A stretch of 64,000 nucleotides of DNA. Origin: Verrucomicrobiales bacterium (lineage in GTDB: Bacteria > Verrucomicrobiota > Verrucomicrobiia > Limisphaerales > J093). The translations under genes and the position numbers were made by a program. The DNA is taken from assembly GCA_015075445.1 (NCBI GenBank), contig JABTUJ010000001.1, positions 167,059-231,058 of the forward strand. The letters are read 5' to 3'. The notes beneath the pieces were generated by a model. The model was not told the DNA's origin. It saw nothing but the letters and a program-made list of their open reading frames with translations, and did not search any database. Position 1 is the stretch's first letter; each line of letters starts with the position of its first letter. Below are positions 1 to 64,000 of the stretch, one piece after another.

Positions 1-187
1 CGTTGGCGATGCGGAGGACGGCGGCGACCTGCTCGGTGTTGCGGGGCAATACCACAGCGCCCGGCATCTGGGACAGGGCCGCGGTTCCGTCGAACGAGTA
101 AGGGATCAGGTCTTCCTTCGCGGTCAGCACGTTCTCCGGGCCGAGCAGACGCTTGAGGTCGGCGACAACGGTTTCGGGCAGGGCCAT
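1..187 (-). CDS. FAD-linked oxidase, GlcD-like, N-terminal fragment (gene runs off the window start)
   Basis: Hand translation of the minus strand from ATG (complement of 185-187): MALPETVVADLKRLLGPENVLTAKEDLIPYSFDGTAALSQMPGAVVLPRNTEQVAAVLRIAN. This resembles N-termini of glycolate oxidase GlcD / FAD-binding PCMH oxidases. It is absent from the ORF track because there is no stop in the window. Divergent from lpdA. Confidence 0.6.
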   Translation of the reverse strand, partial: MALPETVVADLKRLLGPENVLTAKEDLIPYSFDGTAALSQMPGAVVLPRNTEQVAAVLRIAN

Positions 188-301
188 GGTGGGCGCAGCA
201 TGGGAAGGGGCGGACGAAGGGTCAAGTCTGCCGCCGGAGCGTGCCGCCGCAGCGCCGCGAGACTTGCCGGCCGGGCTTGCGCCCGGGATGCTCGCGTCGT
301 C

Positions 302-1690
302 ATGCCAACCGCACACGATCTGGTCGTCATCGGCGCGGGCCCCGGCGGCTACGTGGCCGCCCTCAAGGCCGCCCAACTGGGAATGAACGTCGCCTGCGTC
401 GAGCGCGAACCCGTGCTCGGCGGCACTTGCCTGCGGGTGGGCTGCATCCCGAGCAAGGTGTTGCTCGAGTCGAGCGAGAAGTTCGCGGAAACCCGGAGCG
501 AACTCGCGCGCCACGGCATCAAGGTCGCGTCGGTGGAACTGGACCTCGGCGCGATGCTGCAGCGCAAGCGCACCGTGGTGACCACCTTGACCAAGGGCAT
601 CGAGGGCCTGTTCAAGAAGCACCGGGTAACCCGCTACGCCGGACAAGGCCGCCTCACCGGTCCCGGGCAGTTGGTTGTGGAAGGAACCGACGGCGCCAAC
701 GAACTGACCGCGAAACAGATCCTGATCGCGACCGGCAGCCGCCCCGCGCCCTCGAAGGGGGTCGAGTTGGATGGCGACCGCATTGGCACGAGCACGGAGG
801 CGCTGAGTTATTCCGAGGTGCCCGGGCACTTGGTGGTGATCGGGGCGGGTTACATCGGGCTTGAGCTCAGCTCGGTCTGGCGGCGGCTCGGGGCCAAGGT
901 GACGGTGCTCGAATTCCTGCCGCGCATCCTGCCCGGGCTCGACAGCGAGCTGGCCGCCGAGGCGCAGAAGCTGTTGGCAAAGCAGGGGCTCGCGTTCCGT
1001 CTCGGGACGCGCGTGACCGCCGCGCGGGTCGAGGGAACGGGTTGCGTGGTCGAGATCGAGGGGGGCGAGCCGATTGCCTGCGACCGGGTGTTGCTGGCCG
1101 TCGGGCGCGTGCCGCACACGGAGGGCCTCGGTCTCGACGCGGTGGGGATCCGGCTCGATGAGAAGGGGCGGATTCCGGTGGACGACCACTTCGCCACGTC
1201 GGTGTCCGGAGTCTCGGCGATTGGCGACGTGATTCGCGGTCCGATGCTGGCTCACAAGGCCGAGGAGGAAGGGATCGCATTTGCCGAGCGACTGGCGACC
1301 GGCTATGGGCACGTAGACTACGGAGTGATTCCGGCCGTGGTGTACACGCATCCCGAGATCGCGTCGGTGGGTCGGACCGAGGACGAACTCAAGGAACGCG
1401 GCATCGAGTATCGCAAGGGCGTGTTTCCGTTTCTGGCCAGTGGCCGGGCGCGTTCGCTGGGGCAGACCGACGGCCGGGTGAAGGTGCTCGCAGATGCCGG
1501 GACCGACCGGGTGTTGGGCGTGCACATCCTCGGGCCGCGGGCGGGCGATCTGATTGCCGAGGCCGCCGCCGCGATGGCCTTTGGCGCCAGCAGCGAAGAT
1601 CTGGCCCGGGTTTGCCATGCCCACCCGACCCTGTCGGAGAGCCTCAAGGAAGCGGCCTTGGCGGTGACGGGCCAGGCGATTCATGTATAG
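302..1690 (+). CDS. lpdA: dihydrolipoyl dehydrogenase (E3 component)
   Basis: ORF 200..1690 trimmed to ATG 302, giving MPTAHDLVVIGAGPGGY (FAD GxGxxG). Has the redox-active disulfide motif GGTCLRVGCIPSK, a second NAD fold HLVVIGAGYIGLE, and the C-terminal HAHPTLSE dimer-interface motif. Confidence 0.92.
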   Translation: MPTAHDLVVIGAGPGGYVAALKAAQLGMNVACVEREPVLGGTCLRVGCIPSKVLLESSEKFAETRSELARHGIKVASVELDLGAMLQRKRTVVTTLTKGIEGLFKKHRVTRYAGQGRLTGPGQLVVEGTDGANELTAKQILIATGSRPAPSKGVELDGDRIGTSTEALSYSEVPGHLVVIGAGYIGLELSSVWRRLGAKVTVLEFLPRILPGLDSELAAEAQKLLAKQGLAFRLGTRVTAARVEGTGCVVEIEGGEPIACDRVLLAVGRVPHTEGLGLDAVGIRLDEKGRIPVDDHFATSVSGVSAIGDVIRGPMLAHKAEEEGIAFAERLATGYGHVDYGVIPAVVYTHPEIASVGRTEDELKERGIEYRKGVFPFLASGRARSLGQTDGRVKVLADAGTDRVLGVHILGPRAGDLIAEAAAAMAFGASSEDLARVCHAHPTLSESLKEAALAVTGQAIHV

Positions 1691-1700
1691 TGGGGGCAGT

Positions 1701-2408
1701 ATGACCCGCGAAACGTCCAAGACTGACACGGGCGTTCTTCCACCGGTCACCATCAAGGGTTCATACACACCGGTGGCTGGGGCGTGCTTTTGCGCGACGC
1801 GGGAGCGAGAAGAGCCAGCGACCCGGCGACGCTGGGCTTGCCAAATCGGCCTTCTGCTCCTGCTGCTGTCTTTGCTACCGGTGACAACTCAGGCGCAGGG
1901 CCAGTTCAATTTCGGCAATCGGTTCGCTTGTCAGTGTGACCCCGCTGTGTTCGATATCGATGGCCGGACGAAGTTGACGGGCCCGGACTTTGTGGTGCAA
2001 GCGTACGTGGGTTCGACACCCGCGAGTCTGAGTCCGTTGGGGCCGGTCTTGCCGTTCCGTACCGCCGCGGCCGTGGGCTTCTGGTGGAGCACTCAACTCG
2101 TGGTTCCAAACGCTCCCGCGGGAACGCTGGTCTACGTCGAGGCCCGAGCCTGGGAAGCCGCCGGCGGAGATTCCTGGGAAAGCGCGCAAGCGGCGGGCTT
2201 CAAGTACGGCCGCAGCAACACCGTTTGGCTGTGGCTGAGCGAACCTCCGGCGGCTCCCACAGACATGGTTGGTCTGCTGTCATTCCATCTGATCCCCGAG
2301 CCCTCGCCGTCCGCCCTGGCGCTGTTCGGTGCCGCGGTCCTCTTGGTGGCGCGTCGCCCGTACCGAGCCACGACTGCGGCGGGACGAGTTTACAATACTA
2401 TTGACTGA
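1701..2408 (+). CDS. PEP-CTERM sorting-domain secreted protein (function unknown)
   Basis: ORF 1683..2408. C-terminus IPEPSPSALALFGAAVLLVARR is a PEP-CTERM anchor (PEP motif, hydrophobic helix, basic tail). Has an N-terminal hydrophobic signal LLLLLSLLPVTTQAQG. Start is either ATG 1683 (overlaps the lpdA stop) or ATG 1701. Confidence 0.7.
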   Translation: MTRETSKTDTGVLPPVTIKGSYTPVAGACFCATREREEPATRRRWACQIGLLLLLLSLLPVTTQAQGQFNFGNRFACQCDPAVFDIDGRTKLTGPDFVVQAYVGSTPASLSPLGPVLPFRTAAAVGFWWSTQLVVPNAPAGTLVYVEARAWEAAGGDSWESAQAAGFKYGRSNTVWLWLSEPPAAPTDMVGLLSFHLIPEPSPSALALFGAAVLLVARRPYRATTAAGRVYNTID

Positions 2409-2413
2409 CCCCT
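2386..2413. repeat. 28-nt direct repeat, copy 1 (GAGTTTACAATACTATTGACTGACCCCT)
   Basis: Identical 28-mer at 3300-3327, read directly from the sequence. AT-rich relative to its surroundings. Contains the last codons and stop of the PEP-CTERM gene and, on the other strand, the last codons and stop of the Uma2 gene. Confidence 0.9.
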
Positions 2414-3186
2414 CGGCTAAGGTCGGCGACAAACGCTGCGTGTTCCGGGCTCTCCAGTCCGGCACGCAGCACCGCCATGAACCGGGCACCGTCACCAGCT
2501 AACAGGGCAGTCGTGTCCAGCCAAAGCCCGGGGAAGACCCGGCTGCGCAACACCCCGCCGGCATCGGCCGCCAGCGGACGATACTCATCCTCGTCGAGCA
2601 CCCACCAGTCCACCGCGGCGTCTTCGGTGCGCCACACGACGTATTCCCGCACGCCCGCGCGGCGATAGGATGTCAGCTTGTCGCGCACATCCAGCGACGC
2701 CGTGCTGGCCGAAACCTCGGCCACCAGTTCGGGGGCACCCAGCAGATAGCCCTTGGGATCGAGTCGGGCCTGTCCCCCACATTCGGGGACGATGCGCAGC
2801 AGGCCGTCGGGTTGCGGCACATCGTCCGGACCGAGCCGGGTGGTGGCGTTGGTGGCGGCCTTCACGCCTGGGGTGGCCACGCTGTAGCTGCACAACCAGC
2901 CTTGAATCAGGTTGTCGGGTTCGCCGTGCTGGTCGAGTCGAACGGGGGAAGCCATATACACGATGCCGTTGATCAGTTCCGCCTTCTTGAGTTCCGGCAT
3001 GGCCTCGTACCGGCGCAGGAACTCGCGGGCGCCGAGGTGCGCCCCGTTCTCGAGGGGTGGCACGCGTCCCGTGCCGGTGAAGGGCTTCCTGGCTGACACC
3101 GCGGTCACCATACGTCGGAAGGGTAGGCCGAGGGCGTGGCCGTGTCGAGTCGCGCGACTCCAAGTAGTGGGGTTGGGAATTGTCAA
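2398..3186 (-). CDS. Uma2 family (DUF820) PD-(D/E)xK endonuclease
   Basis: ORF 2398..3186. PPLENGAHLGAREFLRRYEAMPELKKAELINGIVYMASPV...APELVAEVSASTASLDVRDKLTSYRRAGVREYVVW is a typical Uma2/DUF820 pattern. Start is uncertain: the TTG at 3186 is part of a TTGACA box, so ATG at 3111 (MVTAVSARKPF) is equally plausible. Confidence 0.75.
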   Translation of the reverse strand: MTIPNPTTWSRATRHGHALGLPFRRMVTAVSARKPFTGTGRVPPLENGAHLGAREFLRRYEAMPELKKAELINGIVYMASPVRLDQHGEPDNLIQGWLCSYSVATPGVKAATNATTRLGPDDVPQPDGLLRIVPECGGQARLDPKGYLLGAPELVAEVSASTASLDVRDKLTSYRRAGVREYVVWRTEDAAVDWWVLDEDEYRPLAADAGGVLRSRVFPGLWLDTTALLAGDGARFMAVLRAGLESPEHAAFVADLSRGVSQ

Positions 3187-3299
3187 ATGTCAATGTTTGA
3201 CCCCATTGTCCCCGGGCAGCGGGTTCAAGCGCTGCCGAATGCCAGTGGTGGGTCCCAGTGAACCCGTATCGGCGGACCGCGAGGTGAGGCGGGTGGGAT

Positions 3300-3327
3300 G
3301 AGTTTACAATACTATTGACTGACCCCT
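3300..3327. repeat. 28-nt direct repeat, copy 2 (also the left arm of the hairpin)
   Basis: Identical to 2386-2413. The match extends to about 32 nt with one C/T mismatch (2385 vs 3299). Confidence 0.9.
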
Positions 3328-3365
3328 TAGGATGAGGGGTCAGTCAATAGTATTGTGCTTTTTGG
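3306..3365 (+). terminator. perfect 22-bp stem hairpin followed by GCTTTTTGGGG (intrinsic-terminator-like)
   Basis: ACAATACTATTGACTGACCCCT (3306-3327), loop TAGGATG, AGGGGTCAGTCAATAGTATTGT (3335-3356), then a T-run. Probably the ancestral terminator of the PEP-CTERM gene, now separated from it by the Uma2 segment. Confidence 0.5.
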
Positions 3366-3487
3366 GGACTGGTCGATGTCGGGTGAGAAGGGAGGTGGAG
3401 GGAATTCGCGGCGGCGGGCCTTGACGCCTCAACGGGTGGTGTGTTACCCACGCTCCGGACACATTTAGCTGTGGGTGAGCCAAGACT

Positions 3488-3961
3488 ATGCGCTGTCCCA
3501 AGTGCGGTTGTCGGGATGACAAGGTGATCGATTCGCGGGCTTCCCGCGAAGGCGCCACGATTCGGCGACGCCGCGAGTGTCTGGGGTGCAGCCATCGCTT
3601 CACGACGTACGAGCAGATTGAGACGCGGCCGTTGGTGGTGATCAAGCGGGATGGGCGGCGCGAGCTCTTTTCGCGGGAGAAGCTGCTCAACGGCATTACG
3701 CGCGCGTGTGAGAAGCGGCCGGTGAGCCCGGAGAGCATCGAGGAGGTGGTGGAGCGGATCAACGCGGAGCTGCACAGTGATTTCGATGGGGAGGTGCCGG
3801 GCACCGAGGTGGGCGAGCGGGTGATGAACGAGTTAAGGGTGCTCGACCAGGTGCTCGGTACTTCCGTTGGTGCCATGTACGGTCGAATCAGTTGTCGGTC
3901 GCGTGCTGGCCGATCGAACGGGCTTGTACATACGAAGCTGCTGATCAGTTCCGCCTCTTGA
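3488..3961 (+). CDS. nrdR: transcriptional repressor NrdR; native only to codon 122, with a chimeric C-terminus
   Basis: MRCPKCGCRDDKVIDSR...CLGCSHRFTTYE zinc ribbon followed by an ATP-cone (VIKRDGRRELFSREKLLNGI...). After ...ELRVLDQV (nt 3853) the frame reads through into the duplicated segment, antisense to the Uma2 fragment, giving 35 unrelated residues. The expected YVRFA... tail is found only after 4751. Confidence 0.8.
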   Translation: MRCPKCGCRDDKVIDSRASREGATIRRRRECLGCSHRFTTYEQIETRPLVVIKRDGRRELFSREKLLNGITRACEKRPVSPESIEEVVERINAELHSDFDGEVPGTEVGERVMNELRVLDQVLGTSVGAMYGRISCRSRAGRSNGLVHTKLLISSAS

Positions 3962-4073
3962 GTTCCGCGCATGGCTCGTACCGGCGCAGGAACTCGCGCC
4001 GAGTGCCTGCTTCTCGAGGGTGGCACGCGTCCCGTGCCGGTGAAGGGCTTCCCGCTGACACCGCGGTCACCAT
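3857..4073 (-). pseudogene. Uma2 endonuclease N-terminal fragment (duplicated, degraded)
   Basis: Aligns to 2880-3111 of the intact Uma2 gene (e.g. GATCAGTTCCGCCT(T)CTTGAGTTCCG..., CACGCGTCCCGTGCCGGTGAAGGGCTTCC) with indels. It lacks the whole C-terminal catalytic part. Confidence 0.7.
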
Positions 4074-4243
4074 ACGTCGGAAGGTAGGCTAGGGCGCGTC
4101 GAGTCGCGCGACGCAGTGGGGTTAGGAATGTCAAATGTCAATGTTGACCCCATTGTCCCCGCAGCGGGTTGGCGCGCTGAATGCCAGTGGTGGGTCCCAG
4201 TGAACCCGTCATCGGCGGACCGCGAGGTGAGGCGGTGGATGAG

Positions 4244-4290
4244 CTTAATATTGACCGACCCCTTGGGATGAGGGGCCAGTCAACGTATGC
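4244..4290 (+). repeat. degraded copy of the 28-nt repeat/hairpin
   Basis: CTTAATATTGACCGACCCCTTGGGATGAGGGGCCAGTCAACGTATGC aligns to 3303-3358 with deletions. Confidence 0.7.
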
Positions 4291-4410
4291 GCTTTGGGGA
4301 CCGGTCGATGTCGGTGAGAAGGGAGGTGGAGGGAATTCGCGGCGGCGGGCCTGACGCCTCAACGGGTGGTGTACCCACGCCCGACACATTAGCTGGGGTG
4401 AGCCAAGACT

Positions 4411-4807
4411 ATGCGCTGTCCCAAGTGCGGTTGTCGGATGACAAGGTGATCGATCTGCGGCTTCCCGCGAAGGCGCCACGATTCGGCGACGCGAGTATCG
4501 GTTCAGCCATCGCTCTCTGACGCACGAGCAGATTGAGACGCGGCCGCTGGTGGTGATCAAGGGATGGCGGCGCGAGCCTTGCGGAGAAGCTGCTCAACGG
4601 CATCGCGCGCGTGAGAAGCGGCCGGTGAGCCCGGAGAAGCATCGAGGAGTGGTGGAGCGGATCAACGCGGAGCTGCACGGTATTTCGATGGGGAGGTGCC
4701 GGCACCGAGGTGGGCGAGCGTGATGAACGAGCTGGCGTGCTCGACCAGGTTACGTCCGGTTCGCCAATGACCGTCGGTTTGAGGAGGCCACGGATTTCCT
4801 TCAAGCC
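4411..4807 (+). pseudogene. nrdR: nrdR second copy, multiply frameshifted; carries the only copy of the native 3' end
   Basis: ATGCGCTGTCCCAAGTGCGG at 4411 aligns to 3488 onward with many 1-3 nt gaps. After 4751 it reads YVRFANDRRFEEATDFLQAV, an NrdR C-terminal AYVRFASVYR-like motif. No in-frame stop precedes ORF 4808..5386. Confidence 0.7.
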
Positions 4808-5386
4808 GTGCAAAACTCGAGGGGCCCTGCGATACAGCTACGTACCGACTGCCTGGTTTTTGAAACCGCCAGTGGCGCCATTCCGTGCTCCGCCGAACAG
4901 GTCGCGGTGGAGTTGGTTGGCGAATCGGGCGACTGGCTTGATCCCGAGGTGGTCCGCAACGCCGCGGCGGGGGTGCTGCGCTATTTCAAGGATGACCTGG
5001 GGCGGATGACCGTGACGGTGGGGGAGTTTGCCGAGGCGCTGGCGCGCGTGCTGCGCGGTTTCGGCCTGGCGGTGGTGACCGAGGAGAATCCCCCGGAAGA
5101 ACCGACGCCGACGGTGGAACTGGATCTTCGCCGGCTGGCGCGGGAGTCCGGCACGGGCTTCGAGCTGGCGTTCTTCGGCCGGCTTCGCCACGAGGTGTGC
5201 GCGCGGTTGCAGACGCCGCCGCGCGTGCTGCGGTTCACCGGTTTGCGGGGCTGTGTCAAGCAACTGACCGCCGCCCGCCGCTGGTGCCCTCGGTGCCGCC
5301 GCCTGAACGACCACATCGTCACGTTTCTCCGGCAGTGCCTCGAGGAGAACGTAGGGGCGGGGGCTTGCTCGGTGGTCGTGTCGTGA
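4808..5386 (+). CDS. hypothetical protein
   Basis: ORF track 192 aa with a GTG start and high GC3. I recognise no family. Its stop overlaps the XerC-like GTG start (GTGA at 5383-5386). The 5' boundary is unclear because the frame is open back to 4727 and continuous with the nrdR tail. Confidence 0.35.
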   Translation: MQNSRGPAIQLRTDCLVFETASGAIPCSAEQVAVELVGESGDWLDPEVVRNAAAGVLRYFKDDLGRMTVTVGEFAEALARVLRGFGLAVVTEENPPEEPTPTVELDLRRLARESGTGFELAFFGRLRHEVCARLQTPPRVLRFTGLRGCVKQLTAARRWCPRCRRLNDHIVTFLRQCLEENVGAGACSVVVS

Positions 5387-6351
5387 ACACCCCGGACCCC
5401 GCCTCGACGGCGGCTGCCGATCCGGAAGTGGTGGCCTTCCTGACCCACCTGGAGACGGATCGCGGGGCTTCCCCTTACACGCAGCGGAACTACGAACAGG
5501 CCCTGCGGGAGTTCGCCCGGTGGCATCAGGACCAACGCGGGTCCCCGCCTTCCTGGCGCGAGCTTGGGCGTGACGATTTCCGGGCGTTTCTTCGATTTCT
5601 GGGTCGCAGCTCGCTGGGTCGCGCCGCCGTCCAGCTTCGCTTCAGCGCGCTGCGGACCTTTTACCGGTTCCTGGTCCGGCGCGGTCAACTGACGCGAACG
5701 CCGTTGCGGAACCTCGCCTTGCCGCGCCCGCCCCGGCGCCTGCCGAAATTCCTCACCACCGGTCAGATCCCCGCGCTGCTCGGGGCACCGATGTGCGAAC
5801 TCGAGCGGCTTCGCCAGGCCGATTCTCCGCCGTCGCGCGAGATCGAGGCGGACTTTTGGCGCGATGCGGCGATCCTCGAGACGATCTACTCCTGCGGTCT
5901 GCGGATCAGCGAGCTGTGCGGCTTGCAGGCCGAGGACGTGGACTGGAACGAGCAACAGTTGCGCATCCGGGGCAAGGGGAAGAAGGAACGGCTGGTGCCG
6001 ATCGGCGCCCCGGCCCTGGAAGCGATCCGCGCTTATTGGAAGCGGTTGGAGCCGGCGCCGGGCGGTGCGGAACCGGTATTCCGGGCGCGCGCCGGATCGC
6101 CAGACCCGGTCCTGCCGCGGACAGTGCAATCCCGGCTCAAGCGTTACCTGGCGGCGGCGGGGCTCGATCCGGCACTCACACCTCACAAACTGCGGCACAG
6201 TTTCGCCACGCACCTGCTCGATGCCGGCGCGGATCTGCGGAGTGTTCAGGAGTTGCTGGGACACACGCATCTCGTCACGACGCAGGTGTACACGCATCTC
6301 ACGACCGAGAGGCTCAAAAGGGTGTACGACGCGGCCCATCCGCGTGCCTGA
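5383..6351 (+). CDS. xerC: tyrosine site-specific recombinase, XerC/XerD family
   Basis: ORF 5197..6351 trimmed to GTG 5383 (VNTPDPAS...). N-terminal SAM-like domain (FLTHLETDRGASPYTQRNYEQALREF). Catalytic signature includes ETIYSCGLRISEL, LRHSFATHLLDAGADLRSVQELLGHTHLVTTQVYTH (R..HxxR..Y). Confidence 0.85.
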   Translation: MNTPDPASTAAADPEVVAFLTHLETDRGASPYTQRNYEQALREFARWHQDQRGSPPSWRELGRDDFRAFLRFLGRSSLGRAAVQLRFSALRTFYRFLVRRGQLTRTPLRNLALPRPPRRLPKFLTTGQIPALLGAPMCELERLRQADSPPSREIEADFWRDAAILETIYSCGLRISELCGLQAEDVDWNEQQLRIRGKGKKERLVPIGAPALEAIRAYWKRLEPAPGGAEPVFRARAGSPDPVLPRTVQSRLKRYLAAAGLDPALTPHKLRHSFATHLLDAGADLRSVQELLGHTHLVTTQVYTHLTTERLKRVYDAAHPRA

Positions 6352-6623
6352 TCCCCCACGGCCCTGGCTTGCGGAGTACGACATTTGCCCGCGAAAATCG
6401 CGAAGGGACGCGAAAGGAAGAGGGAGGGAGGCGAGCGCGTGCTCAGGTCCCTCTGGCCCGCTGGTGTGGCTTGGCGGATTTGGCGGGCGCTTTCGACCAA
6501 CCGGCTTGACTCGGAGGTATCGGCAGCGCCACAAACTTCCCCGCTAATCCATGAAGCCGTGGCCCGGCGGACCCGCGCAGGAAAGGCTCCCCGCCGCAAC
6601 GCCGGTCTGGTACTCTGCGGCGC

Positions 6624-7190
6624 ATGAACAACTGGATTTCCCAATACGTGCGGGCGCAGCAGGCGGCGCTCGAGTCCATCCCCCAGGCCGCCGTCGAACG
6701 CATCATCGAGCGGCTCGGCCGGGCGCTGGTGGACGACCAGCAGGTATTCGTCTTCGGCAACGGCGGCAGCGCGGCCAACGCCTCCCACTTCGCGACCGAC
6801 CTGGGCAAGGGTGCCTCGGACAAGCTGGGGCGCCGTTTCCGGGTGCTTTCGCTTAACGACAACGTGAGCTGGCTCACCGCGCTGGGCAACGACTACGCGT
6901 ACGAGGATATCTTCCTGCGCCAGCTTGAGAACTACGCCCGACCGGGCGACATCGCGTTGACCATGAGCGTGAGCGGCAACTCACCGAACTTGGTCAAGGC
7001 GATCGAGTGGGCCCGGAACAACGGCCTGCACACCATCGCGCTGGTGGGCGGCAAGCGGGGTGCCCTGGCGGGGTTGGCCGAGGAGGTGATCGTCATCGAC
7101 TCCGAGCACTATGGTCGGGTCGAGGATGCGCACATGGGGATCTGCCACATGCTCTGCTACGCGTTCATGGAGGGCCAGGCCACGGTGTGA
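6624..7190 (+). CDS. SIS-domain protein, phosphoheptose isomerase (GmhA)-like
   Basis: VFVFGNGGSAANASHFATDL, LTMSVSGNSPNLVKAIEWARNNGLHTIALVGG and EDAHMGICHML follow the GmhA/SIS pattern. Confidence 0.7.
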   Translation: MNNWISQYVRAQQAALESIPQAAVERIIERLGRALVDDQQVFVFGNGGSAANASHFATDLGKGASDKLGRRFRVLSLNDNVSWLTALGNDYAYEDIFLRQLENYARPGDIALTMSVSGNSPNLVKAIEWARNNGLHTIALVGGKRGALAGLAEEVIVIDSEHYGRVEDAHMGICHMLCYAFMEGQATV

Positions 7191-7290
7191 GGAGGGCGCG
7201 CGATGATTCGCCGGACCACCAGCGCGGAAGGGCAGAGGCAGAGGAGCAGCCTCGCGGGGACCGACCCAGCCCAGGTACTTCCGAACCGTT

Positions 7291-7361
7291 GTCGGCGCCG
7301 ACGTGAGGAGGCGTTTTCGTACAGGGGCAAGCACACTTCACCTCCTCACGTCGGCGCCTAC
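7291..7361. repeat. REP-like inverted pair (type A), 7 nt upstream of the large gene's start codon
   Basis: GTCGGCGCCGACGTGAGGAGGCG (7291-7313) and CACCTCCTCACGTCGGCGCCTAC (7339-7361) form a hairpin. Same family as 26418, 35822 and 42347. Confidence 0.8.
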
Positions 7362-7367
7362 GATGCG

Positions 7368-10300
7368 ATGCCCGGCCTGGCAGCGTGTCGGCCTTCCCAA
7401 GTTCGACGAGCGCCCTGGCGCAACGCTTGGTCCCTGGTGCTGGTGGGCGTTGCGGTTTGGTTCTCCGTCGCGGGTAGCCCTGCGGCCGTCCCTGCCACGG
7501 CGCCGCTTCGCATCGCCTTCCTCGCCGCGGAACCGGCCGTGCCGGAGATGGGCCCGCACAATCGGGCGGCGTGGGAAACCGCGCAAGCGATTGGCACGGC
7601 CACCCTGCTGGTGTCCCGCCCGGGCGGGCAGTTTGCGGATGCGTCCGGGCAACCGCGCGAGCTGGCCGGGTTTGATGTGGTTTGGCACCACCAGGGAGAC
7701 TCGATCCGGCGAACCGTTCTGCACGGGGGGCCGCACCTGGCGGCGATCCGGCGCTTCGCCGAACAGGGTGGGGGCGTGCTGCTCTCCGGTGGCGCGTTGG
7801 CGATGGTGGACAATCTCGGGCTCGAGCCCGACGTCCGCGCGCAACGGCACGAGCTCGAGAACTACCGGGATCCGGCGGCGCTGGTGGCGGTCGTGCCGGC
7901 GCACCCGGTGTTTGTGGGCTTGGCCGCCGAGCGCGATCGGATCTGGCTCAGCCAGGGAGGTTGTCCGGCGGTTGCGGACTTCTACTGGGGCGGGCCTGGG
8001 GAGGGTCGGGTGCTGGGGAACACGCTGGACGGCGTCCGAAAACCGCTCGTGGAATACGCGGTGGGCACGGGACGCCTGATCGCCTTCGGCTGGCGCTGGC
8101 CCGACTATGCCGACCGCGAAAACGCGCACCGCGGGAACCTGGTGCGGCTCACGGCGAATCTCCTGCATTACCTCGCCGATGCGCGCCAATGGCAGCCGGT
8201 CGTCATTCCCTCGAAGTTCCCGCCGGTTGCGGATCCTGCGGAACCGGGCATCGCACCAGCGCGCTGGCGGGCCTTGCACCTGGCGATCGACGACCTGGTC
8301 AACGAGTTTGGTGAGCGCTACCCAGACGGCGCGCGCTACTGCGCCCAGCTCGACGCTCTTGAGGCCGAACATGCCCGCCTGCCGCGCTCGGGCGACCGGG
8401 CGGCCTTCGCCTCGCTGGTGGCGCGCTTCGAGGCCCTGCAGCGGGAGGCCTTGCTGGCGAATCCCCGGCTGGACTTCGACCGGCTGCTGATGATCCGGCG
8501 CCGGGCGGATCGGCTGGGCCTGCCGATGAACTACCACGGCAACACCGATATTGCTGCCACCGGTTACAAGAACACCCTCGTGGCTTTGTCGCCCGTGGCG
8601 CCGGACGGCAGGATCGAGACGGTGTACCGGCCCGACGGAGATCGTTTCATCGGCGACCTTGACTTGCACTACGACGGGGACAAGGTGCTGCTCTCGATCC
8701 CCGACGCCGGCGGACGCTGGGGCCTGGCGGAACTGGACTTGAACCGCGGCATCTTGCGCGCGCTGCCGTTGATCGACGATCCCGACGTCCACAACTACGA
8801 CGGGTGCTATCTGCCGGACGAGAGCATCGTGTTCACCTCGACGGCGCCGTTCATCGGGGTGCCGTGTGTGGGCGGCAGCTCGCTGGTCGCCAATCTCTAT
8901 CGCTTCGGTCCGGGCGGGAGGATCCGGCGCCTGACGAACGACCAGGACCACAACTGGTGCCCCGCGGTGCTCAACCACGGTCGCCTGCTCTACCAGCGTT
9001 GGGAGTATGCGGACATTGCCCATGCGTTCACCCGGCTGCTCTTCCAGGCCAACCCGGATGGCACGGGTCAGATGGAGTACTACGGCAGCAACTCCTATTG
9101 GCCCACCGCGCTGTTCTACGCCCGTCCCGTGCCCGGCCACCCCACGAAGGTCGTCGCCGTGGTCGGGGGGCATCACGACGCGCCGCGACAGGGCGAACTG
9201 GTGGTGTTGGATCCGGCCTTGGGGCGGCACGAGACCCGCGGCGTCGTGCAGCGCATCCCGGGTTATGGAGAGAAGGTCGAGCCGGTCATTCTCGATGGGC
9301 TGGCGGCCTCGAGTTGGCCGCGGTTTCTGCACCCCTATCCGCTCGGCGAAAAGCATTTCCTGGTGGCGTGCCGACCGACGAAGGCGTCGCTCTGGGGCGT
9401 GTACCTCGTGGATGTGTTCGACAACTTTGTGTTGCTGCACGAAGAACCCGGCTGGGCCTTCCTCGAACCCACTCCGTGGCGCCCGACGCCGCGCCCACCG
9501 GTCGTGCCGGATCGTACCGACCCCGACAGCCGCGAGGCCACGGTGCTGCTCGCGGACATCTATCGTGGACCGGGTCTGGAGGGGGTGCCGCGCGGGACGG
9601 TGAAGGCGCTGCGGCTGACGAGCTACACGTTCACTTTTCACGGTCTGGGCGCCGAACCCGATCGCGTGGGCTTGGACGGTCCGTGGGACGTCAAGCGCAT
9701 CCTGGGCACCGTGCCGGTGGAGACGGATGGCTCCGCCAACTTCCGTGTCCCCGCCGACACGCCGGTGAGCCTGCAACCGCTGGACGCCGACGGAAAGGCG
9801 CTGGCACTGATGCGCAGTTGGATGACCGCGGTGCCGGGCGAGGTGTTGTCGTGCGTCGGTTGTCACGAGCCGCAGAATTCGACCGTGCCCGTGGGGGACC
9901 GACCGCTGGCTTTGCGGCGCGCGCCCTCGACGATTCAGCCGTGGTACGGACCGGCCCGGGGTTTTTCCTTCGAGCGCGAAGTGCAGCCGGTGCTTAATGC
10001 GAGGTGCGTGGCCTGCCACCACGGAGGGCCGTTGGCCGATGGGCAGGCGACGTTTGACCTGCGCGCCCGACCCGCTGCGCGGGTCCCGTCGGCCTTTCAA
10101 ATGCACTTCTCGCCGGCCTACATGGAACTCCGCCGCTGGGTGCACACGCCCACGCTCGAGAGCGACGCGCACCTGCTGCCGCCGCGCGATTTCCACGCGG
10201 ATACGAGCCGGCTGATCCAGATCCTGCGGGACGGGCATTACGGGGTCGCGCTCAGCCCGGAAGCCTGGGATCGCCTGATCACCTGGATCGACCTCAACGC

Positions 10301-11390
10301 CCCGTATCACGGTACCTGGCAGGAGGTGGTGGCGTCGAACCCCACCAAGCTCGCCGCCGCTCGGCACGGCGCCCAACGCCGTCGGGCGCTCGACGCCGCG
10401 ACCACGTGCCTGGAGGACGTGCCCGACGCTATTCATCCCGCCGCGGTGCTCGAAGCGGTGCCCGCGCCCGGTCCCTCCGCAGACTTCGTCGCCCTGGATT
10501 TCCGCGAAGCGGAACTGCCCGCCGATCCGAATGGCCTGAACCCGTCGTCAGGGTCCGCGTCGGTCGTTTGCGTGGCCCTGGGCGGTGGCGTTTCGCTGGA
10601 CCTGATCCGGGTCGAGCCCGGCCGGTTTGTGATGGGTGCCGACCGCGGTTATCCGAACGAACGCCCGGCCCACGCGCGGGTGATCGAGCGTCCTTTCCTC
10701 ATGGGGCGGTTCGAGGTTTCCAACGCGCAGTTCCGCTGTTTCGATCCCGCCCACGACAGCGGGCTCGAGACTGGTGAAGCCTATCAGTTCGGTGATGACG
10801 AGCGTGGGTTCACGCTGAACCGGCCCGAGCAGCCCGTGGTCCGGGTTTCCTGGGAACGGGCCATGGCCTTCTGCCAATGGCTTTCGGAACGCACGGGCCG
10901 ACGCTTCACGCTGCCGACCGAAGCGCAGTGGGAATACGCCTGCCGCGCCGGGACGAGCACGCCGTTGTCGTACGGCACGCTGGACACGGACTTCAGCCCC
11001 TTCGCCAACCTGTCCGATGCCACGCATTACACGGTCTATTACCCGCATGTCCCGGACGCCCTGCCGTCCTGGCGCCCGGCGGACACGCGCTTCGACGACC
11101 GCTGGCGCGTCGCGGCTCCCGTCGGGTCGTTCCAGCCGAACCCCTGGGGACTTCACGACCTGCACGGCAACGTGGCGGAGTGGACCCGGTCGGATTACCG
11201 CGCTTATTCCGCCGCGGCGTCCGCCGACGAGGAAGACTTCGCGGTCGGTCCGGGCACGCGGAAGGTGGTCCGGGGTGGTTCGTGGTTCGACCTGCCGCGG
11301 CGCAGTCGGTCGGCGTTCCGCCTGCACTACGAAGCCTCGCAGGCGGTGGGCGACGTCGGATTCCGCGTGGTCTGCGAGGAAGGGTCCTGA
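7368..11390 (+). CDS. large multidomain secreted protein: GATase1/ThuA-like N-domain, beta-propeller-like middle, two CxxCH motifs, C-terminal formylglycine-generating-enzyme (SUMF1/FGE) domain
   Basis: ORF 7203..11390 trimmed to ATG 7368 (upstream codons are the REP element). Signal-like WSLVLVGVAVWFSVAGSPAAV. CVGCH at 9853-9867 and CVACH at 10005-10019. C-terminus RVEPGRFVMG...NERPAHARVIERPFLMGRFEVSNAQF...RVSWERAMAFCQWLSERTGRRFTLPTEAQWEYACRAGT...NPWGLHDLHGNVAEWT...VVRGGSW is a classic FGE-sulfatase domain. Confidence 0.75.
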   Translation: MPGLAACRPSQVRRAPWRNAWSLVLVGVAVWFSVAGSPAAVPATAPLRIAFLAAEPAVPEMGPHNRAAWETAQAIGTATLLVSRPGGQFADASGQPRELAGFDVVWHHQGDSIRRTVLHGGPHLAAIRRFAEQGGGVLLSGGALAMVDNLGLEPDVRAQRHELENYRDPAALVAVVPAHPVFVGLAAERDRIWLSQGGCPAVADFYWGGPGEGRVLGNTLDGVRKPLVEYAVGTGRLIAFGWRWPDYADRENAHRGNLVRLTANLLHYLADARQWQPVVIPSKFPPVADPAEPGIAPARWRALHLAIDDLVNEFGERYPDGARYCAQLDALEAEHARLPRSGDRAAFASLVARFEALQREALLANPRLDFDRLLMIRRRADRLGLPMNYHGNTDIAATGYKNTLVALSPVAPDGRIETVYRPDGDRFIGDLDLHYDGDKVLLSIPDAGGRWGLAELDLNRGILRALPLIDDPDVHNYDGCYLPDESIVFTSTAPFIGVPCVGGSSLVANLYRFGPGGRIRRLTNDQDHNWCPAVLNHGRLLYQRWEYADIAHAFTRLLFQANPDGTGQMEYYGSNSYWPTALFYARPVPGHPTKVVAVVGGHHDAPRQGELVVLDPALGRHETRGVVQRIPGYGEKVEPVILDGLAASSWPRFLHPYPLGEKHFLVACRPTKASLWGVYLVDVFDNFVLLHEEPGWAFLEPTPWRPTPRPPVVPDRTDPDSREATVLLADIYRGPGLEGVPRGTVKALRLTSYTFTFHGLGAEPDRVGLDGPWDVKRILGTVPVETDGSANFRVPADTPVSLQPLDADGKALALMRSWMTAVPGEVLSCVGCHEPQNSTVPVGDRPLALRRAPSTIQPWYGPARGFSFEREVQPVLNARCVACHHGGPLADGQATFDLRARPAARVPSAFQMHFSPAYMELRRWVHTPTLESDAHLLPPRDFHADTSRLIQILRDGHYGVALSPEAWDRLITWIDLNAPYHGTWQEVVASNPTKLAAARHGAQRRRALDAATTCLEDVPDAIHPAAVLEAVPAPGPSADFVALDFREAELPADPNGLNPSSGSASVVCVALGGGVSLDLIRVEPGRFVMGADRGYPNERPAHARVIERPFLMGRFEVSNAQFRCFDPAHDSGLETGEAYQFGDDERGFTLNRPEQPVVRVSWERAMAFCQWLSERTGRRFTLPTEAQWEYACRAGTSTPLSYGTLDTDFSPFANLSDATHYTVYYPHVPDALPSWRPADTRFDDRWRVAAPVGSFQPNPWGLHDLHGNVAEWTRSDYRAYSAAASADEEDFAVGPGTRKVVRGGSWFDLPRRSRSAFRLHYEASQAVGDVGFRVVCEEGS

Positions 11391-11403
11391 AGGTTCAGGG
11401 GAA

Positions 11404-12762
11404 TCAAGCGGGTCCGGAAGTCACGGGGAACTTCCACGGTGCCCGGTACTCGGGAATCGCCGCGCGCGCCGCCTCGGGATCCCCGACGATTTTCTCGGTG
11501 TCCGGATCGAAGCGGATCGAGCGCCCCAGCTTCAGCGACAGGACACTCAGCACGATGGGCACATCCACCTTTACGTGATGAAAGACGCTGCAACTGGGCT
11601 GCTGGCGCGAGTGGATGCAATCCAGCCATTCCCGCTCCTGGCCGGGTGAAGGTGGGATGGACGGCGGCGGTACCGGCTTGTGCTTCAGGCCATCGCCCTC
11701 CGACACGAGCGTCGAGGCGCCCAGGTAATCGGCGTAGAGGGTGCCATTGACGCCGTGGAAGTAGACGCCCAGCCGGGTGCGCGGCTGGGGGTCGCCCTGC
11801 AGGTCGAAGCCGTAGCTGTTCGTGATCGACATCATCCAGGTCAGCGTCAGGTTCGGATACCGCCACAGCACCTCGTGATGGTCGTAAGCGTCGCCGTCGT
11901 CGCGAACGACGAACCGACCGCCCGAGGCGCTGGTGACGAGCGGGTAACCCAGATCCAGCGCGGTGATGGGGAGGTCCAGCATGTGCGGCCCATTGCCGGG
12001 GGTCCAACCGCCGCTGTAGTCCATCCACGAGCAGTGATGATAGGCGTCGGACGCCAGCAGGCGGTTGTACGGCCGCAGGGGACCGGGGCCGCACCACAGA
12101 TCCCAGTCCAGCCCCTCGGGCGGGTCTTGATACCCGCCGGTGCCGATGCCGCGCGGCGACTGGTTCATGACGTTGAAGGCGCGGGCCACGCCGATGGGGC
12201 CGAGGTTTCCGGACCGCACATATTCGATGACGCGGTGATGTTCCGGGCGGGCGTGGTGCTGGGTGCCCACCTGGCTGATGCGGCCGTGTTTGCGGACGGC
12301 ATCGCGCACGGCCAGGCTTTCGGCCAGGTGCAGCGTCATGGGTTTCTGGATGTAAAGGTCCTTGCCCGCTTCGCAGGCGGCGATGGCCTGGAGGGCATGC
12401 CAGTGGGGCAGGGTGCCGATGATCACGGCATCCAGATCGCGTTGCGCGAGCAGCTCACGGTAATCGCGGTAACCGCGGCAGGTGTCCTTGTAGCGCTGGA
12501 CGACGGGTTCGAGCCGGTTCTCGTCGGCGTCGCAGACCGCGGTCACCACGACGTCCGGGTGCGCGGCGCAGTTGCTCAGGTTCACGCGGCCCATGTGGCC
12601 GCAGCCGATCAGGCCGAGGTGAATCCGGCGGTTCGGCCGCGTGCTGGCCGAGGGGGTGGGGTCGGCGGCGGACGCCAGGTGAGGCGCGGCGAAGCCGATG
12701 GCGCTGAGGGTGGCCGCCTTCTCGAGGAAAGCTCGGCGGGGAAGCGAGCGGGAAGCGTTCAT
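11404..12762 (-). CDS. Gfo/Idh/MocA family oxidoreductase with twin-arginine (Tat) signal
   Basis: ORF 11404..12891 trimmed to ATG 12762. MNASRSLPRRAFLEKAATLSAIGFAAPHLASA is a Tat-type signal. IHLGLIGCGHMG Rossmann motif. The remainder is typical of the Gfo/Idh/MocA fold. Confidence 0.75.
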   Translation of the reverse strand: MNASRSLPRRAFLEKAATLSAIGFAAPHLASAADPTPSASTRPNRRIHLGLIGCGHMGRVNLSNCAAHPDVVVTAVCDADENRLEPVVQRYKDTCRGYRDYRELLAQRDLDAVIIGTLPHWHALQAIAACEAGKDLYIQKPMTLHLAESLAVRDAVRKHGRISQVGTQHHARPEHHRVIEYVRSGNLGPIGVARAFNVMNQSPRGIGTGGYQDPPEGLDWDLWCGPGPLRPYNRLLASDAYHHCSWMDYSGGWTPGNGPHMLDLPITALDLGYPLVTSASGGRFVVRDDGDAYDHHEVLWRYPNLTLTWMMSITNSYGFDLQGDPQPRTRLGVYFHGVNGTLYADYLGASTLVSEGDGLKHKPVPPPSIPPSPGQEREWLDCIHSRQQPSCSVFHHVKVDVPIVLSVLSLKLGRSIRFDPDTEKIVGDPEAARAAIPEYRAPWKFPVTSGPA

Positions 12763-12933
12763 GGTGGTCGGGCGACAGCCTGCGGAAACGCGCGCGCCGG
12801 CGCAAGGAGGACGATGTCGCGGCAGTAGCGCAGTCGGGGGAGAAAAGGAGGAGGAGCCAGGAAAAGCGCCTTTTCTTTCCGGGCCGGGCACCTACACTCC
12901 TCCGCTTATTTGACACGACCACCCGCGCTTGCT

Positions 12934-15000
12934 ATGGCCGAAGACAAATCCGCGGTTCAACCGCTCCCTGCCCCACCGCTTGCCCCCCTGAAGCTGAAGC
13001 CGCGTCTGGCGCCCACGCCGCGGCAGGCGCCGCGCTACGCCGTGACGGTGCGGCAGTCCGACGGCACGGAGGTGGTGCTTGCAGACCCGCGGGCGACCCG
13101 GGCGTTGGTGGCGCTGATGAACGTCCACGCGGTGAACGGGGGCGCTGCCTGCCACTGGGGCGGACCGGCGGCGTTTGCCGAGATCAATGCCGCCCTCCAC
13201 GGGCTGATGTTCGCCGTGCGGGACCGCGAATGGTACGAGGCGTTCAACTACGTGAACGACGCCGGGCACACCGAGAACGGGCTGTACGCGTTGCGGGCGA
13301 ACTACGGCTTTGACGGTCTGACCTTCGAGGCGCTCAAGGGATTTCGCAGCCTGGCGAGCAAGCTGACCGGGCACGGCGAGTCGCACCTGAATCCCGAGGG
13401 CGTGCTGCTGAGCAACGGCCCGCTCGGCTCGGCGCTGCCGCAGGCGCAAGGCCTGGCCCTGGCCGACAAGCTTGCCGGCAACGACCGCCTCACGATCGCC
13501 GTGGTCTCGGATGGTGCGGCGATGGAAGGGGAGGCGAAGGAGGCTTTTGCGGCCATCCCCGGCCTGGCCGCCAAGGGCCGGCTGAACCCGTTCGTGCTGA
13601 TCCTGTCGGACAACGACACCAAGTTGTCGGGGCGCATCAGCAAGGACGCATTCAGCATGGCGCCCACGTTGGCGGCCTTCGCGGCGCTGGGCTGGCGCGT
13701 GATGGACGTCCCGAACGGCCACGATCTTCCTGCGGTGTACCAGGCGCTGGAGGGGGCGATGGCGCAGGCGAAAGCCGACCCGCGCCAACCGGTGTGTGTG
13801 CGGTGCAAGACCATCAAGGGTTACGGAGTCAAGGCCACGGTCGAGAGTGCGTCGGGCGGCCACGGCTTCCCGCTGAGCAGCGGCGAGAAGATCGTCGAGT
13901 TCGTCAGCGAGATCTACGACGGCGCACCGCCGGCCGAGTTCGGCGACTGGGCCAGGGCGTTGCGTGCCGAATGGGAGGCGAAGGAGGCCGCGAAGCAGGC
14001 CAAGCCCGCCGCCGCGGCGCCGGCCCCACCACCGGTCAAGAAGGACAAGGTGCAGAGCGGGCTCGCGCGGGGCGCCATCCGGGCGGCCCAGGCGGGTTAC
14101 CCGGTGTTCTCCGTGTCCTCGGACGTGCAGGGCTCGACCGGGATCAGCCCGTTTCAGAAGAGCTTCCCCGATCGCTGGGTCGAGGTGGGGGTGGCCGAGG
14201 CGAACATGGTCAGCACCGGGGCGGGCCTGTCGAAGCACGGGTTCATTCCCATCGTGGACACCTTCGCTCAGTTCGGCGGCACCAAAGGCAACCTGCCGCT
14301 CACGATGGCGGCGCTCTCCCAGGCACCGGTGATCGCCATCTTCTCGCACGCCGGGTTGCAGGACGCCGCCGACGGCGCGTCGCACCAGGCCACGACGTAT
14401 CTGGCGGCGGTCAGCGCGATCCCGCACACCGTGGTGGTGGCGCCCTCCTGTGCCGAGGAGGCGGAGGCACTCATGTTCGAAGCCATCCAGCGCCTGGGCG
14501 ATGCCCGCGCGAAGGGTGAGGACGGCGAGAGCGTGGTGTTCTTCGTCGGACGTGAGAATTACCCGGTCCGTTGGCGCGAAGGCGCGGCCTACCCGTGGGG
14601 CCGGGCGCAGGTGTTGGCGGAGGGAACCGACGTGGTGTTGGTGGGCTGCGGCACGCTGACGAGCAAGGTTATCGAGGCGGGGAAGGCGTTGGCTGCGGAA
14701 GGGCTGAAGGCGGCGGTGGTGCATCATCCGTTTGTGAACCGGCCGGACACTGGCACCCTCGCGCCCCTGGTGCAGGCGTGCGGCGGACGGCTGGTGACGA
14801 TTGAAGATCACCAGGTCATCGGCGGATTGGGCGCCCAACTTTCCCATGCCCTGTCCCGCGCCGGCACGGCGCATCGGGTCGTTTCCCTCGGCATCGCCGG
14901 CGAGTTCGGCCAATCGGCGTACGTGGCCGAGCAACTGTACGAGAAGCACGGGCTGACTGCCGCCCGGGTGATGGAGGCCGCCCGTCAACTCCTCTGCTGA
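12934..15000 (+). CDS. transketolase-family protein (fused N- and C-terminal halves)
   Basis: ORF 12910..15000 with ATG at 12934. TPP-binding-like VVSDGAAMEGEAKEAF...LILSDNDTKLSG. Pyrimidine-binding half FPDRWVEVGVAEANMVSTGAGLS...SHAGLQDAADGASHQ. Confidence 0.7.
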   Translation: MAEDKSAVQPLPAPPLAPLKLKPRLAPTPRQAPRYAVTVRQSDGTEVVLADPRATRALVALMNVHAVNGGAACHWGGPAAFAEINAALHGLMFAVRDREWYEAFNYVNDAGHTENGLYALRANYGFDGLTFEALKGFRSLASKLTGHGESHLNPEGVLLSNGPLGSALPQAQGLALADKLAGNDRLTIAVVSDGAAMEGEAKEAFAAIPGLAAKGRLNPFVLILSDNDTKLSGRISKDAFSMAPTLAAFAALGWRVMDVPNGHDLPAVYQALEGAMAQAKADPRQPVCVRCKTIKGYGVKATVESASGGHGFPLSSGEKIVEFVSEIYDGAPPAEFGDWARALRAEWEAKEAAKQAKPAAAAPAPPPVKKDKVQSGLARGAIRAAQAGYPVFSVSSDVQGSTGISPFQKSFPDRWVEVGVAEANMVSTGAGLSKHGFIPIVDTFAQFGGTKGNLPLTMAALSQAPVIAIFSHAGLQDAADGASHQATTYLAAVSAIPHTVVVAPSCAEEAEALMFEAIQRLGDARAKGEDGESVVFFVGRENYPVRWREGAAYPWGRAQVLAEGTDVVLVGCGTLTSKVIEAGKALAAEGLKAAVVHHPFVNRPDTGTLAPLVQACGGRLVTIEDHQVIGGLGAQLSHALSRAGTAHRVVSLGIAGEFGQSAYVAEQLYEKHGLTAARVMEAARQLLC

Positions 15001-15009
15001 CTTCCCCTC

Positions 15010-15420
15010 ATGGACCCGATCAGGACCTTCTTCCGGGGCGACCGCTATGCCGCGCACAGCGGCATTGAGTTGCTCGAAGTGAAGCCGGGCTACGCGCGGG
15101 CGCGCATGCCGCTGAGCGCGATGCACCTGAACGGCCTCGACATCGCGCACGGCGGCGCCATCTTCACGCTCGCGGACTTCGCCTTCGCCCTGGCCTCGAA
15201 CTCCCACGGCACCATCGCGGTGGCCATCAACACCAACATGACCATCATGAAGGCCACCAAGGCCGGCACGTTGTGGGCAGAAGCGCGTGAGGTCTCGAAG
15301 AACCCGCGGCTCGGCAACTACACGGTCGAGGTGCGGGACGATGCCGGCGATCTGGTGGCGCTATTCCAGGGCCTGGCTTACCGCAAGAGCGAGCCGCTGC
15401 CGGTGCCCCCGGCGACATGA
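15010..15420 (+). CDS. PaaI-family hotdog-fold thioesterase
   Basis: MHLNGLDIAHGGAIFTLADFAFALA...GTLWAEAREVSKNPRLGNYTVEVRDDAGDLVALFQGLAYR matches the PaaI/4HBT pattern. Confidence 0.75.
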   Translation: MDPIRTFFRGDRYAAHSGIELLEVKPGYARARMPLSAMHLNGLDIAHGGAIFTLADFAFALASNSHGTIAVAINTNMTIMKATKAGTLWAEAREVSKNPRLGNYTVEVRDDAGDLVALFQGLAYRKSEPLPVPPAT

Positions 15421-15496
15421 AGTCTGGCACGGCGGACGCCTGGCCGTCCTCGGTCCGGAGGCCAGAGGCGCCGGCGCCAGCCGCGAAGTCCTCGGT

Positions 15497-16318
15497 TCAG
15501 ATCGGTCGTGCTTTCACGGCACGGCGACGCAGGGCCTCGAGCTCGGTTTTGAGCGGCTGCCAGTAAACGCGGTCCCGGTCGCGTTCGGCTTGCTCTTCCT
15601 CGGCCAACGCGAGTTCAAGCTCTCGGCGGGCTTTGGCCAAGGCAGACTCCAACAGGGGGCGCGACCCCTGAAGTTCCCTGGCCAACTCCATCCACCGCGC
15701 GGTGGCTTCGACCAGGAATTCCGGGGTGCGCAGTTCCCGCAGCCAGAAGGCGGCGTGTCCGGACTGGGGTGCGGCGCGGTGTTGCAGGTAATGGGCTTCC
15801 ACCAGCCTCCTGAGCATGGGCCAGTCCTTGGCGCGTTGGGTCTTCTTGGCTTGGACCAGGTCGGGCAATGCCAGCAGTTCGTACCGTTCCCCGTGCGGAT
15901 CCTCCACGGTGGTTCGACGTTTCCAGAGCTCGAGAAAGGGAGCGACACCGCGCAGGACCGACATCACATCGATGCGGATGCCGGCGACGTCGGGGTGCTG
16001 GCAGCGGAAATGGACGGCGTGTCCGCGCTGCAAGTACTCGAGGTGAAACGGCGGGACGGCGATGCAGGTCGCCTGCAGTTCGGCCAGGGCGGCATCTAAC
16101 CGCCTCAGGTTTTCGGGTTCGGCCAGGAGGACGTAATCCGTGTCCCGGCTAAATTCGGCCGCGCCGTAGAACACGCAGGCCTGACCGCCCATCAAGAGGG
16201 CCTGGACCTGGTGCGCCGCCATCGTAGAAAGGACTTTCTGGATCGGATTCGGGATCAAGGGAACCTCCGACGTGCAGATAATGAGCCCAAAGTCGGCTCG
16301 TTTCGCGCCAGCGCTCAA
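15497..16318 (-). CDS. nucleotidyltransferase-fold protein (minimal NTase-like, function unknown), locus 1
   Basis: IQKVLSTMAAHQVQALLMGGQACVFYGAAEFSRDTDYVL shows the GGxAxxxxGxxRxTxDxD NTase signature. Paralogous to 36145-36690. The true start is unclear (ATG 16318, ATG 16222, or fusion to the upstream small ORF). Confidence 0.55.
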   Translation of the reverse strand: MSAGAKRADFGLIICTSEVPLIPNPIQKVLSTMAAHQVQALLMGGQACVFYGAAEFSRDTDYVLLAEPENLRRLDAALAELQATCIAVPPFHLEYLQRGHAVHFRCQHPDVAGIRIDVMSVLRGVAPFLELWKRRTTVEDPHGERYELLALPDLVQAKKTQRAKDWPMLRRLVEAHYLQHRAAPQSGHAAFWLRELRTPEFLVEATARWMELARELQGSRPLLESALAKARRELELALAEEEQAERDRDRVYWQPLKTELEALRRRAVKARPI

Positions 16319-16379
16319 GCGGGGTCAGCGCATACCAATCAACCCATTCGCCTTCGATCACGGATTCAGGATCGATCAC
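16149..16379 (-). CDS. small hypothetical protein overlapping the NTase 5' end, locus 1
   Basis: 76-aa ORF with a GTG start. ...WYALTPLERWRETSRLWAHYLHVGGSL resembles the N-part of ORF 36071..36274 (...ERWQIHENFLRSHGL). Its last roughly 25 codons overlap the NTase frame and look non-native. Confidence 0.4.
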   Translation of the reverse strand: MIDPESVIEGEWVDWYALTPLERWRETSRLWAHYLHVGGSLDPESDPESPFYDGGAPGPGPLDGRSGLRVLRRGRI

Positions 16380-16596
16380 GGCGCATACCTAACGGGTCTT
16401 TGTGGATGGCGCAAGCTGCGAGTCCACAGTCAGTCGAGACCCCCTCCTGCGCACCACGGTTCAACCCCGGGGAATGTTCCGGGCACTCGCATGTACCCGA
16501 CGACGGACCCTGCATCACCGACTGCACGACCACGGAGCCTCGAACCCGCGGTCCTTTCCCCTTGTCTCCGCCGGGCCTTCTGTTACGACGGCGCGC

Positions 16597-17253
16597 GTGA
16601 ACAGCGCGCACCGTGTCCGCCTGGGGGTTCTGGGTTCAGGGAAAGGCTCGAATTTTGTGGCCATCGCCGACGCGTGTGCCGCGGGGAGGTTGCCCGCCGA
16701 GGTGGCGTTGGTGCTGAGCGATGTGCCGGAGGCCGGCATCCTCGACCGGGCCCGCGAACGCGGTTTGCGCGCCCGCCACCTGGCGCCCGGTCCGTATCGG
16801 TCGAAGCTGGATCCGGCCGCCGAAGCCGCCTACGTGCAGGCGCTCCAGGAGGCCCGGGTGGACTGGGTGGTGCTGGCCGGGTTCATGCGGATCATCAAGG
16901 AACCCCTGCTGCAGGCCTTTCCTCACCGGATCGTGAACATCCATCCCGCGCTGCTGCCGTCCTTTCCCGGCCTCGAATCCTGGAAGCAGGCGCTCGAATA
17001 CGGCGTGAAGGTGACCGGCGTGACGGTGCATCTGGTGGACGCCGGCATCGACAGCGGACCGATCGTCGCCCAGGCGCCCGTGGCCGTGGAGGACGACGAC
17101 ACGCCGGCGACGCTGCACGCCCGCATCCAGCAGGTGGAACACGAGCTCTACCCCGCCGCCCTCGCGCGGTTGTTCACCGGCCGCCTGGAGGTCGTGGGCC
17201 GGCGCGCCCGCCTCAGAACTCCGCACTCCCCGGCGTCCGGGCAAACGGGATGA
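16597..17253 (+). CDS. purN: phosphoribosylglycinamide formyltransferase
   Basis: ORF 16402..17253 trimmed to GTG 16597. [35 protein letters not shown] and [18 protein letters not shown] are PurN signatures. Confidence 0.88.
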
Positions 17254-18574
17254 CGTCGCGGATGTTGCCCACCCCGGTGAGGAACATCAGCAGCCGTTCG
17301 AAGCCCAGCCCGAACCCCGCGTGCGGCACGGTCCCGTAGCGGCGCAGGTCCAGGTACCACCAGTAGTCCTTCGGGTCCAGCTTCTGGAACTTCATGTTGT
17401 CGAGCAACTGCTCGAGCCGCTCCTCGCGCTGGGAACCGCCGATCACCTCGCCGATGCCTGGCACCAGCACATCCATGGCCGTCACCGTCGCGCCGTCGTC
17501 GTTCAAGCGCATGTAGAACGGCTTGATCGTGCGCGGGTAGTTGAAGACGGTCACCGGCGACTTGAAGTGTTCCTCGGTCAGGTAGCGCTCGTGCTCGGAC
17601 TGGAGGTTCGCCCCCGGTTCGACCGGGAACTCGAAGGCCTTGCCCGACCGCTGCAGGATGGCGACGGCCTCGGCATACGGCACCCGTTGAAAGGGACGTT
17701 CCACGACGAACGCGAGGCGCTTGCGGACCTCCTTGTCGACAAATCGCTCGAAGAGGGTCAGGTCCTCGGCGCAATGCTCGAGGGTATGGCGGGCCATGGC
17801 CTGGACAAACGCCTCAGCCAGGTCCATGTCGCCGGCCAGATCGCAGAAGGCCATCTCGGGCTCGATCATCCAAAACTCGGCGGCGTGCCGGGCGGTGTTG
17901 GAGTTCTCGGCGCGGAACGTGGGGCCGAAGGTGTACACGTTCGAGAGCGCACAGGCGAAGGTCTCCGCCTCGAGTTGGCCGCTCACGGTGAGGTAGGTGC
18001 GGCGCCCGAAGAAATCCGTCGCCGGATCCCCGTCCACGTTGCCCTTGAGCGTCGTCACCCGGAACATCTCGCCCGCCCCTTCGCAGTCGCTCGCCGTGAT
18101 GATGGGCGTGTGCACGTGGATGAAGTCGCGTTCCTGAAAGAACTGGTGCACCGCGTGGGCCAGGCGGCTGCGGGTCCGGAACACGGCGCCGAACAGGTTC
18201 GAGCGCGGCCGCAGATGCGCGATGGTGCGGAGGAACTCGAGGGTGTGCCCCTTCTTCTGCAGCGGGAAGCTCGCGTCGGCCTTCCCCACCAGCTCGACCC
18301 GTTGGGCGCGCAGCTCCCAGCGCTGGCCGGCCGCCGGCGACGCCACCAGGTCGCCCTGCACCGACACCGACGCGCCCGTGGTGAAGTCATGCAGTTGCCC
18401 CGCCCCGGGCACGCTGGCGTCCACCACGACCTGCAGGCACGCCAGGCAAGAACCATCGTTGATCTCGACAAACGAAAACCCCTTCGCGTCGCGGCGGGTG
18501 CGAACCCATCCCTGGACGGTGACCCCCTCGCAGGGGGTGGTGGAAGCGAGGACGTGTCGAATCAGCGTGCGCAT
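17213..18574 (-). CDS. asnS: asparagine--tRNA ligase
   Basis: ORF 17213..18772 trimmed to ATG 18574 (MRTLIRHVL). OB-fold [25 protein letters not shown], class II motifs [21 protein letters not shown] and GGSQREER, and C-terminal [30 protein letters not shown]. Confidence 0.9.
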
Positions 18575-18612
18575 GGCGCGAGTGTGCAAAGAGCCCGGTG
18601 GCTCCGCCACTG

Positions 18613-20169
18613 TTATTGGGCGGCGTCCCCCGAGGGTGGCAGCCAGGGCAGCTCGATGGGCGTCGGGCTGGCCCCGCGCACGGGCAGTGTCCGGGCCCGC
18701 GGCAGGCTCAGCGCCCAGGGTGCGGCAGCCCGCAGCGCCAGCCGCCGCTCCTCGTTTCCCTCGTCCAGGCACTCAATCAGCGCCGTCCCGCGAACGGCGG
18801 AATTCGGGCTGGCCAGCAGCCGGGCGATCTCATCCCACGCCACATTCTGTCGCAGCAGCGCGCGGGTGGCCTCCTCGAACAGGGGCGGTCCCCAGGCGCG
18901 TGCCGCCTCGTTCATCGCCACGTATTGCCGAAGGAACCGGCGCGCCGCGCGACTGCGCAGATCGCCCAGCGCCGGGAACAGATGCACCCGCCAACGCAGC
19001 TCGGCCCACGTCGCGGGGTAACCGGGCAGTTCGGGCACCGTGCCGGGTTCGGGCTCACTTCTCAGCCGGCGGAAGGCGTCCACCAGCACCGCCGCCGAAC
19101 CCGTCGAACCCAGGCGTCCCAGCGCGCGCGCGGCCAACGCCGCGTCCAGCCCGTGGTAACGCCAGTCCGGATGCGCCGTCCGCTCGCGCACGACCCGTTC
19201 GAGGGCACGTACGACGGCCCGCGACTTGCGCCCCTGTTCGCCCAACCGGTCCGCCGCCCAAGCGCGCTCGACGATGCGAGCCGCGCGGGCTTGCTGACGG
19301 GTTGCCGCTTCGGCGCCGGTCACCGGGTCGGGCACCGGCGCCTGGAGCAACGCCAGCAACGCGCTCTCCGAATGGACGTTGATCTGGCCCGCCAACGCCG
19401 CCAGGTGCCGCGCCGCGTTGAACGTGGCGTCCGCGACGGCGGGCATCTCCGGCGGCGGGCGGCGGGTGATCAGAAAGAGCCGCACCAGCGGCACCGGTTC
19501 GTATGCCGGCCGTCCCAGCACCCGCGTCGCCACCCGCGGATCGTCCACCAGGATCATGTCGCCTGGTTGGTTCAGCGCGGTCTGGACCGCCTCCGGATCC
19601 AAGTCCAGACGCCCTGCGTACAGCCCCGGCACTTTGTAGCGGAGGAGTGGGGGCAACCGGGGATCCGCCCGCAGCGCGGTCGCGTTCGGCTCGTTGACGG
19701 CCACAACGTGATCCCAGCAATCGGCCGCCTCGAGCCATTGGGCGATCTCGGTTTCGAGGCCCGGTTCTTTCAGGTCGAGGTGCAGCAGCATCGCGCGTTG
19801 ACGGGCGAGGTCGAGGAGTTGGACGAAGCTCGGCGGGGTGCCGCCCAGCGGTCGGCCGTAAGCCGAGCGCGGTTCGAGGGCGAGCAGCTCGCGCGCAGTG
19901 ATCTCGCTCACCGCCCCGAGACCGTGCGTGAGCCGCTCCAGCGTGTCGTCGTGGAACAGCACCAACACGCCGTCGGCCGTCCGCCGCACATCCACCTCGA
20001 CGCCATCCGCGCCATGGTCCATCGCGGAGGCATAGGCCTGGAGGGTGTTCTCGGGAGCGAACGCCGCCGCGCCCCGGTGCACGATCACCAGCGGGCCCGC
20101 CCGACGCTCGGCCAGCCGCTGCCGCCGCACGAGGCGATCGGCCGCGGTTTCGGGCGCCAGTTCGAGCAC
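18613..20169 (-). CDS. glycerophosphodiester phosphodiesterase (GDPD) domain protein with long alpha-helical (HEAT-like) C-terminal region
   Basis: [52 protein letters not shown] is the GDPD catalytic N-terminus. The C-terminal roughly 300 aa is helical-repeat-like (this part is inference). Confidence 0.7.
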
Positions 20170-20327
20170 GTATTCGCGGGCGAATCCCGCCCCTGGCCCC
20201 AGAGGGATCTTTGCGAGCTAGGGCCAGGCTGAAAGGAACCATCGAAGCCAATGTGCCACGGCAAAGTCTGGGCGAGCAGGTGGGGAAGCAAACGCTCCCG
20301 GAGGAGCGCGTTCCAGGGTGCGCGACG

Positions 20328-20449
20328 GAAGGGGCGAAGGGCGAGGTTCGAAGGTCGAAGGGCGAGGTTCGAAGGTCGAAGGGCGAGGTTCGAAGGTCGA
20401 AGGTCGAAGGGCGAAGGGCGAAGGGCGAAGGGCGAAGGGCGAAGGGCGA
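20328..20449. repeat. heptad-based tandem repeat: (GAAGGGCGAGGTTCGAAGGTC)x3 followed by (GAAGGGC)x6
   Basis: Read directly. 21-mers at 20337-20357, 20358-20378 and 20379-20399, then GAAGGTC and six GAAGGGC up to 20448. Lies between the OsmC stop and the GDPD start (both on the minus strand). Confidence 0.9.
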
Positions 20450-20456
20450 TGGTTGG

Positions 20457-21062
20457 CTAGACCTTCTCGACTTGGACGTTGATCTTGACCGGCTGGGCCA
20501 GCGTGTCGAACACGGGCGACTTGCGCACGAGCTCCTGGATGGTCGCGACATCGGCGTCGCCCTTGACCCTGAACTTCACGCGGATCTCGCGATAGCCGGA
20601 GCGCACGTTGGGATCGAGGTCGAGCAGGCCGTGCAGGTCGATGTCGCCTTCGTACTCGCTCTCGATGCTCTCGAGGTTCAGGCCGCGGCCGGCGGCGTGG
20701 TAGGCCAGCGTGGTCGTCATGCAGCCGGAGAGGCCGGCGAGGACGAACTCGACCGGGTTGGCGCCATTGTCTTCTCCGAGGAGCACGGCGGGTTCATCGG
20801 CGTCCATCTTGAACGGCTGCTTGTGGGTCATTTCGTGGCAGGTGCCGTAGAAGGTGTCCACGGTGGCCTGATTGTGGCCGCCGGTGTCCCAGCGGTTGCG
20901 GGCGCGGAACTTGAATTGGGCGAGTTCCGGCTGCTGGCCGATGGCCTGGATGGTCTCGGCGAGCTTGGTCACGTTCACCCCGTTCCGCACGATGGGGCGG
21001 GAGGGGATGGTGGTGGTGGCGGTGTTCGTGCTGCTGCTGCGGGTCGTTGCTGTCGTTGTCAT
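20457..21062 (-). CDS. OsmC/Ohr family peroxiredoxin-like protein
   Basis: ORF 20457..21161 trimmed to ATG 21062. ...ANPVEFVLAGLSGCMTTTLAYHAA...IRVKFRVKGDA... matches the OsmC fold, including the conserved Cys. The N-terminus is Thr-rich and low complexity. Confidence 0.75.
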   Translation of the reverse strand: MTTTATTRSSSTNTATTTIPSRPIVRNGVNVTKLAETIQAIGQQPELAQFKFRARNRWDTGGHNQATVDTFYGTCHEMTHKQPFKMDADEPAVLLGEDNGANPVEFVLAGLSGCMTTTLAYHAAGRGLNLESIESEYEGDIDLHGLLDLDPNVRSGYREIRVKFRVKGDADVATIQELVRKSPVFDTLAQPVKINVQVEKV

Positions 21063-21302
21063 GGTGTTCTGCTTTCTTGTTTTCAGGTTTCGGTTTCGGT
21101 TTCTCGCGCCGGATTTCGTTTTCGACGCGAACGCCGGACCTGAATGCGGGAAGGATGCCAACCTTGGCGGGGACGCGTTCTATGTTGACCAGCAACGAGT
21201 TGAGTGCGCGGGCGAGGATGGAAAAGCTCGCGGGATTTCGTGAATCACGAGATCTCGTGCGCTCGGAAACGCGAGTTGTCGGGAATCGCACAGGGAATTG
21301 AG

Positions 21303-21493
21303 GTTGAGTCTCGTCACCTCGACTCCTACAAGGGGGGGAGGGCGTGGTAGGGGACGACGTCAGGAGGTTCTGCCTGTGGGTTGAGTCTCGTCACCTCGAC
21401 TCCTGCGAGGGGGGGGAGGGCGTGGTAGGGGACGACGTCAGGAGGCTCTGCCTGTGGGTTGAGTCTCGTCACCTCGACTCCTACGAGGGGGGG
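21303..21493. repeat. REP-like array type B: 2.5 copies of a roughly 77-nt unit
   Basis: Unit GTTGAGTCTCGTCACCTCGACTCCTACAAGGGGGGGAGGGCGTGGTAGGGGACGACGTCAGGAGGTTCTGCCTGTGG at 21303-21379. Repeated at 21380-21457, with a partial copy at 21458-21493. Each unit has an imperfect inverted pair. Confidence 0.85.
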
Positions 21494-23418
21494 CGGTGGA
21501 GTTGCAGCGCTTTCATCCGCGAACTGAGCGTGCTGGGCGGCAGGCCGAGCAGTCGCGCCGCCCCCTGCTCACCGGCCACCCGCCACTGACAAGCCTCGAG
21601 GGCCCGCAACAGGTTCGCCCGCTCGAGCTGTTCGAACTCCTTCGCGGTGAGCACCCGCCCGGCGCCGTCCGTCGATGTGGCCGACGCCACTTCCGCGGGC
21701 TCCGACACCGTCGCGACACCCGCCAGGGCGCGCTCGAGCAGGAGTTCAGGACCCGGGCTGAGGATGAGGGCGCGTTCGATGACGTTCTGGAGCTCGCGGA
21801 CGTTCCCGGGCCAATCGTGGCGGCGCAGGCGCTGGAGCTGGGCGCTGGTGAGCGGCTCGACCCGTTTGCCGAGGCGCCGGGCGAAGCGCTGGACGAACGC
21901 CGCGGCGAGCTGTTCCACATCCGCCCCGCGTTCCCGCAGCGCGGGGAGGTGGATGGGAAAGACGTGCAGGCGGAAGTAGAGGTCTTCGCGGAACTTGCCA
22001 TCGGCGACCATTTGCCTGAGGTCACGGTGGGTGGCAGCGATGACCCGCGCGTTCACCCGGAGGGTCTTGGTGCTGCCGAGGGGCTCGAACTCGCCCTCCT
22101 GGAGGACGCGCAGCAGCTTGGGCTGCAGCTCGAGCGGCAATTCGGCGATCTCATCCAGAAAGATCGTCCCGCCGTCGGCAAGGGCGAAGCGGCCGTCGCG
22201 ACGCGCCACGGCCCCGGTGAAGGCGCCGCGTTCGTGTCCGAACAACTCGCTCTCGATCAGGTGGGTCGGCAGGGCAGCGCAATTCACCAGGACGAGCGGC
22301 TGTTCGGCGCGGTGGCTGGCGCGATGCAGGGCGCGGGCGACGCGCTCCTTGCCGGTGCCGGTTTCGCCGGTGATCAGCACGGTGGCGTCGGTGCGGGCGA
22401 CCTGTTCGATGGCGCGGAGCACGGCCTGCATGCCGTCGCTGCGACCCAGGAGGTCGTCGGAGCCGGGCAATTCCCGGACGGCATCGCGCAGGTACTCGGT
22501 CTCCTGGCGGAGCTGTTCGAGCTGGCGTTCGGCCTGCCCCCGTTCATCGAGGTTGCGCAGGATGAGGGTGAGGTAGCGCTGGCGACGGCTTTCGAAGCAG
22601 GACAGGGTGGTCTCCGCCGGGAAGACCGAGTGATCCCAGCGGCGCGCGACGAAGTCCTGGGGCAACCACAACTGGCGTTTGTCGGAACCGCGTTCGGCGC
22701 TTTCGCGGGCGAACCGTTCGACACGGCCGACGCTGTCGGGGGCCAGGAACTCGCGGAGGTCTTCGCCGAGGAGGTCTTCGGCGGTGCATCCGAAGAGCCG
22801 GGTGGCGGCCTGGTTGACCCGCACGATCTTGAGTTGGGGATCCAGAACCAGGATGGCGTCCAGCGCCGTTTCGAGGAGGGCGGACAACTGTTCTTCGCGG
22901 GCCCGGACTTCCTGTTCGGTGCGCAGGCGCCGGTGTTCGGCGGCGGCGCGGGCGGCGAAGATTTCGAAGAGGGAAAGCCGGCGGGGCTCGGGTGGCAGCG
23001 GCTTGGTGTCGAGGACGGCGAGGTGGCCCATGACCGTGCCGTCGGCGTCCAGGAGCGGGACGCCGAGATAGCTCACGGCGTCGAGCGCCCGCAGGTCCGC
23101 CTCCTCCGGATACAGCTCGAGGACGCGGTCGGGGTAATGCACCAGTCGTTTGCCGGTGACGACGACGGCGCAGGGGGTGCCTTCGATGGCGTGTTCGTAG
23201 TGGTCGAGGAAGGCGCCGTTGAGCCAGAAGGCGAGGGCGCGCAGGCGGCGGTTTTCGGCGTCGTACTCGGTGACCCAGGCGCCGGTAGTTCCCATCACGA
23301 CGGCCAGGTTCCTGACGAGGGCACGAAAGAACTCCGTGCCGGTCTCGGCCACGGTTCCGGCCACGACGAGGCGCAGGGCCGCTTCGTCGTCAGAGGTCGC
23401 CAGGTTCTCGGTCATCAT
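21481..23418 (-). CDS. sigma-54-dependent transcriptional activator (GAF-PAS-AAA+-HTH)
   Basis: VLITGETGTGKERVARALH (Walker A), ESELFGHERGAFTGA (GAFTGA), RLHVFPIHLPALRER and a C-terminal Fis-type HTH AARLLGLPPSTLSSRMKAL. N-terminal GAF-like and PAS-like regions. Confidence 0.88.
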   Translation of the reverse strand: MMTENLATSDDEAALRLVVAGTVAETGTEFFRALVRNLAVVMGTTGAWVTEYDAENRRLRALAFWLNGAFLDHYEHAIEGTPCAVVVTGKRLVHYPDRVLELYPEEADLRALDAVSYLGVPLLDADGTVMGHLAVLDTKPLPPEPRRLSLFEIFAARAAAEHRRLRTEQEVRAREEQLSALLETALDAILVLDPQLKIVRVNQAATRLFGCTAEDLLGEDLREFLAPDSVGRVERFARESAERGSDKRQLWLPQDFVARRWDHSVFPAETTLSCFESRRQRYLTLILRNLDERGQAERQLEQLRQETEYLRDAVRELPGSDDLLGRSDGMQAVLRAIEQVARTDATVLITGETGTGKERVARALHRASHRAEQPLVLVNCAALPTHLIESELFGHERGAFTGAVARRDGRFALADGGTIFLDEIAELPLELQPKLLRVLQEGEFEPLGSTKTLRVNARVIAATHRDLRQMVADGKFREDLYFRLHVFPIHLPALRERGADVEQLAAAFVQRFARRLGKRVEPLTSAQLQRLRRHDWPGNVRELQNVIERALILSPGPELLLERALAGVATVSEPAEVASATSTDGAGRVLTAKEFEQLERANLLRALEACQWRVAGEQGAARLLGLPPSTLSSRMKALQLHRPPS

Positions 23419-23535
23419 GGATCAAGGTGTTCCCAGGAATTAGTGTGTTCGGCGGCCGGGCGCAAATGCGGCTGGACCGTTCCGGGGCGCATTTCTTCCT
23501 TGGACGCTGATTCGGGGCGCGGCACACTGCGCGCC

Positions 23536-24528
23536 ATGCTTCGCTTCTACGTGGTACTTCTCACCCTCCTGTGGAGCGGGTGGGCGGCGGCAAGTGCGCG
23601 GGCGGGGGAGTTCAAGCTCCTCGACGGCTCGACCATCTATGGCGATGTGTCGGCGTTCAACGAGAACGGGGTGGTGTTCCGGCTGCGCACGGGGGGGTTC
23701 TCGGAGCGGTATTCGTGGAGCAAGTTCACCCAGGAATCCCTCAGGGAGCTGGCCCGGGATCCGAAGGCGGTCGAGTTCGCCGAGCCGTTCATCGAGATTC
23801 CGCCCGACGAGCGGCCGCGGCCGAAGCCCAAGCCGGTGGTGTTGAAGGAGGTCAACCGCACCGAGCTGCCGGCGGGGCGGACCACGTTTTTCAGCTCCTT
23901 CACGGCGCCCATGGGCTTGCTGATTCTGGGGGTGCTGTACGCGGCGAATTTGCTCGCCGCCTACGAGATCGCGCGCTACCGCAACCGGCCGGTGGCCGTG
24001 GTCTGCGGCCTCTCGGCGCTCCTGCCCCTGTTGGGTCCGTTGATCTTCCTGGCCTCCCCGACCTTGGAAGCCCATGGCGAGGACGGCGGTCTGCCGCTCG
24101 AGGTCGAGGAGCCCGGTCCTGCCGTGGTTGGAGCGGGCAGCCCCTCCGGGGCCACCTCGCGTTCCCTGGGCAAGGTCGGGGTGCCGCCGCCGATGAGCGG
24201 CACCGGCCTCAAGGTGGCGGCCGCGGCCAAGGGTCCGGAAACCCGGGCCGAGCCGAAGATCTACAAGCGGGGCGATTACACCTTCAACCGCCGGTTCATC
24301 GAGACCCAGTTCTCGGGCTTCTTCCGCATCGTGCCAAGCGACGCCGAGAAAGACCTGGTGCTCGTCGTCAAGACGCCCAAACAGGATTACATCGCGCGCC
24401 GGATCAGCCGCATCTCCGCCAGCGAAATGTTCATCTCGCCCATCCAGGCGGGCAGCAAGGAGGTCAGCGTCACGTTCGGCGAGATCGCCGAGGTCCAGAT
24501 CCGGCACAAGGACGACCCGATCCGCTGA
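23536..24528 (+). CDS. hypothetical membrane protein with signal peptide
   Basis: C-terminal part of ORF 21496..24528, with ATG at 23536. MLRFYVVLLTLLWSGWAAASARA signal, two central hydrophobic helices (GLLILGVLYAANLLAAY, VVCGLSALLPLLGPLIFLA). No family recognised. Confidence 0.5.
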   Translation: MLRFYVVLLTLLWSGWAAASARAGEFKLLDGSTIYGDVSAFNENGVVFRLRTGGFSERYSWSKFTQESLRELARDPKAVEFAEPFIEIPPDERPRPKPKPVVLKEVNRTELPAGRTTFFSSFTAPMGLLILGVLYAANLLAAYEIARYRNRPVAVVCGLSALLPLLGPLIFLASPTLEAHGEDGGLPLEVEEPGPAVVGAGSPSGATSRSLGKVGVPPPMSGTGLKVAAAAKGPETRAEPKIYKRGDYTFNRRFIETQFSGFFRIVPSDAEKDLVLVVKTPKQDYIARRISRISASEMFISPIQAGSKEVSVTFGEIAEVQIRHKDDPIR

Positions 24529-24555
24529 AGTCGCCCCGCCTGATCCGCCTCCGGC

Positions 24556-25137
24556 ATGAAGCTCCAGACGGTTCTCCTGTTCGGTGCCCCCGGCTGCGGC
24601 AAAGGCACGCAAGGCAAGGCGCTCGGGACCCTGCCCGGTTACTTCCACTGTTCCTGTGGCGAGGTCTTTCGCAGCCTCCGCCTCGACAGCCCCCTCGGCC
24701 GGGTGTTTGTCCAGTACTCCAGCCAGGGTCAGCTCGTTCCCGACGAGCCGACCGTCCAGCTCTGGCGTGAGTTCATCGAGAACACCGAACGCGCCAGCCG
24801 CTATGACCCCCGCCAGGACCGGCTGCTGCTCGATGGGATCCCCCGCAACGTCCGCCAGGCTGAACTCCTCGCCGACACCCTCGACGTCCGCGCCGTGGTC
24901 CACCTGCACTGCCCCGATCCCGCCCGCCTCGTCGAGCGGCTCCAGCGCCGCGCGCTCCGCGAGAACCGGCTCGACGACGCCCACGTGGACGTCATCCGCG
25001 ACCGCCTCGACACCTACGAGAAGGAAACCCGGCCCGTCCTCGAGTTCTACGGCCCCACCGTGCGGCACACCGTCGATGCCATCCAGAAACCCGAAGCTGT
25101 CCTCCGGGATCTCCTTGGCATCGTCATGAGACTCTGA
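24556..25137 (+). CDS. adk: adenylate kinase family protein
   Basis: LLFGAPGCGKGTQG P-loop, LLLDGIPRNVRQAE, DRLDTYEKETRPVLEFY. Confidence 0.8.
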   Translation: MKLQTVLLFGAPGCGKGTQGKALGTLPGYFHCSCGEVFRSLRLDSPLGRVFVQYSSQGQLVPDEPTVQLWREFIENTERASRYDPRQDRLLLDGIPRNVRQAELLADTLDVRAVVHLHCPDPARLVERLQRRALRENRLDDAHVDVIRDRLDTYEKETRPVLEFYGPTVRHTVDAIQKPEAVLRDLLGIVMRL

Positions 25138-25142
25138 CGCCC

Positions 25143-25418
25143 ATGGCCTCGCAGTTTGGTGCTTTTACTGCCAGCGAACTCTACTGCCCCAAGTGCGCCC
25201 GTGCCCAGCGGGTCCGCGAACGGCTCTTGCTGATCCTCCCGGACGGCGAGCTCCACGAGTACCTCTGCAGCGGCTGCGGCAACTCCCTCGGCCAGCGCAA
25301 GACCGCCCGCCCCGGTTCCGCCTTCTCCATCCCGCCCCGTCCTCCGCCGCGACGCCCCGCAGCCGGCCCCGCCCCCAGCGGACCTCTCCCCCGCCGACCC
25401 CGTGGCCTCCTCTCCTGA
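25143..25418 (+). CDS. small zinc-ribbon protein (CxxC...CxxC) with Pro-rich tail
   Basis: MASQFGAFTASELYCPKCARAQ...HEYLCSGCGNSLG. Lies 5 nt after the adk stop, and its 3' end overlaps the GTG start of fmt by 17 nt. Confidence 0.45.
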   Translation: MASQFGAFTASELYCPKCARAQRVRERLLLILPDGELHEYLCSGCGNSLGQRKTARPGSAFSIPPRPPPRRPAAGPAPSGPLPRRPRGLLS

Positions 25419-26400
25419 CGCGCCCCCCGCGCCGGTGCCTGCTCCTGCTGCGCCGCCGCGACTGGTGTTCTTTGGCACCGCCGAACTCGCTGTCGCCAGC
25501 CTCACCGCCCTCGCCCGCCCGCCCGCCGGGCGCCTTGTCGCGGTGGTGACCCAGCCCGATCGCCCGAAGGGCCGGTCGTTGCGCCTCCAGCCGTCGCCAG
25601 TCAAAGTGCGCGCCATCGAGCTCGGCCTCCCCGTCTGGCAACCGGAGCGTTGTCGGGCCCCGGACTTCCTCGAACGCCTCCGCGCCGCGGCGCCCGACCT
25701 CATGGTGGTGGCTGCCTACGGGCAACTGCTGCCCCCGGCCCTGCTCGAGCTTCCCCCCCACGGCTGCCTCAACGTGCATGCCTCGCTGCTCCCCAAGTAC
25801 CGCGGAGCCTCCCCCATCCAGGCCGCCCTCCTGAACGGCGACGCCGAAACCGGGGTCACCCTGATGCGCATGGACGCCGGCCTCGACACCGGTCCGATGG
25901 TGGCTCAGGAACGAACGCCCATCGCGCCCGGAGAAGATGCCGCCCACCTGCACGATCGCCTGGCGGAGTTGGGCGCCGCGTTGCTCGTTCGGAGTCTGCC
26001 GGCTTATCTCGAGGGGCGGCTGGCCCCGCAGCCGCAACCCCTCGAGGGCGTGAGCTATGCCGGCAAGATCACGAAGGAAGACGGTCGCCTGGACTGGTCC
26101 CTGCCCGCCGGGACGCTCGACCGACGCTTGCGGGCGTTCACTCCCTGGCCCGGCGTGTTCACCTACCTTCCCGATCCCGGCAAGCCCGTGCTGATGAAGA
26201 TCTGGCGTGCCGACCCGGTCCTGGGGGTGGCGGGACGACCGGGCGAAGTCCTGCGTGCGGATCACGACGGCATCGTCATCGCGTGTGGCCAAGGCGCCCT
26301 GAGGGTCACCGAACTTCAGCGCGAAGGAGGCCGGCGGCTGACGGCGGCCGAGTTCCTCAAAGGCCATCCCCTCTCTCCCGGCCTCCTGCTCGGGCCTTGA
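25402..26400 (+). CDS. fmt: methionyl-tRNA formyltransferase
   Basis: RLVFFGTAELAV, VVTQPDRPKGR, NVHASLLPKYRGASPIQAALLNGDAETGVTLMRMDAGLDTGPM and a C-terminal tRNA-binding domain. GTG start. Confidence 0.9.
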   Translation: MASSPDAPPAPVPAPAAPPRLVFFGTAELAVASLTALARPPAGRLVAVVTQPDRPKGRSLRLQPSPVKVRAIELGLPVWQPERCRAPDFLERLRAAAPDLMVVAAYGQLLPPALLELPPHGCLNVHASLLPKYRGASPIQAALLNGDAETGVTLMRMDAGLDTGPMVAQERTPIAPGEDAAHLHDRLAELGAALLVRSLPAYLEGRLAPQPQPLEGVSYAGKITKEDGRLDWSLPAGTLDRRLRAFTPWPGVFTYLPDPGKPVLMKIWRADPVLGVAGRPGEVLRADHDGIVIACGQGALRVTELQREGGRRLTAAEFLKGHPLSPGLLLGP

Positions 26401-26417
26401 CCGACTCGCTACCCCTC

Positions 26418-26548
26418 CTGTAGGCGCCGACGTCAGGAGGCAGAATCGTAGGCGCCGACGTCAGGAGGCAGAATCGTAGGCGCCGACGTGAGGAGGCGAA
26501 GCGGCGTCACTCCAAGCCCACTTCGCCTCCTGACGTCGGCGCCTACAG
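26418..26548. repeat. REP-like array type A: three direct 28-nt units plus one inverted copy
   Basis: GTAGGCGCCGACGTCAGGAGGCAGAATC at 26420-26447 and 26448-26475. A third copy (GTGAGGAGGCGAAGCGG variant) starts at 26476. The inverted copy CTTCGCCTCCTGACGTCGGCGCCTAC is at 26521-26546. Confidence 0.9.
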
Positions 26549-26593
26549 TCTTTGGTCCGTGGTCCGTGGTCCCGTAGTCCGGTTCCGCTGCGC

Positions 26594-28264
26594 TCAGCCC
26601 AGGCTTTCCTTGATGCGCCGGATGTGGCCGCGTCCCATGCCCTTGACCTCGCAGCCCAGCTCGAGGTAGCGGCGGATCTGCGCGTCGTTCAGGATGCAGA
26701 AGCAATCCACGAGGGCGAACGGGCGGCCGACGGCCTGGAACACCTCGTCCGGCTGGAGCTTGAGATACTGCTCGTGCCGCACGGCCAGGACGACGGCATC
26801 GACGTTCTTCAGGGCGGCGGTCAGGTCCCGCTCGAGGCGCAGGTTCTTCAGGCTTTCCTGGCGGGTGAAGAAGCGCTTGAGGCTGTAGGCGGGGTGCGGG
26901 TACGAGTCCTGCGCCTCGAACTCCCACCAGTGCTCGACGTACGGGTCGTGGACCTTCACGTCAGCGCCCATCTCGGCGAGCTTGCGCACCATGACTTCCG
27001 AACCGCTGTAGCGGGTATCGCCCACGTCCTCGCGGTAGGAGGCGCCACAGACCAGGACCTCGGCCGCGGCCAGCGGCTTGCCCAGGTTGCGCAGCGCGTC
27101 GCGGACCAGTTGCGGGGCATGCAGCGAGCGGGTGTCGTTCACGTCGATGGCGGTCGGCGTGATCCGGAAGATGTCGTCCTCCCAGCCGAAGATGTGTTTG
27201 TAGGCCCACATGCCCAGACCGCCGTCCTTCGGCAGGCAATAGCCGCCGATGCCCGGGCCGGGGAACATGATGTTGGAGTGGGTGGGCCGCACCTTGATGG
27301 CGTCGATCACCTTCTTGAGGTCCACGCCGTTCCGTTCGGCGAACAGCGACCATTCGTCCATGAAGGCCAGCAGAGTGGCGCGGTAGGAGTTCTCGACGAT
27401 CTTGGCGGTCTCGGACTCGATGGGGCGGTCGAGGACCGTCAGCGGGAACTGCTCGGTGTTGAGCACCTCGTTGAGGAAGCGGGTGACCTTCGTGCGGGCG
27501 TCGGCGTTGATGCCGCTGCAGACCCGCCAGAAGTCGCGGATCGACGCCACGTAATTGCGGCCGGGCATAACGCGCTCATAGCTGTGCGCGAGCAGCGGAT
27601 CCGACGCGATGCCGCGGCGCTCGAAGATCTTCTTCATGATCGGATACGCGACCTGCTCGGTGGTGCCCGGGGCCACGGTCGTCTCGATGAGGACCAGCGC
27701 TCCGGCGGGGATGTGCTCGGCGATGGTCCCCATCGAGGCCTCGAGCGCGGCCATATCGGCGGCGCCGGTGCGGACGTTGCCCAGCGATTCCTTCAAGTAA
27801 TCGCACTGGACATCCACGACCACGACGTCGGCCAGCTTGAGCGCCTCTTCCGTGAACGTCGCCGCCAGCGTCTTCTTCTCCTTCACGCACCGGCGGATGA
27901 GCAGGTCCACCTCCGGATCCTCGGCCTTGATGGGGGATTCGCCGCGGCTGAGCAGCGGGATTTTCCAGAAGCTGCGCGGGCTGGGCCGTTGCATGCCGAT
28001 GACGAACTTGTTCGGCTGGCCGGTCTGCTTGTCCTTCGCGTCGGCCACCACCGCGGCCATCACGGCGCCGACGAAGCCCAGGCCCACGACGACGACAATC
28101 TCGCGGCCAGCCTTGCGGTTCTGCTGGGCGAGCTTCTGGAGCCGGGCGAACTCGGACCGGTAATCGGCCGGCGTGGGGAGGGGGAACTTCTCGCCCGCGG
28201 GGCTGATCGAGACCGGCGGGGTGGAGGCGGCGGGTGGGGAGGTTTTCTGTTTGAGCCTGGGCAT
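26594..28264 (-). CDS. nucleotide-sugar dehydrogenase (UDP-glucose/GDP-mannose dehydrogenase family), long form
   Basis: IVVVVGLGFVGAVMAAVVA Rossmann motif, central GPGIGGYCLPKDG catalytic Cys motif, C-terminal VCGASYREDVGDTRYSGS. Confidence 0.8.
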   Translation of the reverse strand: MPRLKQKTSPPAASTPPVSISPAGEKFPLPTPADYRSEFARLQKLAQQNRKAGREIVVVVGLGFVGAVMAAVVADAKDKQTGQPNKFVIGMQRPSPRSFWKIPLLSRGESPIKAEDPEVDLLIRRCVKEKKTLAATFTEEALKLADVVVVDVQCDYLKESLGNVRTGAADMAALEASMGTIAEHIPAGALVLIETTVAPGTTEQVAYPIMKKIFERRGIASDPLLAHSYERVMPGRNYVASIRDFWRVCSGINADARTKVTRFLNEVLNTEQFPLTVLDRPIESETAKIVENSYRATLLAFMDEWSLFAERNGVDLKKVIDAIKVRPTHSNIMFPGPGIGGYCLPKDGGLGMWAYKHIFGWEDDIFRITPTAIDVNDTRSLHAPQLVRDALRNLGKPLAAAEVLVCGASYREDVGDTRYSGSEVMVRKLAEMGADVKVHDPYVEHWWEFEAQDSYPHPAYSLKRFFTRQESLKNLRLERDLTAALKNVDAVVLAVRHEQYLKLQPDEVFQAVGRPFALVDCFCILNDAQIRRYLELGCEVKGMGRGHIRRIKESLG

Positions 28265-28309
28265 GTTGGCCGGACTTATAGCGGCCGGCCCGGGCCGCGG
28301 TCAAGCTGG

Positions 28310-29521
28310 TCAAGGCCGGTTGTCCAGCCCCACCGCGTGGGCGAACTCATCGAGGAAGTCGGGCAGGGCGGACTGGACCCGGTTCCAATTCGGGATGAGG
28401 GGCGTCCACAGCGGGTCCTTGAGGAAGGTGCGGGCCGCGAGCTGGATGCTGCGGGCGAAGGTGGCGACGGCGTTCTCCTCGTCGTGGCGGGCGAAGCGCA
28501 GTCCGTTCACCGCGGCGTCGGCCGCATAGAACCGGAGCATGTCTTCGGCCTGCCGCAGGTACGCCACCGCGAGGGTGTCGAACAGGCCGGCGTCGAGCCG
28601 GATGCCTTCGGCGGCCATCCGGCCGAAGATGGACTTGGTCACGTCGACGGCCATCCGGTTCAGCCCCCGTTCCGGGTCGCGCGTGGACAGCTCCTGGTGC
28701 TTGTGATCGTAGTTGTCACACAGCTCGGACTGGCAGATGGCGCGGGGCGCGCAGTTGCGGTACACCTCGGCCAGCAACCCGATCTCGAGACCCCAGTCGA
28801 AGGGGATGCGGTTGCGGCGGACGAGATCCACGTCCAGCGCGAACTCGCCCGCCAGCGGATAGCGATAGGTGTCGAGGTACACGAGGAACGGGGCCTGTCC
28901 GACGATGCTTTTCAAGGCGCGCAGCAGCGGGGTGACCAGCAGGCGCATCACCCGGCCATTCAACTGGGTGCTGCACCGGGCGTAGTAGCCCTTGCAGAAA
29001 TCGAAGCCCAGGCTCGGATGCGCCACCGGGTAGCACAGGCGCGCGAGCATCTCCCGGCTATAGGTCACGATGTCGCAGTCGTGCATCGCGGCCATTCGCG
29101 CCTGGCTGCTGGCGATCACGTAGCCCCAGCAAAGCCAGACGTTCCGGCCCTTGCCCGCGGCCCCGATGCTCAAATCAGCGTCTTCCAGCCTGGCAAAGAG
29201 GCGTTGCATGCGGGGGCCGTCGTTCCAGAGCAGGACCGGCCGCTGCGGCAGGGCACCGAACAGCTTGCGCGCCCGTTGCCAGTCGCGCAGCGTGGCGCCG
29301 TCCACCCCGACGATCACCTGCTTGAGGTAAGGCACCTGCTTGAGCTCGCGCAGGATCTGGCGCAGCGCCGGGGACCCCAGCTCCCGCACGTGGCAGGGCA
29401 GCACCAGCGCGATCGGCGTCTCCTGGGTGTACTCGATCAGCTCGGCCTCGAGCCGCGCCACATCCGGCTTGCCCAGCCGATGCAAGGTGGCGATCGCCCC
29501 CGTTTGGAAGAAGTCTGCCAT
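28310..29521 (-). CDS. glucosyl-3-phosphoglycerate synthase-like glycosyltransferase (GpgS/MpgS-like)
   Basis: C-terminal part of ORF 28310..30946, with ATG at 29521. MADFFQTGAIATLHRLG resembles the (D)FHQ-G-ITTLH start of GpgS-type enzymes. GKGRNVWLCWGY...MHDCDIV...NGRVMRLLVTPLL...PLAGEFA...WGLEIGLL parallels GT81-like motifs. Assigned from memory of the family, not from a search. Confidence 0.5.
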   Translation of the reverse strand: MADFFQTGAIATLHRLGKPDVARLEAELIEYTQETPIALVLPCHVRELGSPALRQILRELKQVPYLKQVIVGVDGATLRDWQRARKLFGALPQRPVLLWNDGPRMQRLFARLEDADLSIGAAGKGRNVWLCWGYVIASSQARMAAMHDCDIVTYSREMLARLCYPVAHPSLGFDFCKGYYARCSTQLNGRVMRLLVTPLLRALKSIVGQAPFLVYLDTYRYPLAGEFALDVDLVRRNRIPFDWGLEIGLLAEVYRNCAPRAICQSELCDNYDHKHQELSTRDPERGLNRMAVDVTKSIFGRMAAEGIRLDAGLFDTLAVAYLRQAEDMLRFYAADAAVNGLRFARHDEENAVATFARSIQLAARTFLKDPLWTPLIPNWNRVQSALPDFLDEFAHAVGLDNRP

Positions 29522-29719
29522 AGCGGGTGCCAGTATCGGCCGCCGTACTTCCAGGTGGCAAGCGACGATTCCCGGGCCGCCCGGCTTCCCTGAACGTGCC
29601 TGACATTCTGGCCGATCGCCCGGTGCTTCACCTGCGGCGGCCCGGGACCCGTCTCGGCACTTGGCGATCGCCGCGCGACACGGCAAGCTCTCCCCATCAG
29701 ACGCATCACCACTGTCCTT

Positions 29720-31597
29720 ATGCCACGCACCTGCACCCTCGTTACCCGGGCCGCCGTCGCGTGTCCGCTGGTTGCCCTGCTCGGTCTCCTTGCCCGGCCT
29801 GGTCTCACGGCGGAAACGCCAGACCCGGCGGTGAATCCAGCTCGCTCCTCCGCGTCGCCCTTCCGTTTCCTGACGGTCTCGGAGGAATCGCTGGGCCTGT
29901 GGGAGGGCGATCAACCCGTGCTCGTGTACAACCACGGCGTGGTGAACCGCGATGGCGTGCCGGCCGACCGCGCCCGCAGCACGTATATCCATCCCCTGTA
30001 CGGGCTGGACGGCGAGGTGTTGACGGACGATTTCCCCGCCGACCACACCCACCATCGCGGCCTGTTCTGGGCCTGGCCCCACGTGAAGATCGGCGAGGCG
30101 CACCACGACCTCTGGATGCTGCGCGGCGTGCGCCAGAACTTCGAACGTTGGCTCGCGCGGGAGACGGGACCCGACACCGCCCTGCTCGGCGTCGAGAACG
30201 GCTGGTACGTCGGGGCGAAGCGGGTCTTGCGCGAGCAGGCCTGGTTCCGCATCCACCGCGCCACGCCCCGCGAACGGGCTGTGGACGTCGAGTTCCGGTG
30301 GGAACCCACGGAGCAACCCGTGACGCTGGCCGGTGCCGAGGGCAAGAGCTACGGCGGGTTGACCCTGCGTTTCGCGCCGCGCACGCAGACGGTCATCACG
30401 ACGCCGCTGGGCCAGGGGTCGGATGACCTGGCCATGACCCGGCTGCCGTGGGCCGATCTCTCCGCGCGATTTGCGGGGCGCGACACCCCGAGCGGGGCGG
30501 CGATCTTCATTTCGCCAGGCCACCCCGATCATCCGCCGATGTGGCTGACGCGGCATTACGGAGTTTTGTGCGTGGGCTGGCCGGGGGTGGAACCGGAGAC
30601 GTTCGAGCCGGGCGAACCCATCCGCTGCGGGTACCGGGTCTGGATCCACCGCGGGGCGGCTGACGTTCAGGCGTTGGCCCGCGCCTATGCCGCGTATGCG
30701 GCGAGCGAACCCGGGCGGTGGTTCGACGACCGCGAGCCCTCCGGAGCCGCCGCCGCGGCCAAGCCAGCCGGGCAACGGGTGGCCGCCGAGGTTCGGGAGG
30801 ATCGCGTGGTCATCCGGGTCAACGACGCGCCGTTCACCGAGTACCTGTTCGGCCCCGACACCAAGTATCCGTACTTCCATCCGGTGCTCGGACCGCGGTC
30901 CGGTCGCACCGTGACCGTGCACCAGACCGAGCCCTACCCGCATCACAGCTCGATCTTCTTTGGCTGCGACCGGGTCAACGGGGGCAATTACTGGCAGGAA
31001 GGTCTCGAGCGCGGACGGATCGCGTCACACGCCGTGCGGTTGGTGCGGTCCGCGGGAGAACGCATCGAGTTCGAACAGACCTGCCGATGGGAACGGCCCG
31101 GGGCGGAGGCCCCGTTTGACGACGTGCGCCGGATCACCGTGTCGGCGCCGGATCCCGACGTTCGCTTCCTCGACTTCGACGTCACGTTGACCGCCCGCAC
31201 CGAGGTCAAGATCGAGCAGAACAATCATCGCTCTTCGCGCCCGCATGGTTCTGATCTTGCCGTCCAGGGCGGCGGCACGCTCATGAACGCGCACGGCGAC
31301 ACGGGGGAGAAGGCCACCTTTGGCCGCCCGGCACCGTGGGCCGATTACCGGGGCAACCGGGCCGGCGTGACGGAGGGTGTGACGATCCTGTCCCACCCGA
31401 CCAACCGCTGGTTCCCCGAGCCCTGGTTCACGCGGGACTACGGCTTCTTCTCGCCCACGCCGCTGAACTGGATTGACGGCGGGGCGGTGGTCCTCGCTCC
31501 CGGGGAGGTGCTCCGCCTGCGCTACCGCGTGGTGGTGCATGCGAACGCCCCCTCCCGCGAGGCGATCACGCGCTGGTTCGAAGCCTGGCGTCGCTGA
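29720..31597 (+). CDS. tandem PmoA-like (DUF6807) domain protein, secreted
   Basis: Signal-like ACPLVALLGLLARPGLTA. First domain YIHPLYGLDGEVLTDDFPADHTHHRGLFWAWPHV. Second domain YFHPVLGPRSGRTVTVHQTEPYPHHSSIFFGCDRVNGGNYWQE. Both fit the PmoA/DUF6807 pattern. Confidence 0.6.
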   Translation: MPRTCTLVTRAAVACPLVALLGLLARPGLTAETPDPAVNPARSSASPFRFLTVSEESLGLWEGDQPVLVYNHGVVNRDGVPADRARSTYIHPLYGLDGEVLTDDFPADHTHHRGLFWAWPHVKIGEAHHDLWMLRGVRQNFERWLARETGPDTALLGVENGWYVGAKRVLREQAWFRIHRATPRERAVDVEFRWEPTEQPVTLAGAEGKSYGGLTLRFAPRTQTVITTPLGQGSDDLAMTRLPWADLSARFAGRDTPSGAAIFISPGHPDHPPMWLTRHYGVLCVGWPGVEPETFEPGEPIRCGYRVWIHRGAADVQALARAYAAYAASEPGRWFDDREPSGAAAAAKPAGQRVAAEVREDRVVIRVNDAPFTEYLFGPDTKYPYFHPVLGPRSGRTVTVHQTEPYPHHSSIFFGCDRVNGGNYWQEGLERGRIASHAVRLVRSAGERIEFEQTCRWERPGAEAPFDDVRRITVSAPDPDVRFLDFDVTLTARTEVKIEQNNHRSSRPHGSDLAVQGGGTLMNAHGDTGEKATFGRPAPWADYRGNRAGVTEGVTILSHPTNRWFPEPWFTRDYGFFSPTPLNWIDGGAVVLAPGEVLRLRYRVVVHANAPSREAITRWFEAWRR

Positions 31598-31677
31598 TCC
31601 TCGGTGTCCTCCTGAGCTCGGTGCTAAGAAGCCGGACCACGATTCAGCACAGAGCTTGGGAGGACACAGAGGATCAG
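31594..31677. repeat. long imperfect hairpin (32-nt arms, 28/32 paired, 20-nt loop) overlapping the stop codon of the upstream gene
   Basis: CTGATCCTCGGTGTCCTCCTGAGCTCGGTGCT (31594-31625) versus AGCACAGAGCTTGGGAGGACACAGAGGATCAG (31646-31677). No T-run follows. Confidence 0.7.
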
Positions 31678-31794
31678 CCGGCGAGGCAGCCGGAGTTTTG
31701 TCTCACGCCCGCGCGCGCGCGGAGCGGTCAAAGGTCTTCCTTGACAAGCGACAGGACAAGCCGCACAGTCCGCGCCGTTTAGGAGAACTGGCTG

Positions 31795-32016
31795 ATGTGT
31801 GCCAGGAGGAAAGCGTCCGTTATCAATTGCTCGCGCCTCGCGATCGAGGTGGAACTCACGTACGTGGAGACGTCGGCGCCTGCCCAGCCACGGGTTCCGT
31901 TCCATCTGCGCGCCCAACCGTCCTGCACCGGCCAGTACCAGTGCCCGGTGGCGCCCCAGGATGCCTGGGGGGAGTGGAACTGGCACCTGTGCCCCCACCT
32001 GCCCCGCGACCTCTGA
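31795..32016 (+). CDS. small Cys/Trp-rich hypothetical protein (73 aa)
   Basis: ORF track entry. AGGAGA lies 8 nt upstream of the ATG. GC3 is high, as in neighbouring genes. TTGACA at 31741-31746. No family recognised. Confidence 0.35.
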   Translation: MCARRKASVINCSRLAIEVELTYVETSAPAQPRVPFHLRAQPSCTGQYQCPVAPQDAWGEWNWHLCPHLPRDL

Positions 32017-32061
32017 GCGTCAAGGGGCTTCCGACGCCCGGTTCCGTCGCTCCGCAGTCGC

Positions 32062-32403
32062 TCAGCCCGGCGGCCACTCGAGGGAACGCCCGCCCAGCAC
32101 GTGACAGTGCAGGTGCGGCACCGACTCGCCGGCGTCGGGGCCGCAGTTGACTACCAACCGGTAGCCACCCGTCAGGCCGAGTTGACGGGCGACCTCGGCC
32201 GCCTTGAGCATCAGATGTCCCAGGAGGGCCTGATCGGCGGCGGTGGCATCGGACAACCGTGGGATGGGGCGGCGCGGCACCACCAGGACATGCGTGGGGG
32301 CCTGGGGATTGAGGTCGCGAAACGCCACGATGTGCTCGTCCTCGTAGACGATGTTCGCCGGGATTTCCCGGGCACAGATGCGCTCGAAGATGGTGGGCTT
32401 CAT
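32062..32403 (-). CDS. HIT family (histidine triad) nucleotide-binding protein
   Basis: ORF 32062..32526 trimmed to ATG 32403. MKPTIFERICAREIPANIVYEDEHIVAFRDLNPQAPTHVLVVP...VPHLHCHVLGG (HxHxHxx motif). Confidence 0.88.
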   Translation of the reverse strand: MKPTIFERICAREIPANIVYEDEHIVAFRDLNPQAPTHVLVVPRRPIPRLSDATAADQALLGHLMLKAAEVARQLGLTGGYRLVVNCGPDAGESVPHLHCHVLGGRSLEWPPG

Positions 32404-32924
32404 GGAGGGGTGGGCGCGGTGGAGGGCGGGCCTTGCAGGTCCGCTTCGAGGAACTGGATGACGTCGTGGAACTTGGCGGCGTTGGCGGCGCAGGCCTCGA
32501 TCAACGCCCGGTGGGCCTCGAGACACACCCGCGTGTTCTCCGCCTTGCTCGCCGCACTCACCGGGAGGGCCTCAAACCGCACGCCCGCGGCGTCGGCTTC
32601 GGCCAGGTCGAAGCGATCCAGCACGCCCAGCGTATCGATTTGCCGGCGCACCAGTTCGCCCGCGTTGAGCAAGCAGACGCGGCCGGTCTCCGGGGCGGCG
32701 CGGCGGGCCGCCTTGGTCACGAACAGCAGCACGCCGATGAAGGTGCTGTCCACCGAGGGGCAGTCTTTCAGGTCCACCGTGAATTGCTGATGGCCGGAGG
32801 ACAGGAGGCGTTCGGTCACCCCGCGCAGGTGGTTCGAAACGTCCAGGCTGGGCTTGCCCGTCACCCGCAGGAGGGCTGCGGTGCCGGAACTCGCCAGCAA
32901 CAACGGAGGCCGTGAATTGGGCAT
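32400..32924 (-). CDS. STAS-domain protein (anti-sigma-factor-antagonist-like)
   Basis: LLRVTGKPSLDVSNHLRGVTERLLSSGHQQFTVDLKDCPSVDSTFIGVLL...RVCLLNAGELVRRQIDTLGVLDRF fits a STAS/SpoIIAA-like layout. Its stop overlaps the HIT start (ATGA). Confidence 0.6.
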   Translation of the reverse strand: MPNSRPPLLLASSGTAALLRVTGKPSLDVSNHLRGVTERLLSSGHQQFTVDLKDCPSVDSTFIGVLLFVTKAARRAAPETGRVCLLNAGELVRRQIDTLGVLDRFDLAEADAAGVRFEALPVSAASKAENTRVCLEAHRALIEACAANAAKFHDVIQFLEADLQGPPSTAPTPP

Positions 32925-33058
32925 GGTGGACTGCCGTCGGCAGCGGTCCCAAGGTGGGCTCCCCGGCTCCCAGCGTCAAGACCGGGGAATGAAGAGGCGG
33001 GTTGACTTTCCCGCGGACGCGTGGCTTGACTGGGCGGCGAAGCACTCACTGAAAGTCC

Positions 33059-35803
33059 ATGAAGATCAACAAGATTCGTTGTGCTAACGGCCTCCTGGCC
33101 GCGGCCTTGCTGGCCGCCACCACGCAGGCCACGGTCGTCACGGTTTCCTACTACCGCCTCGGCGAAGCCGACCCGGGCGCCGTCGCGGGTCAACCGGTCG
33201 GTGAGACCACCGTCGATTCCGGAGGCAGCGCCAACCTTACCCGCGTCGGCGAGGTCGCCCCCGTGTACGCGAGCGATACGGGCGTCTCGGGGAGTACGCT
33301 GTCGGCCGAAGTGGCCCGCGGCGGCTTTGTGCGGGACACACCGGTCGCGACGCTGGCGGACAACTGGGGCATTGAGGCCTGGGTCCTGGCCGATTCTGCC
33401 GAGGGAACCAGTGCTTTGGTCTATAACGGGAACTCGGGCAACAGCGGCATGGGACTCTACAAGTACGGAGGCGGGTTCATCGGGTTGCTGGGCGGAGTCG
33501 CTTTCGTGGGTAATGAGCCCATCAATCCGGGTGTCTGGACACACGTCGCCATCGTGGTCGCCAATGGGCAAACCACTTTCTACGCCAACGGCATGCCGCT
33601 GGCGACCGCCGGCGCACCGCGGGTGCCCGCCGGGACCTTCAACGTGGGGATTCGCCCGGACCTGGGCGAGGCCTTCCAAGGCCGGATCGACGAGGTGCGG
33701 GTCTTTAGCTTCGAGCCGGACCAATTCACCACGGAGGATCTCCTGCTCGCGCAAGTGCCTCCCCCGACGCAACCGCCTGTCCTGGTCAGCGGCCCGACAG
33801 CGAATCCCGGCAACCCGGTCGTGGCCGGCGACAACCTCACGCTGAGCGTCGTCGCGGCCGGTACGCCCCCGCTGTCCTACCAGTGGCGGAAGGGTGGAAC
33901 GGCGATCCCCGATGCCACCGGTTCCACGCTCTCGTTCAGCCCGGTCACCGTTGAGAATGCGGGCGAGTACAGCGTGGTCATCACCAGCCCTTACGGGACG
34001 GCGACCAGTCCCGCGATCAACGTCACCGTGTTGCCCCCGGGTTCCCCGGGTGTGGTGGCGACGGCCTACTATCGTCTGGGTGAGAACGATCCCGGCGCGG
34101 TCGCCGGGCAAGCCGCGGGCCTGACGACCCGGGATGCCGAGGGGGATCAGCATCTGACGCAGGTGGGCACTCCGCCGCTCTATTCAGCGGACACCGGGGT
34201 GACAGGCAGCACGCTCGCGATGGCCGTCGAGTATGGCGGGTACACGCTGGAGACACCGCTGATCACCGCCAATGACCACTGGGGTCTCGAGGCCTGGGTC
34301 AAGACCGACTACACCGAAGAGAACCACTGCCTCGTGTACAACGGCAACTCGTCCAACAGCGGCATGGGGATCTACCAACTGGGCATCAACTTCGCCGGCC
34401 TGGCCGGCGGGGTCGCCGTCGTGGGCGGATCCCCCGTGACGCCCGGAGTCTGGACGCACCTGGCCCTCGTCGTCACCGGCGGCACGACCACCTTCTACGT
34501 CAACGGCGTCGCCACCGGGACCGGCGGCCGGCCCAACGCGCCCACGTCCGAAGGGAGCGGGTTTTTCGTGGGCATGAAGCCGGATTTCAGCGAGCCGTTC
34601 TTCGGTCTGATCGACGAAGTCCGCGTGTTCACCGTGTTGCCTGGTCACTTTTCGGCGGGCGACCTGCTGCTGTCGCGCGTGCCGCCGGATGCCCTGCCGC
34701 CCTTCGTGGTGAGCGGTCCGACGGCTAACCCGGGCAACCGGCTCCTGGCGGGCAGCACCGTGACCCTCCGTATCGTGGCGGGCGGCACCATCCCCCTGGA
34801 GTTTCAGTGGCGCAAAGGCGGGGTGAACCTGCCGGGCGCCACAGCGGACACGCTGGTGTTGAGCAACGTCACCCCGGCCGACAGCGGGGCCTACGATGTG
34901 ACGGTGAAGAATGCCTACGGTTCGCTGACGAGCGATGCCACCGAGGTGACTGTGCTCCCGCCGGGTACCCCCACGGTTGAAACAGTGGCCTATTACCGGC
35001 TGGGTGAAGCGGACGAAGGCGCGGCCGCCGGCAATCCGTCCGGCGAAACGACCACCGACACCGCGGGTCTGCAGAACCTGACCCTGACCGGTTGGGCGCC
35101 GACGTATGCCGCGGAGACCGGTGTCACCGGCAGCACGTTGTGTCTGGCGGTGGACGGGGGCGGGTACCGCCATGACAGCCCGCTGTTCGAGGATGCTGAC
35201 AACTGGGGCGTCGAGGCCTGGGTGCTGAGCGAAACCACGAGCGAGAACCGCGCCATCGTCTACCACGGCAACTCGAGCAACAGCGGCATGGGCATCTACC
35301 AGATCGGCGATCGGTACCAGGGCCTGATCGGCGGCGTCGCGTTCGTCGGCGGGACCCCCATTGTCGTCGGCGAATGGGTGCACCTGGCGCTCGTCGTGGA
35401 AAACGGCGCCACCACCTTCTACGTGAATGGCACCCCCAGCGGCACCCCCGCGGGACGCCCCAATCCGCCCACGTCCGCCGAAAGCGCGTTCAGCCTCGGA
35501 CTCAAGAACGACGGCGTCGAGACGTTCAGCGGTCGCGTGGATGAAGTCCGCGTCTTCCGCGTCGGCTTCCCGGGGCACTTCTCGCCGAGTGAGCTGCTGC
35601 TGACGCGTGTGCCGCCGAGTGCCGCACCGCCGTCCCTCATGTTGAGCCGCACGGCGCAAGGCGTGGTGATCACGTGGACCGCCGGCGACCTCCAGCAGGC
35701 TGACGCCGTGAATGGCCCCTGGACGCCGGTGGCGGGCGCCACGTCGCCCTGGACCCTGACGCCCACCGGCGCAGGCCGGTTCTTCCGCGCGGTCGTGCCT
35801 TAG
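33059..35803 (+). CDS. secreted protein with three tandem LamG (concanavalin-like) + Ig-like repeat modules
   Basis: Signal MKINKIRCANGLLAAALLAATTQA. Three roughly 306-aa repeats, each starting (V)xYYRLGE(A/N)D(P/E)GA(V/A)AG at about 33146, 34064 and 34988. LamG-like WTHVAIVV...TTFYANG...GRIDEVRVF, followed by Ig-like LSYQWRKGG...AGEYSVVITSPYGTATS. Confidence 0.75.
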   Translation: MKINKIRCANGLLAAALLAATTQATVVTVSYYRLGEADPGAVAGQPVGETTVDSGGSANLTRVGEVAPVYASDTGVSGSTLSAEVARGGFVRDTPVATLADNWGIEAWVLADSAEGTSALVYNGNSGNSGMGLYKYGGGFIGLLGGVAFVGNEPINPGVWTHVAIVVANGQTTFYANGMPLATAGAPRVPAGTFNVGIRPDLGEAFQGRIDEVRVFSFEPDQFTTEDLLLAQVPPPTQPPVLVSGPTANPGNPVVAGDNLTLSVVAAGTPPLSYQWRKGGTAIPDATGSTLSFSPVTVENAGEYSVVITSPYGTATSPAINVTVLPPGSPGVVATAYYRLGENDPGAVAGQAAGLTTRDAEGDQHLTQVGTPPLYSADTGVTGSTLAMAVEYGGYTLETPLITANDHWGLEAWVKTDYTEENHCLVYNGNSSNSGMGIYQLGINFAGLAGGVAVVGGSPVTPGVWTHLALVVTGGTTTFYVNGVATGTGGRPNAPTSEGSGFFVGMKPDFSEPFFGLIDEVRVFTVLPGHFSAGDLLLSRVPPDALPPFVVSGPTANPGNRLLAGSTVTLRIVAGGTIPLEFQWRKGGVNLPGATADTLVLSNVTPADSGAYDVTVKNAYGSLTSDATEVTVLPPGTPTVETVAYYRLGEADEGAAAGNPSGETTTDTAGLQNLTLTGWAPTYAAETGVTGSTLCLAVDGGGYRHDSPLFEDADNWGVEAWVLSETTSENRAIVYHGNSSNSGMGIYQIGDRYQGLIGGVAFVGGTPIVVGEWVHLALVVENGATTFYVNGTPSGTPAGRPNPPTSAESAFSLGLKNDGVETFSGRVDEVRVFRVGFPGHFSPSELLLTRVPPSAAPPSLMLSRTAQGVVITWTAGDLQQADAVNGPWTPVAGATSPWTLTPTGAGRFFRAVVP

Positions 35804-35821
35804 CCCGGAGATCTCATCCGC

Positions 35822-35963
35822 GCTGTAGGCGCCGACGTGAGGAGGCGGGGGGCGTGAGTCTCGTCACCTCGTCTCCTACAGGCGGGGAGGTAGGCGCCGA
35901 CGTGAGGAGGCGTGGCTGCTCAGAAGCAACGCCCACCTCGCCTCCTCACGTCGGCGCCTACGG
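35822..35963. repeat. mixed REP-like array (type A x2 direct, type B x1, type A inverted x1)
   Basis: TGTAGGCGCCGACGTGAGGAGGCG 35824-35847. GTGAGTCTCGTCACCTCGTCTCCTACAGG 35853-35881. GTAGGCGCCGACGTGAGGAGGCG 35890-35912. CGCCTCCTCACGTCGGCGCCTAC 35939-35961. Confidence 0.9.
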
Positions 35964-36070
35964 TCTGGGCGCGGTTTCATGCCGACCGGGAGATGTCCGG
36001 GGTAGGGGAAGCGTACCCATCGCTTGCACGAACTCCTCGACGCGGGCCGCGCACGGCGTAGGCTCTGGCC

Positions 36071-36274
36071 GTGCCTAAAAAAAAACGGATCGAGCAGGTG
36101 TACCAACGCCTGCAGTCCGTGCGCGGCCTGAGCGTCGACGAAAAGTGGCTGTTCGCCCGGTCGCTGAATGCGACGGCGGACGAGCGCTGGCAGATCCACG
36201 AGAACTTTCTCCGCTCGCACGGCTTGTACACGCGCTCCGCGAGGCGGGCCTACGGTTTCAGGTCGTTGGAATGA
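36071..36274 (+). CDS. small hypothetical protein overlapping the NTase 5' end, locus 2
   Basis: 67-aa ORF with a GTG start. ...VDEKWLFARSLNATADERWQIHENFLRSHGL is paralogous to the locus-1 small ORF. The last roughly 15 codons (YTRSARRAYGFRSLE) overlap the NTase frame. Confidence 0.4.
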   Translation: MPKKKRIEQVYQRLQSVRGLSVDEKWLFARSLNATADERWQIHENFLRSHGLYTRSARRAYGFRSLE

Positions 36275-36690
36275 GCGCGGCGATCCTGCAGGGGGTTCCC
36301 GCAACCACGCTGGACACGGATCTCTGGATTGACCTTCCCCCACGACAGTACATCCGCGTGCTCAACCTGTGTGTCGGCCTGGGGGCAATCATCCGTGCCA
36401 ACACCGTGGTGGAACTGACCGATGGAGCCCAGGTCAACTTCCTCTACGAGGTTCACGGGTTGCGAGGCTTCCAGGCCGAGTACCGGAATGCCCGACGCCT
36501 CCGTTGGCTGGGCATGTGGGTACGCGTCCTGCCCCTGGAACGGATCCTCGCGAGCAAGCGACACGTGGGGCGGCCCAAGGACCTGGCGCATCTGCCTCTG
36601 ATTGAGCAGACGATCCGCCTGCGGCGCCGGTTGGGCCGCCGGGACACGAAACGCCGGTCCTTTCCTCATGCGTCAACACTGGGGCGCGGT
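36145..36690 (+). CDS. nucleotidyltransferase-fold protein, locus 2 (3' end undefined)
   Basis: LARLVHALREAGLRFQVVGMSAAILQGVPATTLDTDLWIDLP...ILASKRHVGRPKDLAHLPLIEQ is an NTase signature paralogous to 15497-16318. The frame stays open to 37857 only as an antisense shadow of the large minus-strand gene, so the end coordinate is approximate. Confidence 0.45.
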
Positions 36691-39516
36691 AAAGCCGGCT
36701 GCGAACGCTGCTGGCGGATCTCTGAAGTCCAGTGCCATCGCGTCGGCCGCGCGCACTTCGCCGAGCGGTTGCCAGTCCCCGGGCCCCAAGGCGTCCGTGA
36801 ACTCGACGCGGTACGCCCGGCCTGTCTGGGTGCGAACCGTCAACCGGACGCTGCCCGAGGGCAGGAGATGGATCGCCGTGAACTCGGGTGGCGCCGGCGG
36901 TTGTCCCGTGTTGGCTCCGCGCGGCGTGGGAGTAGGCAGAGTCTGGAGGGTCGCGGCACCATCCGGCAGGCGGCCCTGACTGACGTTCTCGCTTTGCGGG
37001 CCAAATGTCACCAGGTCGGCCAGACTGCCGTCCGGCCGGGTGAGCGCGATGGCTTCGCCGTCCTGGCTGAGCCGGAAGTTTACGTGAAGGTCGGCGCGGT
37101 CCGGCCGGTTTTGGCCGGTTTCCTCGTCCGCCCAGACCAGGAGGAAGCCCCGTGCCGGGACGACATAGCCGGCCGGGATCCGATACTTGAAGGGCCGGCT
37201 GGGGTCGTCGCTCAGCCCCCAATCCTGCAGGGACACGTCGCGTGCCTCCGGGTTGTACAGCTCGAACCAGTCCTGGTAGCGGTTGTCGGCCGGGTCAGCG
37301 ATGCCGCTGGCGAAGGTATTGGCTGCCATCCATTCGTTGATCCACACGATCGCCGGCGGCGGCGGAGTTTGGTTGGAGCTACCTGGCGTGGGCGCGGCGA
37401 GGAGACGCCGCCCATAAGGCTCGCCGTCCGGCAGGCTCCCGTAGCTCTGATTGGGGGCGAGGGAATCGTAGTGAAGGTAGTCAAGGACCTCGGCGCCCTG
37501 CGCGCCCGGGCGAAACAACACCACGCTGCCCGCCGCCCCGCCGAGTCGGAAGTCCGTGTGCAGTTCAGATGCCGACGACTCCCCGGGTTCGCCGTCCGCC
37601 CAGATCAGCAAGTAACCCCCCGGCTCGATCGTGGTCTCCGGGGGAAACGCCCACGGCTGAAGCGGAGGAATGGTGGCCGCCAGGAAAAGACCCGCGAGGT
37701 TCACCGGATCAGGGCCGGCGTTGAACAGCTCGATCCAGGGCTCGCGTTCGCCCGCGCGGTCGGTCGGCCCGGTCAGGTTGCGCGACTGGATTTCGTTGAG
37801 CCAGACCGGAGGAAACGGCGGCAGTTCCCGCGCGACCGTGTTCGCCATCCCGGGTGAGTAAGGGCCGGAGGCCGGTGGGGACGGGTCGACGGTGACCGTG
37901 ATGCCCCGGCCCGACAGGCGGGCGGTGAACGGTCCGCCGTTGGTGCTCTGGCGGTACCAGAAGCTGAGCGTGTAGGGCTGCCCCTGGACGAGTGCCGGCG
38001 ACAGTTCCTGGTAGATCGCACTGGCGCGCGTGGTGCCCCCGCTGCTGGCGACCAGATGCAGGCTGGCGTTGCCGCTCCGCTTGATGGTGTTGCTCAAGGT
38101 GGAAGCGGCGTGGTTCGGCGAAACCACCCACGGACCGCTCAGCGGGGCTTCGAAGTCCCCGTTCCGTACCGCGTTGACCCCTGCCTCGGCGACCGTTCCC
38201 GGCACCAGCCAAAGGTCATCCAGATAAAGGTCACCGGCTGATTCGAGGTACAGGTACAGACTCGAACTCGACCCCGTGCCCTGGACGATCACCTGCACCC
38301 AACGCGGCTCGACCTCCTGGCCCGGTTCGGCCGCGGCCCAGTTGGCGACGCGCCGGTTGTCTTGCCCCGGATCGATCAACTGCAGCGACGGTCCGAGGCC
38401 ATCGGCCGCCAACGGCCACGGCAACCGGTTCTCGTACCCGACCTGGTTCACGACGGTCGCTTCGCCCGCGTCGGGGCCAGGTCGCAACAACGTGAGCACC
38501 TCGCCGTCGTGGCGGAGGTTGCCGGGGTACACTGCCCACGGCAGGGGCGCCCCGGTGCCGTAGGCGTCGGCAAAGCCGAGCCGGTCGCCCGCCAGCAACA
38601 GGTACTGACCGGCCCCCAGGCTGGTCCCGGGCGGGAACGTGAACCCGAGTCCATCCACCCGCCAGCCGGACAGGTCATGGGCCGTGTTGAGTGAGCGGTT
38701 GAACAGCTCGACAAACGAAGCGTTGGCGGCGGCCGGGTGGTACATGATTTCGTTGAACACCACTTCGCCCTCGGGCACGACAGCCGGCCCGGTGTACACG
38801 ACCGTCCGTGTGGCAACGGCGTCCGCGAGCGGCCGACCGCGCCCGTCGAAACCGGCCAGCTCGAGCATGTTCGTGGCCCCGGCCACCGGCAACTGCAGCG
38901 TCCATTGGTGGATCGAGCTCCAGGACAGCGGCCAGGCGACGCCGTTCACGCGCAGCGTGTGCAGCGTCACCGGGGCCGTGCCGGTGAGGGTGACCAGGTT
39001 GGCGGCCGTGGTGACCTGGGCGGGCCCGAGGACCGTAAAGGGTGCGTTGCCGCCGGCGGCGTTGATGGTCGCGACCGCGTGGTTGCCGCGCTGGCGGATG
39101 TACTCGGTGATCGACGCGAAGTTCTGTTCGGGCACGAACCGGTTGTAGTGCGTGATCCACGGCCCCATGTACGCCGGGTTGAAGCCGACCTCGATCAAGT
39201 CGAGCACGTGCGCGTAGAAGCGCCGCAGGTTCGCCGGGAGATTGAAGACGCGCGTCAGGTTGCGGTCGCCCAACAGACCGGACGTCGCGCCGCGCACAAA
39301 CGAGAAATCCATGTCGACGGGAAAGGGCACGAACCGCCCGTCCTCGGGGCGCAGGTAGATGAACAGGTTGTGGTCGTTGCCGAAGGTGTAGCTGTCGCCG
39401 ACGCCACAGAGGCTGACCAGGGCCCAGGCGCGCGTCCAGGCCTCGAGATCCATGACGTGGCGGGTCTGTGGCTCGAGCGTCGGGCCGCCCAAACCGAGCG
39501 CCCGCGCGAACCGCAT
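36673..39516 (-). CDS. C-terminal segment: CotH kinase-family C-terminal half + multiple lamin-tail domains
   Basis: WALVSLCGVGDSYTFGNDHNLFIYLRPEDGRFVPFPVDMDFSF is a CotH C-terminal motif. Followed by LTDs (VVFNEIMYHPAAANASFVELFNRS...SGWRVDG, VWLNEIQS...WIELFN, VWINEWMA...WFELYN). The frame is open upstream of the listed Met. Confidence 0.7.
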   Translation of the reverse strand: MRFARALGLGGPTLEPQTRHVMDLEAWTRAWALVSLCGVGDSYTFGNDHNLFIYLRPEDGRFVPFPVDMDFSFVRGATSGLLGDRNLTRVFNLPANLRRFYAHVLDLIEVGFNPAYMGPWITHYNRFVPEQNFASITEYIRQRGNHAVATINAAGGNAPFTVLGPAQVTTAANLVTLTGTAPVTLHTLRVNGVAWPLSWSSIHQWTLQLPVAGATNMLELAGFDGRGRPLADAVATRTVVYTGPAVVPEGEVVFNEIMYHPAAANASFVELFNRSLNTAHDLSGWRVDGLGFTFPPGTSLGAGQYLLLAGDRLGFADAYGTGAPLPWAVYPGNLRHDGEVLTLLRPGPDAGEATVVNQVGYENRLPWPLAADGLGPSLQLIDPGQDNRRVANWAAAEPGQEVEPRWVQVIVQGTGSSSSLYLYLESAGDLYLDDLWLVPGTVAEAGVNAVRNGDFEAPLSGPWVVSPNHAASTLSNTIKRSGNASLHLVASSGGTTRASAIYQELSPALVQGQPYTLSFWYRQSTNGGPFTARLSGRGITVTVDPSPPASGPYSPGMANTVARELPPFPPVWLNEIQSRNLTGPTDRAGEREPWIELFNAGPDPVNLAGLFLAATIPPLQPWAFPPETTIEPGGYLLIWADGEPGESSASELHTDFRLGGAAGSVVLFRPGAQGAEVLDYLHYDSLAPNQSYGSLPDGEPYGRRLLAAPTPGSSNQTPPPPAIVWINEWMAANTFASGIADPADNRYQDWFELYNPEARDVSLQDWGLSDDPSRPFKYRIPAGYVVPARGFLLVWADEETGQNRPDRADLHVNFRLSQDGEAIALTRPDGSLADLVTFGPQSENVSQGRLPDGAATLQTLPTPTPRGANTGQPPAPPEFTAIHLLPSGSVRLTVRTQTGRAYRVEFTDALGPGDWQPLGEVRAADAMALDFRDPPAAFAAGFTAPQC

Positions 39517-40207
39517 CAGCGGGCGATAGTCGTCCGCGTCGCGGTGGTTCTTGATCAGGAAGTTGTAGCGGTACAGCTCCGGGTCCTCGCCGGATCCTGG
39601 AAGTCGCGGACGTTGATCCGGCTGCGGCTGGCGATGGGCGGCGTTCGCCCGGTGGTGGGATGGTGGATGAAATCCGGGCTCAAAGGCGTGCCCTCGCCGC
39701 CGTTCGCGTGAATGGGTTTCGGGGAACTCGTCCTCATGACGGGGACGGGACCGACTCCAGTGGCTGGCTCCGCGGGGCGATCACGCTTGCACGGGTCCAC
39801 GGGCGGACCGGGTTGCCGCCCGCCCAGTTGAGGTGTTTGATGGGTTTCAGGGCTGCTTGTTGCTCCGGTATCATGGACGCCGGACGGTCGATGGGCATCA
39901 CGGGATGCGTCATGGACCGGTCGATCGGGCGGAGGGTGGTCAGACTCACGCGGGTGTCACTAACAACGGCCTCGTTGGCTTGCTTGTGGTCATGAGGCCC
40001 GTCGTGATGGGCCCGCCATCGTTGTAGATGACCGTCGCTGAGGGCCTTCGGTGCTCATCACGTTAGTGAACGCGTGCGGCAGATCACGCGCGGTTGGCTT
40101 CGGCGGCGTCATCAAGACCGCAGGGTTGGCCAGCCGCGCGCCGTCGAACCTATGGTTGTCGGGCGACGCGCCCCCGCGGTGGCCCCTCGACGGGAACCGG
40201 GTGGCGG

Positions 40208-42334
40208 TCAGCGCCGGGACATCCGCGGCCTCGACATGGGACGCACGATGGTTACGCCGTCGCCCGGTGGCGGCATGGCGATCAGCGTCGTTCGGTCATC
40301 GGCGTTAGCGCACCGCGGACCAGCAAGGTTTGCCGCCACGCCCTGCGGATCTGTACCGGCACCGACACGGTCGGGCGCCGATTTCGGCGTGTGCTGCGGG
40401 CGGCCGTCCGGGCCGAGTTGGACAAGTGAGTTAGCGCCGGGCGTGTCTTCATGAACCAAACTCAACTTGCAGCGTGCCCAGGCCACCCGGTTGAGTAAGA
40501 GGCGGGTGTTGAGCCGGGGATTGCCCGTCAGCCAACGGGCCCGGAAGGAGATCTCGTACTCCCGCCCGTTCACCACGCTCCGCCCGTTGCGCAGCGTGGT
40601 TTCAAGGTGATTGTGCATGTGCTCCTGCGGACCGGTGGCGACGAGATGAAGGACGTGGTTACCCGGCTGGTCCGGGTCGGCGATCACGCGGCTGTGGCGA
40701 TGGGTGCCCAGGGCCCGCCACCCGGTCATGCCGTTCTCGAAATCGCCGTTGCTTACCAGGTCGACCGGCGTGCCCGCAGGTGTTTCCACGACGCGGAGGT
40801 CATCGATCAAGCATTCGCCGGCATTGAGCAGGCCGAGGATGAAGTCGTTCCACTGCGTGGGCTGCGTGCCGGCTGGAAAACCGGCCACGCGGCGATACCT
40901 GACCGTTTCCCAGGCGGACTTGCCGGACTCGTCGCTCGCAGCCCAGGCTTCGGGACGGGCGTTGTCAGCGAATGGATCCCGGAGCTCAAGGCTGGACCCG
41001 CCGCCATCCGCTGCGGCCGGCCAGGGGCCGCGATCAAAGTAGTGCACTTCGTCGGCGGGATTGCCGGCGGCATCGCGCAGCCAGATCCGCTCACCGCGAC
41101 GGGACAGGCGCCCGGCGAAGTCGCCCACGATGTCGACTCCGGGGTATTCCGCCCGCAACGCCGCGGCGTCGCGGGCCACCACCAGGTAGCCGCCCGGCGC
41201 CAGGTGTTGTCCCACGGCAAAGCGGTACGCAATGCCGCCGCCGAACTCCCAGCCGCCCAGATCCACCACGTTCGTGCCGCGGTTGTACAACTCGATCCAC
41301 TGCGCATCCGACGGCACCGGTGCCCCGGTCGGCGCCGCCACCCGCAGCGCCGGGTGGTACATGATCTCGTGGATCACCACATCTTCGCTGAATCGGAAGC
41401 GGTTCGCCGCCCCGGGCGATGGCTCCGCCGGGCGCCACCAAGGTCCGTGCCCATCCGGGAACCGCGCCCACGGCGCCGCCTCAACGACCACGCCGTCCGC
41501 CACACGCGTCCGGTCTGGCGTATACAGAAACAGGCGGTCGCCCGGGCTCGGGCGAAACCCGAGCGTTCGTTCGTCGAGGACCTGGAACCCGCCGGCCTCG
41601 ACGCTTGTGCTTTCGGGCAGCACAAAGTCCGCGCGGGTGGCACCCGCCGCGCGCAACACCCAGCCTGCCAGCGTCACGGGCTCCGGGCCTCGATTCAACA
41701 ACTCGACCCAGAACGTTGCGTCTGCGGTCCCGCTGGTCTCGTTGAAGGCCACCGCCAACCCGGGGGCGGCCGGCCCGGGGAAGTTCTCCCGGCCGGGCGT
41801 CCCGCCGACTTCGGCGCTCGCGGCCCAATGGTCCGGTGCGGCACTTCCCCAGTCCCGGTCGAGCTTGGCCAGGGAAACCCCGGCTCCGTCCGGGGCCACG
41901 GGCCATTCGTCGCGCGTGCCGAAGCGGAGTTGGTCCATCAACCGACCGTTCGCATTGCGCAGCTCGAGCGTTCCGCCGGCGTTCGAGAGCCGGTTCGTGT
42001 ACGGGCCAAGCAGCGACGTCAGGCCGGTGGCCGCCGCCAGCGCCTCCGGGTGGATGGCCAGCACCGCGTAACTCTGCCCCGCGACGCGGGTGCCCTCCGG
42101 GAACGCGTACGCGATGTCCCCGGTCACGCGCCAGCCCGACACGTCGAGGTCCACGGCCATCTGGTTGTAGAACTCGACCCACTCCATCGCCGGCTCATTC
42201 GTGGCCGGGTGGTACATCACCTCATTGAACACCAAAGCCGTGTCGGCGTGCAGGCGGTTGGCTGGAATCCCTCCCAACACAAGCAACAGCCCGAGGCGCA
42301 GACAGGTCGTCAACCTCCCGCCAGGCCGCCGCAT
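40208..42334 (-). CDS. N-terminal segment: signal peptide + three lamin-tail domains + NGDFE carbohydrate-binding-like module
   Basis: ATG at 42334 (MRRPGGRLTTCLRLGLLLVLGG); codons upstream of it are a REP element. LTD signatures LVFNEVMYHP...EWVEFYN...SGWRV, VAFNETSG...FWVELLN and VVIHEIMYHP...QWIELYN. Then LVSNGDFENGMTGW. Confidence 0.7.
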   Translation of the reverse strand: MRRPGGRLTTCLRLGLLLVLGGIPANRLHADTALVFNEVMYHPATNEPAMEWVEFYNQMAVDLDVSGWRVTGDIAYAFPEGTRVAGQSYAVLAIHPEALAAATGLTSLLGPYTNRLSNAGGTLELRNANGRLMDQLRFGTRDEWPVAPDGAGVSLAKLDRDWGSAAPDHWAASAEVGGTPGRENFPGPAAPGLAVAFNETSGTADATFWVELLNRGPEPVTLAGWVLRAAGATRADFVLPESTSVEAGGFQVLDERTLGFRPSPGDRLFLYTPDRTRVADGVVVEAAPWARFPDGHGPWWRPAEPSPGAANRFRFSEDVVIHEIMYHPALRVAAPTGAPVPSDAQWIELYNRGTNVVDLGGWEFGGGIAYRFAVGQHLAPGGYLVVARDAAALRAEYPGVDIVGDFAGRLSRRGERIWLRDAAGNPADEVHYFDRGPWPAAADGGGSSLELRDPFADNARPEAWAASDESGKSAWETVRYRRVAGFPAGTQPTQWNDFILGLLNAGECLIDDLRVVETPAGTPVDLVSNGDFENGMTGWRALGTHRHSRVIADPDQPGNHVLHLVATGPQEHMHNHLETTLRNGRSVVNGREYEISFRARWLTGNPRLNTRLLLNRVAWARCKLSLVHEDTPGANSLVQLGPDGRPQHTPKSAPDRVGAGTDPQGVAANLAGPRCANADDRTTLIAMPPPGDGVTIVRPMSRPRMSRR

Positions 42335-42346
42335 TTCATGTCCCCC

Positions 42347-42369
42347 GTAGGCGCCGACGTCAGGAGGCG
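42347..42369. repeat. solitary REP-like element type A
   Basis: GTAGGCGCCGACGTCAGGAGGCG, immediately upstream of the LTD gene's start codon (minus strand). Confidence 0.8.
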
Positions 42370-42657
42370 TTGGGGAACAGGGCCAAGCCGAGGGACCCCG
42401 CAAACGAGACCCTCGGCTCGCCAACCTTTTCATGAAGGCGGAATAACCTGCTGACGCACTGCACATGGGCCCAGCCTAACCGGAAGGCGGCTCCGGTAAC
42501 AAACCCTCGTCGCAAAGAGGTTGGGGTCACGACGAGCTCTCCGTGAACCGCCCGGTGAGGGCACCCGGCCTGCAGCCTGTAGGCCGGGTCCCCCGACCCG
42601 GCGGGGAGGGTTCCTGGCCCTTGAGCCGATTCAAGCGACCCACGTCCCTTCCCCAAT

Positions 42658-42723
42658 CCCTGATGTTCGTATTCGGTGGAGGGACGCTTCGTCTTGGATT
42701 CTCCGCCGATTACGAACATCGGG
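42658..42723. repeat. REP-like hairpin, third sequence variant
   Basis: CCCTGATGTTCGTATTCGGTGGAG (42658-42681) versus CTCCGCCGATTACGAACATCGGG (42701-42723). About 21 bp paired with 2 mismatches. Confidence 0.75.
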
Positions 42724-42824
42724 AATTGGGCTGAGGGAGGCGCGCCTTGAACCGGGGGTGCGGGCGTCCCGCCTGCACCCTCCGTGGTTCATTGTCCCCG
42801 GACAGGTCCGCAAGGAACAGGACG

Positions 42825-42915
42825 CTTCCCTTAGACTTTGAACTTCCCTTGAGCTTTGAACTTCCCTTGAGCTTTGAACTTCCCTTGAGCTTTGAACTTT
42901 GAACTTGGAGCTTTC
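42825..42915. repeat. 18-nt tandem repeat (CTTCCCTTGAGCTTTGAA) x4 plus partial units
   Basis: Units at 42825-42842 (degenerate), 42843-42860, 42861-42878 and 42879-42896, followed by CTTTGAACTTGGAGCTTTCC. AT-richer than the surroundings. The reverse complement resembles the 20328 repeat. Confidence 0.9.
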
Positions 42916-43179
42916 CTCTTCGTGTCGATGGCGTGCTTCCCGGCGTCGGTCGTGCACCGGGGGTGTTGGGACGGTGCTCCTGAGATTGACAAATGAAACG
43001 GGCCCCCGCCACCTAGACCGGAATCTGACACGACCCATGAGACCCACATTTGACAGCCTTCGAGGGCCTGTGGAAGCACCCGGTGACCGGCCGTTGTCAA
43101 CCGTGCTGCCGTCCGCCGGGCAGGGGCCGCTGGGCAGGCGGCCGCGCTGCGCGGCGGTGAGTACGTCCTCCATTAGCCC

Positions 43180-45296
43180 TTGAGCCTGCCAGCGCTGATG
43201 ATCCTGCTGGGGTCGGGAGCGTGGGCTGCCATCGCCGCGCAGGGGTCCGAGCCGCCGCGGGTGTTGCTCATCCATTCGTTCGGCCGCGAGTTCGCGCCGT
43301 ACGAATCCTTCTCGGGGATCTTCCGGACGGAACTGGTCCGTGAGTCGCCGGTCCCGTTGGATATCTACGAGGTATCCCTCGACTCCGCTCGCTTCCGTGA
43401 GACCGCTCAGGAGGCGCCCTTCCTCGACTACCTGCTGGGCCAGTTTTCGCAGCGCGGCCTGGATCTGGTGGTGCCCATCGGCGGACCGGCCGCGCGCTTC
43501 GCCCAGCGCCATCGGCCGCGGCTGTTTCCGGACGTCCCGCTGCTCCTCGCCGCCACGGACCAGCGCCACCTGGAAGGGGAGGTGCCTGCCACCAACTGCG
43601 CGATGGCGACCGTGATGTATCAGCCGACGCGGATGCTGGACACGATCCTGGAGGTGTTGCCCCTGACGACCAACGTCGCCGTGGTCATCGGTTCCTCGCC
43701 CCTCGAGCAGTTCTGGCTCGCCGAATTGCGGGGCACCTTTGATTCCTACACCGACCGCGTCCGCTTCGAATGGTTGAATGGGTTGTCGTTTGCGCAAGTG
43801 CAACGACACTGCGCCACGCTGCCCCCATGCTCGGCGGTGTTCTTCGCGCTGCTGGCGGTCGACGCCGAGGGGGTGCCGCACATCGAGCAGCAGTCGCTCA
43901 CCCGGCTCCGCGAGGTGGCCAACGCGCCACTGTTTGGCCTGCAAGACACGCAGTTGGGCCGGGGCATCGTCGGCGGCCCGCTCATGAGCATCGAGGAACT
44001 CAGCCGCACGGCCGCTCGTGTGGCGGTTCGCCTTCTGCAGGGTGAGGACCCGGACACGATCCGCCTCCCCCCCCAGGAGCCGGGCCGACCGCAGTTCGAC
44101 TGGCGGGAGCTTCAACGGTGGGGGATTCCCGAGGCCCGGCTGCCGGCCGGCAGCCTCATCCGGTTCCGCCAGCCCACGGCTTGGGAACGCTACCGCTGGC
44201 GGATCATCGCGGTGATGTCGCTTTGCCTGCTCCAGGCGTTCCTCATCGTGCTGCTGGTCGTCCACCGCAGCCGGCGCCGCCGCGCCGAGCAATCGCTGCG
44301 GGAAAGCGAGGAGCGGCTGAGCCTGGCGGCGGCGGCGGGGACCGCATCTGATGGACCTGGACCCATTAACGGGTTTAAATACGGCGAACTGGCGCCGTAT
44401 GTTCGGCTTTCCGGTGCCGGAGCCCTGCCACGCGGCGGTGGTGGGAGCGCATCCACCGCACGATCGCGAGGGGGTCAGCCCGTGGCCTCTGCGACGGGCG
44501 GTGGCTGTGCGGACGGATTACGGAGAACATCGTGTTTCTCCTGACGGCACGTAGGCGCTGATTGCCGCCCGGCTGGCCACCGCTTGGCTGATACCGACAG
44601 GTGCCCGTACGTTGCGCGGCCGGACATCACTGAACGAAGGCGCATTAAGAGGAAGCGCGTGAATGGAGCTGGCGCCTGATAGCGCCCAGGGAGTGGAACG
44701 GCCCGGCTGGCCCGCGAACTGCACGCCGATTGATATCACCCAGCGGCTCGCCCGTCTGGCCATCGACATCGCAAGCTGTGAGCACGGCACGTCCGGGGTG
44801 GTGCTGGAGGAAACGGCGCGGATGGTTCGTGAAGGCCTGGTGCGGCCGAGCCGATGACGTCCACGCGCTTCCTACCGCCTGCATCCTTCCGGTGCTGAAG
44901 ACCATTCTCGGCGGCTGCCCTGAAAGCCGAGACGAACGGTTCGCGCCAGGAGGGACTCCCGTGGGCCCAGGCTGCTGAGGTCCCGGATTACATTGCGCAC
45001 GATGTTGCGTCCTGGCCCTTTCGCGTGGCCCAGGAAGCGCTGGTGCAACGCGACGCCGCTACGCGCGGGCGGCCGGGTCGAGGTGGATGCGACCGCTCGA
45101 CGGGGCCCGCAGTTGGCGGTTCGACAACGGCTGCGGCTTCAATCCCTCCCCTCGAACGCGATCGGCTCCAGCCTGGCTGGCCAGCATGCGCTGAACGCGC
45201 GCGTCGGTCTGCTCGGAGGCGAAGTGGAGATTGACCCGCCCTGGCAGCGGCACTACCGTGCTGGCCTGGGTGCCGCTGGCGCCCAAGACTCGATGA
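43180..45296 (+). pseudogene. sensor histidine kinase (periplasmic substrate-binding-like domain, TM, PAS, HisKA_3, HATPase); frame intact to about 44343, then multiply frameshifted
   Basis: Intact N-part in ORF 43180..44544 (…RWRIIAVMSLCLLQAFLIVLLVVHRSRRRRAEQSLRESEERLSLAAAAG). Later pieces lie in shifting frames: DLDPLTGLNTANWRRMFGFP (PAS), DITQRLARLAIDI (HisKA_3 H-box region), DVHAL.YRLHPS, FRVAQEALVQ..., GSGTTVLAWVPLA (ATPase G2 region). The stop TGA at 45294-45296 overlaps the RR ATG. Confidence 0.65.
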
Positions 45297-46909
45297 ACAC
45301 GCCCCGCCGCCCCCGCCTCCTCCTGGCGGATGACCACCGCTCGTGCTGAGGCCCTCAAGAGCCTGTCTGATCCGAGTCCGATGCCTGGAGGATCGGAGGA
45401 TGGCCGCGCCCTGTCGGCGGGCAAACGCCCGCGACCCGACGGATCGCAGCTGGACATCGCGATGCCCTCAGCTCAACGCATCGACGCGCCGGTCCAGCTC
45501 ATACGATACGCCTGGTGGAAAGTCAGTCTTCTGACCATGCATCCGATAATGCCCACGCGCGGCGCGCCCGAGGCCGGAGCCGCCGTCTGTCCTCGCCACC
45601 GGCTCCGCCGAGCCTGAGTTTGGATATCCTGGGGCATGGTGCGGGTCGAATCCGCTGGAGTTGCGGATCAGCGGCGTGCGCCGACCTACCGTTTGATAGG
45701 TGGGCGAAGTGACCGCCGGAAAACGACCGGTCGACGGCCAGCTGTTTGCAGGGCCCACCCGGTCCAGTGCAGTGAGTGGCCGCTTCGGTCCCGCGGCGCC
45801 ATCTGGCAAGGTGGGCCTATGACCCCGCCAGAGGGTGCCGTAGCACTGGAGGCTGGCCAAGAGCCACCAGCCATACATGGCCACCAGCCGCGCGGGTACT
45901 TTGCCTACGGAGTGCTGATCCCAGACCTGAGCCTGGCCGATGCCGAGGCTGCCGGTACGGGCGTCCGTTCCGGTGGTGGGATATTCTACTGCGCTGCCCA
46001 CCAGCCAGTGACTCCTGCTCTGGAACCGCCCTGCCAATGGATCTTGGTCAGTTCCTTGTAGCGCACCCGGCGAAAGCAGCCCCCGTGAAAGATCTGGATC
46101 TTCCCCGACCGCGCCCTGGAAACCCCGATAATGATACTGGGCCAGCCAGCGTCCCACGCGCCGACAGGTAACCTGAGGGTCTGGACCAACGAGGCCCACG
46201 GGCCGCACGGAAGCCAGATCGCCGTCCATGCGCGTCGGCGTCGCGGACAGCCGTTCCGGCTGGCCAGGGTGGGGCTTGCGCACGCGGCCAACCCGTGCGG
46301 GTCCGTGGCGCGTGCCCAAGCACACCGGCCCGCAGCCCAAGAGCAACGCGGGCGGCCAGCGTCCCTTTGAGTCGGCCGGGCCGCGTTACGTCAGTCCCAG
46401 AGCTCGCACAGATCACGCGGACAGCGACGTGCGATGCCAGTCAGGTGCGCTGCCACCAGCGCGCACCGCCGCCAGATCATCGCCCGAGAGCGTGCGGCCC
46501 TGGACGCGGATCGCTTCCACTGGCCCCGGGATCTACGCCATCATGGGTCGTGAGTTCAGCGGAAAATGTCCAAACTCCAGACTCGGCTTCCGCCGAGCTC
46601 ATCATGGCCATCCGCGCCGCCCTGGCGGGCAAGACCTACATCACCCCGGCGCTCGCCGGCGAGGTCTTCCAGGCTATGCTCCACCCGCCGCCACCCGGCG
46701 GCGACCCGGTCATGCGGCTGACCCCCCGCCAGCGCGAGATCCTCCAGTTGCTGGCCGAAGGCTGCTCCGCCAAGGAAGTCGCTGACAAGCTCGCCATCTC
46801 CCCCCGCACAGTCGAGTTCCACAAGTACCAGTTGATGGAATCGCTCGGCCTCCACCACAGCGCCGAGCTGATCCTCTTCGCCATCAAACACGGGATCGTC
46901 AGTTCCTGA
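45293..46909 (+). pseudogene. NarL/LuxR-family response regulator, frameshifted receiver domain, interrupted by a roughly 985-bp insertion
   Basis: MNTPRRPRLLLADDH (45293...), ...DGRAL...RPDGSQLDIAMP..., KVSLLTMHP and EAGAA in shifting frames. After the insertion there is an intact tail SAELIMAIRAALAGKTYITP...LTPRQREILQLLAEGCSAKEVADKLAISPRTVEFHKYQLMESLG (LuxR HTH) ending at 46909. Confidence 0.7.
45614..46598 (-). mobile_element. insertion carrying a single degraded DUF4338 (DruA-like) gene, flanked by a 14/15-nt direct repeat
   Basis: Minus-strand pieces: PVEAIRVQGRTLSGDDLAAVRA, RDLCELWDWRNAAGRLK and RWLAQYHYRGFQGAVGE (compare the HYLGY motif) match the DUF4338 N-to-C order but in several frames. 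Flanks are CGGCTCCGCCGAGC (45600-45613) and CGGCTTCCGCCGAGC (46584-46598). Confidence 0.55.
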
Positions 46910-46935
46910 TCGACTGGTAATTCCCGGGCCGCGAT

Positions 46936-46962
46936 CCCCGTAGAATTGCGAGGTCACAGCGG
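46936..46962 (+). promoter_or_regulatory. conserved 23-nt motif CGTAGAATTGCGAGGTCACAGCG (site 1), about 130 nt upstream of the decarboxylase start
   Basis: 21/23 identical to 55790-55812. Function unknown. Also resembles the REP type-B core. Confidence 0.3.
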
Positions 46963-47090
46963 ACTGCACCCCGGTGAGATTAGCTGATGTCAGCGAACCT
47001 CGCCGGGCGCGAATCTCCGCCGCAGCGGCAGCGCAGGGCGCAGCCAGGTCACGATCCGAGGCTCGGGACGCAGCGCGACCTAACTTCCCT

Positions 47091-49859
47091 ATGAAGACAA
47101 CCGACAAGTCAAACACCGGCGAACCCCGGACTCAGGATCTGGCCCCCATCTTCGCGGCGGCGGTCAATCGAACCGATCAATGGCGTGAGCTCCACGCCCT
47201 GGGTCGTGCGTGGGCCACGGCGCAGGGTGCTCCGGCAGAGGATCTGCGCGCCCAGGCCGCTGGACTGCTGCACACCATCAGCCGGCTCGAGCAGTGCTGG
47301 GCTTATCCGGGGCCGCGTCTGCTCGCCGCCCTTACCGAGGCGATGGCGCGGCGCGACGCCGCCACCTTCGCCCGCCTGGTGCAGAAGGTGTCCAGTGCGC
47401 TGCTTTCGGGTGACTACCGGCGGAGCGAGGGGGCCTGGGATCCTTCCACGGAGAGCGCCACCCGGCCGCTCGAAGCGGCCCTGCCGCCCGAGGCGGACAC
47501 GGGGGAGACGTCGAAGCCGAGCTTCGAGGTCCTGATCGTCACGCCGACCGACCCCGCCACGTGGGAACGCGGGCGCGCGGACATGAAGCGGATGCGGCGG
47601 CCGGAGGATCAGTTTCAGTACGAAGTCGTGCAGGCCGGGAGCTTCGAGGACGCCGCTCTGGCAGTGTTGGTCAATGACAACCTGCAGGCGGTCGTGATCG
47701 TGGACGGATTCCAGTATGGCTCCCGGCTCGAGATGCCGGATCTGCAAGCGTTCCTCGCCCGTTACCTGTCCATGGACCGTTCGTCGATCGAACCGGGTGC
47801 CCTGGCCACGGCGCTGGCCCAGGCGATCAAGCGATGCCGGCCGGAGCTCGACCTCTACCTGCTCTCGGATCGTACGGCCGAAGCCCTGGCGGGCAGTGAA
47901 GCCCTCGGCGGGGTGCGGCGGATGTTCCACCACGTCGAGGAGCCCATGGAAATCCACCTGTCCATCCTCGACGGCGTCAAGGACCGCTACGATACGCCGT
48001 ACTTTGACAACCTCAAGAAGTACGCGCAGCGCCCCATCGGCACCTTCCACGCCCTGCCCATCGCCCGCGGGAAGTCGGTGTTCCGCTCGAATTGGATTCG
48101 GGACTTCGGCCAGTTCTACGGCACGAACATCTTCTTCGCCGAGTCCTCGGCCACGACGGGCGGCCTGGACAGCCTGCTGGAGCCGACGGGCAACATCAAG
48201 AAGGCCCAGGACATGGCCGCGCGGGCGTTTGGGGCGAAGCGTGCCTACCTCGGCACCAACGGCACCTCGACTTCGAACAAGATCGTCGTCCAAGCCGTGT
48301 GCCAGCCGGGAGACATCGTGATCGTGGACCGCAACTGCCACAAGTCGCACCACTACGGCATGGTGCTCAGCGGCGCGCAGCCCTTGTACGTCGAGGCGTT
48401 CCCCCTGACTGAGTACTCGATGTATGGCGCCGTGCCCTTGCGCACGATCAAGAAGGCGCTGCTGGATTGCCAGGCCGAGGGCAAGCTCGACCGGGTCAAG
48501 GTCATCGACATGACCAACTGCACCTTCGACGGCCACATGTACAACCCCCGTCGGGTGATGGAGGAGTGTCTGGCGATCAAGCCCGACCTGATCTTCCTCT
48601 GGGATGAGGCATGGTTCGGCTTCGCGCGGTTCAATCCGTTTCACCGCCGCCGCACCGGGATGGGGGCCGCCGCCGCCTTGGCGGAGCGCTATCACGATCC
48701 CGCGTACCGGGAAGAGTACAAGGCCTGGGCGGCCAAAGTCGGCAAGCTCGACCCGAAGAACCCGAAACTGCTCGACCTGCACCTGCTGCCCGACCCGGAC
48801 AAGGTCCGGATCCGGGTCTACCAGACCAACTCGACCCACAAGTCCATGTCCGCGTTCCGGCAGGGCTCGATGATCCTGGTCTGGGACGAGGATTTTCACC
48901 AGGTCGAAGGTCCGTTCGAGGAGGCCTTCTTCACCCACACGTCCACGTCACCGAACCTGCAGCTCATCGCCTCACTGGACATCGCGCGCCGGCAGATGGA
49001 GTTGGAGGGCTATGGCCTTACCCTGCGCATGACCGACATCGCCTTCCGCATCCGGCGCGCGGTCAACACGCATCCGCTCGTCTCGAAGTACTTCCGGGTG
49101 GCCACACCGGCGGACATGATCCCCGCCCCGTTCCGCGCCTCCGGTTTGAAGGACTACGGTCCGCCCCACTCGACGTGGACCGACGTGGTCAAGGCCTGGG
49201 ACGAGGATGAGTTCGCGCTGGACCCCACCCGGCTGACCCTGATCTGTGGTGGTGCCGGGTTTGATGGCACCCAGTTCAAGGGTCTCCTGGCCGAGCGGTT
49301 CGACATCCAGATCAACAAGACCTCGCGCAACAGTGTGCTCGTGCAGACCAACATCAACAACACCCACAGCGACGCCGCGCTCCTCATCAAGGCGCTGGTC
49401 GACCTGTCGCGCGAGATTGAGCGCAAGCTGGCCCAGGGCGGGAAGGCGGTCCTCGACGCGCGGGTCAAGTCCCTGATGACCGATGTGCCCGACCTGCCGA
49501 ACTTCAGCCGGTTCCACGACGCCTTCCGCGACAACCCGAAAGCGGCCAGCAACGAAGGGCACATGCGCCCCGCGTTCTTCATGGCCTACGACGAGTCCAA
49601 CTGCGAGTTCCTCAAACTGGCCAGCAAGGAAGTGGATGAGCGGCTCAAGAAAGGGCCGGAGATGGTGTCGGCCAACTTCGTCATCCCCTATCCCCCTGGC
49701 TTCCCCATCATGGTGCCGGGCCAGGTGATCACGGCCGACACCATCAGCTTCATGCGCCAGCTCGATGTGAAGGAGATTCACGGCTACCACGCCGCCCAGG
49801 GGCTGAAGCTGATCAAGCCTGACAAGCTGCGCGGCACCGCCCGGAAATCCGCGAAATAG
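47091..49859 (+). CDS. Orn/Lys/Arg decarboxylase family protein (PLP fold-type I), long form with N-terminal extension
   Basis: ORF 46974..49859 trimmed to ATG 47091. FHALPIARGKSVF..., SATTGGLDSLLEPTG, GTNGTSTSNKIVVQAV, IVDRNCHKSHHY, and TNSTHKSMSAFRQGSMI (PLP-lysine motif S-x-H-K). A wing/receiver-like region FEVLIVTP...VVIVDG is preceded by about 150 extra residues. Confidence 0.85.
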   Translation: MKTTDKSNTGEPRTQDLAPIFAAAVNRTDQWRELHALGRAWATAQGAPAEDLRAQAAGLLHTISRLEQCWAYPGPRLLAALTEAMARRDAATFARLVQKVSSALLSGDYRRSEGAWDPSTESATRPLEAALPPEADTGETSKPSFEVLIVTPTDPATWERGRADMKRMRRPEDQFQYEVVQAGSFEDAALAVLVNDNLQAVVIVDGFQYGSRLEMPDLQAFLARYLSMDRSSIEPGALATALAQAIKRCRPELDLYLLSDRTAEALAGSEALGGVRRMFHHVEEPMEIHLSILDGVKDRYDTPYFDNLKKYAQRPIGTFHALPIARGKSVFRSNWIRDFGQFYGTNIFFAESSATTGGLDSLLEPTGNIKKAQDMAARAFGAKRAYLGTNGTSTSNKIVVQAVCQPGDIVIVDRNCHKSHHYGMVLSGAQPLYVEAFPLTEYSMYGAVPLRTIKKALLDCQAEGKLDRVKVIDMTNCTFDGHMYNPRRVMEECLAIKPDLIFLWDEAWFGFARFNPFHRRRTGMGAAAALAERYHDPAYREEYKAWAAKVGKLDPKNPKLLDLHLLPDPDKVRIRVYQTNSTHKSMSAFRQGSMILVWDEDFHQVEGPFEEAFFTHTSTSPNLQLIASLDIARRQMELEGYGLTLRMTDIAFRIRRAVNTHPLVSKYFRVATPADMIPAPFRASGLKDYGPPHSTWTDVVKAWDEDEFALDPTRLTLICGGAGFDGTQFKGLLAERFDIQINKTSRNSVLVQTNINNTHSDAALLIKALVDLSREIERKLAQGGKAVLDARVKSLMTDVPDLPNFSRFHDAFRDNPKAASNEGHMRPAFFMAYDESNCEFLKLASKEVDERLKKGPEMVSANFVIPYPPGFPIMVPGQVITADTISFMRQLDVKEIHGYHAAQGLKLIKPDKLRGTARKSAK

Positions 49860-49900
49860 GCCGCCCCGCATCTGCGCTCAACCCCAAGAGGCCCCCTGCC

Positions 49901-51601
49901 ATGCAAGCGTTCTTCGAATTCCTCCGCGCCAACCCCTACATCCTCCTGTTCTTCACGATCGGACTGGCGGTGTATGTGGGCAAGTTCAACGTCAAGGGCT
50001 ATGGCCTGGGCATGGTCGCCGCTGCCGTCGTCGTCGGTTGCGCGCTGGCCACGTGGGCCTCGACCTATGGGGTCAAGCTCCAGCTCGATGACTTCGCCAA
50101 GTCACTCTTCTACTACCTGTTCATGTATGGCGTGGGCCTCCGGGTGGGCCCCTCGTTCTTCAACAGCCTCAAGAAGGACGGACTCAAGTTCACGATCCTC
50201 GCCGTGGTGTGCAGCATCATGGGTCTGGTGCTCGTGGTGCTGGGGGCGAGGATGTTCGACCTGCCTCCCGGCGCGGCAGGTGGAATCCTGGCCGGTTCGC
50301 AAACCATGTCCGCCGCCATCGGCACGGCGGAGATGGCAGTCACCCAGGGGGCGTACAAGCTGCCCGATGGCACCTCGGCCGAATCGGTGTCGGCGATGAT
50401 CGCGCTCGGCTACGGGGTCACTTACATCTGGGGCACGGTGGGGATCATACTGATCTGCAAGTACCTTCCGCGCTGGTGGGGCCTGGACGCCAAGCAGGCC
50501 GCCAAGGAGTACGAACAGACCCACGGCGTCGCCAACGTGGATGATTCCGGCCTCACCGGCTATCGCCCCGCGGGATTGCGCGCCTACAAGCTGGAGAACC
50601 CGGCCACCGCCGGTCAGACCATTGCCCAGTTCCGCCAGAAACACCCGCAGTACCGCATCGTCAACGTCGTCCGGAACGGCGAGTCCATCGGCGCCAGCCC
50701 GGACGCGGCCCTGCAGGCCGGCGACGTCATCGCGCTCGGCGGCCGGCTCGAGGACCTCACTTCAAACATGGGGCTGATCGGTCCCGAGGTGGCCGATAGC
50801 AAGGCCCTGAACATCCCCCTGGACCAAGCCGAGGTCTTGGTCACGAACAAGGACCTCGAAGGCAAGGCCCTCAAGGAGTTCCGCCACGAGGATTTCGCCG
50901 GCCAATTGCAGGTGGTCCGCCTCGAACGCGGCGGGGTGCCGATCCCGCTCGGGGCCGACACCCAACTCCAACGCTTCGACGTGCTGTTTGTCGCGGGCCT
51001 CAAGAGCGCCGTCAACAAGCTGGCCGCACTCGTGGGCAAGGTCGCCCGCCCCAGCACGGCTACCGACCTGTTGACCCTCTCCGTGGGCATGGTCGTCGGC
51101 CTGCTCGTCGGGCAGATCAACGTGCCGGTCGGCAGCTTCTCCGTGGGGCTGGGCAACGCTGGCGGGCTGTTGCTTTCGGGGATCTTCGTGTCGTCCATTG
51201 TCTCGCGGCTGCGTTTCTTTGGCAGCACACCCAACGCGGCGCGCAACATCCTCGAGGACCTGGGTCTGGTGACGTTCATCGCCATCGTCGGCATCAACGC
51301 CGGCTCGACCCTGCTGGCGCAACTCACGGGTAAGATCGCCCTGTTCATCTTCCTGGCCGGCTTCATCGCCAGCACCATTCCGCCCATCCTGACCTGGGCC
51401 ATCGGCTATCACTTCATGAAGATCAACCCGGCCGTGCTCATGGGCGGGGTCGCTGGCGCCCGCTCGCATTCGGGCCCGGCGCGGGAGGCTGCCAAGGAGA
51501 TCGACAGCAGCGTGCCGTGGGTTGGTTTCCCCGTGGGCTACGCCGTCTCGGGGGTGTTGCTGACGGTGTTTGGCTACTTCGCGATGGTGTTCTCCAAGTA
51601 G
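49901..51601 (+). CDS. AspT/YidE/YbjL-family transporter (aspartate:alanine-exchanger family) with two central TrkA-C/RCK_C-like domains, paralog 1
   Basis: MQAFFEFLRANPYILLFFTIGLAVYVGKFNVKGYGLG is the typical N-terminus of the family. Duplicated membrane halves flank a cytoplasmic region (…YRIVNVVRNGESI...AGDVIALGG...; ...VVRLERGGVPIP...RFDVLFVAG). Confidence 0.8.
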   Translation: MQAFFEFLRANPYILLFFTIGLAVYVGKFNVKGYGLGMVAAAVVVGCALATWASTYGVKLQLDDFAKSLFYYLFMYGVGLRVGPSFFNSLKKDGLKFTILAVVCSIMGLVLVVLGARMFDLPPGAAGGILAGSQTMSAAIGTAEMAVTQGAYKLPDGTSAESVSAMIALGYGVTYIWGTVGIILICKYLPRWWGLDAKQAAKEYEQTHGVANVDDSGLTGYRPAGLRAYKLENPATAGQTIAQFRQKHPQYRIVNVVRNGESIGASPDAALQAGDVIALGGRLEDLTSNMGLIGPEVADSKALNIPLDQAEVLVTNKDLEGKALKEFRHEDFAGQLQVVRLERGGVPIPLGADTQLQRFDVLFVAGLKSAVNKLAALVGKVARPSTATDLLTLSVGMVVGLLVGQINVPVGSFSVGLGNAGGLLLSGIFVSSIVSRLRFFGSTPNAARNILEDLGLVTFIAIVGINAGSTLLAQLTGKIALFIFLAGFIASTIPPILTWAIGYHFMKINPAVLMGGVAGARSHSGPAREAAKEIDSSVPWVGFPVGYAVSGVLLTVFGYFAMVFSK

Positions 51602-51612
51602 GCGGGGCGGCC

Positions 51613-53304
51613 ATGGACTGGCTGGAACAACTCTTCGCCAAGTACCCGGAGCTGGCGGTCTACCTGTCCCTCGGGATGGGTTTCTGGGTCGGCGGCCGGA
51701 CCTTCCGCGGCTTCAGCCTCGGGGGGGTGACGGGCTCGCTGCTGGCAGGCATCGTCCTCGGGTATCTCTTCGAAGTACCGGTCTCGGGGGCGGCCAAGTC
51801 GGTCGTGTTCCTGCTCTTCATGTTCGGGATCGGCTACAGCGTCGGGCCGCAGTTCTTCAAGGCGATGCGGGGGGACGGCTGGCGCTTCGCGGTGCTCGCC
51901 GTCTTCATGCCCGTGGTGGGATTGCTGGTGACCTACGTCGTCGCCCGCATCCTGCAGCTTGATGCCGGCTTTGCCGGTGGGTTGCTTTCGGGGGCGCTGA
52001 CCCAGTCGCCGGCGATGGGCACGGCGAGTGACGCGATCCAATCGCTCGCGCTGCCCGACGACGTGAAGCAGCGACTGGTCGGTCACGTGGCGGTGGGGGA
52101 CGCGCTGTGCTACGTGTTCGGCGCGTTTGGCGTCATCTATTGCTGCACGGTGCTGGGTCCGAAACTGCTCGGCATCGACCTCCCCAGCGAGGCCGCGAAG
52201 CTCGAGGCGGCGTACGGCATCAAACGCACCAAGCAGGGCGTGGTCTCGGCGTGGCGGGCCTTCGAACTCCGCGCCTACCGCCTGCCTCCCGCCTCCCGTG
52301 CGGCGGGCCGCACCGTGGCGGAAGCCGAGCAACTGGTGCCCAACGCCCGCGTGTTCGTTCAGCGCCTCCGCCGCGACCGGGAACTGATTGAAGCGGCGCC
52401 GCAGACCGTCCTGCAGGCGGGCGATGTCGTGGCCGTCATCGGCCGGCGGGAGGTGCTGGTGGAGATCCTCGGCGCCCAGCTCCAGGAACTCGAAGACCGC
52501 GAGTTGCTCGATCTGCCGGCGGCTTCCTTCGACGTGTTCGTGAGCGCCAAAGATCTGGTGGGCCGCCCCCTCGAGGACCTGGCGCGCGACGACACCCTGC
52601 GGAGTGTGTTCCTGCGGCGGCTCACGCGGGGTGGCCTCGACATCCCGATTGGCACCCGGACGGTCCTGGAGCGGGGTGACGTCGTGACTCTCGTTGGGCC
52701 CGAGGCTGCCGTCGAGCGGGTGGCCCCGAGGTTCGGCCGCACGGTTCGTCCCACCGAAGTGACCGACTTTGTGGCGGTGGGCTTGGCGATCTGCGCCGGT
52801 GCCCTGGTGGGGGCCGCGCTCGCGTTCGAGGTCGGTTCCGTGAAGCTCGCGCTGGGCACCACCGTGGGAACCCTCCTGGCGGGCATCGGAACCGGCTACC
52901 TTCGCTCCGTGCGGCCGCTCTTCGGGCGGGTGCCTGACGGCGCGGTCGCCTTCATGCAGACCTACGGGTTGGCGGCGTTTGTGGCGATGGTGGGCCTGGG
53001 GGCCGGACCCCATTTCCTTCCCGCGGTCAAAGAGGCCGGGTTGGGCCTGCTGGTGGGGGGCGTGTTCGTGACCCTGATCCCGCCGATTGCCGGGCTGTAC
53101 TTCGGTCGCTACGTGCTGCGGGTGAATCCGCTCCTGCTCCTGGGCGGCCTCTCCGGGGCGCAGACGTTCACGGCGGGGCTCGCCGCGGTCCAGGAGAAAT
53201 CCGGCAGCCCGATCGCCGTGCTGGGTTACTCCGGTGCCGTGCCGGTCGCTCAAGTCCTCCTGACCACGTGGGGGACGGTCATCGTCCTGTTGCTGTCGCG
53301 GTGA
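51613..53304 (+). CDS. AspT/YidE/YbjL-family transporter, paralog 2
   Basis: ORF 51517..53304 trimmed to ATG 51613. MDWLEQLFAKYPELAVYLSLGMGFWVGGRTFRGFSLGG. Same two-half plus two RCK_C-like architecture (…VFVQRLRRDRELI...AGDVVAVIG; ...FLRRLTRGGLDIP...RGDVVTLVG). Starts 11 nt after paralog 1. Confidence 0.8.
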   Translation: MDWLEQLFAKYPELAVYLSLGMGFWVGGRTFRGFSLGGVTGSLLAGIVLGYLFEVPVSGAAKSVVFLLFMFGIGYSVGPQFFKAMRGDGWRFAVLAVFMPVVGLLVTYVVARILQLDAGFAGGLLSGALTQSPAMGTASDAIQSLALPDDVKQRLVGHVAVGDALCYVFGAFGVIYCCTVLGPKLLGIDLPSEAAKLEAAYGIKRTKQGVVSAWRAFELRAYRLPPASRAAGRTVAEAEQLVPNARVFVQRLRRDRELIEAAPQTVLQAGDVVAVIGRREVLVEILGAQLQELEDRELLDLPAASFDVFVSAKDLVGRPLEDLARDDTLRSVFLRRLTRGGLDIPIGTRTVLERGDVVTLVGPEAAVERVAPRFGRTVRPTEVTDFVAVGLAICAGALVGAALAFEVGSVKLALGTTVGTLLAGIGTGYLRSVRPLFGRVPDGAVAFMQTYGLAAFVAMVGLGAGPHFLPAVKEAGLGLLVGGVFVTLIPPIAGLYFGRYVLRVNPLLLLGGLSGAQTFTAGLAAVQEKSGSPIAVLGYSGAVPVAQVLLTTWGTVIVLLLSR

Positions 53305-53403
53305 CGACCCATGCCAGGCGCCCGTCGCCAAACCCCCGGTGGACCCGCCACTCTCCCTTCCTGAACCGAAGCCAATCACACAGAGAAACACACTCGAGCC
53401 ACT

Positions 53404-54888
53404 ATGAAAACGCACTCGTCCCTGAGATCTCTCGCGCTGGCGGGCGCCGTTCTGGCTGCCGGTCTGCCCGGGCACACACAGGCTCCGGACACGGCCGAGT
53501 TGGAGCAGCTCAAGTCGACGGTCAAGGCGATGGAGCAAACTCTCCAGGAAATGAACCGGAAGATCGCCGAGCTGGAGAAGCAGACCCAGCCGGCTCCCCC
53601 CCCGGTCCAGCCGGTGGCACCGGCGCCAGCCCCTCCGACCATCCCGCCCGCCACGCACCCGGGTGCCGACCTCCCCACCCGGGCGCAGCCGCCGGCCGAT
53701 GAGCTGGCCGACGGCACCACCCAGATTCCCTATCGGGATAGCATGAAGGAGGAAGACCTGGCTGCGCCGCGTCCCGGCAATGCTCCGCTCGACCCGACCT
53801 ATCAGGGGTTCATGCAACTGTTCGGCACCAAGACCTGGGTCAAGCTCGGGGGCTATGCCAAGTTGGATGCCATCGCGGACTCCACCCGGGTGGGCAACCC
53901 GAACATGTTCATCACTTCGAAGATCCCGGTCGAAGGGGAGCCGGACTACGGCAAGGGCGAGCACTTCGCGTTGCATGCCAAGCAGACCCGCTTGAACCTG
54001 GAACTCCGTTCGCCGACTCCGCTGGGCGCCTTGAAGATCTACTACGAGAACGACTTCTTCGGGAACAACACCGAGCCCTCGATGGACTACCGGCTCCGCC
54101 ACTTCTACGGCCAGCTCGCCAACCTCACCGTGGGACAGACCTGGAGCACCTTCTATGACCCGGATGTGAACCCCGACACGCTCGACTTCGAAGGGCCCGG
54201 TGTTCTGCCCGTCCTCCGCCAACCTGAAGTCCGCTACACCATCCCGATCCTGAAGAACGCCATGTACACGGCGCTCGCGATCGAGCAGCCCAAAAGCGAT
54301 CTGGGCAACCTCCCCGCGGGTGCCGATGGACGGAACACGATGCCCGACTTCGCCGGCCATTGGCGCTGGGAAGGCAAGCCGGGTCATGTGCAGGTGGGCG
54401 GCCTGCTCCGCAGCCTCTCCTTCGACCACAGCACCGGACCCGACGATTCTGCCATGGGGTGGGGCGTGAACCTCTCCGGCGGGCTGAAGACCTTCGGGGA
54501 GGACCAGATCATCACCAGCTTCAGTTACGGCGACGGCATCGGCCGCTACATCCAGGATCTGCCCAGCGGTAGCGCCGGCGTCGTGGATGCCGCGGGAGAC
54601 CTGCACCTGCTCACCGCCTGGGGGGCCATGGTCGGCTACCGCCGCCAGTGGAGCGAGAAGTGGCGCTCCACGCTCAGCTACAGCTACGTGACCTCGGATG
54701 GTCGGCCGGAACAGGGCGACTTCGCCTATGATCAGACCCAGTACGCCCAGGCCAACCTCGTCTGGTCTCCCACGAAGAACTTCTATCTGGGGCTCGAGTA
54801 CCTCTACGGCTTCAAGGAAGCGCAGAACGGGAGCAGCGGAGACGATCATCGCGTCCAGCTCAGCTTCCAGTACAAGCTCATCCGGTAA
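53404..54888 (+). CDS. outer-membrane porin with N-terminal coiled coil (DcaP-like)
   Basis: Signal MKTHSSLRSLALAGAVLAAGLPGHTQA. Coiled coil ELEQLKSTVKAMEQTLQEMNRKIAELEKQ, then a Pro-rich linker, then about 380 aa with alternating beta-strand-like pattern rich in Y/F/W/G and a terminal LSFQYKLIR. Confidence 0.55.
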   Translation: MKTHSSLRSLALAGAVLAAGLPGHTQAPDTAELEQLKSTVKAMEQTLQEMNRKIAELEKQTQPAPPPVQPVAPAPAPPTIPPATHPGADLPTRAQPPADELADGTTQIPYRDSMKEEDLAAPRPGNAPLDPTYQGFMQLFGTKTWVKLGGYAKLDAIADSTRVGNPNMFITSKIPVEGEPDYGKGEHFALHAKQTRLNLELRSPTPLGALKIYYENDFFGNNTEPSMDYRLRHFYGQLANLTVGQTWSTFYDPDVNPDTLDFEGPGVLPVLRQPEVRYTIPILKNAMYTALAIEQPKSDLGNLPAGADGRNTMPDFAGHWRWEGKPGHVQVGGLLRSLSFDHSTGPDDSAMGWGVNLSGGLKTFGEDQIITSFSYGDGIGRYIQDLPSGSAGVVDAAGDLHLLTAWGAMVGYRRQWSEKWRSTLSYSYVTSDGRPEQGDFAYDQTQYAQANLVWSPTKNFYLGLEYLYGFKEAQNGSSGDDHRVQLSFQYKLIR

Positions 54889-54894
54889 CCCCCG

Positions 54895-54940
54895 CCCCTC
54901 CGCCATCCGGCCGCCGCGCCCCGGCGGAGGGGTGTCGTCA
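54895..54940 (+). terminator. possible intrinsic terminator after the porin gene
   Basis: CCCCTCCGCC (54895-54904) pairs with GGCGGAGGGG (54923-54932), followed by TGTCGTC. The loop is long (18 nt) and the U-tract is weak. Confidence 0.25.
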
Positions 54941-54962
54941 CCGCGCCCGCAATCTGCGCTCC

Positions 54963-55715
54963 ATGCTTCAGGGTCAGTTCACTCTGCCGATCCAGATCGA
55001 CCTGGTCGCCACCTTCCTGTTCGCCCTGACGGGTGCGTTGGCGGCGTTGCGGCGCGGCTACGATGTGGTGGGGTTGTTCGCGTTGGCCTTCGTCACGGGC
55101 GTGGGAGGCGGGCTGATTCGCGACGGCCTCTTCATCCAGCAGGGCCCGCCGGCCGTGACCTCGGATTCGCGGTACATCTTGGTCGTCCTGCTGGCGGGCT
55201 GCGTGGCCTTCCTGTTCCGGGAGCGGATCATCGGTCTGAACCGGGTGATTGCCTGGCTCGACACGCTGGGCGTGCGGACCCACCTCTTCCGGGACCAGCT
55301 CAACCGGTTCAACAAGGGGATCGCCTGGCTGGATGCGCTGGGCCTGGGCGCTTACGCGGTCGTGGGCGTGCAGAAGTCGTTGAACGCAGGCCTGAGCATC
55401 GCCGCGGCCGTGCTGGTGGGGGTGATCAACGCATCGGGGGGCGGGTTGTTGCGTGACGTCCTGGTGCGGGACGAACCGCTGCTCTTCAAGCCGGGCCAGT
55501 TCTATGTGCTGGCGGGGTTCGCCGGCTGCCTGCTGTTCGCGGTGCTCGCGGTGCACTTCCAACTCGAGGCCACCCCGGCCGCGTTCATCGGCATTCTCGT
55601 GACGTTCGTGCTCCGCGTGCTGGCCATCCAGTTCAACTGGGTGTCACCCCCCCTGTGGCGCGGACCCGCCTCAGCCCCGCCCGCGAACGAGTGTCCGCCC
55701 CCGCCGGCGGCCTGA
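54963..55715 (+). CDS. TRIC-type (UPF0126/YadS-like) cation channel family membrane protein
   Basis: Two internal repeats, each with the glycine motif: FVTGVGGGLIRDGLF and VINASGGGLLRDVLV. About 7 hydrophobic segments. Confidence 0.7.
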   Translation: MLQGQFTLPIQIDLVATFLFALTGALAALRRGYDVVGLFALAFVTGVGGGLIRDGLFIQQGPPAVTSDSRYILVVLLAGCVAFLFRERIIGLNRVIAWLDTLGVRTHLFRDQLNRFNKGIAWLDALGLGAYAVVGVQKSLNAGLSIAAAVLVGVINASGGGLLRDVLVRDEPLLFKPGQFYVLAGFAGCLLFAVLAVHFQLEATPAAFIGILVTFVLRVLAIQFNWVSPPLWRGPASAPPANECPPPPAA

Positions 55716-55786
55716 TGCGGGCGGGCACCCCCCCGGGGCCGGCTCGGGTGGGGGCGCCCGGATGCCCGGGGTTTTGCGGGGCGCCT

Positions 55787-55814
55787 CCTCGTAGTTTTGC
55801 GAGGTCACAGCGCG
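55787..55814 (+). promoter_or_regulatory. conserved 23-nt motif CGTAGTTTTGCGAGGTCACAGCG (site 2), about 155 nt upstream of the next gene
   Basis: See 46936-46962. The only two occurrences I found in the window. Confidence 0.3.
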
Positions 55815-55966
55815 AGATCCGACGTCCAGAATCCGACCTGTGATTCACGTCAACCCGACTGCTCTCCCGGCCGTCGGCAGGGTTGCCGGCGCTGGGGACG
55901 CCCTGTGCCTCGTCGTGCGGCACGCGGTCTTGCTTCGCTGAAACGCAGCTAACTCTGACTGAAACC

Positions 55967-56311
55967 ATGAAGGCTTCCTTGAATCCGAAATCACGCCTTT
56001 TGACCCTGGCCCTGTTGGTCACCGGCCTGGCCTGCTCGGCCTGGGCCGAGTCCAAGAACAAACTGGATGCCCGCGTCCGGGATCTGACCGACAACACCCC
56101 CGTCCTGGTCTATAGCGACACTCGCGGCGTCTTCGGCGGTGCGGCGCTCGAGACCGGCGGGCTCTTCCCGGATGGCGGTGACAACAAGAATTACTACGGC
56201 GAGGAATTCACCATGAGCGAGATCCTGGTCGGTGGCAAAGTCGAGCCCACCGAGGCGGCCACTCTGCTCGCCCAGAAGATCGAGCACTACGCCAAGCCGC
56301 AGGCCAAGTAG
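55967..56311 (+). CDS. small secreted protein, SYLF/Ysc84-like C-terminal fragment-like
   Basis: ORF 55883..56311 trimmed to ATG 55967. Signal SRLLTLALLVTGLACSAWA. ...VLVYSDTRGVFGGAALETGGLFPDGGDNKNYYG...ILVGGKVEP resembles the C-terminal half of SYLF domains. Much shorter than a full domain. Confidence 0.35.
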   Translation: MKASLNPKSRLLTLALLVTGLACSAWAESKNKLDARVRDLTDNTPVLVYSDTRGVFGGAALETGGLFPDGGDNKNYYGEEFTMSEILVGGKVEPTEAATLLAQKIEHYAKPQAK

Positions 56312-56336
56312 TCCCCGGCTTTGTCTTCGCCCGGCC

Positions 56337-56768
56337 ATGAGCCAAGGAAGCGTCAAGTGCGTGCTGCTGGCCGACCGACATCATGGCCTGTGCGAAGGGG
56401 TGCGCAGCCTGCTCGAGACGGTGTTCGAGGCGGTGGTGATGGTGGCCGACGAGAAATCCCTGCTCGAGAGCGCCCGCTGCCTCCAGCCGACCCTGGCGGT
56501 GGTCGACCTCTCGATCACGCGCCACGATGGCCTGCGGTGGCTCCGGCGGTTGCGCGAGCGGTGTCCCGCGGTGCGGATTCTGGTGCTCAGCGTCCACGAC
56601 GAGTCCAGCGTCTGCCAGGCCGTGATGGAGGCGGGGGCGGATGGATTCATCCTCAAACGCGCCCTCGCCACCGAACTCTTGCCCGCCGTGGACACGGTCC
56701 TCGCGGGAAGCCACTATGTCCCGGCCTGCGTCGCTCAAGCTGGCGCGCCCCCCCGGCCCGCCGCATGA
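56337..56768 (+). CDS. stand-alone response-regulator receiver domain protein
   Basis: ORF 56232..56768 trimmed to ATG 56337. VLLADRHHG (DR in place of the usual DD pocket), AVVDLSI (phospho-acceptor Asp), ILVLSVH, GADGFILK (conserved Lys). No output domain. Confidence 0.7.
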   Translation: MSQGSVKCVLLADRHHGLCEGVRSLLETVFEAVVMVADEKSLLESARCLQPTLAVVDLSITRHDGLRWLRRLRERCPAVRILVLSVHDESSVCQAVMEAGADGFILKRALATELLPAVDTVLAGSHYVPACVAQAGAPPRPAA

Positions 56769-56790
56769 GCCCGCCGTAATCACTTCGCGC

Positions 56791-57303
56791 ATGAAACCAC
56801 ATTCTCGATCCCTCCTTACTCCCGCCGGCTGGCGAAGCCGCTGGCGGGCGGTGTTCCTGCTGCCGCTGCTGCTGTGGCCCGCCTCCGCCCAGGCGTCGAT
56901 GTTCAAAGGCGAAGCTCTGGACAAGCTGGCCGACGTCCTGACTTGGGTCGTGCTGATCGTGGCGCCGGTGGTGGGCATCGCCGTCTTTCTCCTCGTTCAC
57001 ATCCTCCCGGAGAAGATCGCGGAGAAGAAGCAACATCCCCAGGCCAAGGCCATCCAATGCCTCTGTCTCCTGTCGCTGGTCTTTGGCGGTATCCTCTGGC
57101 CCCTGGCCTGGCTATGGGCCTATACCCGGCCCGTCCTGCACAAGCTCGCCTACGGCACGGACCAGGTAGCGCATGGCCACGACGAGGCCAAGCCGCCCAA
57201 GGCAACGGCCGAAGCGGAGGAGCTGCAACAGCTTCGCCAGCGCCTCGCGGAACTGGAAGCCAAACGGGCGGGAACGCCCGCCCCTGAAAGAGGAAAGGCC
57301 TGA
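56791..57303 (+). CDS. DUF3302-like inner-membrane protein (YiaW-like)
   Basis: ORF 56641..57303 trimmed to ATG 56791. LTWVVLIVAPVVGIAVFLLVHILPEKIAEKKQHPQAKAIQCLCLLSLVFGGILWPLAWLWAY matches the DUF3302 pattern. Positioned directly upstream of a HlyD-family gene, as in yiaW-yiaV. Confidence 0.6.
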   Translation: MKPHSRSLLTPAGWRSRWRAVFLLPLLLWPASAQASMFKGEALDKLADVLTWVVLIVAPVVGIAVFLLVHILPEKIAEKKQHPQAKAIQCLCLLSLVFGGILWPLAWLWAYTRPVLHKLAYGTDQVAHGHDEAKPPKATAEAEELQQLRQRLAELEAKRAGTPAPERGKA

Positions 57304-57306
57304 CCC

Positions 57307-58488
57307 ATGGAAATCCTGCTGCTCGGCATTTACGCCTTCTTCGTCTGGCTGATCTTCTTCAAGTTCCGCTGGCTGCCCTGGAACTTCATCAGCCAGGTCA
57401 TCGTCATCGTCCTCCCCATCCTCGGGCTGACGGTGCTGATTCTCCTGCTCAACATCGTCGCGCCCTCCTCCCATGATGTGCGCGTGGTGAATTACGTGGT
57501 GCCCATCAACCCGCCGGTCCGCGGGCTGGTCACCGAGGTCCCCATCGAGCCCAACCGCCCCATCAAGAAGGGCGACGTTCTCTTCAAGGTGGACTCCACC
57601 CCCTTCGAGATCGCCGTCCGCAACTACGAGGCCCAGATCACCCAGCTCCGTGCCCAACTGGTCAGCGCGGAAGCCAGCGCGCGCAACCGCCAGGAACAGT
57701 TGAACAGCGCCACGGGCCAGCGCGAAGCCATCGCCTCGCGCCTGCGCCTGGCGCAGCTCCGGCTGCGGCAATTCGAGGAACTCGCCAACACCGGGGCGGG
57801 CAACCGCTTCGATTTCGAGCAGGCCCAGGCCGACGTCGACAACCTCACCGCCCAACTGGCCTCGACCGTCGCTGCAGAAGCCCAAGCCCGCGAGACCCTC
57901 GCGGCCAAAACGCCCGAGGGCGAACCGGACGAGGTGGCCAACGTGAAGGCCCAGCTCGCCCGCGCCGAGGCGGAGCTGGCCAACGCCCGCTGGGAACTCA
58001 GCCAGACCACCTACCACGCCCCCGCGGACGGGACCGTCGTCGCCCTCACCCTGCGCCCGGGCGCGATGGCGGTCCCCCTGCCCATGACTCCCGCCATGAA
58101 CTTCATCGAGGACGAGCAGTGGATCCTCGCCATCTACCACCAGAACGAAGTCCGCAAGATCAAGCCCGGGCAGGAGGCCGAGGTGGCTTTCAAGATGTAC
58201 CCGGGCCGGGTGGTGAAGTGCAAGGTGGACTCGATCATGTGGGCCACCGCCCAGGGCCAATTGCCCATCGGCAGCGTCAACCCCAGCGGCGGCGTCGCGC
58301 CCATCCCTGCCCACAGCCTCGCCGTGCGCCTGCTCCCGGACGGGAAAGACAAGGACCTCTTCCTGGCCGCGGGAGCGCACGGGGCGGGAGCGGTCTTCAC
58401 CGACAGCGGCCATGCGATCCAGATCCTGCGCAAGGTCCTGGTGCGCGTGGGCGCCAAACTGGACTGGCTGATCCTCAAACTGCACTGA
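57307..58488 (+). CDS. HlyD-family membrane fusion protein (YiaV-like)
   Basis: N-terminal TM helices, lipoyl-like GLVTEVPIEPNRPIKKGDVLFKVD, long coiled coil, ...YHAPADGTVVALTLRPG. Confidence 0.8.
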   Translation: MEILLLGIYAFFVWLIFFKFRWLPWNFISQVIVIVLPILGLTVLILLLNIVAPSSHDVRVVNYVVPINPPVRGLVTEVPIEPNRPIKKGDVLFKVDSTPFEIAVRNYEAQITQLRAQLVSAEASARNRQEQLNSATGQREAIASRLRLAQLRLRQFEELANTGAGNRFDFEQAQADVDNLTAQLASTVAAEAQARETLAAKTPEGEPDEVANVKAQLARAEAELANARWELSQTTYHAPADGTVVALTLRPGAMAVPLPMTPAMNFIEDEQWILAIYHQNEVRKIKPGQEAEVAFKMYPGRVVKCKVDSIMWATAQGQLPIGSVNPSGGVAPIPAHSLAVRLLPDGKDKDLFLAAGAHGAGAVFTDSGHAIQILRKVLVRVGAKLDWLILKLH

Positions 58489-58489
58489 C

Positions 58490-59923
58490 GTGAACCGACC
58501 TTCCCTCAAGCTCCTGCTGGGAGTGCTGGCCGGCGTCGCCGCGCTTGTCGGATGCGCCACCAAGCCAGAGCCGACCCGGGCCGAAATACGGCAACCTGCT
58601 GGTGCGCTCACCAACGTGGCCCAACTCCCGGGCTGGAAAGCCGGGGGGGCCGCCGGCCCGATCCACGACCACTGGCTGGCCACGTTCGCCGACCCCCAGC
58701 TCGATGCGCTCGTGGCCGAGGCGATGACCAACAATCCCGACCTGCGGGTCGCCGCCGTCCGCGTCGAGCAGGCCGGCGAGTATGTCGAGCTGGCCCGGGC
58801 CGCGCTGCGTCCCGCCGTCAACCTCCTCGGCGTCGGGGGGTTCAACATGGGCGGCGGGGACATCAGCTCCGCCCTCCAGGGTGTCTCCCTCGGGGCTTCC
58901 TGGGAACCGGACCTCTGGGGTCGCATCCGCTATGGGCGCAACGCGGCGCAGGCAATCCACGCCTCGGCCCAGGCCGACTTCGAGTTCAGTCGCCAATCTC
59001 TGGCCGCCACCGTGGCCCGGACCTGGTTCGCTGCCACCGAAACCGCCCTCCAGCTCGGGCTCGCTGTGGAGATGGTGCAGGCGGCCGAGGACCTGGTTGC
59101 CCTGGCCGAGAACCGCCGCCAGGTGGGTGCCGGCACCGAGCAGGAAGTCGCGCTGGCCCGCGCCAAACGGCTCAACCTCCAGGACGCGGCCCGGCAAGTC
59201 GAACTGGCCCACACCCAGACGCTGCGGGCCCTCGAGTTGTTGCTGGGTCGCTACCCGGCCGCCGAGCTCGAGGCCCGACCGGATTTGGCCCCGCTCCCCG
59301 GCCCCATCCCCGCCGGTCTACCGCTGGAGTTGTTGGAGCGTCGTCCCGACCTCGTGGCTGCCGAGCGTCGTGTCGCGGCCGCTTTCAATCGGGTGGGCGA
59401 GGCGAAGGCTGCCCGCCTGCCCCGGATCATCCTCAACGCCAATGTCGCGGCCATCCAGAGCGACATTCTCCAGTTGAAAGACGACTTCTCGAATCCGACC
59501 GGCGGGGCCGGGGCCAAGCTGATCGCGCCGCTGTATCAAGGGGGCGCGCTGCAGACCCAGGTCCGGATTCGCACGCTCGAACAAAGAGAAGCCGCGGCGG
59601 AGTATGCCCGGATGGCCTGGCGCGCGCTCGGCGACGTCGAGAACAGCCTGGCCGCCAGCCAGACCCTCGAGGAACGCGAGTCGCTCCTCCGCCAGGCGGT
59701 GGCGGATCATGAGCGGGCTCTCACCTTGGCCCAGACCAGCTACCGCGTGGGCCAGGGGGATCAGCGCACGGTCCGCCAAAGACAGCTCGACCTCTCGGCG
59801 GCCCAGTTGGCACTGCTGCGAGTGCAGGGCGAGCAGCTCAGCCAGCGCGTGAACCTCCACCTCGCCCTGGGGGGAGGCTTTCAGCCGGCCGCGCCCATGC
59901 AGGCCAGCGCCACGAGACCATGA
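58490..59923 (+). CDS. efflux outer-membrane factor lipoprotein, NodT family
   Basis: Lipobox LAGVAALVGC. NPDLRVAAVRVEQA, SWEPDLWGRIR, and duplicated TolC-like repeats. GTG start 1 nt after the HlyD stop. Confidence 0.85.
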   Translation: MNRPSLKLLLGVLAGVAALVGCATKPEPTRAEIRQPAGALTNVAQLPGWKAGGAAGPIHDHWLATFADPQLDALVAEAMTNNPDLRVAAVRVEQAGEYVELARAALRPAVNLLGVGGFNMGGGDISSALQGVSLGASWEPDLWGRIRYGRNAAQAIHASAQADFEFSRQSLAATVARTWFAATETALQLGLAVEMVQAAEDLVALAENRRQVGAGTEQEVALARAKRLNLQDAARQVELAHTQTLRALELLLGRYPAAELEARPDLAPLPGPIPAGLPLELLERRPDLVAAERRVAAAFNRVGEAKAARLPRIILNANVAAIQSDILQLKDDFSNPTGGAGAKLIAPLYQGGALQTQVRIRTLEQREAAAEYARMAWRALGDVENSLAASQTLEERESLLRQAVADHERALTLAQTSYRVGQGDQRTVRQRQLDLSAAQLALLRVQGEQLSQRVNLHLALGGGFQPAAPMQASATRP

Positions 59924-60017
59924 AGCAGCCGCGCCCATACGTGTCCGTGATCTGGTAGTGCCTTTTCGTCGGGTTGCGCTAAGCTCCCCCGCGCCCGCAA
60001 GCCGCGGGAGCTAGACT

Positions 60018-61229
60018 ATGAACCCAGCGCCAACGTCACACCCAGCAACGCGGAGGACTCCACCCATGGGGAGGAGCTTGAGCCTTGCCCTGGCCGTGCT
60101 GGCGGCCGCGGGTGCCGGCTGCCGCAAGGCCGCGCCGCCTGCGTTGCCGCCTCCCATCGTTCAGGTGCTCGAGGTCACGGCGACCAACGTGCCGCGCTCG
60201 ATCGAGCTAATCGGCCAGCTCGACTCGCCGCAGAACGTCGAAGTCCGCGCCCGCGTCGAGGCCTTCGTGGACCAGATTCTGTTTGCCGAGGGCCGGGGGG
60301 TGCAGGAGGGCGATCCGCTGTTCGTCCTCGACCGGCGGCCCTTCGACGAGCAGCTCGCGGCCGCCAACGGGATGCTCGCGGAGGCCCGAGCAGCCTTGAA
60401 CAAGTACGAGAAGGACGTGGCCCGGCTCCGACCGCTGGCCGAAAAGAAGGCCATTCCGCAGCAGGATTTGGACAACGCGGTAGCCTCGGTGGCCGTGGGC
60501 GAGGCCAACGTCGCTTCCGCCCTGGCCCGCGTGAAATCGGCGGAACTGAACCTCGAGTATTGCGACGTGCGGGCGCCGACGACCGGGCTGATTGGTGCCA
60601 AACAGGTCTCGGTCGGCAGCCTGGTGGGCAAAGGAGAGCCCACGCTCCTGGCCACCATCTCGCGGCTCAATCCGATGTGGTTCTACTGCGCCATCAGCGA
60701 AGCCGATTACCTCCACGCCGAACGCACCGCCCGGGAAGCCGGCCGGCAGATGGGCGAGCTGCCCGTCACGCTGATTCTGGCAGACGGCTCCGAACACCCC
60801 GAGCCGGGCAAGTGGGTCTTCCTGGACCGCGCGGTCGACGCGGCCACCGGGACCATCCGGGCGCGGGCTGAGTTTTCCAATCCCGACGGACTCCTCCGTC
60901 CGGGCATGTTCGCGCGGGTCCGGGTGAGTCTGAAGACCGAGCAGGGCAATCTCCTGGTGCCGGAACGCGCGCTGGTGGAGTTGCAGGGCAAGTACTTCGT
61001 CTGGGTGATCGGGCCGGATAACAAGGCGGGGCAACGGCCCGTACGAGTGGCGCCCATGAGGATCCGCGGGAACGCCGTGGTCCTAGAAGGCCTTCAAGCC
61101 GGCGAGCGTATCGTCATCGAGGGGCTGCAAAAGGTGCGGGAAGGCACCGTCGTCGAGCCCAGGACGGCCGCGGAAATGGCTAAGGCCGCCGCCCCCGCTC
61201 CGACCTCGCCCCAACGCGAAAAGGAGTAG
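60018..61229 (+). CDS. RND efflux periplasmic adaptor subunit (AcrA/MexA-like)
   Basis: Lipoprotein-like LAVLAAAGAGC. VEVRARVEAFVDQILFAEGRGVQEGDPLFVLD, CDVRAPTTGLIG, GMFARVRV. Confidence 0.85.
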   Translation: MNPAPTSHPATRRTPPMGRSLSLALAVLAAAGAGCRKAAPPALPPPIVQVLEVTATNVPRSIELIGQLDSPQNVEVRARVEAFVDQILFAEGRGVQEGDPLFVLDRRPFDEQLAAANGMLAEARAALNKYEKDVARLRPLAEKKAIPQQDLDNAVASVAVGEANVASALARVKSAELNLEYCDVRAPTTGLIGAKQVSVGSLVGKGEPTLLATISRLNPMWFYCAISEADYLHAERTAREAGRQMGELPVTLILADGSEHPEPGKWVFLDRAVDAATGTIRARAEFSNPDGLLRPGMFARVRVSLKTEQGNLLVPERALVELQGKYFVWVIGPDNKAGQRPVRVAPMRIRGNAVVLEGLQAGERIVIEGLQKVREGTVVEPRTAAEMAKAAAPAPTSPQREKE

Positions 61230-61233
61230 CGCC

Positions 61234-64000
61234 ATGGCTGACTTCTTCATTCGCCGCCCCATCGTCGCGATGGTTATTGCCATCCTGACGGTGATCGTGG
61301 GGTTGATCACGCTCCGGGGGTTGCCCATCTCGGAGTACCCGCCCGTCAGCCCGACGATGATCCAGGTGACCACGACGTACCGCGGCGCCGCCGCCGAGGC
61401 CGTCATGGAATCCGTCGCCACGCCCATCGAGTCAAAGGTCAACGGCGTCGACAAGCTGCTCTATCTCCAGTCGTTCAACGCCAACGACGGCAAGATGACG
61501 CTGAATGTCTACTTCGACGTCGGCACGGACGTGGACATCATGCAGGTCAACACGCAGAACCGCGTCGGCCAGGCCGAGGCGCAGTTGCCCGACGCGGTGA
61601 AACGCGAGGGCGTCGTGGTGAACCGCTCCAGCCCGGACATCCTCATGGTGGTGGCGCTCAACTCGCCCAGCAACACCTACGACGCCGTCTTCCTCGGCAA
61701 CTACTGCGACATCAATCTGGTCGATGCCATCAAACGGGTGAAGGGGGTCGGGGACGTCCGCAACTTCACGGCGCAGGATTACTCGATGCGCGTCTGGCTG
61801 CGGCCCGACAAACTCGCCGTCCTGGGCATCACGCCCCAGGACATCCAAAACGCGATCAAAGAGCAGAACGCCCAGTCGCCGGCCGGCCGCATCGGGGCCG
61901 AACCCGCACCCCCCGGTCAGGAGAGCCAGTTCAACGTCCGCGCCCTGGGTCTGCTCAAGGACCCGCGGGAGTTCGAGGACATCATCATCCGGTCCAGCGC
62001 CGACGGCTCGCAGGTGAAGATCAAGGACGTGGCGCGCGTGGAACTCGGCGCGCAGACGTACGACCTGCGGGCCCGGCTGAACGGGTCACCGGCCGGGGCC
62101 TTCGGCGTGTACCTCGCGCCCGGCGCCAACGCCCTCGAAACGGCCGAGCACGTCAAGCAGATCCTCGAGGAGGCCAAGGCCCGGTTTCCACCGGACATGG
62201 CGTACGAGATCACGCTGGATTCCACGCTCCCGATCGAGGCCTCGATCGAGGAGATCGTGCACACCCTGTTCGAGGCGGTGATTCTGGTGCTGCTGGTCGT
62301 GTATGTCTTCCTGCAGAGCTTCCGCGCCACGATCATCCCCATGTGTACGGTGCCCGTCTCGCTGCTGGGCGCCTTCATCCTGTTTCCGGTGCTGGGCTTC
62401 AGCGTGAACGTGCTCACGATGATGGGGCTGGTGCTGGCCATCGGCATCGTCGTGGACGACGCCATCGTCGTGGTCGAGGCCGTGCAGCACCACCTCGAAC
62501 ACGGCCTCGGTCCGGTCGAGGCCACGCGCCAGGCCATGAAGGAGGTCTCGGGACCAGTGGTGGCCATCGGCCTGGTGCTCTGCGCCGTGTTCGTCCCGGT
62601 GGCCTTCATGGGGGGCGTGACCGGGCAGCTCTACAGCCAGTTCGCGCTCACCATTGCCGTGGCCGTCGTCTTCTCGGTGATCAATGCGCTGACGCTCAGC
62701 CCGGCCCTGGCCGCCCTGCTCCTTAAGAAGCCCACGCCGGGACGCGGGCCCATTGCCGCGTTCTTCCGGCAGTTCAACCGCTTCTTCGACGCGATGAGCC
62801 GCCGCTATGGCCACGTGGTTGGTGGGTTGGCCCGCAAAGCCACCCGCTCCATGCTGCTGCTGGTCGTGGTGGTCGGGGGCATCGGAATCCTCAGCCGATT
62901 CGTGCCCGGCGGGTTCATTCCGGACGAGGACAAGGGGTATCTGTTCGTCGCCGTGGAACTGCCCGAGGGCGCGTCACTCCAACGCGCCGACGCGCTGCTC
63001 CGACAGGTGGAGGCGATCGTCCGCCACACGCCCGGCGTCCGTTCCGCGGTCGGCATCGCCGGCATGAACATTCTCAACTCGCTGACCGTGCCGAACGCCG
63101 CCCTGATGTTCATCGGCCTCACCCCGTGGGAGGAGCGGCAAGCCCCCGGGTTGCACGCCAGCGCCATCGCGCGCGCCTGGAACCAGAAGTTCTACGCGAT
63201 CCCCGGCGCGCGCATCTTCGCCTTCGGCCCGCCACCGTTGCCGGGCTACGGCACCGTGTCCGGCTTCTCCATGCAACTGCAGGACCGGTCCGGGGGCTCG
63301 ATCGAGCAATTGGCCGGGTACGTCCAGCAGCTCCAGCAGGCGGCGGCTCAACGCCCGGAGATCGGCCGGCTCAGCACCTCCTTCAGCCCGGCCACCCCGC
63401 AGGTGCAGGTCGAGCTCGACCGCGAGAAGGCCCGCACGCTGGGCGTGCCGGTGGACAGCGTTTTCGCGACGTTGCAGGCGTATCTGAGCGGGCTTTACGT
63501 GAACGACTTCGTCCGCTTCGGGCGCGTCTACAAAGTATTTCTGCAGGCGGAGTCGGAGTTCACCAGCCAGCCCGGCGACATCGGCCAGTTCTACGTGCGC
63601 AATAGCAGCGGTGGGATGGTGCCGCTGAGCACGCTGGTCACCGTCCGGCAGAGGTCGGGCCCGAACTTCGTCTCGCGTTTCAACCTCTACAATGCCGCCG
63701 AAATCCTGGGTGCGCCCGCCCCCGGCTACAGCTCCGGGCAGGCCATCCAAGCCATCGAGGCGGTCATGAAGACCCTCCCCACCGGGACCGCTCACGAATG
63801 GTCCGGCCTGACGCTCCAGGAGAAGAAGTCGGAGGGCGAAGCCACGGTCATTTTCGGCATGGCGGTCCTGTTTGTCTTCCTGCTCCTCGCCGCGCAATAC
63901 GAGAGCTGGGGATTGCCCTTCGCGGTGTTGCTGGCCACCCCGACCGTCATCCTGGGCCTGCTGACCGGCATGTGCGTGCGCGGTCTCGACCTCAACGTGT
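61234..64000 (+). CDS. RND efflux permease (AcrB/MexB family), 5' partial, continues beyond the window
   Basis: Hand translation from ATG 61234: MADFFIRRPIVAMVIAILTVIVGLITLRGLPISEYPPVSP... Mid-gene check at 62341: MCTVPVSLLGAFILFPVLGFSVNVLTMMGLVLAIGIVVDDAIVVVE. Not in the ORF track because there is no stop before 64000. Confidence 0.9.
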   Translation, partial: MADFFIRRPIVAMVIAILTVIVGLITLRGLPISEYPPVSPTMIQVTTTYRGAAAEAVMESVATPIESKVNGVDKLLYLQSFNANDGKMTLNVYFDVGTDVDIMQVNTQNRVGQAEAQLPDAVKREGVVVNRSSPDILMVVALNSPSNTYDAVFLGNYCDINLVDAIKRVKGVGDVRNFTAQDYSMRVWLRPDKLAVLGITPQDIQNAIKEQNAQSPAGRIGAEPAPPGQESQFNVRALGLLKDPREFEDIIIRSSADGSQVKIKDVARVELGAQTYDLRARLNGSPAGAFGVYLAPGANALETAEHVKQILEEAKARFPPDMAYEITLDSTLPIEASIEEIVHTLFEAVILVLLVVYVFLQSFRATIIPMCTVPVSLLGAFILFPVLGFSVNVLTMMGLVLAIGIVVDDAIVVVEAVQHHLEHGLGPVEATRQAMKEVSGPVVAIGLVLCAVFVPVAFMGGVTGQLYSQFALTIAVAVVFSVINALTLSPALAALLLKKPTPGRGPIAAFFRQFNRFFDAMSRRYGHVVGGLARKATRSMLLLVVVVGGIGILSRFVPGGFIPDEDKGYLFVAVELPEGASLQRADALLRQVEAIVRHTPGVRSAVGIAGMNILNSLTVPNAALMFIGLTPWEERQAPGLHASAIARAWNQKFYAIPGARIFAFGPPPLPGYGTVSGFSMQLQDRSGGSIEQLAGYVQQLQQAAAQRPEIGRLSTSFSPATPQVQVELDREKARTLGVPVDSVFATLQAYLSGLYVNDFVRFGRVYKVFLQAESEFTSQPGDIGQFYVRNSSGGMVPLSTLVTVRQRSGPNFVSRFNLYNAAEILGAPAPGYSSGQAIQAIEAVMKTLPTGTAHEWSGLTLQEKKSEGEATVIFGMAVLFVFLLLAAQYESWGLPFAVLLATPTVILGLLTGMCVRGLDLNV

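Follow-up and report, generated by a model that had tools for sequence, protein, structure and literature searches.

In nanopore reads, deletions are more frequent than mismatches and mismatches more frequent than insertions, and these errors are tied to homopolymers, with substitutions biased towards A/T (PMC8486125). The pseudogenisation of genes by frameshifts is a known consequence of long-read errors (PMC12007338, PMC8486125). Real bacterial pseudogenes have been found to carry a few indels per gene, with insertion:deletion ratios of 0.76–0.94 (PMC6054270).

Here, we analysed a window of 64,000 nucleotides from a member of the Verrucomicrobiales (assembly GCA_015075445.1, contig JABTUJ010000001.1, positions 167,059 to 231,058), in which a tandem repeat breaks the gene nrdR. 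Positions 3854–4831 very probably hold essentially raw sequence of single-molecule-read quality, through which a 983-bp unit appears a second time, spuriously, in an otherwise polished assembly. We regard the duplication as an artefact because its second copy has raw long-read errors and because other assemblies of this bacterium carry one intact nrdR. The features concerned are as follows, where L001 is an 18.7-kb short-read contig of the same organism (ENA ERZ27309508) that spans the whole locus.

2398–3111, minus strand: gene of the Uma2 family, annotated with 237 aa in other assemblies (Pfam PF05685, E = 3e-24), with its 5′ end within the repeated unit
2904–3853, plus strand: copy 1 of the repeated unit, clean, with the Uma2 5′ end (minus strand, first 69 codons), the Uma2–nrdR intergenic region and nrdR codons 1–122
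3488–3961, plus strand: chimeric open reading frame of nrdR codons 1–122 followed by 35 junk codons from the noisy patch (Pfam: Zn_ribbon_NrdR complete, ATP-cone cut to profile positions 2–71 of 88)
3854–3884, plus strand: noisy continuation of nrdR (true codons about 123–133) up to the head-to-tail junction, through which the repeat alignment passes
3885–4777, plus strand: copy 2 of the repeated unit, a noisy, error-laden version of L001 1807–2789
4411–4863, plus strand: nrdR copy 2 with 21 frameshifting indels, the true stop codon corresponding to 4861–4863
4778–4831, plus strand: noisy single-copy sequence past the repeat, comprising the 3′ region of nrdR and the start of the downstream 185-aa gene, whose ATG is destroyed
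4829–5386, plus strand: conserved 185-aa gene overlapping the nrdR 3′ end (L001 2842–3399), its start codon corrupted in the window
about 44340–46460, plus strand: second patch, noisy in the same way, in single-copy sequence that covers the C-terminal half of a histidine kinase, the receiver domain of a response regulator and a further 0.8 kb or so

Within the window, Smith–Waterman alignment places the repeat head to tail, with 2904–3885 found again at 3885–4776 (850 matches, 33 mismatches and 65 indel events, i.e., 57 deletions and 8 insertions in copy 2 relative to copy 1). Self-BLAST pairs 2904–3852 with 3885–4750 (86.7% identity over 955 columns, 32 mismatches, 95 gap columns, E = 0), and both methods confirm the direct repeat of about 0.95 kb that an earlier note on this DNA had located at these coordinates. 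The unit measures some 981–983 nt, has its 3′ limit at nrdR codon 133 and abuts its repetition at 3885 with zero spacer; a TTGA (4-nt) microhomology is possible at both breakpoints. The shared motif CTCGACCAGGT (3842–3852 and 4740–4750), which had been proposed as the boundary of the repeat, does not bound it, as the similarity runs on to 3885 and 4776. Likewise, the limit previously set at codon 122 (position 3852) holds as the boundary between clean and noisy sequence but not as the repeat junction. That junction, at 3885, joins true position about 2789 to 1807 and lies inside one contiguous noisy stretch.

The switch from clean to noisy sequence falls at 3853/3854, and the noise ends at 4831, in unique sequence 54 nt beyond the repeat. 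Aligned to L001 1807–2843 (1037 nt), the noisy stretch shows 56 deletion events totalling 102 nt, 8 insertion events totalling 12 nt (64 indel events in all) and 30 substitutions, with an insertion:deletion ratio of 0.14 and an error of 13.9%; its first part (3854–3884) aligns to L001 2757–2789 with several indels and substitutions. About 9% of the positions in the stretch bear an event, compared with at most 0.2% in the flanks. Homopolymers hold 24 of the 34 single-base deletions versus a background of 47% (p = 0.005), and the transitions lean to G/C (T>C or A>G in 17 of 24). Judged from the sequence, this spectrum is that of single-molecule-read error and not of pseudogene decay. The segment GTACTTCCGTT, which we take to resemble part of a nanopore adapter, was considered as an adapter remnant at 3854–3885 and rejected, since the full 33 nt align better to the true nrdR tail. 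Because the substitution bias is towards G/C here and towards A/T in the published nanopore profile (PMC8486125), the sequencing platform cannot be named.

Outside 3854–4831, the window differs from the short-read contigs by 0–7 substitutions and zero indels. Against L001 there are 5 substitutions and 0 indels over 1098–3853, and 7 substitutions over about 15 kb of flanks. Downstream of 4831, we counted 2 substitutions against L001 as far as 17190 and 0 differences as far as 11246 against L002, a contig from ERZ27309506. Copy 1 has 0 indels relative to independent assemblies, whereas 94 differences separate copy 2 from the same reference over 1037 nt. L002 covers the final 89 nt of the patch and elsewhere matches the window at 100% over 6.4 kb, and the final four differences from both L001 and L002 lie at 4812, 4822 and 4828–4831.

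The locus is present once in short-read metagenome contigs of the same organism from ENA (ERZ27309508 and ERZ27309506) and Logan (SRR11593520, SRR22385476 and SRR7842620), which match the clean sequence of the window at 99.8–100% identity. The true gene order reads PEP-CTERM-like gene, Uma2 (minus strand), a single intact nrdR of 161 aa, the overlapping 185-aa gene and xerC. L001 matches 1098–3853 and then continues directly with the sequence from 4751 on. In five independent short-read assemblies, contigs run unbroken across one or both unit boundaries: the right boundary is traversed by L001, L002, L003 (100% identical over 3340–3853) and L006, and the left one by L001, L019 and L020 (100% identical over 2283–3203), with the exact Uma2 protein encoded on the latter two. 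Neither the duplication junction nor a break at the unit boundaries was found on any of the same-organism contigs examined. Short-read de Bruijn assembly is prone to collapsing tandem repeats, and the single-copy contigs thus speak against a duplication only through this lack of breaks. Pattern scans of JGI metagenome contigs gave 0 matches for the predicted clean junction and are uninformative, as the wild-type control likewise gave 0 and the organism is absent from that collection. Strain variation occurs in the Uma2 region, where L001 and the window differ by 5 substitutions (2558–3137). Among relatives, each of eight Verrucomicrobiota MAG loci has one full-length nrdR, which the 185-aa gene adjoins in 8 related MAG loci. 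When the genome collection was queried with the 185-aa protein, a relative at about 90% identity was retrieved (JAOSKK010000038.1, MAG Verrucomicrobia FR_27).

The true nrdR (L001 2391–2876, 161 aa) scores 187.7 bits against TIGR00244 (cut-off 124.65) over profile positions 1–147 of 147; Pfam detects both its zinc ribbon and its ATP-cone, and residues 1–151 align to PDB NrdR chains (E = 3e-40). In the window, as the earlier note had recognised, neither copy is intact: the final 39 residues are missing from copy 1, and 21 frameshifts disrupt copy 2. The claim that copy 1 is clean for 122 codons proved exact, with 0 DNA differences from the true gene over 366 nt, and the by-eye estimate of 25–30 gaps and about 10 substitutions for copy 2 came close to the computed 25 indels (21 of them frame-shifting) and 11 substitutions. 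The ‘native tail’ ascribed to copy 2 is itself damaged, the true tail being AYVRFASVYRRFEEATDFLQAVQKLERPHDTATYRLPGF*, and the noise up to 4831 abolishes the reading frame as far as its stop codon. The NrdR repressor of this organism is almost certainly intact, and its truncated and frameshifted versions are artefacts. By eye, the motif in a hairpin upstream of nrdR is out of register with what we presume to be the 16-bp NrdR-box consensus.

In the second patch, stops occur throughout all frames, and the alignment of the kinase to homologues passes through frames 1, 2, 1, 2, 1 and 3, with in-frame stops in addition. Its left edge is set only by this frame-hopping; on the right, it stops shortly after a short-read contig begins, and the window shows 4 errors against this contig at 46419–46460 (58-nt overlap) and then 0 in about 9.1 kb (100% identical). 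In the search for a reference for the patch, the protein of the neighbouring 708-aa gene had no exact match, and the best homologue of the kinase N-terminus has 63% identity. That the patch is a noisy duplicate of neighbouring sequence was rejected after a sensitive self-BLAST gave no such match. Codon periodicity is low at 42–47 kb, for which Rfam and tRNA scans gave no RNA genes as an explanation.

The earlier note had offered two readings: a real duplication with a decayed copy that would inactivate NrdR, or an uncollapsed and unpolished assembly repeat. The single-copy contigs, the one-sided and indel-rich noise and the second patch point to the latter. That the unit was truly duplicated and copy 2 then decayed, leaving the organism without functional NrdR, would fit the window as given, with neither nrdR copy intact, but is very improbable. 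Independent assemblies carry one intact nrdR, and the flanks are 99.95–100% identical to other samples, which leaves no time for about 9% divergence. Neutral decay would not be expected to give divergence so out of proportion to the flanks and confined to one copy, nor indels that exceed substitutions by 2:1 at an insertion:deletion ratio of 0.14 versus 0.76–0.94 in real pseudogenes (PMC6054270). Moreover, the noise extends 54 nt into unique sequence where otherwise identical contigs carry the correct sequence, and it recurs in unrelated single-copy genes about 40 kb away. It is scarcely credible that copy 2 instead came from a co-assembled related strain or species as a chimeric haplotype, even though the source is evidently a metagenome and strain variants are known in the Uma2 region. 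The closest relative (L009, about 90% identity) differs from the reference at 44 positions, and copy 2 has just 3 of these in common with it. A diverged homologue would keep its frames, whereas copy 2 has 21 frameshifting indels in the 486 nt of nrdR; the NrdR protein is 83–99% conserved across close Verrucomicrobiota relatives (L009–L013).

A further explanation, which we consider unlikely, is that the sequenced strain or a subpopulation does carry the 983-bp tandem duplication, the noise of copy 2 alone being technical. Copy 2 would then be an intact nrdR with its own (duplicated) promoter, and the repressor would still be functional; in addition, a truncated NrdR of about 133 codons would be expressed from the native promoter upstream of the intact gene and, with a DNA-binding zinc ribbon and a broken ATP-cone, could interfere with ribonucleotide reductase regulation. 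Consistent with this explanation, the contiguous noisy stretch includes the junction, and the two breakpoints possibly share the TTGA microhomology. In addition, in ERZ27309506, the sample that matches the window exactly, the start of L002 (true position 2755) precedes the end of the unit by only 34 nt, which counts against an artefact, and look-ups of Uma2 and the PEP-CTERM gene did not recover a contig of this sample over window positions 2505–3851. However, this start is not where a break would be expected from a branch at 2789–2794 with k = 141, and five independent short-read assemblies traverse one or both unit boundaries unbroken. The junction is noisy on both sides, which indicates that no accurate reads were placed there during polishing. 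Spontaneous tandem duplications are also rare and unstable.

For the assembly artefact that we favour, we propose that two ends derived from long reads overlapped by about 1 kb, one having stopped near nrdR codon 133 and the other having started inside Uma2, and that, where they should have been merged, they were strung together end to end; one aberrant read may instead have served as the bridge. Short-read polishing would then have cleaned all sequence where short reads could be placed. If these reads favoured the copy anchored in unique upstream sequence, copy 1 would have become perfect while copy 2 and the junction were left raw. The boundaries between noisy and clean sequence lie at or just inside the ends of ERZ27309506 contigs, and the window otherwise matches this sample at 100%.

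These observations are chiefly of use for quality control. An annotator who trusted the window as it stands would report loss of NrdR, a pseudogenised Uma2 fragment and a downstream gene without a start, all of them spurious, and the second patch (about 2 kb) falsely pseudogenises a histidine kinase/response regulator pair. The assembly probably contains further such raw patches, and pseudogene counts, gene-loss inferences and duplication calls therefore need re-checking after re-polishing.

Compared with described systems, the locus resembles the uncollapsed overlaps, or false tandem duplications, of hybrid or long-read (meta)genome assemblies, in that a perfect copy stands beside one with dense short deletions enriched in homopolymers. 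It shares with unpolished long-read assemblies the frameshift-pseudogenised genes (PMC12007338, PMC8486125), the halting of noise where accurate short-read data start and the presence of a second raw patch in the contig. The ranking of deletions over mismatches over insertions and the link to homopolymers match the cited nanopore profile (PMC8486125), whereas the G/C-ward substitution bias differs from it and the error of 13.9% is above that typical for recent nanopore chemistry. With genuine bacterial tandem duplications that undergo pseudogene decay, the locus has in common the head-to-tail arrangement with zero spacer, the possible 4-nt microhomology and the one frame-disrupted copy; unlike in these, the divergence is one-sided, indel-dominated (ratio 0.14) and reaches into the unique flank, and the duplication is missing from independent assemblies of the same strain. 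As for NrdR, the ATP-cone and zinc-ribbon repressor of ribonucleotide reductase genes (TIGR00244; structures 9fvr and 7p37), neither copy in the window encodes it as written, both defects being artefacts, and the true 161-aa protein of the organism matches the family end to end.

The apparent duplication of nrdR in the window is almost certainly not a biological feature, even though the direct repeat that underlies it is far above chance level. Self-BLAST aligned 2904-3852 with 3885-4750 at E = 0, with 86.7% identity across 955 alignment columns, of which 32 are mismatches and 95 contain gaps. Smith-Waterman alignment lengthened the match to 2904-3885 against 3885-4776 (850 matches, 33 mismatches); the second unit, copy 2, has 57 deletion events totalling 99 nt and 8 insertion events totalling 9 nt. 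Both alignments bear out the repeat described in the earlier note, and the longer one corrects its boundaries: the match runs to 3885 and 4776, and the copies directly adjoin each other at exactly 3885. The motif CTCGACCAGGT, proposed as the common end of both copies, is not the junction, since similarity goes on for ~30 nt past it in each copy. The Uma2-family, NrdR and xerC genes were all found as previously named:

2398-3186, minus strand, Uma2-family protein ORF
3488-3961, nrdR copy 1 ORF, with the NrdR zinc ribbon complete but the ATP-cone truncated
5383-6351, xerC, downstream of the nrdR ORF

An exact-protein look-up of the 6624-7190 product retrieved eight contigs of this organism assembled from short-read metagenomes. 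On the 18.7-kb MEGAHIT contig L001 (ENA ERZ27309508), whose coordinates we call true positions, the gene order begins with a PEP-CTERM-like gene of 241 aa and a minus-strand Uma2; a single NrdR of 161 aa comes next, the 3' end of its gene is overlapped by a 185-aa gene, and xerC and a SIS-domain gene follow. This NrdR (L001 2391-2876) clears the TIGR00244 cut-off of 124.65 with 187.7 bits and aligns over residues 1-151 with solved NrdR structures. Window 1098-3853 differs from L001 by 5 substitutions and 0 indels; the next sequence on L001 is window 4751 onwards, and only 2 substitutions separate the two over 4832-17190. Contigs L003 (SRR11593520) and L006 (SRR22385476), respectively 100% and 99.8% identical over 3340-3853, pass into the true nrdR tail without duplication, and the unit's left boundary (2904) is spanned unbroken by L019 (SRR7842620) and L020 (SRR11593520). 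A single full-length nrdR, with the same gene after it, is also present in the closest genome found, a Verrucomicrobia MAG annotated 'FR-Pedosphaerales-1' (~90% nucleotide identity), and in each of seven Verrucomicrobiota MAGs that are more distant. Contigs of ERZ27309506 are 100% identical to clean window sequence:

L022, window 1-2504
L002, window 4832-11246
L018, window 46461-55547

With L001 as reference, the locus is laid out as follows:

up to 3853, clean sequence, reaching true position 2756
3854-3884, noisy sequence, true 2757-2789
3885-4831, noisy sequence, true 1807-2843
from 4832 onwards, clean sequence

The abnormal part is one contiguous stretch of ~978 nt that comprises the junction, all of copy 2 and 54 nt of unique sequence past the repeat, where the nrdR frame is lost and the ATG of the downstream gene is altered. 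For exactly 122 codons, the length already reported as clean, nrdR copy 1 shows no difference from the true gene; noise follows. The repeated frameshifting noted in copy 2 was likewise recovered: its nrdR part holds 11 substitutions and 25 indels, 21 of them frameshifting.

The 185-aa protein directly 3' of nrdR (4829-5386; L001 2842-3399; around 6001-6555 in the related loci L009-L016) had no match in Pfam, NCBIfam and PDB sequence searches. The start of its gene overlaps the nrdR 3' end by ~32-35 nt in the five closest relatives, the pairing persists to ~30% identity across 8 MAG loci of Verrucomicrobiota, and the protein may be a lineage-specific NrdR partner.

A perfect 22-nt repeat, ACAATACTATTGACTGACCCCT, lies on both sides of Uma2 at 2392-2413 (+), 3306-3327 (+) and 3335-3356 (-). 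The relative L009 has it at 4610-4631 (+) and 5432-5453 (-), an inverted pair ~800 nt apart; the extra direct copy in the window adjoins the right arm and so gives rise to both a direct repeat of 36 nt (2378-2413 and 3292-3327) and, immediately ahead of nrdR, a hairpin with a 22-bp stem (-46 kcal/mol, z = -8.8) that is followed by a T-run. More distant relatives have the position without Uma2, and the arrangement resembles the insertion of a Uma2 cassette into a terminator hairpin; alternatively, the repeats resemble terminal inverted repeats. All five window/L001 substitutions upstream of the patch (2558, 2670, 2671, 2677, 3137) fall within the Uma2 gene region and the ERZ27309506 contigs break on both sides of it, at 2504 and 3852, which suggests strain-level variation concentrated at Uma2. 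Elsewhere in the window there are two tandem arrays (20311-20464 and 21302-21496), one with 7-nt and 21-nt units (GGGCGAA, GGTCGAA) and the other with three copies of a 77-78-nt unit that contains GGTTGAGTCTCGTCACCTCGACTCC, a motif of which a further copy lies at 35852-35891. The dispersed GC-rich motif TAGGCGCCGACGTGAGGAGGCG (7277-7318, 35811-35852, 35876-35917, 42333-42374), found in intergenic or gene-start regions and at times as an inverted pair (7291-7311 / 7341-7361), may be a REP-like element. A 914-aa ORF (33059-35803) holds three internal repeats, ~915-924 nt long and ~66-74% identical, which indicates a protein in which one large domain is present as three diverged copies.

A codon-position GC scan revealed only one other long stretch without coherent coding signal, 44545-46943, in which no RNA genes were found. 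Alignments to homologues of the sensor kinase starting at 43180 stay in frame 1 as far as 44337 and then jump through frames 2, 1, 2, 1 and 3 with in-frame stops to ~45281, after which a garbled receiver domain follows. This second noisy patch (44340-46460), with dense indels in single-copy sequence, spans the C-terminal half of the sensor histidine kinase, the receiver domain of a NarL/LuxR-type response regulator and ~0.8 kb (about 45600-46400) that separates this receiver from the GerE helix-turn-helix and might be an inserted mobile element; the patch ends 58 nt inside the start of L018. Against L018, which starts at window 46403, there are 4 indel/substitution errors in 46419-46460 and then 0 in 9 kb. 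Similarly, L002 starts at true 2755, the window differs from it 8 times in its first 89 nt and then 0 times in 6.4 kb, and clean copy 1 ends within 2 nt of the same true position. The noise therefore begins and ends where accurate ERZ27309506 short-read sequence stops and starts, as would be expected if short reads had corrected a low-coverage long-read backbone or bridge only in the parts to which they could be assigned.

Two long-read-derived ends overlapping by ~983 bp, one ending near true 2789 and the other starting at 1807, were most likely concatenated instead of merged, or else one aberrant read formed the bridge. During short-read polishing, reads and read pairs anchored in unique upstream sequence would have brought correction into copy 1. 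The cleaned copy 1 would then have drawn all remaining reads, so that copy 2 stayed raw, as did the junction and the edge, where coverage was thin. Concatenation and polishing of this kind would explain a perfect copy 1 beside a raw copy 2, the noisy junction and the spill of noise into unique sequence. We consider it improbable that the duplication is real in the sequenced DNA and only copy 2 unpolished, although the look-ups yielded no ERZ27309506 contig across window 2505-3851, L002 starts 34 nt ahead of the unit's end and the breakpoints show a possible TTGA microhomology. Scans of JGI metagenome contigs gave 0 matches to the predicted junction and 0 to the wild type as well, and so speak neither for nor against the duplication. 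Even then, the organism would keep its repressor, as the real copy 2 would be an intact nrdR under its own promoter. The single-copy independent contigs, the error-type differences and the second noisy patch favor the uncollapsed, unpolished assembly repeat that the earlier note had offered as one option. Its other option, inactivation of the NrdR repressor, is not supported, as L001 has a single intact 161-aa NrdR and the divergence is wholly one-sided. The repeat is useful as a warning: raw patches in this assembly make false pseudogenes, a known result of long-read errors (PMC12007338).

Of the differences counted in the patch against true positions 1807-2843, 30 are substitutions (24 of them transitions), 56 are deletion events that remove 102 nt and 8 are insertion events that add 12 nt. 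The overall per-base difference is 13.9%; 24 of the 34 single-base deletions lie in homopolymer runs (background 47%, p = 0.005). Copy 2 has only 3 of the 44 substitutions of the relative L009 and is thus not a co-assembled diverged haplotype, and flanks that differ by <=0.2% from other samples leave no evolutionary time for 9-14% decay. Real bacterial pseudogenes carry just a few indels each, and their ratio of insertion to deletion events is 0.76-0.94 (PMC6054270), in contrast to ~64 indels per kb and a ratio of 0.14 in the patch. Published nanopore error profiles rank deletions above mismatches and mismatches above insertions, with more than half of deletions linked to homopolymers and lower accuracy in high-GC DNA (PMC8486125), and the patch follows the same order. 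However, its substitutions are biased to G/C instead of the A/T given for nanopore (PMC8486125) and its error rate is high for recent nanopore chemistry, and we therefore do not name the sequencing platform.

Follow-up and report, generated by a model that had tools for sequence, protein, structure and literature searches.

A probable deletion remnant of an IS701-like, DUF4338-carrying insertion sequence and the hairpin targets of its relatives

Canonical IS701 elements, which are DDE insertion sequences related to IS4, carry a single ORF. In the IS1182 family, the repeats catalogued in ISfinder range from 0 to 60 bp. Duplication of the CRISPR repeat by Cas1-Cas2 and the integration of casposons proceed by staggered attacks at the borders of an often palindromic unit, which gap repair then doubles. 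We know of no function for the DUF4338/DruA family.

IS701 elements are 1.4 to 1.55 kb long and nearly all of them duplicate exactly 4 bp (PMC2266710). IS1634 and IS1549 have IS4-related transposases and produce variable repeats of 8 to 514 bp, for which neither a mechanistic model nor a hairpin logic is reported (PMC2266710). IS1272, a member of the IS1182 family, recognizes stem-loop targets by their structure; these are 22 to 30 bp long, vary in sequence and lie in or downstream of genes (PMC5678879). The REP-targeting elements ISPsy8, ISPa11, ISPpu9/10, ISRm22 and IS1397 insert at a constant point within a palindrome, thereby splitting it, and produce direct repeats of 0 to 6 bp (PMC1525189). 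The locus described here lies in a 64,000-nucleotide stretch of Verrucomicrobiales DNA, the whole of which is referred to as the window.

The insert in the response-regulator gene

The neighbors at the locus are a histidine kinase, a response regulator, a decarboxylase and transporters. The sensor histidine kinase gene (43180-45293, plus strand), upstream of the regulator, was located from the ORF list and by tblastn with the syntenic ortholog of L093. It is in frame to about 44337 and repeatedly frameshifted from there on: the L093 kinase aligns at 63% identity in a single frame over 43225-44337 and beyond this as short HSPs only, in frames 2, 1 and 3. The NarL/GerE-type response regulator is split. 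Its 5′ receiver half (45296-45613, plus strand) reads MNTPRRPRLLLADDH.. and continues in other frames, and the ortholog RR93 matched 45308-45337 and 45351-45500 in different frames by tblastn. The 3′ half (46583-46909, plus strand), comprising the linker and the GerE/LuxR-type HTH, is an intact ORF that has 50% identity to RR93 residues 107-211, and its gene call in the short-read contig L001 (ENA ERZ27309506) carries PF00196 GerE. The native regulator reads ...SASAELIMAIRAALAG across the site, and the uninterrupted syntenic ortholog in L093 reads ...SSAASELFSAIQAAMEG straight across it with no insert. No sigma-70-like outward promoter capable of driving the receiver-less HTH half was found at the element end, and an Rfam scan of 42000-48000 detected no RNA family.

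A pair of terminal inverted repeats bounds the insert. At the DUF4338 end, 46566-46580 (ATGTCCAAACTCCAG) matches CTGGAGTTTGGACAT perfectly when read on the minus strand and is identical in 10 Logan contigs and L001. At the transposase end, 45614-45627 (minus strand) reads CTGAGTTTGGATAT and differs from the consensus CTGGAGTTTGGACAT by one deletion and one substitution; this end was identified by repeat search, pattern search and comparison with the ends of the full-length copy L002.

Outside the inverted repeats lies a direct repeat. The right copy, ACTCGGCTTCCGCCGAGC, occupies 46581-46598 (18 nt, no strand assigned) and is identical in L001, an independent contig in which the whole right junction is the same. 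It consists of 1 nt, the stem CTCGGC, the loop TTCC, the stem GCCGAG and 1 nt, and folds as DNA at -7.3 kcal/mol with the structure.((((((....)))))). Just 0.1% of the 18-mers within the window fold as stably. The same nucleotides serve as codons of the native regulator (S A S A E L), which align with SAASEL of the ortholog. The left copy, ACCGGCTCCGCCGAGC (45598-45613, no strand assigned), was delimited by comparison with the right copy and by the family rule described below; it matches 16 of 18 nt and aligns as AC-CGGCT-CCGCCGAGC, with two single-base deletions that both fall in a low-quality stretch. A repeat search recovered a 10-nt exact core at a spacing of 985 nt. The flanking repeat is not due to chance: it adjoins a terminal inverted repeat pair and fits the hairpin-plus-1-nt rule of eight other independent insertions. 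We take it as a true target-site duplication whose length is best put at 18 bp. Scanning metagenomes for the empty target site gave 0 matches. An accurate contig across the left junction was not found: exact-protein matching of the upstream gene yielded none, and a kinase-based search gave no match above 63% identity.

The initial annotation had proposed a mobile insertion with a long target duplication that splits a NarL-type regulator gene, and the inverted repeats, the family rule and the L093 ortholog bear this out. Its flanking repeats, CGGCTCCGCCGAGC at 45600-45613 and CGGCTTCCGCCGAGC at 46584-46598, are where it placed them and extend further. The peptide of its empty-site reconstruction, LATGSAELIMAIRAALAG, is no more than approximately right, as indel-rich sequence surrounds the left copy; the native reading is SASAELIMAIRAALAG.

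The insert (45614-46580, 967 bp, minus strand) was compared to L002 by blastn, and three blocks account for all of it. Window 46580-46102 corresponds to L002 102-589 (89% identity), 46121-45947 to L002 1858-2040 (81.5%) and 45951-45601 to L002 2143-2502 (78.5%). Both terminal inverted repeats, DUF4338 codons 1-144 and two C-terminal transposase fragments survive. The DUF4338/DruA-family portion maps to 46098-46520 (minus strand), where tblastn with the protein of L002 aligned residues 1-144 at E = 2e-37, and retains the winged-helix-like region, the linker and the beginning of the GNAT-like domain; residues 145-294 of 294 are missing. Its reading frame is unbroken in L001 and frameshifted in the window. 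Transposase residues 273-306 (SRARSGKIQIFHGGCFRRVRYKELTKIHWQGGSR) are encoded at 46019-46120 (minus strand; tblastn 88% identity, E = 5e-17) and residues 369-457 of the 463-residue DDE_5 transposase at 45687-45947 (minus strand; 53% identity, E = 6e-21). Transposase-derived DNA makes up about half of the insert and has 79 to 82% nucleotide identity to the L002 transposase gene. The overlap of the first two blocks places an internal deletion junction at 46102-46121 (minus strand), where about 1.27 kb (L002 590-1857) is gone. This junction sits at a 20-nt microhomology between L002 570-589 (TTCCAGGGGGCGGTCGGGGA) and L002 1858-1877 (TTCCCGCGCCCGGTGGCAGA). A second junction at 45947-45951 (minus strand), defined by the block boundaries at L002 2040/2143, marks where the transposase gene has lost about 102 bp.

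These alignments point to the insert as an internally deleted remnant of a two-gene, 2.39-kb insertion sequence that encodes a DruA-like protein and a transposase, a reading to which we assign a probability of roughly 85%. Both ends are kept and there is no intact transposase, as in a deletion derivative or MITE-like element, and the remnant, being non-autonomous, is dead or at best trans-mobilizable. No second copy of the element was found within the window; a 24-nt similarity at 61826-61849 is at chance level (E = 0.05) and was rejected as a further copy. An early stitched model that placed DUF4338 C-terminal motifs in other frames was discarded since the DNA there is transposase-derived, and the second half of a weak frame +1 protein alignment proved spurious.

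The intact element is 2.39 to 2.40 kb long, with 15-bp terminal inverted repeats (CTGGAGTTTGGACAT) and two genes that overlap by 4 nt, a 294-residue DUF4338/DruA-like ORF and a 463-residue IS701-like DDE transposase. The ends of the group read CTGGAGTTTGG[A/C]CAT. The two-gene unit is present in 10 Logan contigs, and near-identical 2.40-kb copies (98 to 99.96% pairwise identity) occupy six loci of one Verrucomicrobiota MAG. Inverted repeats, flanking duplications and copies at several loci, the general properties of an insertion sequence, are all present. The intact transposase scores 41 bits against Pfam DDE_5 (cutoff 27), and its best NCBIfam match is transpos_IS701_3 at 137 bits, which is below the cutoff of 170. 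In every intact relative examined, a DDE transposase adjoins DUF4338 or is fused to it. A scan of viral contigs with the terminal 18-mer gave two chance matches, neither with a partner end.

Sequence quality and alternative readings

An indel-rich stretch (about 44340-46460, no strand assigned) takes in the C-terminal half of the kinase, the regulator's receiver half and the greater part of the insert. Between 46403 and 46460 the window and L001 disagree at 3 indels and 1 mismatch; across the following 9.09 kb they are identical. Alignment to L002 gives 25 gap columns in 496, compared to 6 in 2391 for L012 and 22 in 2344 for L013, both natural relatives. These comparisons suggest that 44340-46460 is probably an uncorrected or poorly polished consensus and that its small indels reflect errors of the consensus and not biological decay. 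Such a consensus would explain the frameshifts in the window and the imperfect left repeat copy, and the mismatches in the left duplication and left inverted repeat are attributed to it.

If biological, the frameshifts that run through kinase, receiver and insert would mark the locus as an old pseudogene. The indel-rich zone spans exactly the kinase and regulator genes, and an insertion that inactivates a two-component pair could plausibly relax selection on both, but the ratio of indels to substitutions is about 1:1, whereas natural relatives show roughly 1:20 to 1:70. The zone also comes to an abrupt stop at 46460, inside the element, beyond which the window is 100% identical to L001; the window's indels are missing from L001 across the 58-nt overlap, and the 3′ half of the regulator and the 5′ half of the kinase are unaffected. 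Long-standing pseudogenization is improbable on these grounds.

The unreliability of 44340-46460 also raises the prospect that the real genome has a full-length 2.39-kb element here and that the deletions are assembly artifacts like the small indels. L001 ends 178 nt into the element, as it would at a multi-copy repeat, and leaves the deletions uncovered, and the junction 24-mer was found nowhere else. Errors in such a consensus, however, are indels of 1 to 3 nt and not clean losses of 1.27 kb and 0.1 kb; the 20-nt microhomology at the first junction is typical of real illegitimate recombination, and a natural short derivative with the same inverted repeats is known, a 236-bp MITE in L014. We judge a full-length element as improbable as the pseudogene. 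The deletion-junction 24-mer had 0 matches in JGI metagenome contigs, a single collection in which absence is weak evidence, and no second copy lies in the window, so that no independent sequence bears out the deletions or a remobilization of the remnant.

The unit envisaged in the initial annotation, an autonomous DUF4338-only insertion with a 14/15-nt duplication and with neither transposase nor terminal inverted repeats, is scarcely credible: the insert has a long flanking repeat, is about as long as one DUF4338 gene and keeps the N-terminal 144 codons of a DUF4338-family gene, but residues 145-294 are gone, about half of the insert derives from an IS701-like transposase, of which two C-terminal pieces remain (residues 273-306 at 88% and 369-457 at 53% identity), 15-bp inverted repeats exist at 45614-45627 and 46566-46580, and the intact relatives examined all have a DDE transposase.

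For the deleted remnant, the history would be as follows. A 2.39-kb insertion sequence would have entered the regulator gene at a chance 16-nt hairpin formed by the SASAEL codons, with the transposase carrying out two strand transfers, each 1 nt beyond a foot of the hairpin. Gap repair would then have doubled the whole hairpin plus 2 nt to give the 18-bp duplication. Two internal losses, one of about 1.27 kb and another of about 0.1 kb, probably followed, both at short sequence similarities.

Hairpin targets and the DUF4338 protein

Target-site duplications at eight other independent sites are 20, 22, 20, 22, 23, 22, 23 and 22 bp long. Each is a single GC-rich hairpin flanked on either side by 1 to 2 unpaired nt, and the folding energies run from -7.7 to -10.7 kcal/mol; the controls average -1.7 kcal/mol and reach -6 or lower in 1.9% of cases. 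Single flanks of L002, L004-7, L012, L019, L101 and L102 are likewise hairpins, so that a hairpin is the target at each of the nine complete sites and in about ten single flanks. The hairpin is whole and duplicated on both sides, neither split nor replaced. Because their sequences differ at every site, the hairpins were rejected as part of the element. The full copies L002 and L012 have a different hairpin on each side and no duplication, and these mismatched flanks need a secondary explanation such as recombination between insertion sequences or a chimeric contig. No published description of such structure-defined target choice was found.

The stitched translation of the remnant (N-terminus corrected by L001, frames joined) matched 126 PF14236 proteins, the best being P0001 (E = 3.9e-45), and the coding remnant is related to DUF4338/DruA as first proposed. 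The homology search gave no match when the three uncorrected frames were concatenated, and a Pfam search of the three raw minus-strand frames gave no PF14236 match. The profile search suggested for a corrected translation had a divided outcome: family homology was found, and neither the corrected 143-residue remnant nor residues 1-144 of intact P0001 matched PF14236 above the gathering score. In full-length P0001 the profile matches residues 107-272 at 97 bits, and the missing Pfam match is explained by the retained N-terminal part lying mostly outside these residues. PADLOC detected no DruA or other system in the insert frames. Two of the minus-strand peptides previously listed, EAIRVQGRTLSGDDLAAVRA and QYHYRGFQGAVGE, are encoded; the third, WDWRNAAGRLK, is really RDLCELWD*RNAA.., a stop and a frameshift having been silently repaired.

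An AF2 model of the intact DUF4338 protein has a pLDDT of 67.8, and its top Foldseek PDB matches are SpeG (E = 9e-6), HP0935 and Mu Mom. The C-terminal fold is GNAT-like, in agreement with PMC10853773, and the N-terminus is winged-helix-like. The occurrence of DUF4338 next to insertion sequences, raised in the initial annotation, holds beyond the IS701-like group, as the domain also adjoins or is fused to IS66, Tn5-like and ISAzo13 transposases. DUF4338 was rejected as the hairpin selector because IS66-type elements that carry it make plain 8-bp duplications, and the hairpin rule therefore tracks the transposase and not DUF4338. We infer that DUF4338 is an accessory transposition protein, neither transposase nor hairpin selector.

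Taken together, the IS701-like transposases of this group may pick their targets by DNA structure and not by sequence, joining at the base of any small GC-rich hairpin or cruciform, 1 to 2 nt outside its feet, and duplicating the entire hairpin, with DUF4338 as a portable accessory recruited by at least four DDE families; we hold this joint reading to be evenly balanced. It includes a duplication length (18 to 23 bp, possibly up to 29) that is set by the target and not by the enzyme. The pattern suggests that the target is recognized as an extruded hairpin or cruciform, which would bring the points of attack close together whatever the size of the hairpin.

Comparison with known systems

The remnant in the window is ordinary and should not be cited in support of a novel transposon type. 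What is unusual is its family, in which a normally fixed duplication length follows the size of the target hairpin. This behavior implies that an extruded hairpin or four-way junction is recognized, and it offers a simple, testable system of structure-directed integration. Tandem arrays in L014 are explained by each insertion doubling its own target, and the long direct repeats left by insertion could favor precise excision. The recurrent association with transposases provides a second, genetically tractable context for the study of DUF4338/DruA and, if the accessory-module reading is true, points to a transposon-related origin or function for Druantia DruA. The intact protein and DruA of type I Druantia belong to the same Pfam family, PF14236, but there is no DruB-E context at the locus, the protein belongs to a transposable element, and the window keeps its N-terminal 144 residues only.

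The group resembles the IS701 family in the DDE_5 and transpos_IS701_3 matches of its intact transposase, its inverted repeats and its target duplication, and differs in its 2.39-kb length, the extra DUF4338 ORF, the hairpin-set duplications of 18 to 23 bp and a transpos_IS701_3 score that stays under the family cutoff. The IS66 elements with DUF4338 (L027 and L044) have a homologous ORF of about 290 to 300 residues (about 50 to 55% identity) directly upstream of the transposase, but these elements have an IS66-type transposase, ends that read GTAAGCG.. or GTAACT.. and 8-bp duplications that lack hairpins. IS1634 and IS1549 share IS4-related transposases and atypically long, variable duplications, whereas duplication length in the window group equals the hairpin plus about 2. 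A preference for GC-rich extragenic palindromes is shared with the REP-targeting elements; the window group keeps the palindrome whole and duplicates it, and the palindrome sequence is not conserved. Several target hairpins of the MAG copies share flank motifs such as ..GGCTACAA.. and are REP-like in appearance. The whole-unit duplication by Cas1-Cas2 and casposons is similar by analogy only, as the Cas1 and DDE enzymes are unrelated and no homology is claimed. IS1272 also uses a structure-recognized hairpin target of varying size and sequence, but it has a transposase of another family and removes the hairpin with no duplication, whereas the window group duplicates it whole; hairpin duplication would be the mirror image of IS1272 hairpin replacement.

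The insert and the sequence that surrounds it

The insert (window 45614-46580) is flanked by two direct repeats, which a repeat search located where the initial annotation had placed them, with an exact 10-nt core and a spacing of 985 nt. Raw frames of the insert gave no match in Pfam, PADLOC or homology searches. A translation stitched across frames, with its N-terminus corrected from L001 (an independent 9147-bp short-read contig, ENA ERZ27309506), served as the working query and matched 126 proteins of ~294 aa each, all but a few of which carry PF14236. The best match was the intact DUF4338/DruA-like protein P0001 (E = 3.9e-45). Blastn against L002, the longest contig and a full-length element copy, gave three blocks that together span the whole insert: window 46580-46102 aligned with L002 102-589, 46121-45947 with 1858-2040, and 45951-45601 with 2143-2502. 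By tblastn, residues 1-144 survive of DUF4338, and residues 273-306 (88% identity) and 369-457 (53% identity) of the transposase. The three blocks and the tblastn matches therefore identify the 967-bp insert as a copy of a two-gene element from which ~1.27 kb and ~0.1 kb have been lost internally, with a 20-nt microhomology at the first deletion junction.

The earlier proposal of a mobile insertion with DUF4338 homology holds, but not as a DUF4338-only unit, since the insert also contains DDE transposase fragments. The reported absence of terminal inverted repeats is overturned by an inverted pair immediately inside the direct repeats, GAGTTTGGATAT (45616-45627) and ATGTCCAAACTC (46566-46577). 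The peptides EAIRVQGRTLSGDDLAAVRA and QYHYRGFQGAVGE are encoded on the minus strand exactly as first read; the middle peptide is also coded on that strand, where the window reads RDLCELWD*RNAARP, with a stop and a frameshift that interrupt it. Pfam detected no DUF4338 domain in the raw minus-strand frames or in residues 1-144 of intact P0001; the PF14236 match region is P0001 residues 107-272, and the retained part lies mostly outside it. The initial observation is confirmed and its interpretation partly supported: the feature is a dead remnant of an insertion sequence, ordinary in kind and located in unreliable sequence.

The upstream kinase gene stays in frame to ~44337, beyond which ortholog matches are brief and scattered over frames 2, 1 and 3. 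The receiver half of the regulator contains several frame changes, as does the insert, and the regulator 3′ half and all sequence downstream are intact. L001 corresponds to window 46403-55547 and differs at 4 positions (3 indels, 1 mismatch), all within the first 58 nt, in the insert. The minus-strand frame is unbroken once L001 bases are used, (V)EAIRVQGRTLSGDDLAAVRALVAAHPDWHRTSLSRDLCE. Gap columns occupy 25 of 496 positions aligned between the window and a full-length relative, with mismatches about equally numerous, versus 6/2391 and 22/2344 for natural relatives (78-83% identity). This indel excess suggests that ~44340-46460 is a poorly resolved consensus, so single-base details there, those of the left repeat copy among them, cannot be trusted. 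The ~2.1-kb stretch (44340-46460) has sharp bounds, an indel density roughly ten to twenty times natural and flanks 100% identical to L001, and resembles an assembly patch that was gap-filled or left unpolished. Genes called within it, namely the C-terminal half of the kinase and the receiver domain, cannot be relied on.

On the downstream side of the interrupted regulator lies a cassette (46974-55547, covered by L001) of a 922-aa OKR_DC_1 decarboxylase, a pair of Asp-Al_Ex/TrkA_C transporters and a porin. L093, a contig with an uninterrupted regulator ortholog, keeps the kinase-regulator-decarboxylase order, and the insertion may therefore have changed regulation of the decarboxylase/exchanger cassette. 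The L001 gene call at the regulator is a receiver-less GerE HTH ORF of 101 aa. Between genes, upstream of the kinase, there is an 18-nt tandem repeat, CTTCCCTTGAGCTTTGAA (42825-42899; 4.2 copies, 96% matches), and a 14-nt repeat, CCGCCGGGCAGGCGG, lies at 43113-43145 (2.3 copies).

The intact element and its DUF4338 protein

P0001 was found on ten Logan contigs, and in every one the next gene overlaps it by 4 nt, encodes up to 463 aa and, where complete, matches Pfam DDE_5. The transposase exceeds the DDE_5 cutoff; among NCBIfam models it fits transpos_IS701_3 best, with a score under that model's cutoff, and plasmid records contained no close named relative. The ends of L002 form a perfect 15-bp inverted repeat, CTGGAGTTTGGACAT...ATGTCCAAACTCCAG. 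A genome scan placed relatives of the element chiefly in Verrucomicrobiota/Limisphaerales MAGs. MAG JAXGQW01 has six copies, five of 2.40 kb with sharp boundaries and pairwise identities of 98-99.96%, and a sixth (L054) with an internal insertion. The L054 copy (3941-8299, 4359 bp) holds ~1.96 kb of foreign DNA near its transposase-side end, and its outer 22-bp hairpin duplication is intact.

The AlphaFold model of P0001 (pLDDT 67.8) has three helices at the N-terminus, then a disordered linker and an α/β domain whose best PDB matches are the GNAT acetyltransferases SpeG, HP0935 and Mu Mom, consistent with the GNAT assignment in PMC10853773. An exhaustive search returned 8764 P0001-related clusters, 716 with E <= 1e-30. 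In elements that end in GTAAGCG.. or GTAACT.. and make plain 8-bp duplications, DUF4338 homologues (~50-55% identity) precede an IS66-family transposase, which argues against DUF4338 as the hairpin selector. The 7.9-Mb Limisphaerales chromosome OZ260084.1 (L027-L031, L033) carries at least 6 copies of a 3.69-kb IS66-family element with 8-bp duplications, a DUF4338 gene and internal repeats in an 84-nt register; two of the copies are ~10 kb apart or less. Some of the P0001-related clusters fuse DUF4338 in single ORFs, N-terminal to Tn5-type (Tnp_DNA_bind + Dimer_Tnp_Tn5), DDE_Tnp_1 or ISAzo13 transposases and at the C-terminus in IS66 fusions (fusion proteins P0294, P0304, P0308, P0335, P0343, P0285, P0362). 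The IS66 neighbors and multifamily fusions therefore point to DUF4338 as a portable module with an accessory role in several DDE families, where it could regulate transposition through its wHTH or acetylate some substrate, be it a protein or not.

Duplication of target hairpins

A long duplication flanks every complete copy in the subgroup. In element orientation, these are CCGCGGACGTGAGTCCGCGC (L013, 20 bp), CGCCGGGTCAGGTGACCCGGCC (L014, 22 bp), TCGGGGGCGTTCGCCCCCGC (L015, 20 bp), AGCGCCGACTCACGTCGGCGGC (L016, 22 bp), AGGACGAGGCGAAGCCTCGACCC (L017, 23 bp), GGCCGGGTCCCCTGACCCGGCG (L054, 22 bp), ATTCAACCCCAAAGGGGTTGAGG (L020, another MAG, 23 bp) and TCCCCGCTGCAAGCAGCGGGGT (L096-L100, one site in five samples, 22 bp). 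Each folds into one hairpin: the stem has 6-9 bp, the loop 2-4 nt, and 1-2 nt per end stay unpaired. These hairpins fold at -7.7 to -10.7 kcal/mol, compared to a mean of -1.7 kcal/mol for random flank windows, 1.9% of which reach -6 or lower. Loops are found in either orientation (GTGA in L013, TCAC in L016), and recognition therefore looks symmetric. Contigs with a single flank (L004-L007, L019, L101, L102) likewise begin or finish with such hairpins. The left and right hairpins differ in full-length L002 and L012, with no duplication, which suggests recombination between copies or chimeric contigs, a situation already described for ISRm22 (PMC1525189). The L012 hairpins are GGGCA-TCC-TGCCC and CCCCTCTCCTCC-CTT-GGAGGAGAGGGG, and the second would imply a 29-bp duplication. 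Flanking motifs (..GGCTACAA.., GGGAATCAGC..) are shared at several target hairpins (L013, L014, L016, L054, L102), and their recurrence suggests that the element may often land in a REP-like repeat family of host genomes.

The insertion site in the window fits the hairpin rule of its relatives. The right copy, ACTCGGCTTCCGCCGAGC (46581-46598), reads 1 + CTCGGC + TTCC + GCCGAG + 1 and has a folding energy of -7.3 kcal/mol, a value that only 0.1% of 18-mers in the window equal. Two single-base deletions, within the unreliable stretch, set the left copy apart. The sequence of the right copy consists of native codons (S A S A E L) that align with SAASEL in the uninterrupted L093 regulator, whose genes run in the syntenic order kinase, regulator, second receiver, decarboxylase. 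The L093 DNA forms only a weak hairpin at the matching site, which makes the hairpin target in this genome a fortuitous product of codon choice.

Duplications of 18, 20, 22 and 23 bp, always cut 1-2 nt outside the stem, cannot be explained by a fixed transposase geometry. In the simplest model we infer, the transposase would bind the palindrome in its extruded hairpin or cruciform form, and two 3′-OH ends would attack both strands just beyond the junction. Repair of the two hairpin-sized single-stranded gaps would then duplicate the whole palindrome, and each insertion would yield two target copies. L014 also contains a 236-bp MITE (3683-3918) with the terminal inverted repeats of the element and an unrelated interior. 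It lies in tandem with the full copy and shares one hairpin with it, an arrangement that fits an insertion that doubles its own target.

Relationship to known insertion sequences

In the literature searched, four papers mention DUF4338, none of which ties it to insertion sequences, and no equivalent of cruciform or stem-loop targeting coupled to duplication was found; a prior ISfinder or TnCentral entry may exist. IS1634 and IS1549 generate long variable repeats with no known logic (PMC2266710). Canonical IS701 elements are 1.4-1.55 kb and duplicate exactly 4 bp in nearly all cases (PMC2266710), whereas this family duplicates whole hairpins. REP-targeting elements split the palindrome and have 0-6-bp repeats (PMC1525189), whereas this family duplicates the palindrome whole. 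Hairpin targeting is common to this family and IS1272, but IS1272 replaces its target hairpins, which vary in size and sequence, without duplication (PMC5678879). Among IS4/IS701-type elements the family forms a new variant, notable for two traits, whole-hairpin duplications and a DruA-like accessory gene.

Follow-up and report, generated by a model that had tools for sequence, protein, structure and literature searches.

We found that genes for an OKR-fold decarboxylase and for AspT-family exchangers lie side by side in a five-gene cluster of a Verrucomicrobiales bacterium, and that this decarboxylase/exchanger pairing recurs over many bacterial phyla, an arrangement that is far beyond chance. 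The best reading of the cluster, which we hold with moderate confidence, is a two-membrane module of glutamate/GABA exchange and decarboxylation, and such a module would probably serve to gain energy or to withstand acid, with GABA given up for each glutamate taken in. In the window, by which we mean the whole 64-kb stretch of DNA analyzed, the cluster comprises five plus-strand ORFs separated by gaps of 41, 11, 99 and 74 nt (Table 1), just as described in an earlier note on this DNA, and the gene calls and lengths were the same in two independent public assemblies. The families named in that note were also matched by HMM searches (Pfam), namely OKR_DC_1 with its C domain, Asp-Al_Ex, TrkA_C, DcaP and TRIC. 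No terminator-like site was found in any intergenic gap of the cluster, and this, together with the short gaps and a single upstream motif, suggests that the five genes are co-transcribed as one operon.

Table 1. Positions of the cluster genes and of the surrounding features in the window.
Feature	Position	Strand	Remarks
Sensor histidine kinase remnant	43180..45272	+	intact (944 aa) in relative L001
NarL/GerE-type response regulator, split	45315..46909	+	~1 kb of unique sequence at 45582-46582
23-nt motif CGTAGAATTGCGAGGTCACAGCG	46939..46961	+	130 nt upstream of decarboxylase start; putative promoter/operator
Decarboxylase ORF	47091..49859	+	922 aa
T1 exchanger ORF	49901..51601	+	566 aa
T2 exchanger ORF	51613..53304	+	563 aa
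Porin ORF	53404..54888	+	494 aa
TRIC channel ORF	54963..55715	+	250 aa
23-nt motif, second copy CGTAGTTTTGCGAGGTCACAGCG	55790..55812	+	upstream of Ysc84-like and receiver-only genes
Receiver-only response regulator	56337..56768	+	Response_reg 1e-16; 143 aa in independent assembly

The decarboxylase contains the Pfam domains OKR_DC_1 (1e-69; IPR000310) and OKR_DC_1_C, and its previously recognized length and S-x-H-K motif were confirmed, the latter being S-T-H-K at residues 581-584. It matched the structure of Rv2531c from M. tuberculosis (PDB 9n0n) at E 3e-228 in one alignment (query 17-909, Rv2531c 16-897), with 45% identity over 872 residues (9n0n/9n0o). The extra N-terminal region that had been pointed out corresponds in the alignment to the NTD of Rv2531c, a four-helix bundle, and the window enzyme has the same four-domain architecture, with the NTD followed by the wing, the catalytic domain and the C-terminal domain (Rv2531c domain borders taken from PMC12329521). 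Rv2531c residues K570, H405/K406, R576, T606, R718 and N731 correspond to K584, H417/K418, R590, T619, K730 and N742 of the window enzyme; all seven reported active-site residues are thus kept or conservatively replaced, with R718 being Lys here, and the seven window residues are invariant among 79 homologues. R590 is the equivalent of the Arg (R576) proposed to bind the substrate gamma-carboxylate in Rv2531c, and the position is occupied by Ser in LdcA and LdcI.

Rv2531c was assigned as an L-glutamate decarboxylase in 2026; it converts L-glutamate to GABA in vitro in a Mg2+-dependent and cooperative manner (K0.5 509 mM, Hill coefficient 4) and does not decarboxylate Lys, Orn or Arg, while its deletion abolishes labelled GABA in vivo, GABA being the only one of the amino-acid products to change (PMC13506015). 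Judged by this homologue, the window enzyme, an Rv2531c-type long-form PLP decarboxylase, probably acts on L-glutamate. Its physiological substrate or mode could nevertheless differ, given the 45% identity, the transporter-free context of Rv2531c and the K0.5 of 509 mM. The Orn/Lys/Arg-type specificity assigned in the earlier note had to be abandoned, as the characterized homologue takes L-glutamate only and the glutamate-site residues are kept but for one Arg-to-Lys change. Nor do the NCBIfam models for Lys/Arg/Orn decarboxylases recognize the enzyme: their best scores, 184, 172, 168, 141 and 136 bits, all fall far short of the respective thresholds (968, 1056, 1167, 794 and 1310), and no curated cut-off was reached for LdcI/LdcC, AdiA or SpeC/SpeF.

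Conserved adjacency of decarboxylase and exchanger is a trait of proton-motive and acid-resistance modules, and the gene-order check suggested in the earlier note revealed it here. Among the 75 related genomes whose sequence extends far enough downstream, 69 have an AspT-family gene on the same strand as the decarboxylase, and in 54 of these 75 loci it follows immediately. Reciprocally, of 80 metagenome loci retrieved with T1, 75 have the decarboxylase as the gene just before it, the sequence ending too early to tell in the remaining five. The adjacency, reciprocal for T1, spans at least 10 phylum-level groups, and the pairwise identities of decarboxylase and T1 co-vary (r = 0.75). The clade of the window enzyme consists of proteins from diderm bacteria with 60-90% mutual identity, which are nearly always encoded in an operon with AspT-family exchangers.

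T1 and T2 each carry two Asp-Al_Ex and two TrkA_C domains (Pfam), the layout of the AAEx (AspT-YidE-YbjL) family (TC 2.A.81; PF06826) and in agreement with their first description as adjacent paralogous AspT-family transporters with two RCK_C-like inserts each. Both align over the full length with the AspT structures of T. halophilus (8XW5, 9OQY), and with ~32% identity to each other they are distant paralogues. Against the Asp:Ala antiporter equivalog TIGR03802, with its cut-off of 546.95 bits, T1 remained below (411 bits) and T2 came barely above (549.9 bits); across related loci, the scores were 640-672 for the AsdA-linked bona fide AspT (T3), 535-554 for T2-type and ~400 for T1-type proteins. 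At the substrate site of T. halophilus AspT (T130, S132, Y167, T496, S498), T2 has T-Q-S, Y, T and a Thr for Ser, and T1 has T-M-S, Y, a Ser for Thr, and S, flanked by Arg and His in hairpin 2, where the T1 motif G-A-R-S-H-S-G-P stands against G-A-D-T-L-S-A-A in AspT. The AAEx family includes a proven electrogenic Asp:Ala antiporter as well as reported glutamate and succinate carriers, and glutamate:GABA exchange has been reported for no member of it. T1 represents a distinct AspT/AAEx subfamily obligately linked to the decarboxylase, and we propose that it carries out glutamate:GABA antiport. T2 is an optional accessory exchanger of decarboxylase loci: 13 loci have T1 without T2, 12 have both, and 6 have T2 without T1. 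Because T2 is optional, an obligate T1/T2 heterodimer is unlikely; AspT itself is an elevator-type homodimer. The core of the combination first put forward, an OKR-fold decarboxylase functionally coupled to AspT-family exchangers and an outer-membrane conduit, is thus supported, but a basic-amino-acid specificity and an obligate T1/T2 pair are not.

The porin matched DcaP in Pfam (PF19577; 72.7 bits, cut-off 27; 4e-20) and the DcaP structure 6EUS (E 4e-15). It carries a signal peptide, an N-terminal coiled coil and a Pro-rich linker, and an uninterrupted 3-4-3-4 hydrophobic heptad was read from the sequence by eye at residues ~30-60, in keeping with the coiled-coil outer-membrane porin seen at first reading. 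DcaP is strongly anion-selective and lets dicarboxylates pass, and its family serves di-/tricarboxylate uptake; the window porin is therefore proposed to be a DcaP-type trimeric, anion-selective outer-membrane pore. The idea of an outer-membrane conduit tied to the module gained support from its occurrence, as 49 of the 64 complete loci (77%) include a porin, drawn from two unrelated families; among the related loci, 24 have a DcaP-like porin and another 34 one of the OprD family. The channel contains two tandem Gly_transporter/TRIC (UPF0126) repeats (PF03458; 128 bits, 1e-37, Pfam) and matched prokaryotic TRIC structures (5WUC, E 5e-21; 5H36, E 2e-17; also 5H35). Its family was therefore correctly recognized, but as a cluster member it is a minority accessory, found in only 6 of the 64 complete loci, from several phyla.

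Upstream of the cluster, the 23-nt motif is present in exactly two copies in the 64-kb window versus 0 expected in shuffles, and its repetition makes it a putative promoter/operator. A similar motif was found in close relatives, upstream of a receiver-only gene that precedes the decarboxylase there. The receiver-only gene of the window is 66% identical to orf165 of L001, which directly precedes the decarboxylase in that relative; in the closest relatives, too, the gene just before the decarboxylase is its orthologue. The NarL-type two-component operon thought to lie immediately upstream proved to be a remnant, in which the kinase is broken, with its core lying in three frames, and the regulator is split by ~1 kb. 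By tblastn against L001, the kinase remnant covers residues 75-431 in frame 1 and then 755-937 over three frames, and residues 432-754 (GAF/PAS) are absent from it. The receiver part of the regulator (45315-45581) is in frame 3 and the GerE part (46583-46903) in frame 2, and a truncated 101-aa GerE ORF was also called in an independent assembly.

We infer the substrate of the window enzyme, an electrogenic exchange by both transporters, and what the porin and TRIC contribute, as follows. Glutamate would enter through the anion-selective DcaP-type trimeric porin of the outer membrane and be imported across the inner membrane by the elevator-type T1, as glutamate (1-) against GABA (net 0), with T2 perhaps acting as a second exchanger of another substrate pair, affinity or pH range. 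In the cytoplasm, the long-form PLP decarboxylase would turn glutamate into GABA and CO2 with the use of one proton, and GABA would exit through the same exchanger. Exchange and decarboxylation together would therefore bring in one negative charge and remove one cytoplasmic proton per turnover, so that a proton-motive force would be built and acid resisted, as in GadB-GadC and AspD-AspT. TRIC would offer a K+ counter-ion path as an optional add-on. A simple pairing of one enzyme with one exchanger does not account for the 11 complete loci in which the decarboxylase is accompanied only by AsdA (aspartate 4-decarboxylase) and T3, without T1 or T2.

It is conceivable, although rather unlikely, that the same module serves another acidic substrate, for example L-aspartate, which would be alpha-decarboxylated to beta-alanine, or cysteate/cysteine sulfinate, which would yield taurine/hypotaurine, with T1/T2 exchanging that pair. 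Of 80 related genomes, 23 have the decarboxylase beside AsdA and a bona fide Asp:Ala antiporter. Moreover, T2 attains the Asp:Ala antiporter cut-off, the Rv2531c K0.5 is as high as 0.5 M, and the substrates named as tested after Mg2+ addition in the accessible text on Rv2531c are only Lys, Orn, Arg and Glu (PMC13506015). Against this, the Rv2531c knockout altered only GABA among the amino-acid products, and the co-clustered amidase is a glutaminase rather than an asparaginase; four loci (L040, L043, L049 and L069) have it inside the cluster in the same orientation. T1 is under the AspT cut-off and shared a locus with AsdA in 0 of 81 loci, and tblastn gave no AsdA match anywhere in the window.

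A similarly low probability is given to a cytoplasmic overflow valve for glutamate, which would serve homeostasis (osmotic, K+-glutamate or pH) and for which external uptake is not the point: a low-affinity cooperative enzyme would destroy endogenous glutamate when it is in great excess, the carriers would export the product or another anion, for instance succinate, and TRIC would release K+. The high K0.5 and Hill coefficient of 4 of Rv2531c fit this scheme, as do the recurrent ion- and osmo-homeostasis neighbours (MscS in 11 loci, the K+ channel Ion_trans_2 in 11, CaCA in 13 and TRIC in ~7) and the succinate and glutamate exporters among AAEx members. However, an external supply is indicated by the frequent substrate-type porin (77% of complete loci) and by the glutaminase beside it, no gabT/gabD-type genes were among the recurrent neighbour clusters annotated, and the only structurally and functionally defined AAEx member is an obligate exchanger.

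That a classical Lys/Arg/Orn decarboxylase has its diamine exchanged by unusual AspT-family carriers is suggested by the Pfam domain name and by database labels of homologues ('arginine decarboxylase'), yet it is very improbable in view of the curated models (135-184 bits versus cut-offs of 794-1310), the inactivity of Rv2531c on Lys, Orn and Arg, the invariant Arg where LdcI and LdcA have Ser, and the anion selectivity of the porin family. Mere neighbourhood without functional coupling is scarcely credible, given a reciprocal linkage that is maintained in many phyla although the genes around it vary.

Among known systems, the long-form 'cloaked' enzyme Rv2531c (9N0N/9N0O/9N0P; PMC12329521, PMC13506015) shares with the window enzyme the order of four-helix NTD, receiver-like wing, PLP catalytic and C-terminal domains. 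Its gene, in contrast to the window operon, has no transporter or porin neighbour and adjoins toxin-antitoxin genes, and the 2026 paper (PMC13506015) assigns it to a cytoplasmic GABA shunt and mentions neither an antiporter nor the gene neighbourhood. The DcaP porins of Acinetobacter baumannii (6EUS) have the PF19577 barrel and N-terminal coiled coil in common with the window porin, which is distant from them (E 4e-15), contains a long Pro-rich linker and stands in a context of amino-acid decarboxylation instead of dicarboxylic-acid catabolism. AspD/AsdA-AspT of T. halophilus (TIGR03801/TIGR03802) has the same transporter fold, with two Asp-Al_Ex halves and two TrkA_C domains, and the logic proposed here, a decarboxylase with an electrogenic precursor/product exchanger, would be the same. 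It differs in that the window lacks AsdA and that T1, with 411 bits, does not reach the antiporter cut-off of 547; moreover, the AspD/AsdA enzyme is an aminotransferase-like beta-decarboxylase whereas that of the window is an OKR-fold alpha-decarboxylase.

With the enterobacterial GadB-GadC system and its YbaS glutaminase, the module would share its chemistry (uptake of Glu, release of GABA and use of one proton), and glutaminase co-clustering is likewise seen in some relatives of the window. GadB, which belongs to the group II decarboxylases, and GadC, an antiporter of the APC family, are both unrelated to the window proteins, and we know of no porin gene that is part of this system. The antiporter and porin of chlamydial aaxABC belong to families other than AAEx and DcaP. 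They are not described as AAEx or DcaP proteins in PMC2720952; the Aax substrate is basic (Arg/agmatine) and AaxB is pyruvoyl-dependent, while the window enzyme is of the PLP/OKR-fold type and its carriers are AAEx proteins, so by these descriptions the Aax parts are not homologous to those of the window. We found no paper on the combination of a long-form decarboxylase with AspT-family exchangers, but a porin, decarboxylase and antiporter operon is not new: aaxABC, in which a decarboxylase gene is co-transcribed with genes for a porin of the outer membrane and an antiporter of the inner membrane (PMC2720952), is a precedent for a two-membrane module, the shared feature being the three-part operon layout only.

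The five genes of the module all lie on the + strand, and both their positions and the gaps between them (41, 11, 99 and 74 nt), as put forward in the earlier note, were borne out by the ORF coordinates; the gene families proposed there were all confirmed by Pfam profile search. All five are coding, as indicated by a third-codon-position GC of 0.85-0.90 in a sequence of 67% GC. The same gene calls and lengths were found in two independent public assemblies carrying a 100% identical protein copy of T1, the first of the two adjacent AspT/AAEx-family exchangers (T1 and T2), which is annotated in the public record only as 'transporter [Verrucomicrobiales bacterium]'. Among solved structures, both exchangers matched T. 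halophilus AspT, the porin matched A. baumannii DcaP (6EUS), and the TRIC gene matched prokaryotic TRIC channels.

Coordinates of the module genes and of other features in the window and in related loci (L numbers, found with the decarboxylase)
Feature	Location	Strand	Description
Decarboxylase, gene 1	window 47091-49859	+	922 aa; Pfam OKR_DC_1 + OKR_DC_1_C
T1, gene 2	window 49901-51601	+	566 aa; Pfam Asp-Al_Ex x2 + TrkA_C x2
T2, gene 3	window 51613-53304	+	563 aa; Pfam Asp-Al_Ex x2 + TrkA_C x2
Porin, gene 4	window 53404-54888	+	494 aa; Pfam DcaP
TRIC channel, gene 5	window 54963-55715	+	250 aa; Pfam Gly_transporter (TRIC/UPF0126) x2
Paralogous proteins	window 36673-39516; 40208-42466	-	947 aa; 752 aa; LTD, CBM_4_9
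Sensor kinase remnant	window 43180-45272		
NarL-type regulator, split	window 45315-46909		
Insert of ~1 kb	window 45582-46582		68% GC
23-nt motif copies	window 46939-46961; 55790-55812		bracket five-gene block
Ysc84/SYLF-domain gene	window 55967-56311		114 aa in independent gene call
DUF3302 protein	window 56641-57303		downstream of module
HlyD-type adaptor	window 57307-58488		downstream of module
OEP/TolC-like outer-membrane factor	window 58490-59923		downstream of module
Second HlyD-type adaptor	window 60018-61229		after OEP/TolC-like gene
Glutaminase	L043 8702-9724; L049 8649-9665; L040 17410-18489; L069 18997-20121	same as cluster	PF04960
AsdA/AspT-bearing loci	L040 14619-16286; L043 14350-16056; L046 14455-16065		TIGR03801
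AsdA/AspT-bearing loci, further	L064 13010-14659; L068 12924-14651; L075 12905-14554; 17 more loci		
MscS neighbour	L062 14748-16517		example
Ion_trans_2 neighbour	L036 7871-8557		example
PPK2 neighbour	L064 5144-5971		example
SulP neighbour	L061 1658-3361		example
DUF2950 neighbour	L010 7800-8771		example

The closest solved relative of the window decarboxylase is the M. tuberculosis long-form L-glutamate decarboxylase Rv2531c (9N0N/9N0O/9N0P), with 45% identity at 872 positions in a single alignment over residues 17-909 (E 3e-228). Because this one alignment is full-length, the extra N-terminal region, correctly noticed beforehand, corresponds to the four-helix-bundle domain of Rv2531c; a receiver-like wing domain comes next. 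In the presence of Mg2+, purified Rv2531c turns L-glutamate into GABA, strongly cooperatively and at a K0.5 of 509 mM; it does not accept Lys, Orn or Arg, and its deletion in M. tuberculosis abolishes labelled GABA (PMC13506015, August 2026). The residues implicated in Rv2531c, H405, K406, R576, T606, R718 and N731 (PMC13506015), are equivalent to H417, K418, R590, T619, K730 and N742 of the window enzyme, which are invariant across 79 homologues, and the R590-equivalent position is occupied by Ser in the lysine decarboxylases LdcA and LdcI. On the curated lysine/arginine/ornithine decarboxylase models, the window enzyme scored 135-184 bits against cut-offs of 794-1310. Judged by these scores, the Rv2531c substrate and the active-site residues, the label 'Orn/Lys/Arg-type' originally given to the enzyme is the name of a fold and does not hold for its substrate.

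A one-genome-per-species scan with the decarboxylase returned 586 relatives, the best 80 loci of which (60-88% identity) were examined; these came from Verrucomicrobiota, Xanthomonadales, Binatia, Methylomirabilota, Acidobacteriota, Myxococcota, Nitrospirota, Thermodesulfobacteriota and several proteobacterial classes. Linkage was counted by tblastn and all-against-all ORF clustering in these loci plus the window (81 loci), by which the gene-order conservation check proposed in the earlier note was run. Among these, a same-strand AspT-family gene was present in 69 of the 75 loci having at least 2 kb of downstream sequence; it lay <400 nt downstream of the decarboxylase in 54 of the 75, and in 11 the aspartate 4-decarboxylase AsdA stood directly downstream instead. 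Reciprocally, when metagenome contigs were searched with T1, 75 of 80 loci showed the decarboxylase, or a C-terminal part of it, immediately upstream, the remaining five having <135 nt of upstream sequence, and the pairwise identities of decarboxylase and T1 co-vary (r = 0.75). Beside the mycobacterial decarboxylase orthologue neither transporter nor porin was found, so the characterised and the window enzymes sit in different genomic contexts.

The AspT-family genes near the decarboxylase sort into three types. T1, which is 62-98% identical between phyla, scores about 400-411 bits on TIGR03802 (Asp:Ala antiporter, cut-off 547), T2-type genes score 535-554 bits, and T3, which adjoins AsdA in 19 of the 23 AsdA-bearing loci, scores 640-672 bits. 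T1 and AsdA co-occurred in none of the 81 loci, and on this full exclusion and the TIGR03802 score the reading of T1 as a plain Asp:Ala antiporter was rejected. T1 is the sole AspT-type gene in 13 loci and T2 in 6, and the two occur together in 12; since each exists without the other and AspT is a homodimer, the T1/T2 heterodimer suggested at first is unlikely as an obligate form, for which no support was obtained. The AspT-family genes of L003, L013, L036, L039, L040, L041, L042 and L063 consist of two or three adjoining fragments, and such splits in these metagenome-assembled genomes are probably assembly frameshift errors, not pseudogenes.

A porin lies within the cluster in 49 of the 64 loci with full flanks (best 80 relatives and window), bearing out the idea of an outer-membrane conduit tied to the decarboxylase and exchangers. 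It is DcaP-like in 24 of the 81 loci and of the OprD family (PF03573, 1e-34 to 7e-36) in 34 loci of other lineages; as these two families are unrelated, the outer-membrane channel was recruited at least twice. DcaP is a trimeric 16-strand porin, stabilised by its N-terminal coiled coil, that is strongly anion-selective and lets dicarboxylates through. A same-strand glutaminase (PF04960, 1e-105) is embedded in four loci of three lineages, with the porin gene on one side and a decarboxylase or transporter gene on the other, the order being porin-glutaminase-decarboxylase-AspT in L043 and L049. Only 6 of the 64 complete loci include TRIC in the cluster, yet these belong to several unrelated phyla.

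In the cycle that we infer, external glutamate would pass the outer membrane via the anion-selective porin, and in some relatives the glutaminase of the cluster would supply it from glutamine. T1 would then swap glutamate(1-) for GABA(0) through an elevator mechanism as shown for AspT, and the decarboxylase would use up one cytoplasmic proton in each turnover, the net outcome being a membrane potential and a pH gradient. T2 may handle a second substrate pair or another range of conditions, and TRIC may provide K+ counter-flux. The family assignments, the conserved active site and the linkage of the genes are established; substrate, exchange, electrogenicity and co-transcription belong to the inferred part of the model. 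Genes of the gabT/gabD-type GABA shunt were absent from the annotated recurrent neighbour clusters.

In 23 of the 80 relatives, mostly Acidobacteriota and Methylomirabilota, the long-form decarboxylase has AsdA (TIGR03801, 799 bits) together with a genuine AspT beside it, and the three form a combined acidic-amino-acid decarboxylation locus; 11 complete loci, where AsdA and a single genuine AspT are the only partners of the decarboxylase, are unexplained by the proposed model. The frequency of AsdA/AspT in the same loci, and a K0.5 of Rv2531c for glutamate as high as 0.5 M, would suit another acidic substrate in the same module, with aspartate converted to beta-alanine or a sulfonated analogue used, but we consider this unlikely, given that a glutaminase co-clusters and that the Rv2531c knockout changes GABA only. 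Ion- or osmo-homeostasis-type neighbours (MscS, Ion_trans_2 K+ channel, CaCA, SulP, PPK2, DUF2950 and DUF3300) recur in 9-18 loci each. The ion-channel genes among them, like the cooperative, low-affinity kinetics of Rv2531c, are consistent with a cytoplasmic glutamate overflow or osmotic valve, against which the porins in the clusters argue; this too seems improbable. That basic amino acids are the substrates is hardly to be expected, and Lys/Arg/Orn specificity is ruled out by model scores far under cut-off, by the active-site Arg in place of Ser and by the inactivity of Rv2531c on them. Chance adjacency of the module genes is scarcely credible in view of the linkage counts (69/75; reciprocal 75/80). 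A DUF3302-HlyD-OEP triad also recurs near the decarboxylase, and the HlyD-OEP pair was seen in about 20 of the 81 loci, Xanthomonadales among them.

Upstream of the module, the NarL-type two-component genes reported earlier are there, but they are degraded in the window and intact in L001, the closest relative, which has a 944-aa GAF-PAS kinase and a 214-aa NarL-type regulator. The window kinase remnant is without L001 residues 432-754 (GAF/PAS) and has its core in three frames and its periplasmic and transmembrane part intact; the receiver and GerE parts of the regulator are in different frames, separated by ~1 kb of unique sequence. The kinase remnant and split regulator rule out an intact operon in the window, and the truncated GerE ORF also occurs in an independent assembly, so the split is not one assembly's error. 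The ~1-kb insert had no terminal repeats and no further copy in the window or in 160 loci; neither Rfam (E<=1) nor a plasmid comparison gave a match for it, and its two largest ORFs carried no Pfam domain, so it is unsupported as a mobile element or RNA; Rfam found no riboswitch or other RNA family across the whole 64-kb window. The locus is also preceded by two paralogous genes on the opposite strand.

The 23-nt motif CGTAGWWTTGCGAGGTCACAGCG, also written CGTAG(AA/TT)TTGCGAGGTCACAGCG, has exactly two copies in the 64 kb, the first 130 nt upstream of the decarboxylase and the second after TRIC, before a Ysc84-like gene and a receiver-only regulator. It includes a TAnnTTTG-like element and is a putative promoter or operator of the operon. 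In related Verrucomicrobiota, a similar motif precedes this receiver-only gene, which there is itself directly upstream of the decarboxylase, and comparison of these placements suggests that a local rearrangement duplicated the putative promoter/operator around the module. The scan of window 44500-57500 gave no sigma-70-type promoter, and no terminator-like sites in the four intergenic gaps, the matches falling within genes; the arrangement is compatible with one transcript for the five genes.

Returning to glutamate:GABA exchange, we hold with middling confidence that T1 is the founder of an unrecognised AAEx glutamate:GABA subfamily, obligately operon-coupled to the long-form decarboxylase, which with the recruited anion porin makes up a widespread energy-conserving/acid-resistance system of environmental diderms (Verrucomicrobiota, Xanthomonadales, Binatia, Methylomirabilota, Acidobacteriota and others), independent of GadBC and often merged with AsdA-AspT into what would be an 'acidic amino acid decarboxylation island'. 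The long-form decarboxylase family has >1,000 sequences, mostly mis-annotated as arginine/lysine decarboxylases, and its first function came only in 2026, from a Mycobacterium in which it is a solitary gene. The near-obligate exchanger linkage, the usual porin and the occasional glutaminase suggest another role in most environmental bacteria, where the enzyme would serve a proton-consuming, charge-separating cycle of exchange with the surroundings. If true, the AAEx family would gain its first glutamate:GABA antiporter, hundreds of 'putative transport protein' annotations would be explained, and a third independent solution to glutamate-dependent energy/acid protection would be added. Cultured Lysobacter, Stenotrophomonas, Pseudoxanthomonas and Arenimonas strains have the same core genes, and these ideas are directly testable in carriers of the first three genera.

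The paper assigning the Rv2531c function (PMC13506015) says nothing of an antiporter, of AspT or of the genes around the decarboxylase. In agreement with the earlier impression that the combination is undescribed, no linkage of AspT-family carriers with OKR or glutamate decarboxylases was described in the literature searched, which held few subscription journals, and an earlier mention is possible. Decarboxylase/antiporter cycles as such are classical and not new. AspD-AspT and GadB-GadC have the same charge and proton bookkeeping as that proposed for the module. The layout of a porin-decarboxylase-antiporter operon is likewise shared with Chlamydia aaxABC (PMC2720952). What is new is that, in many phyla, a probable glutamate decarboxylase of the OKR fold goes together with an AAEx subfamily of its own (T1) and, in most cases, with an anion-type porin.
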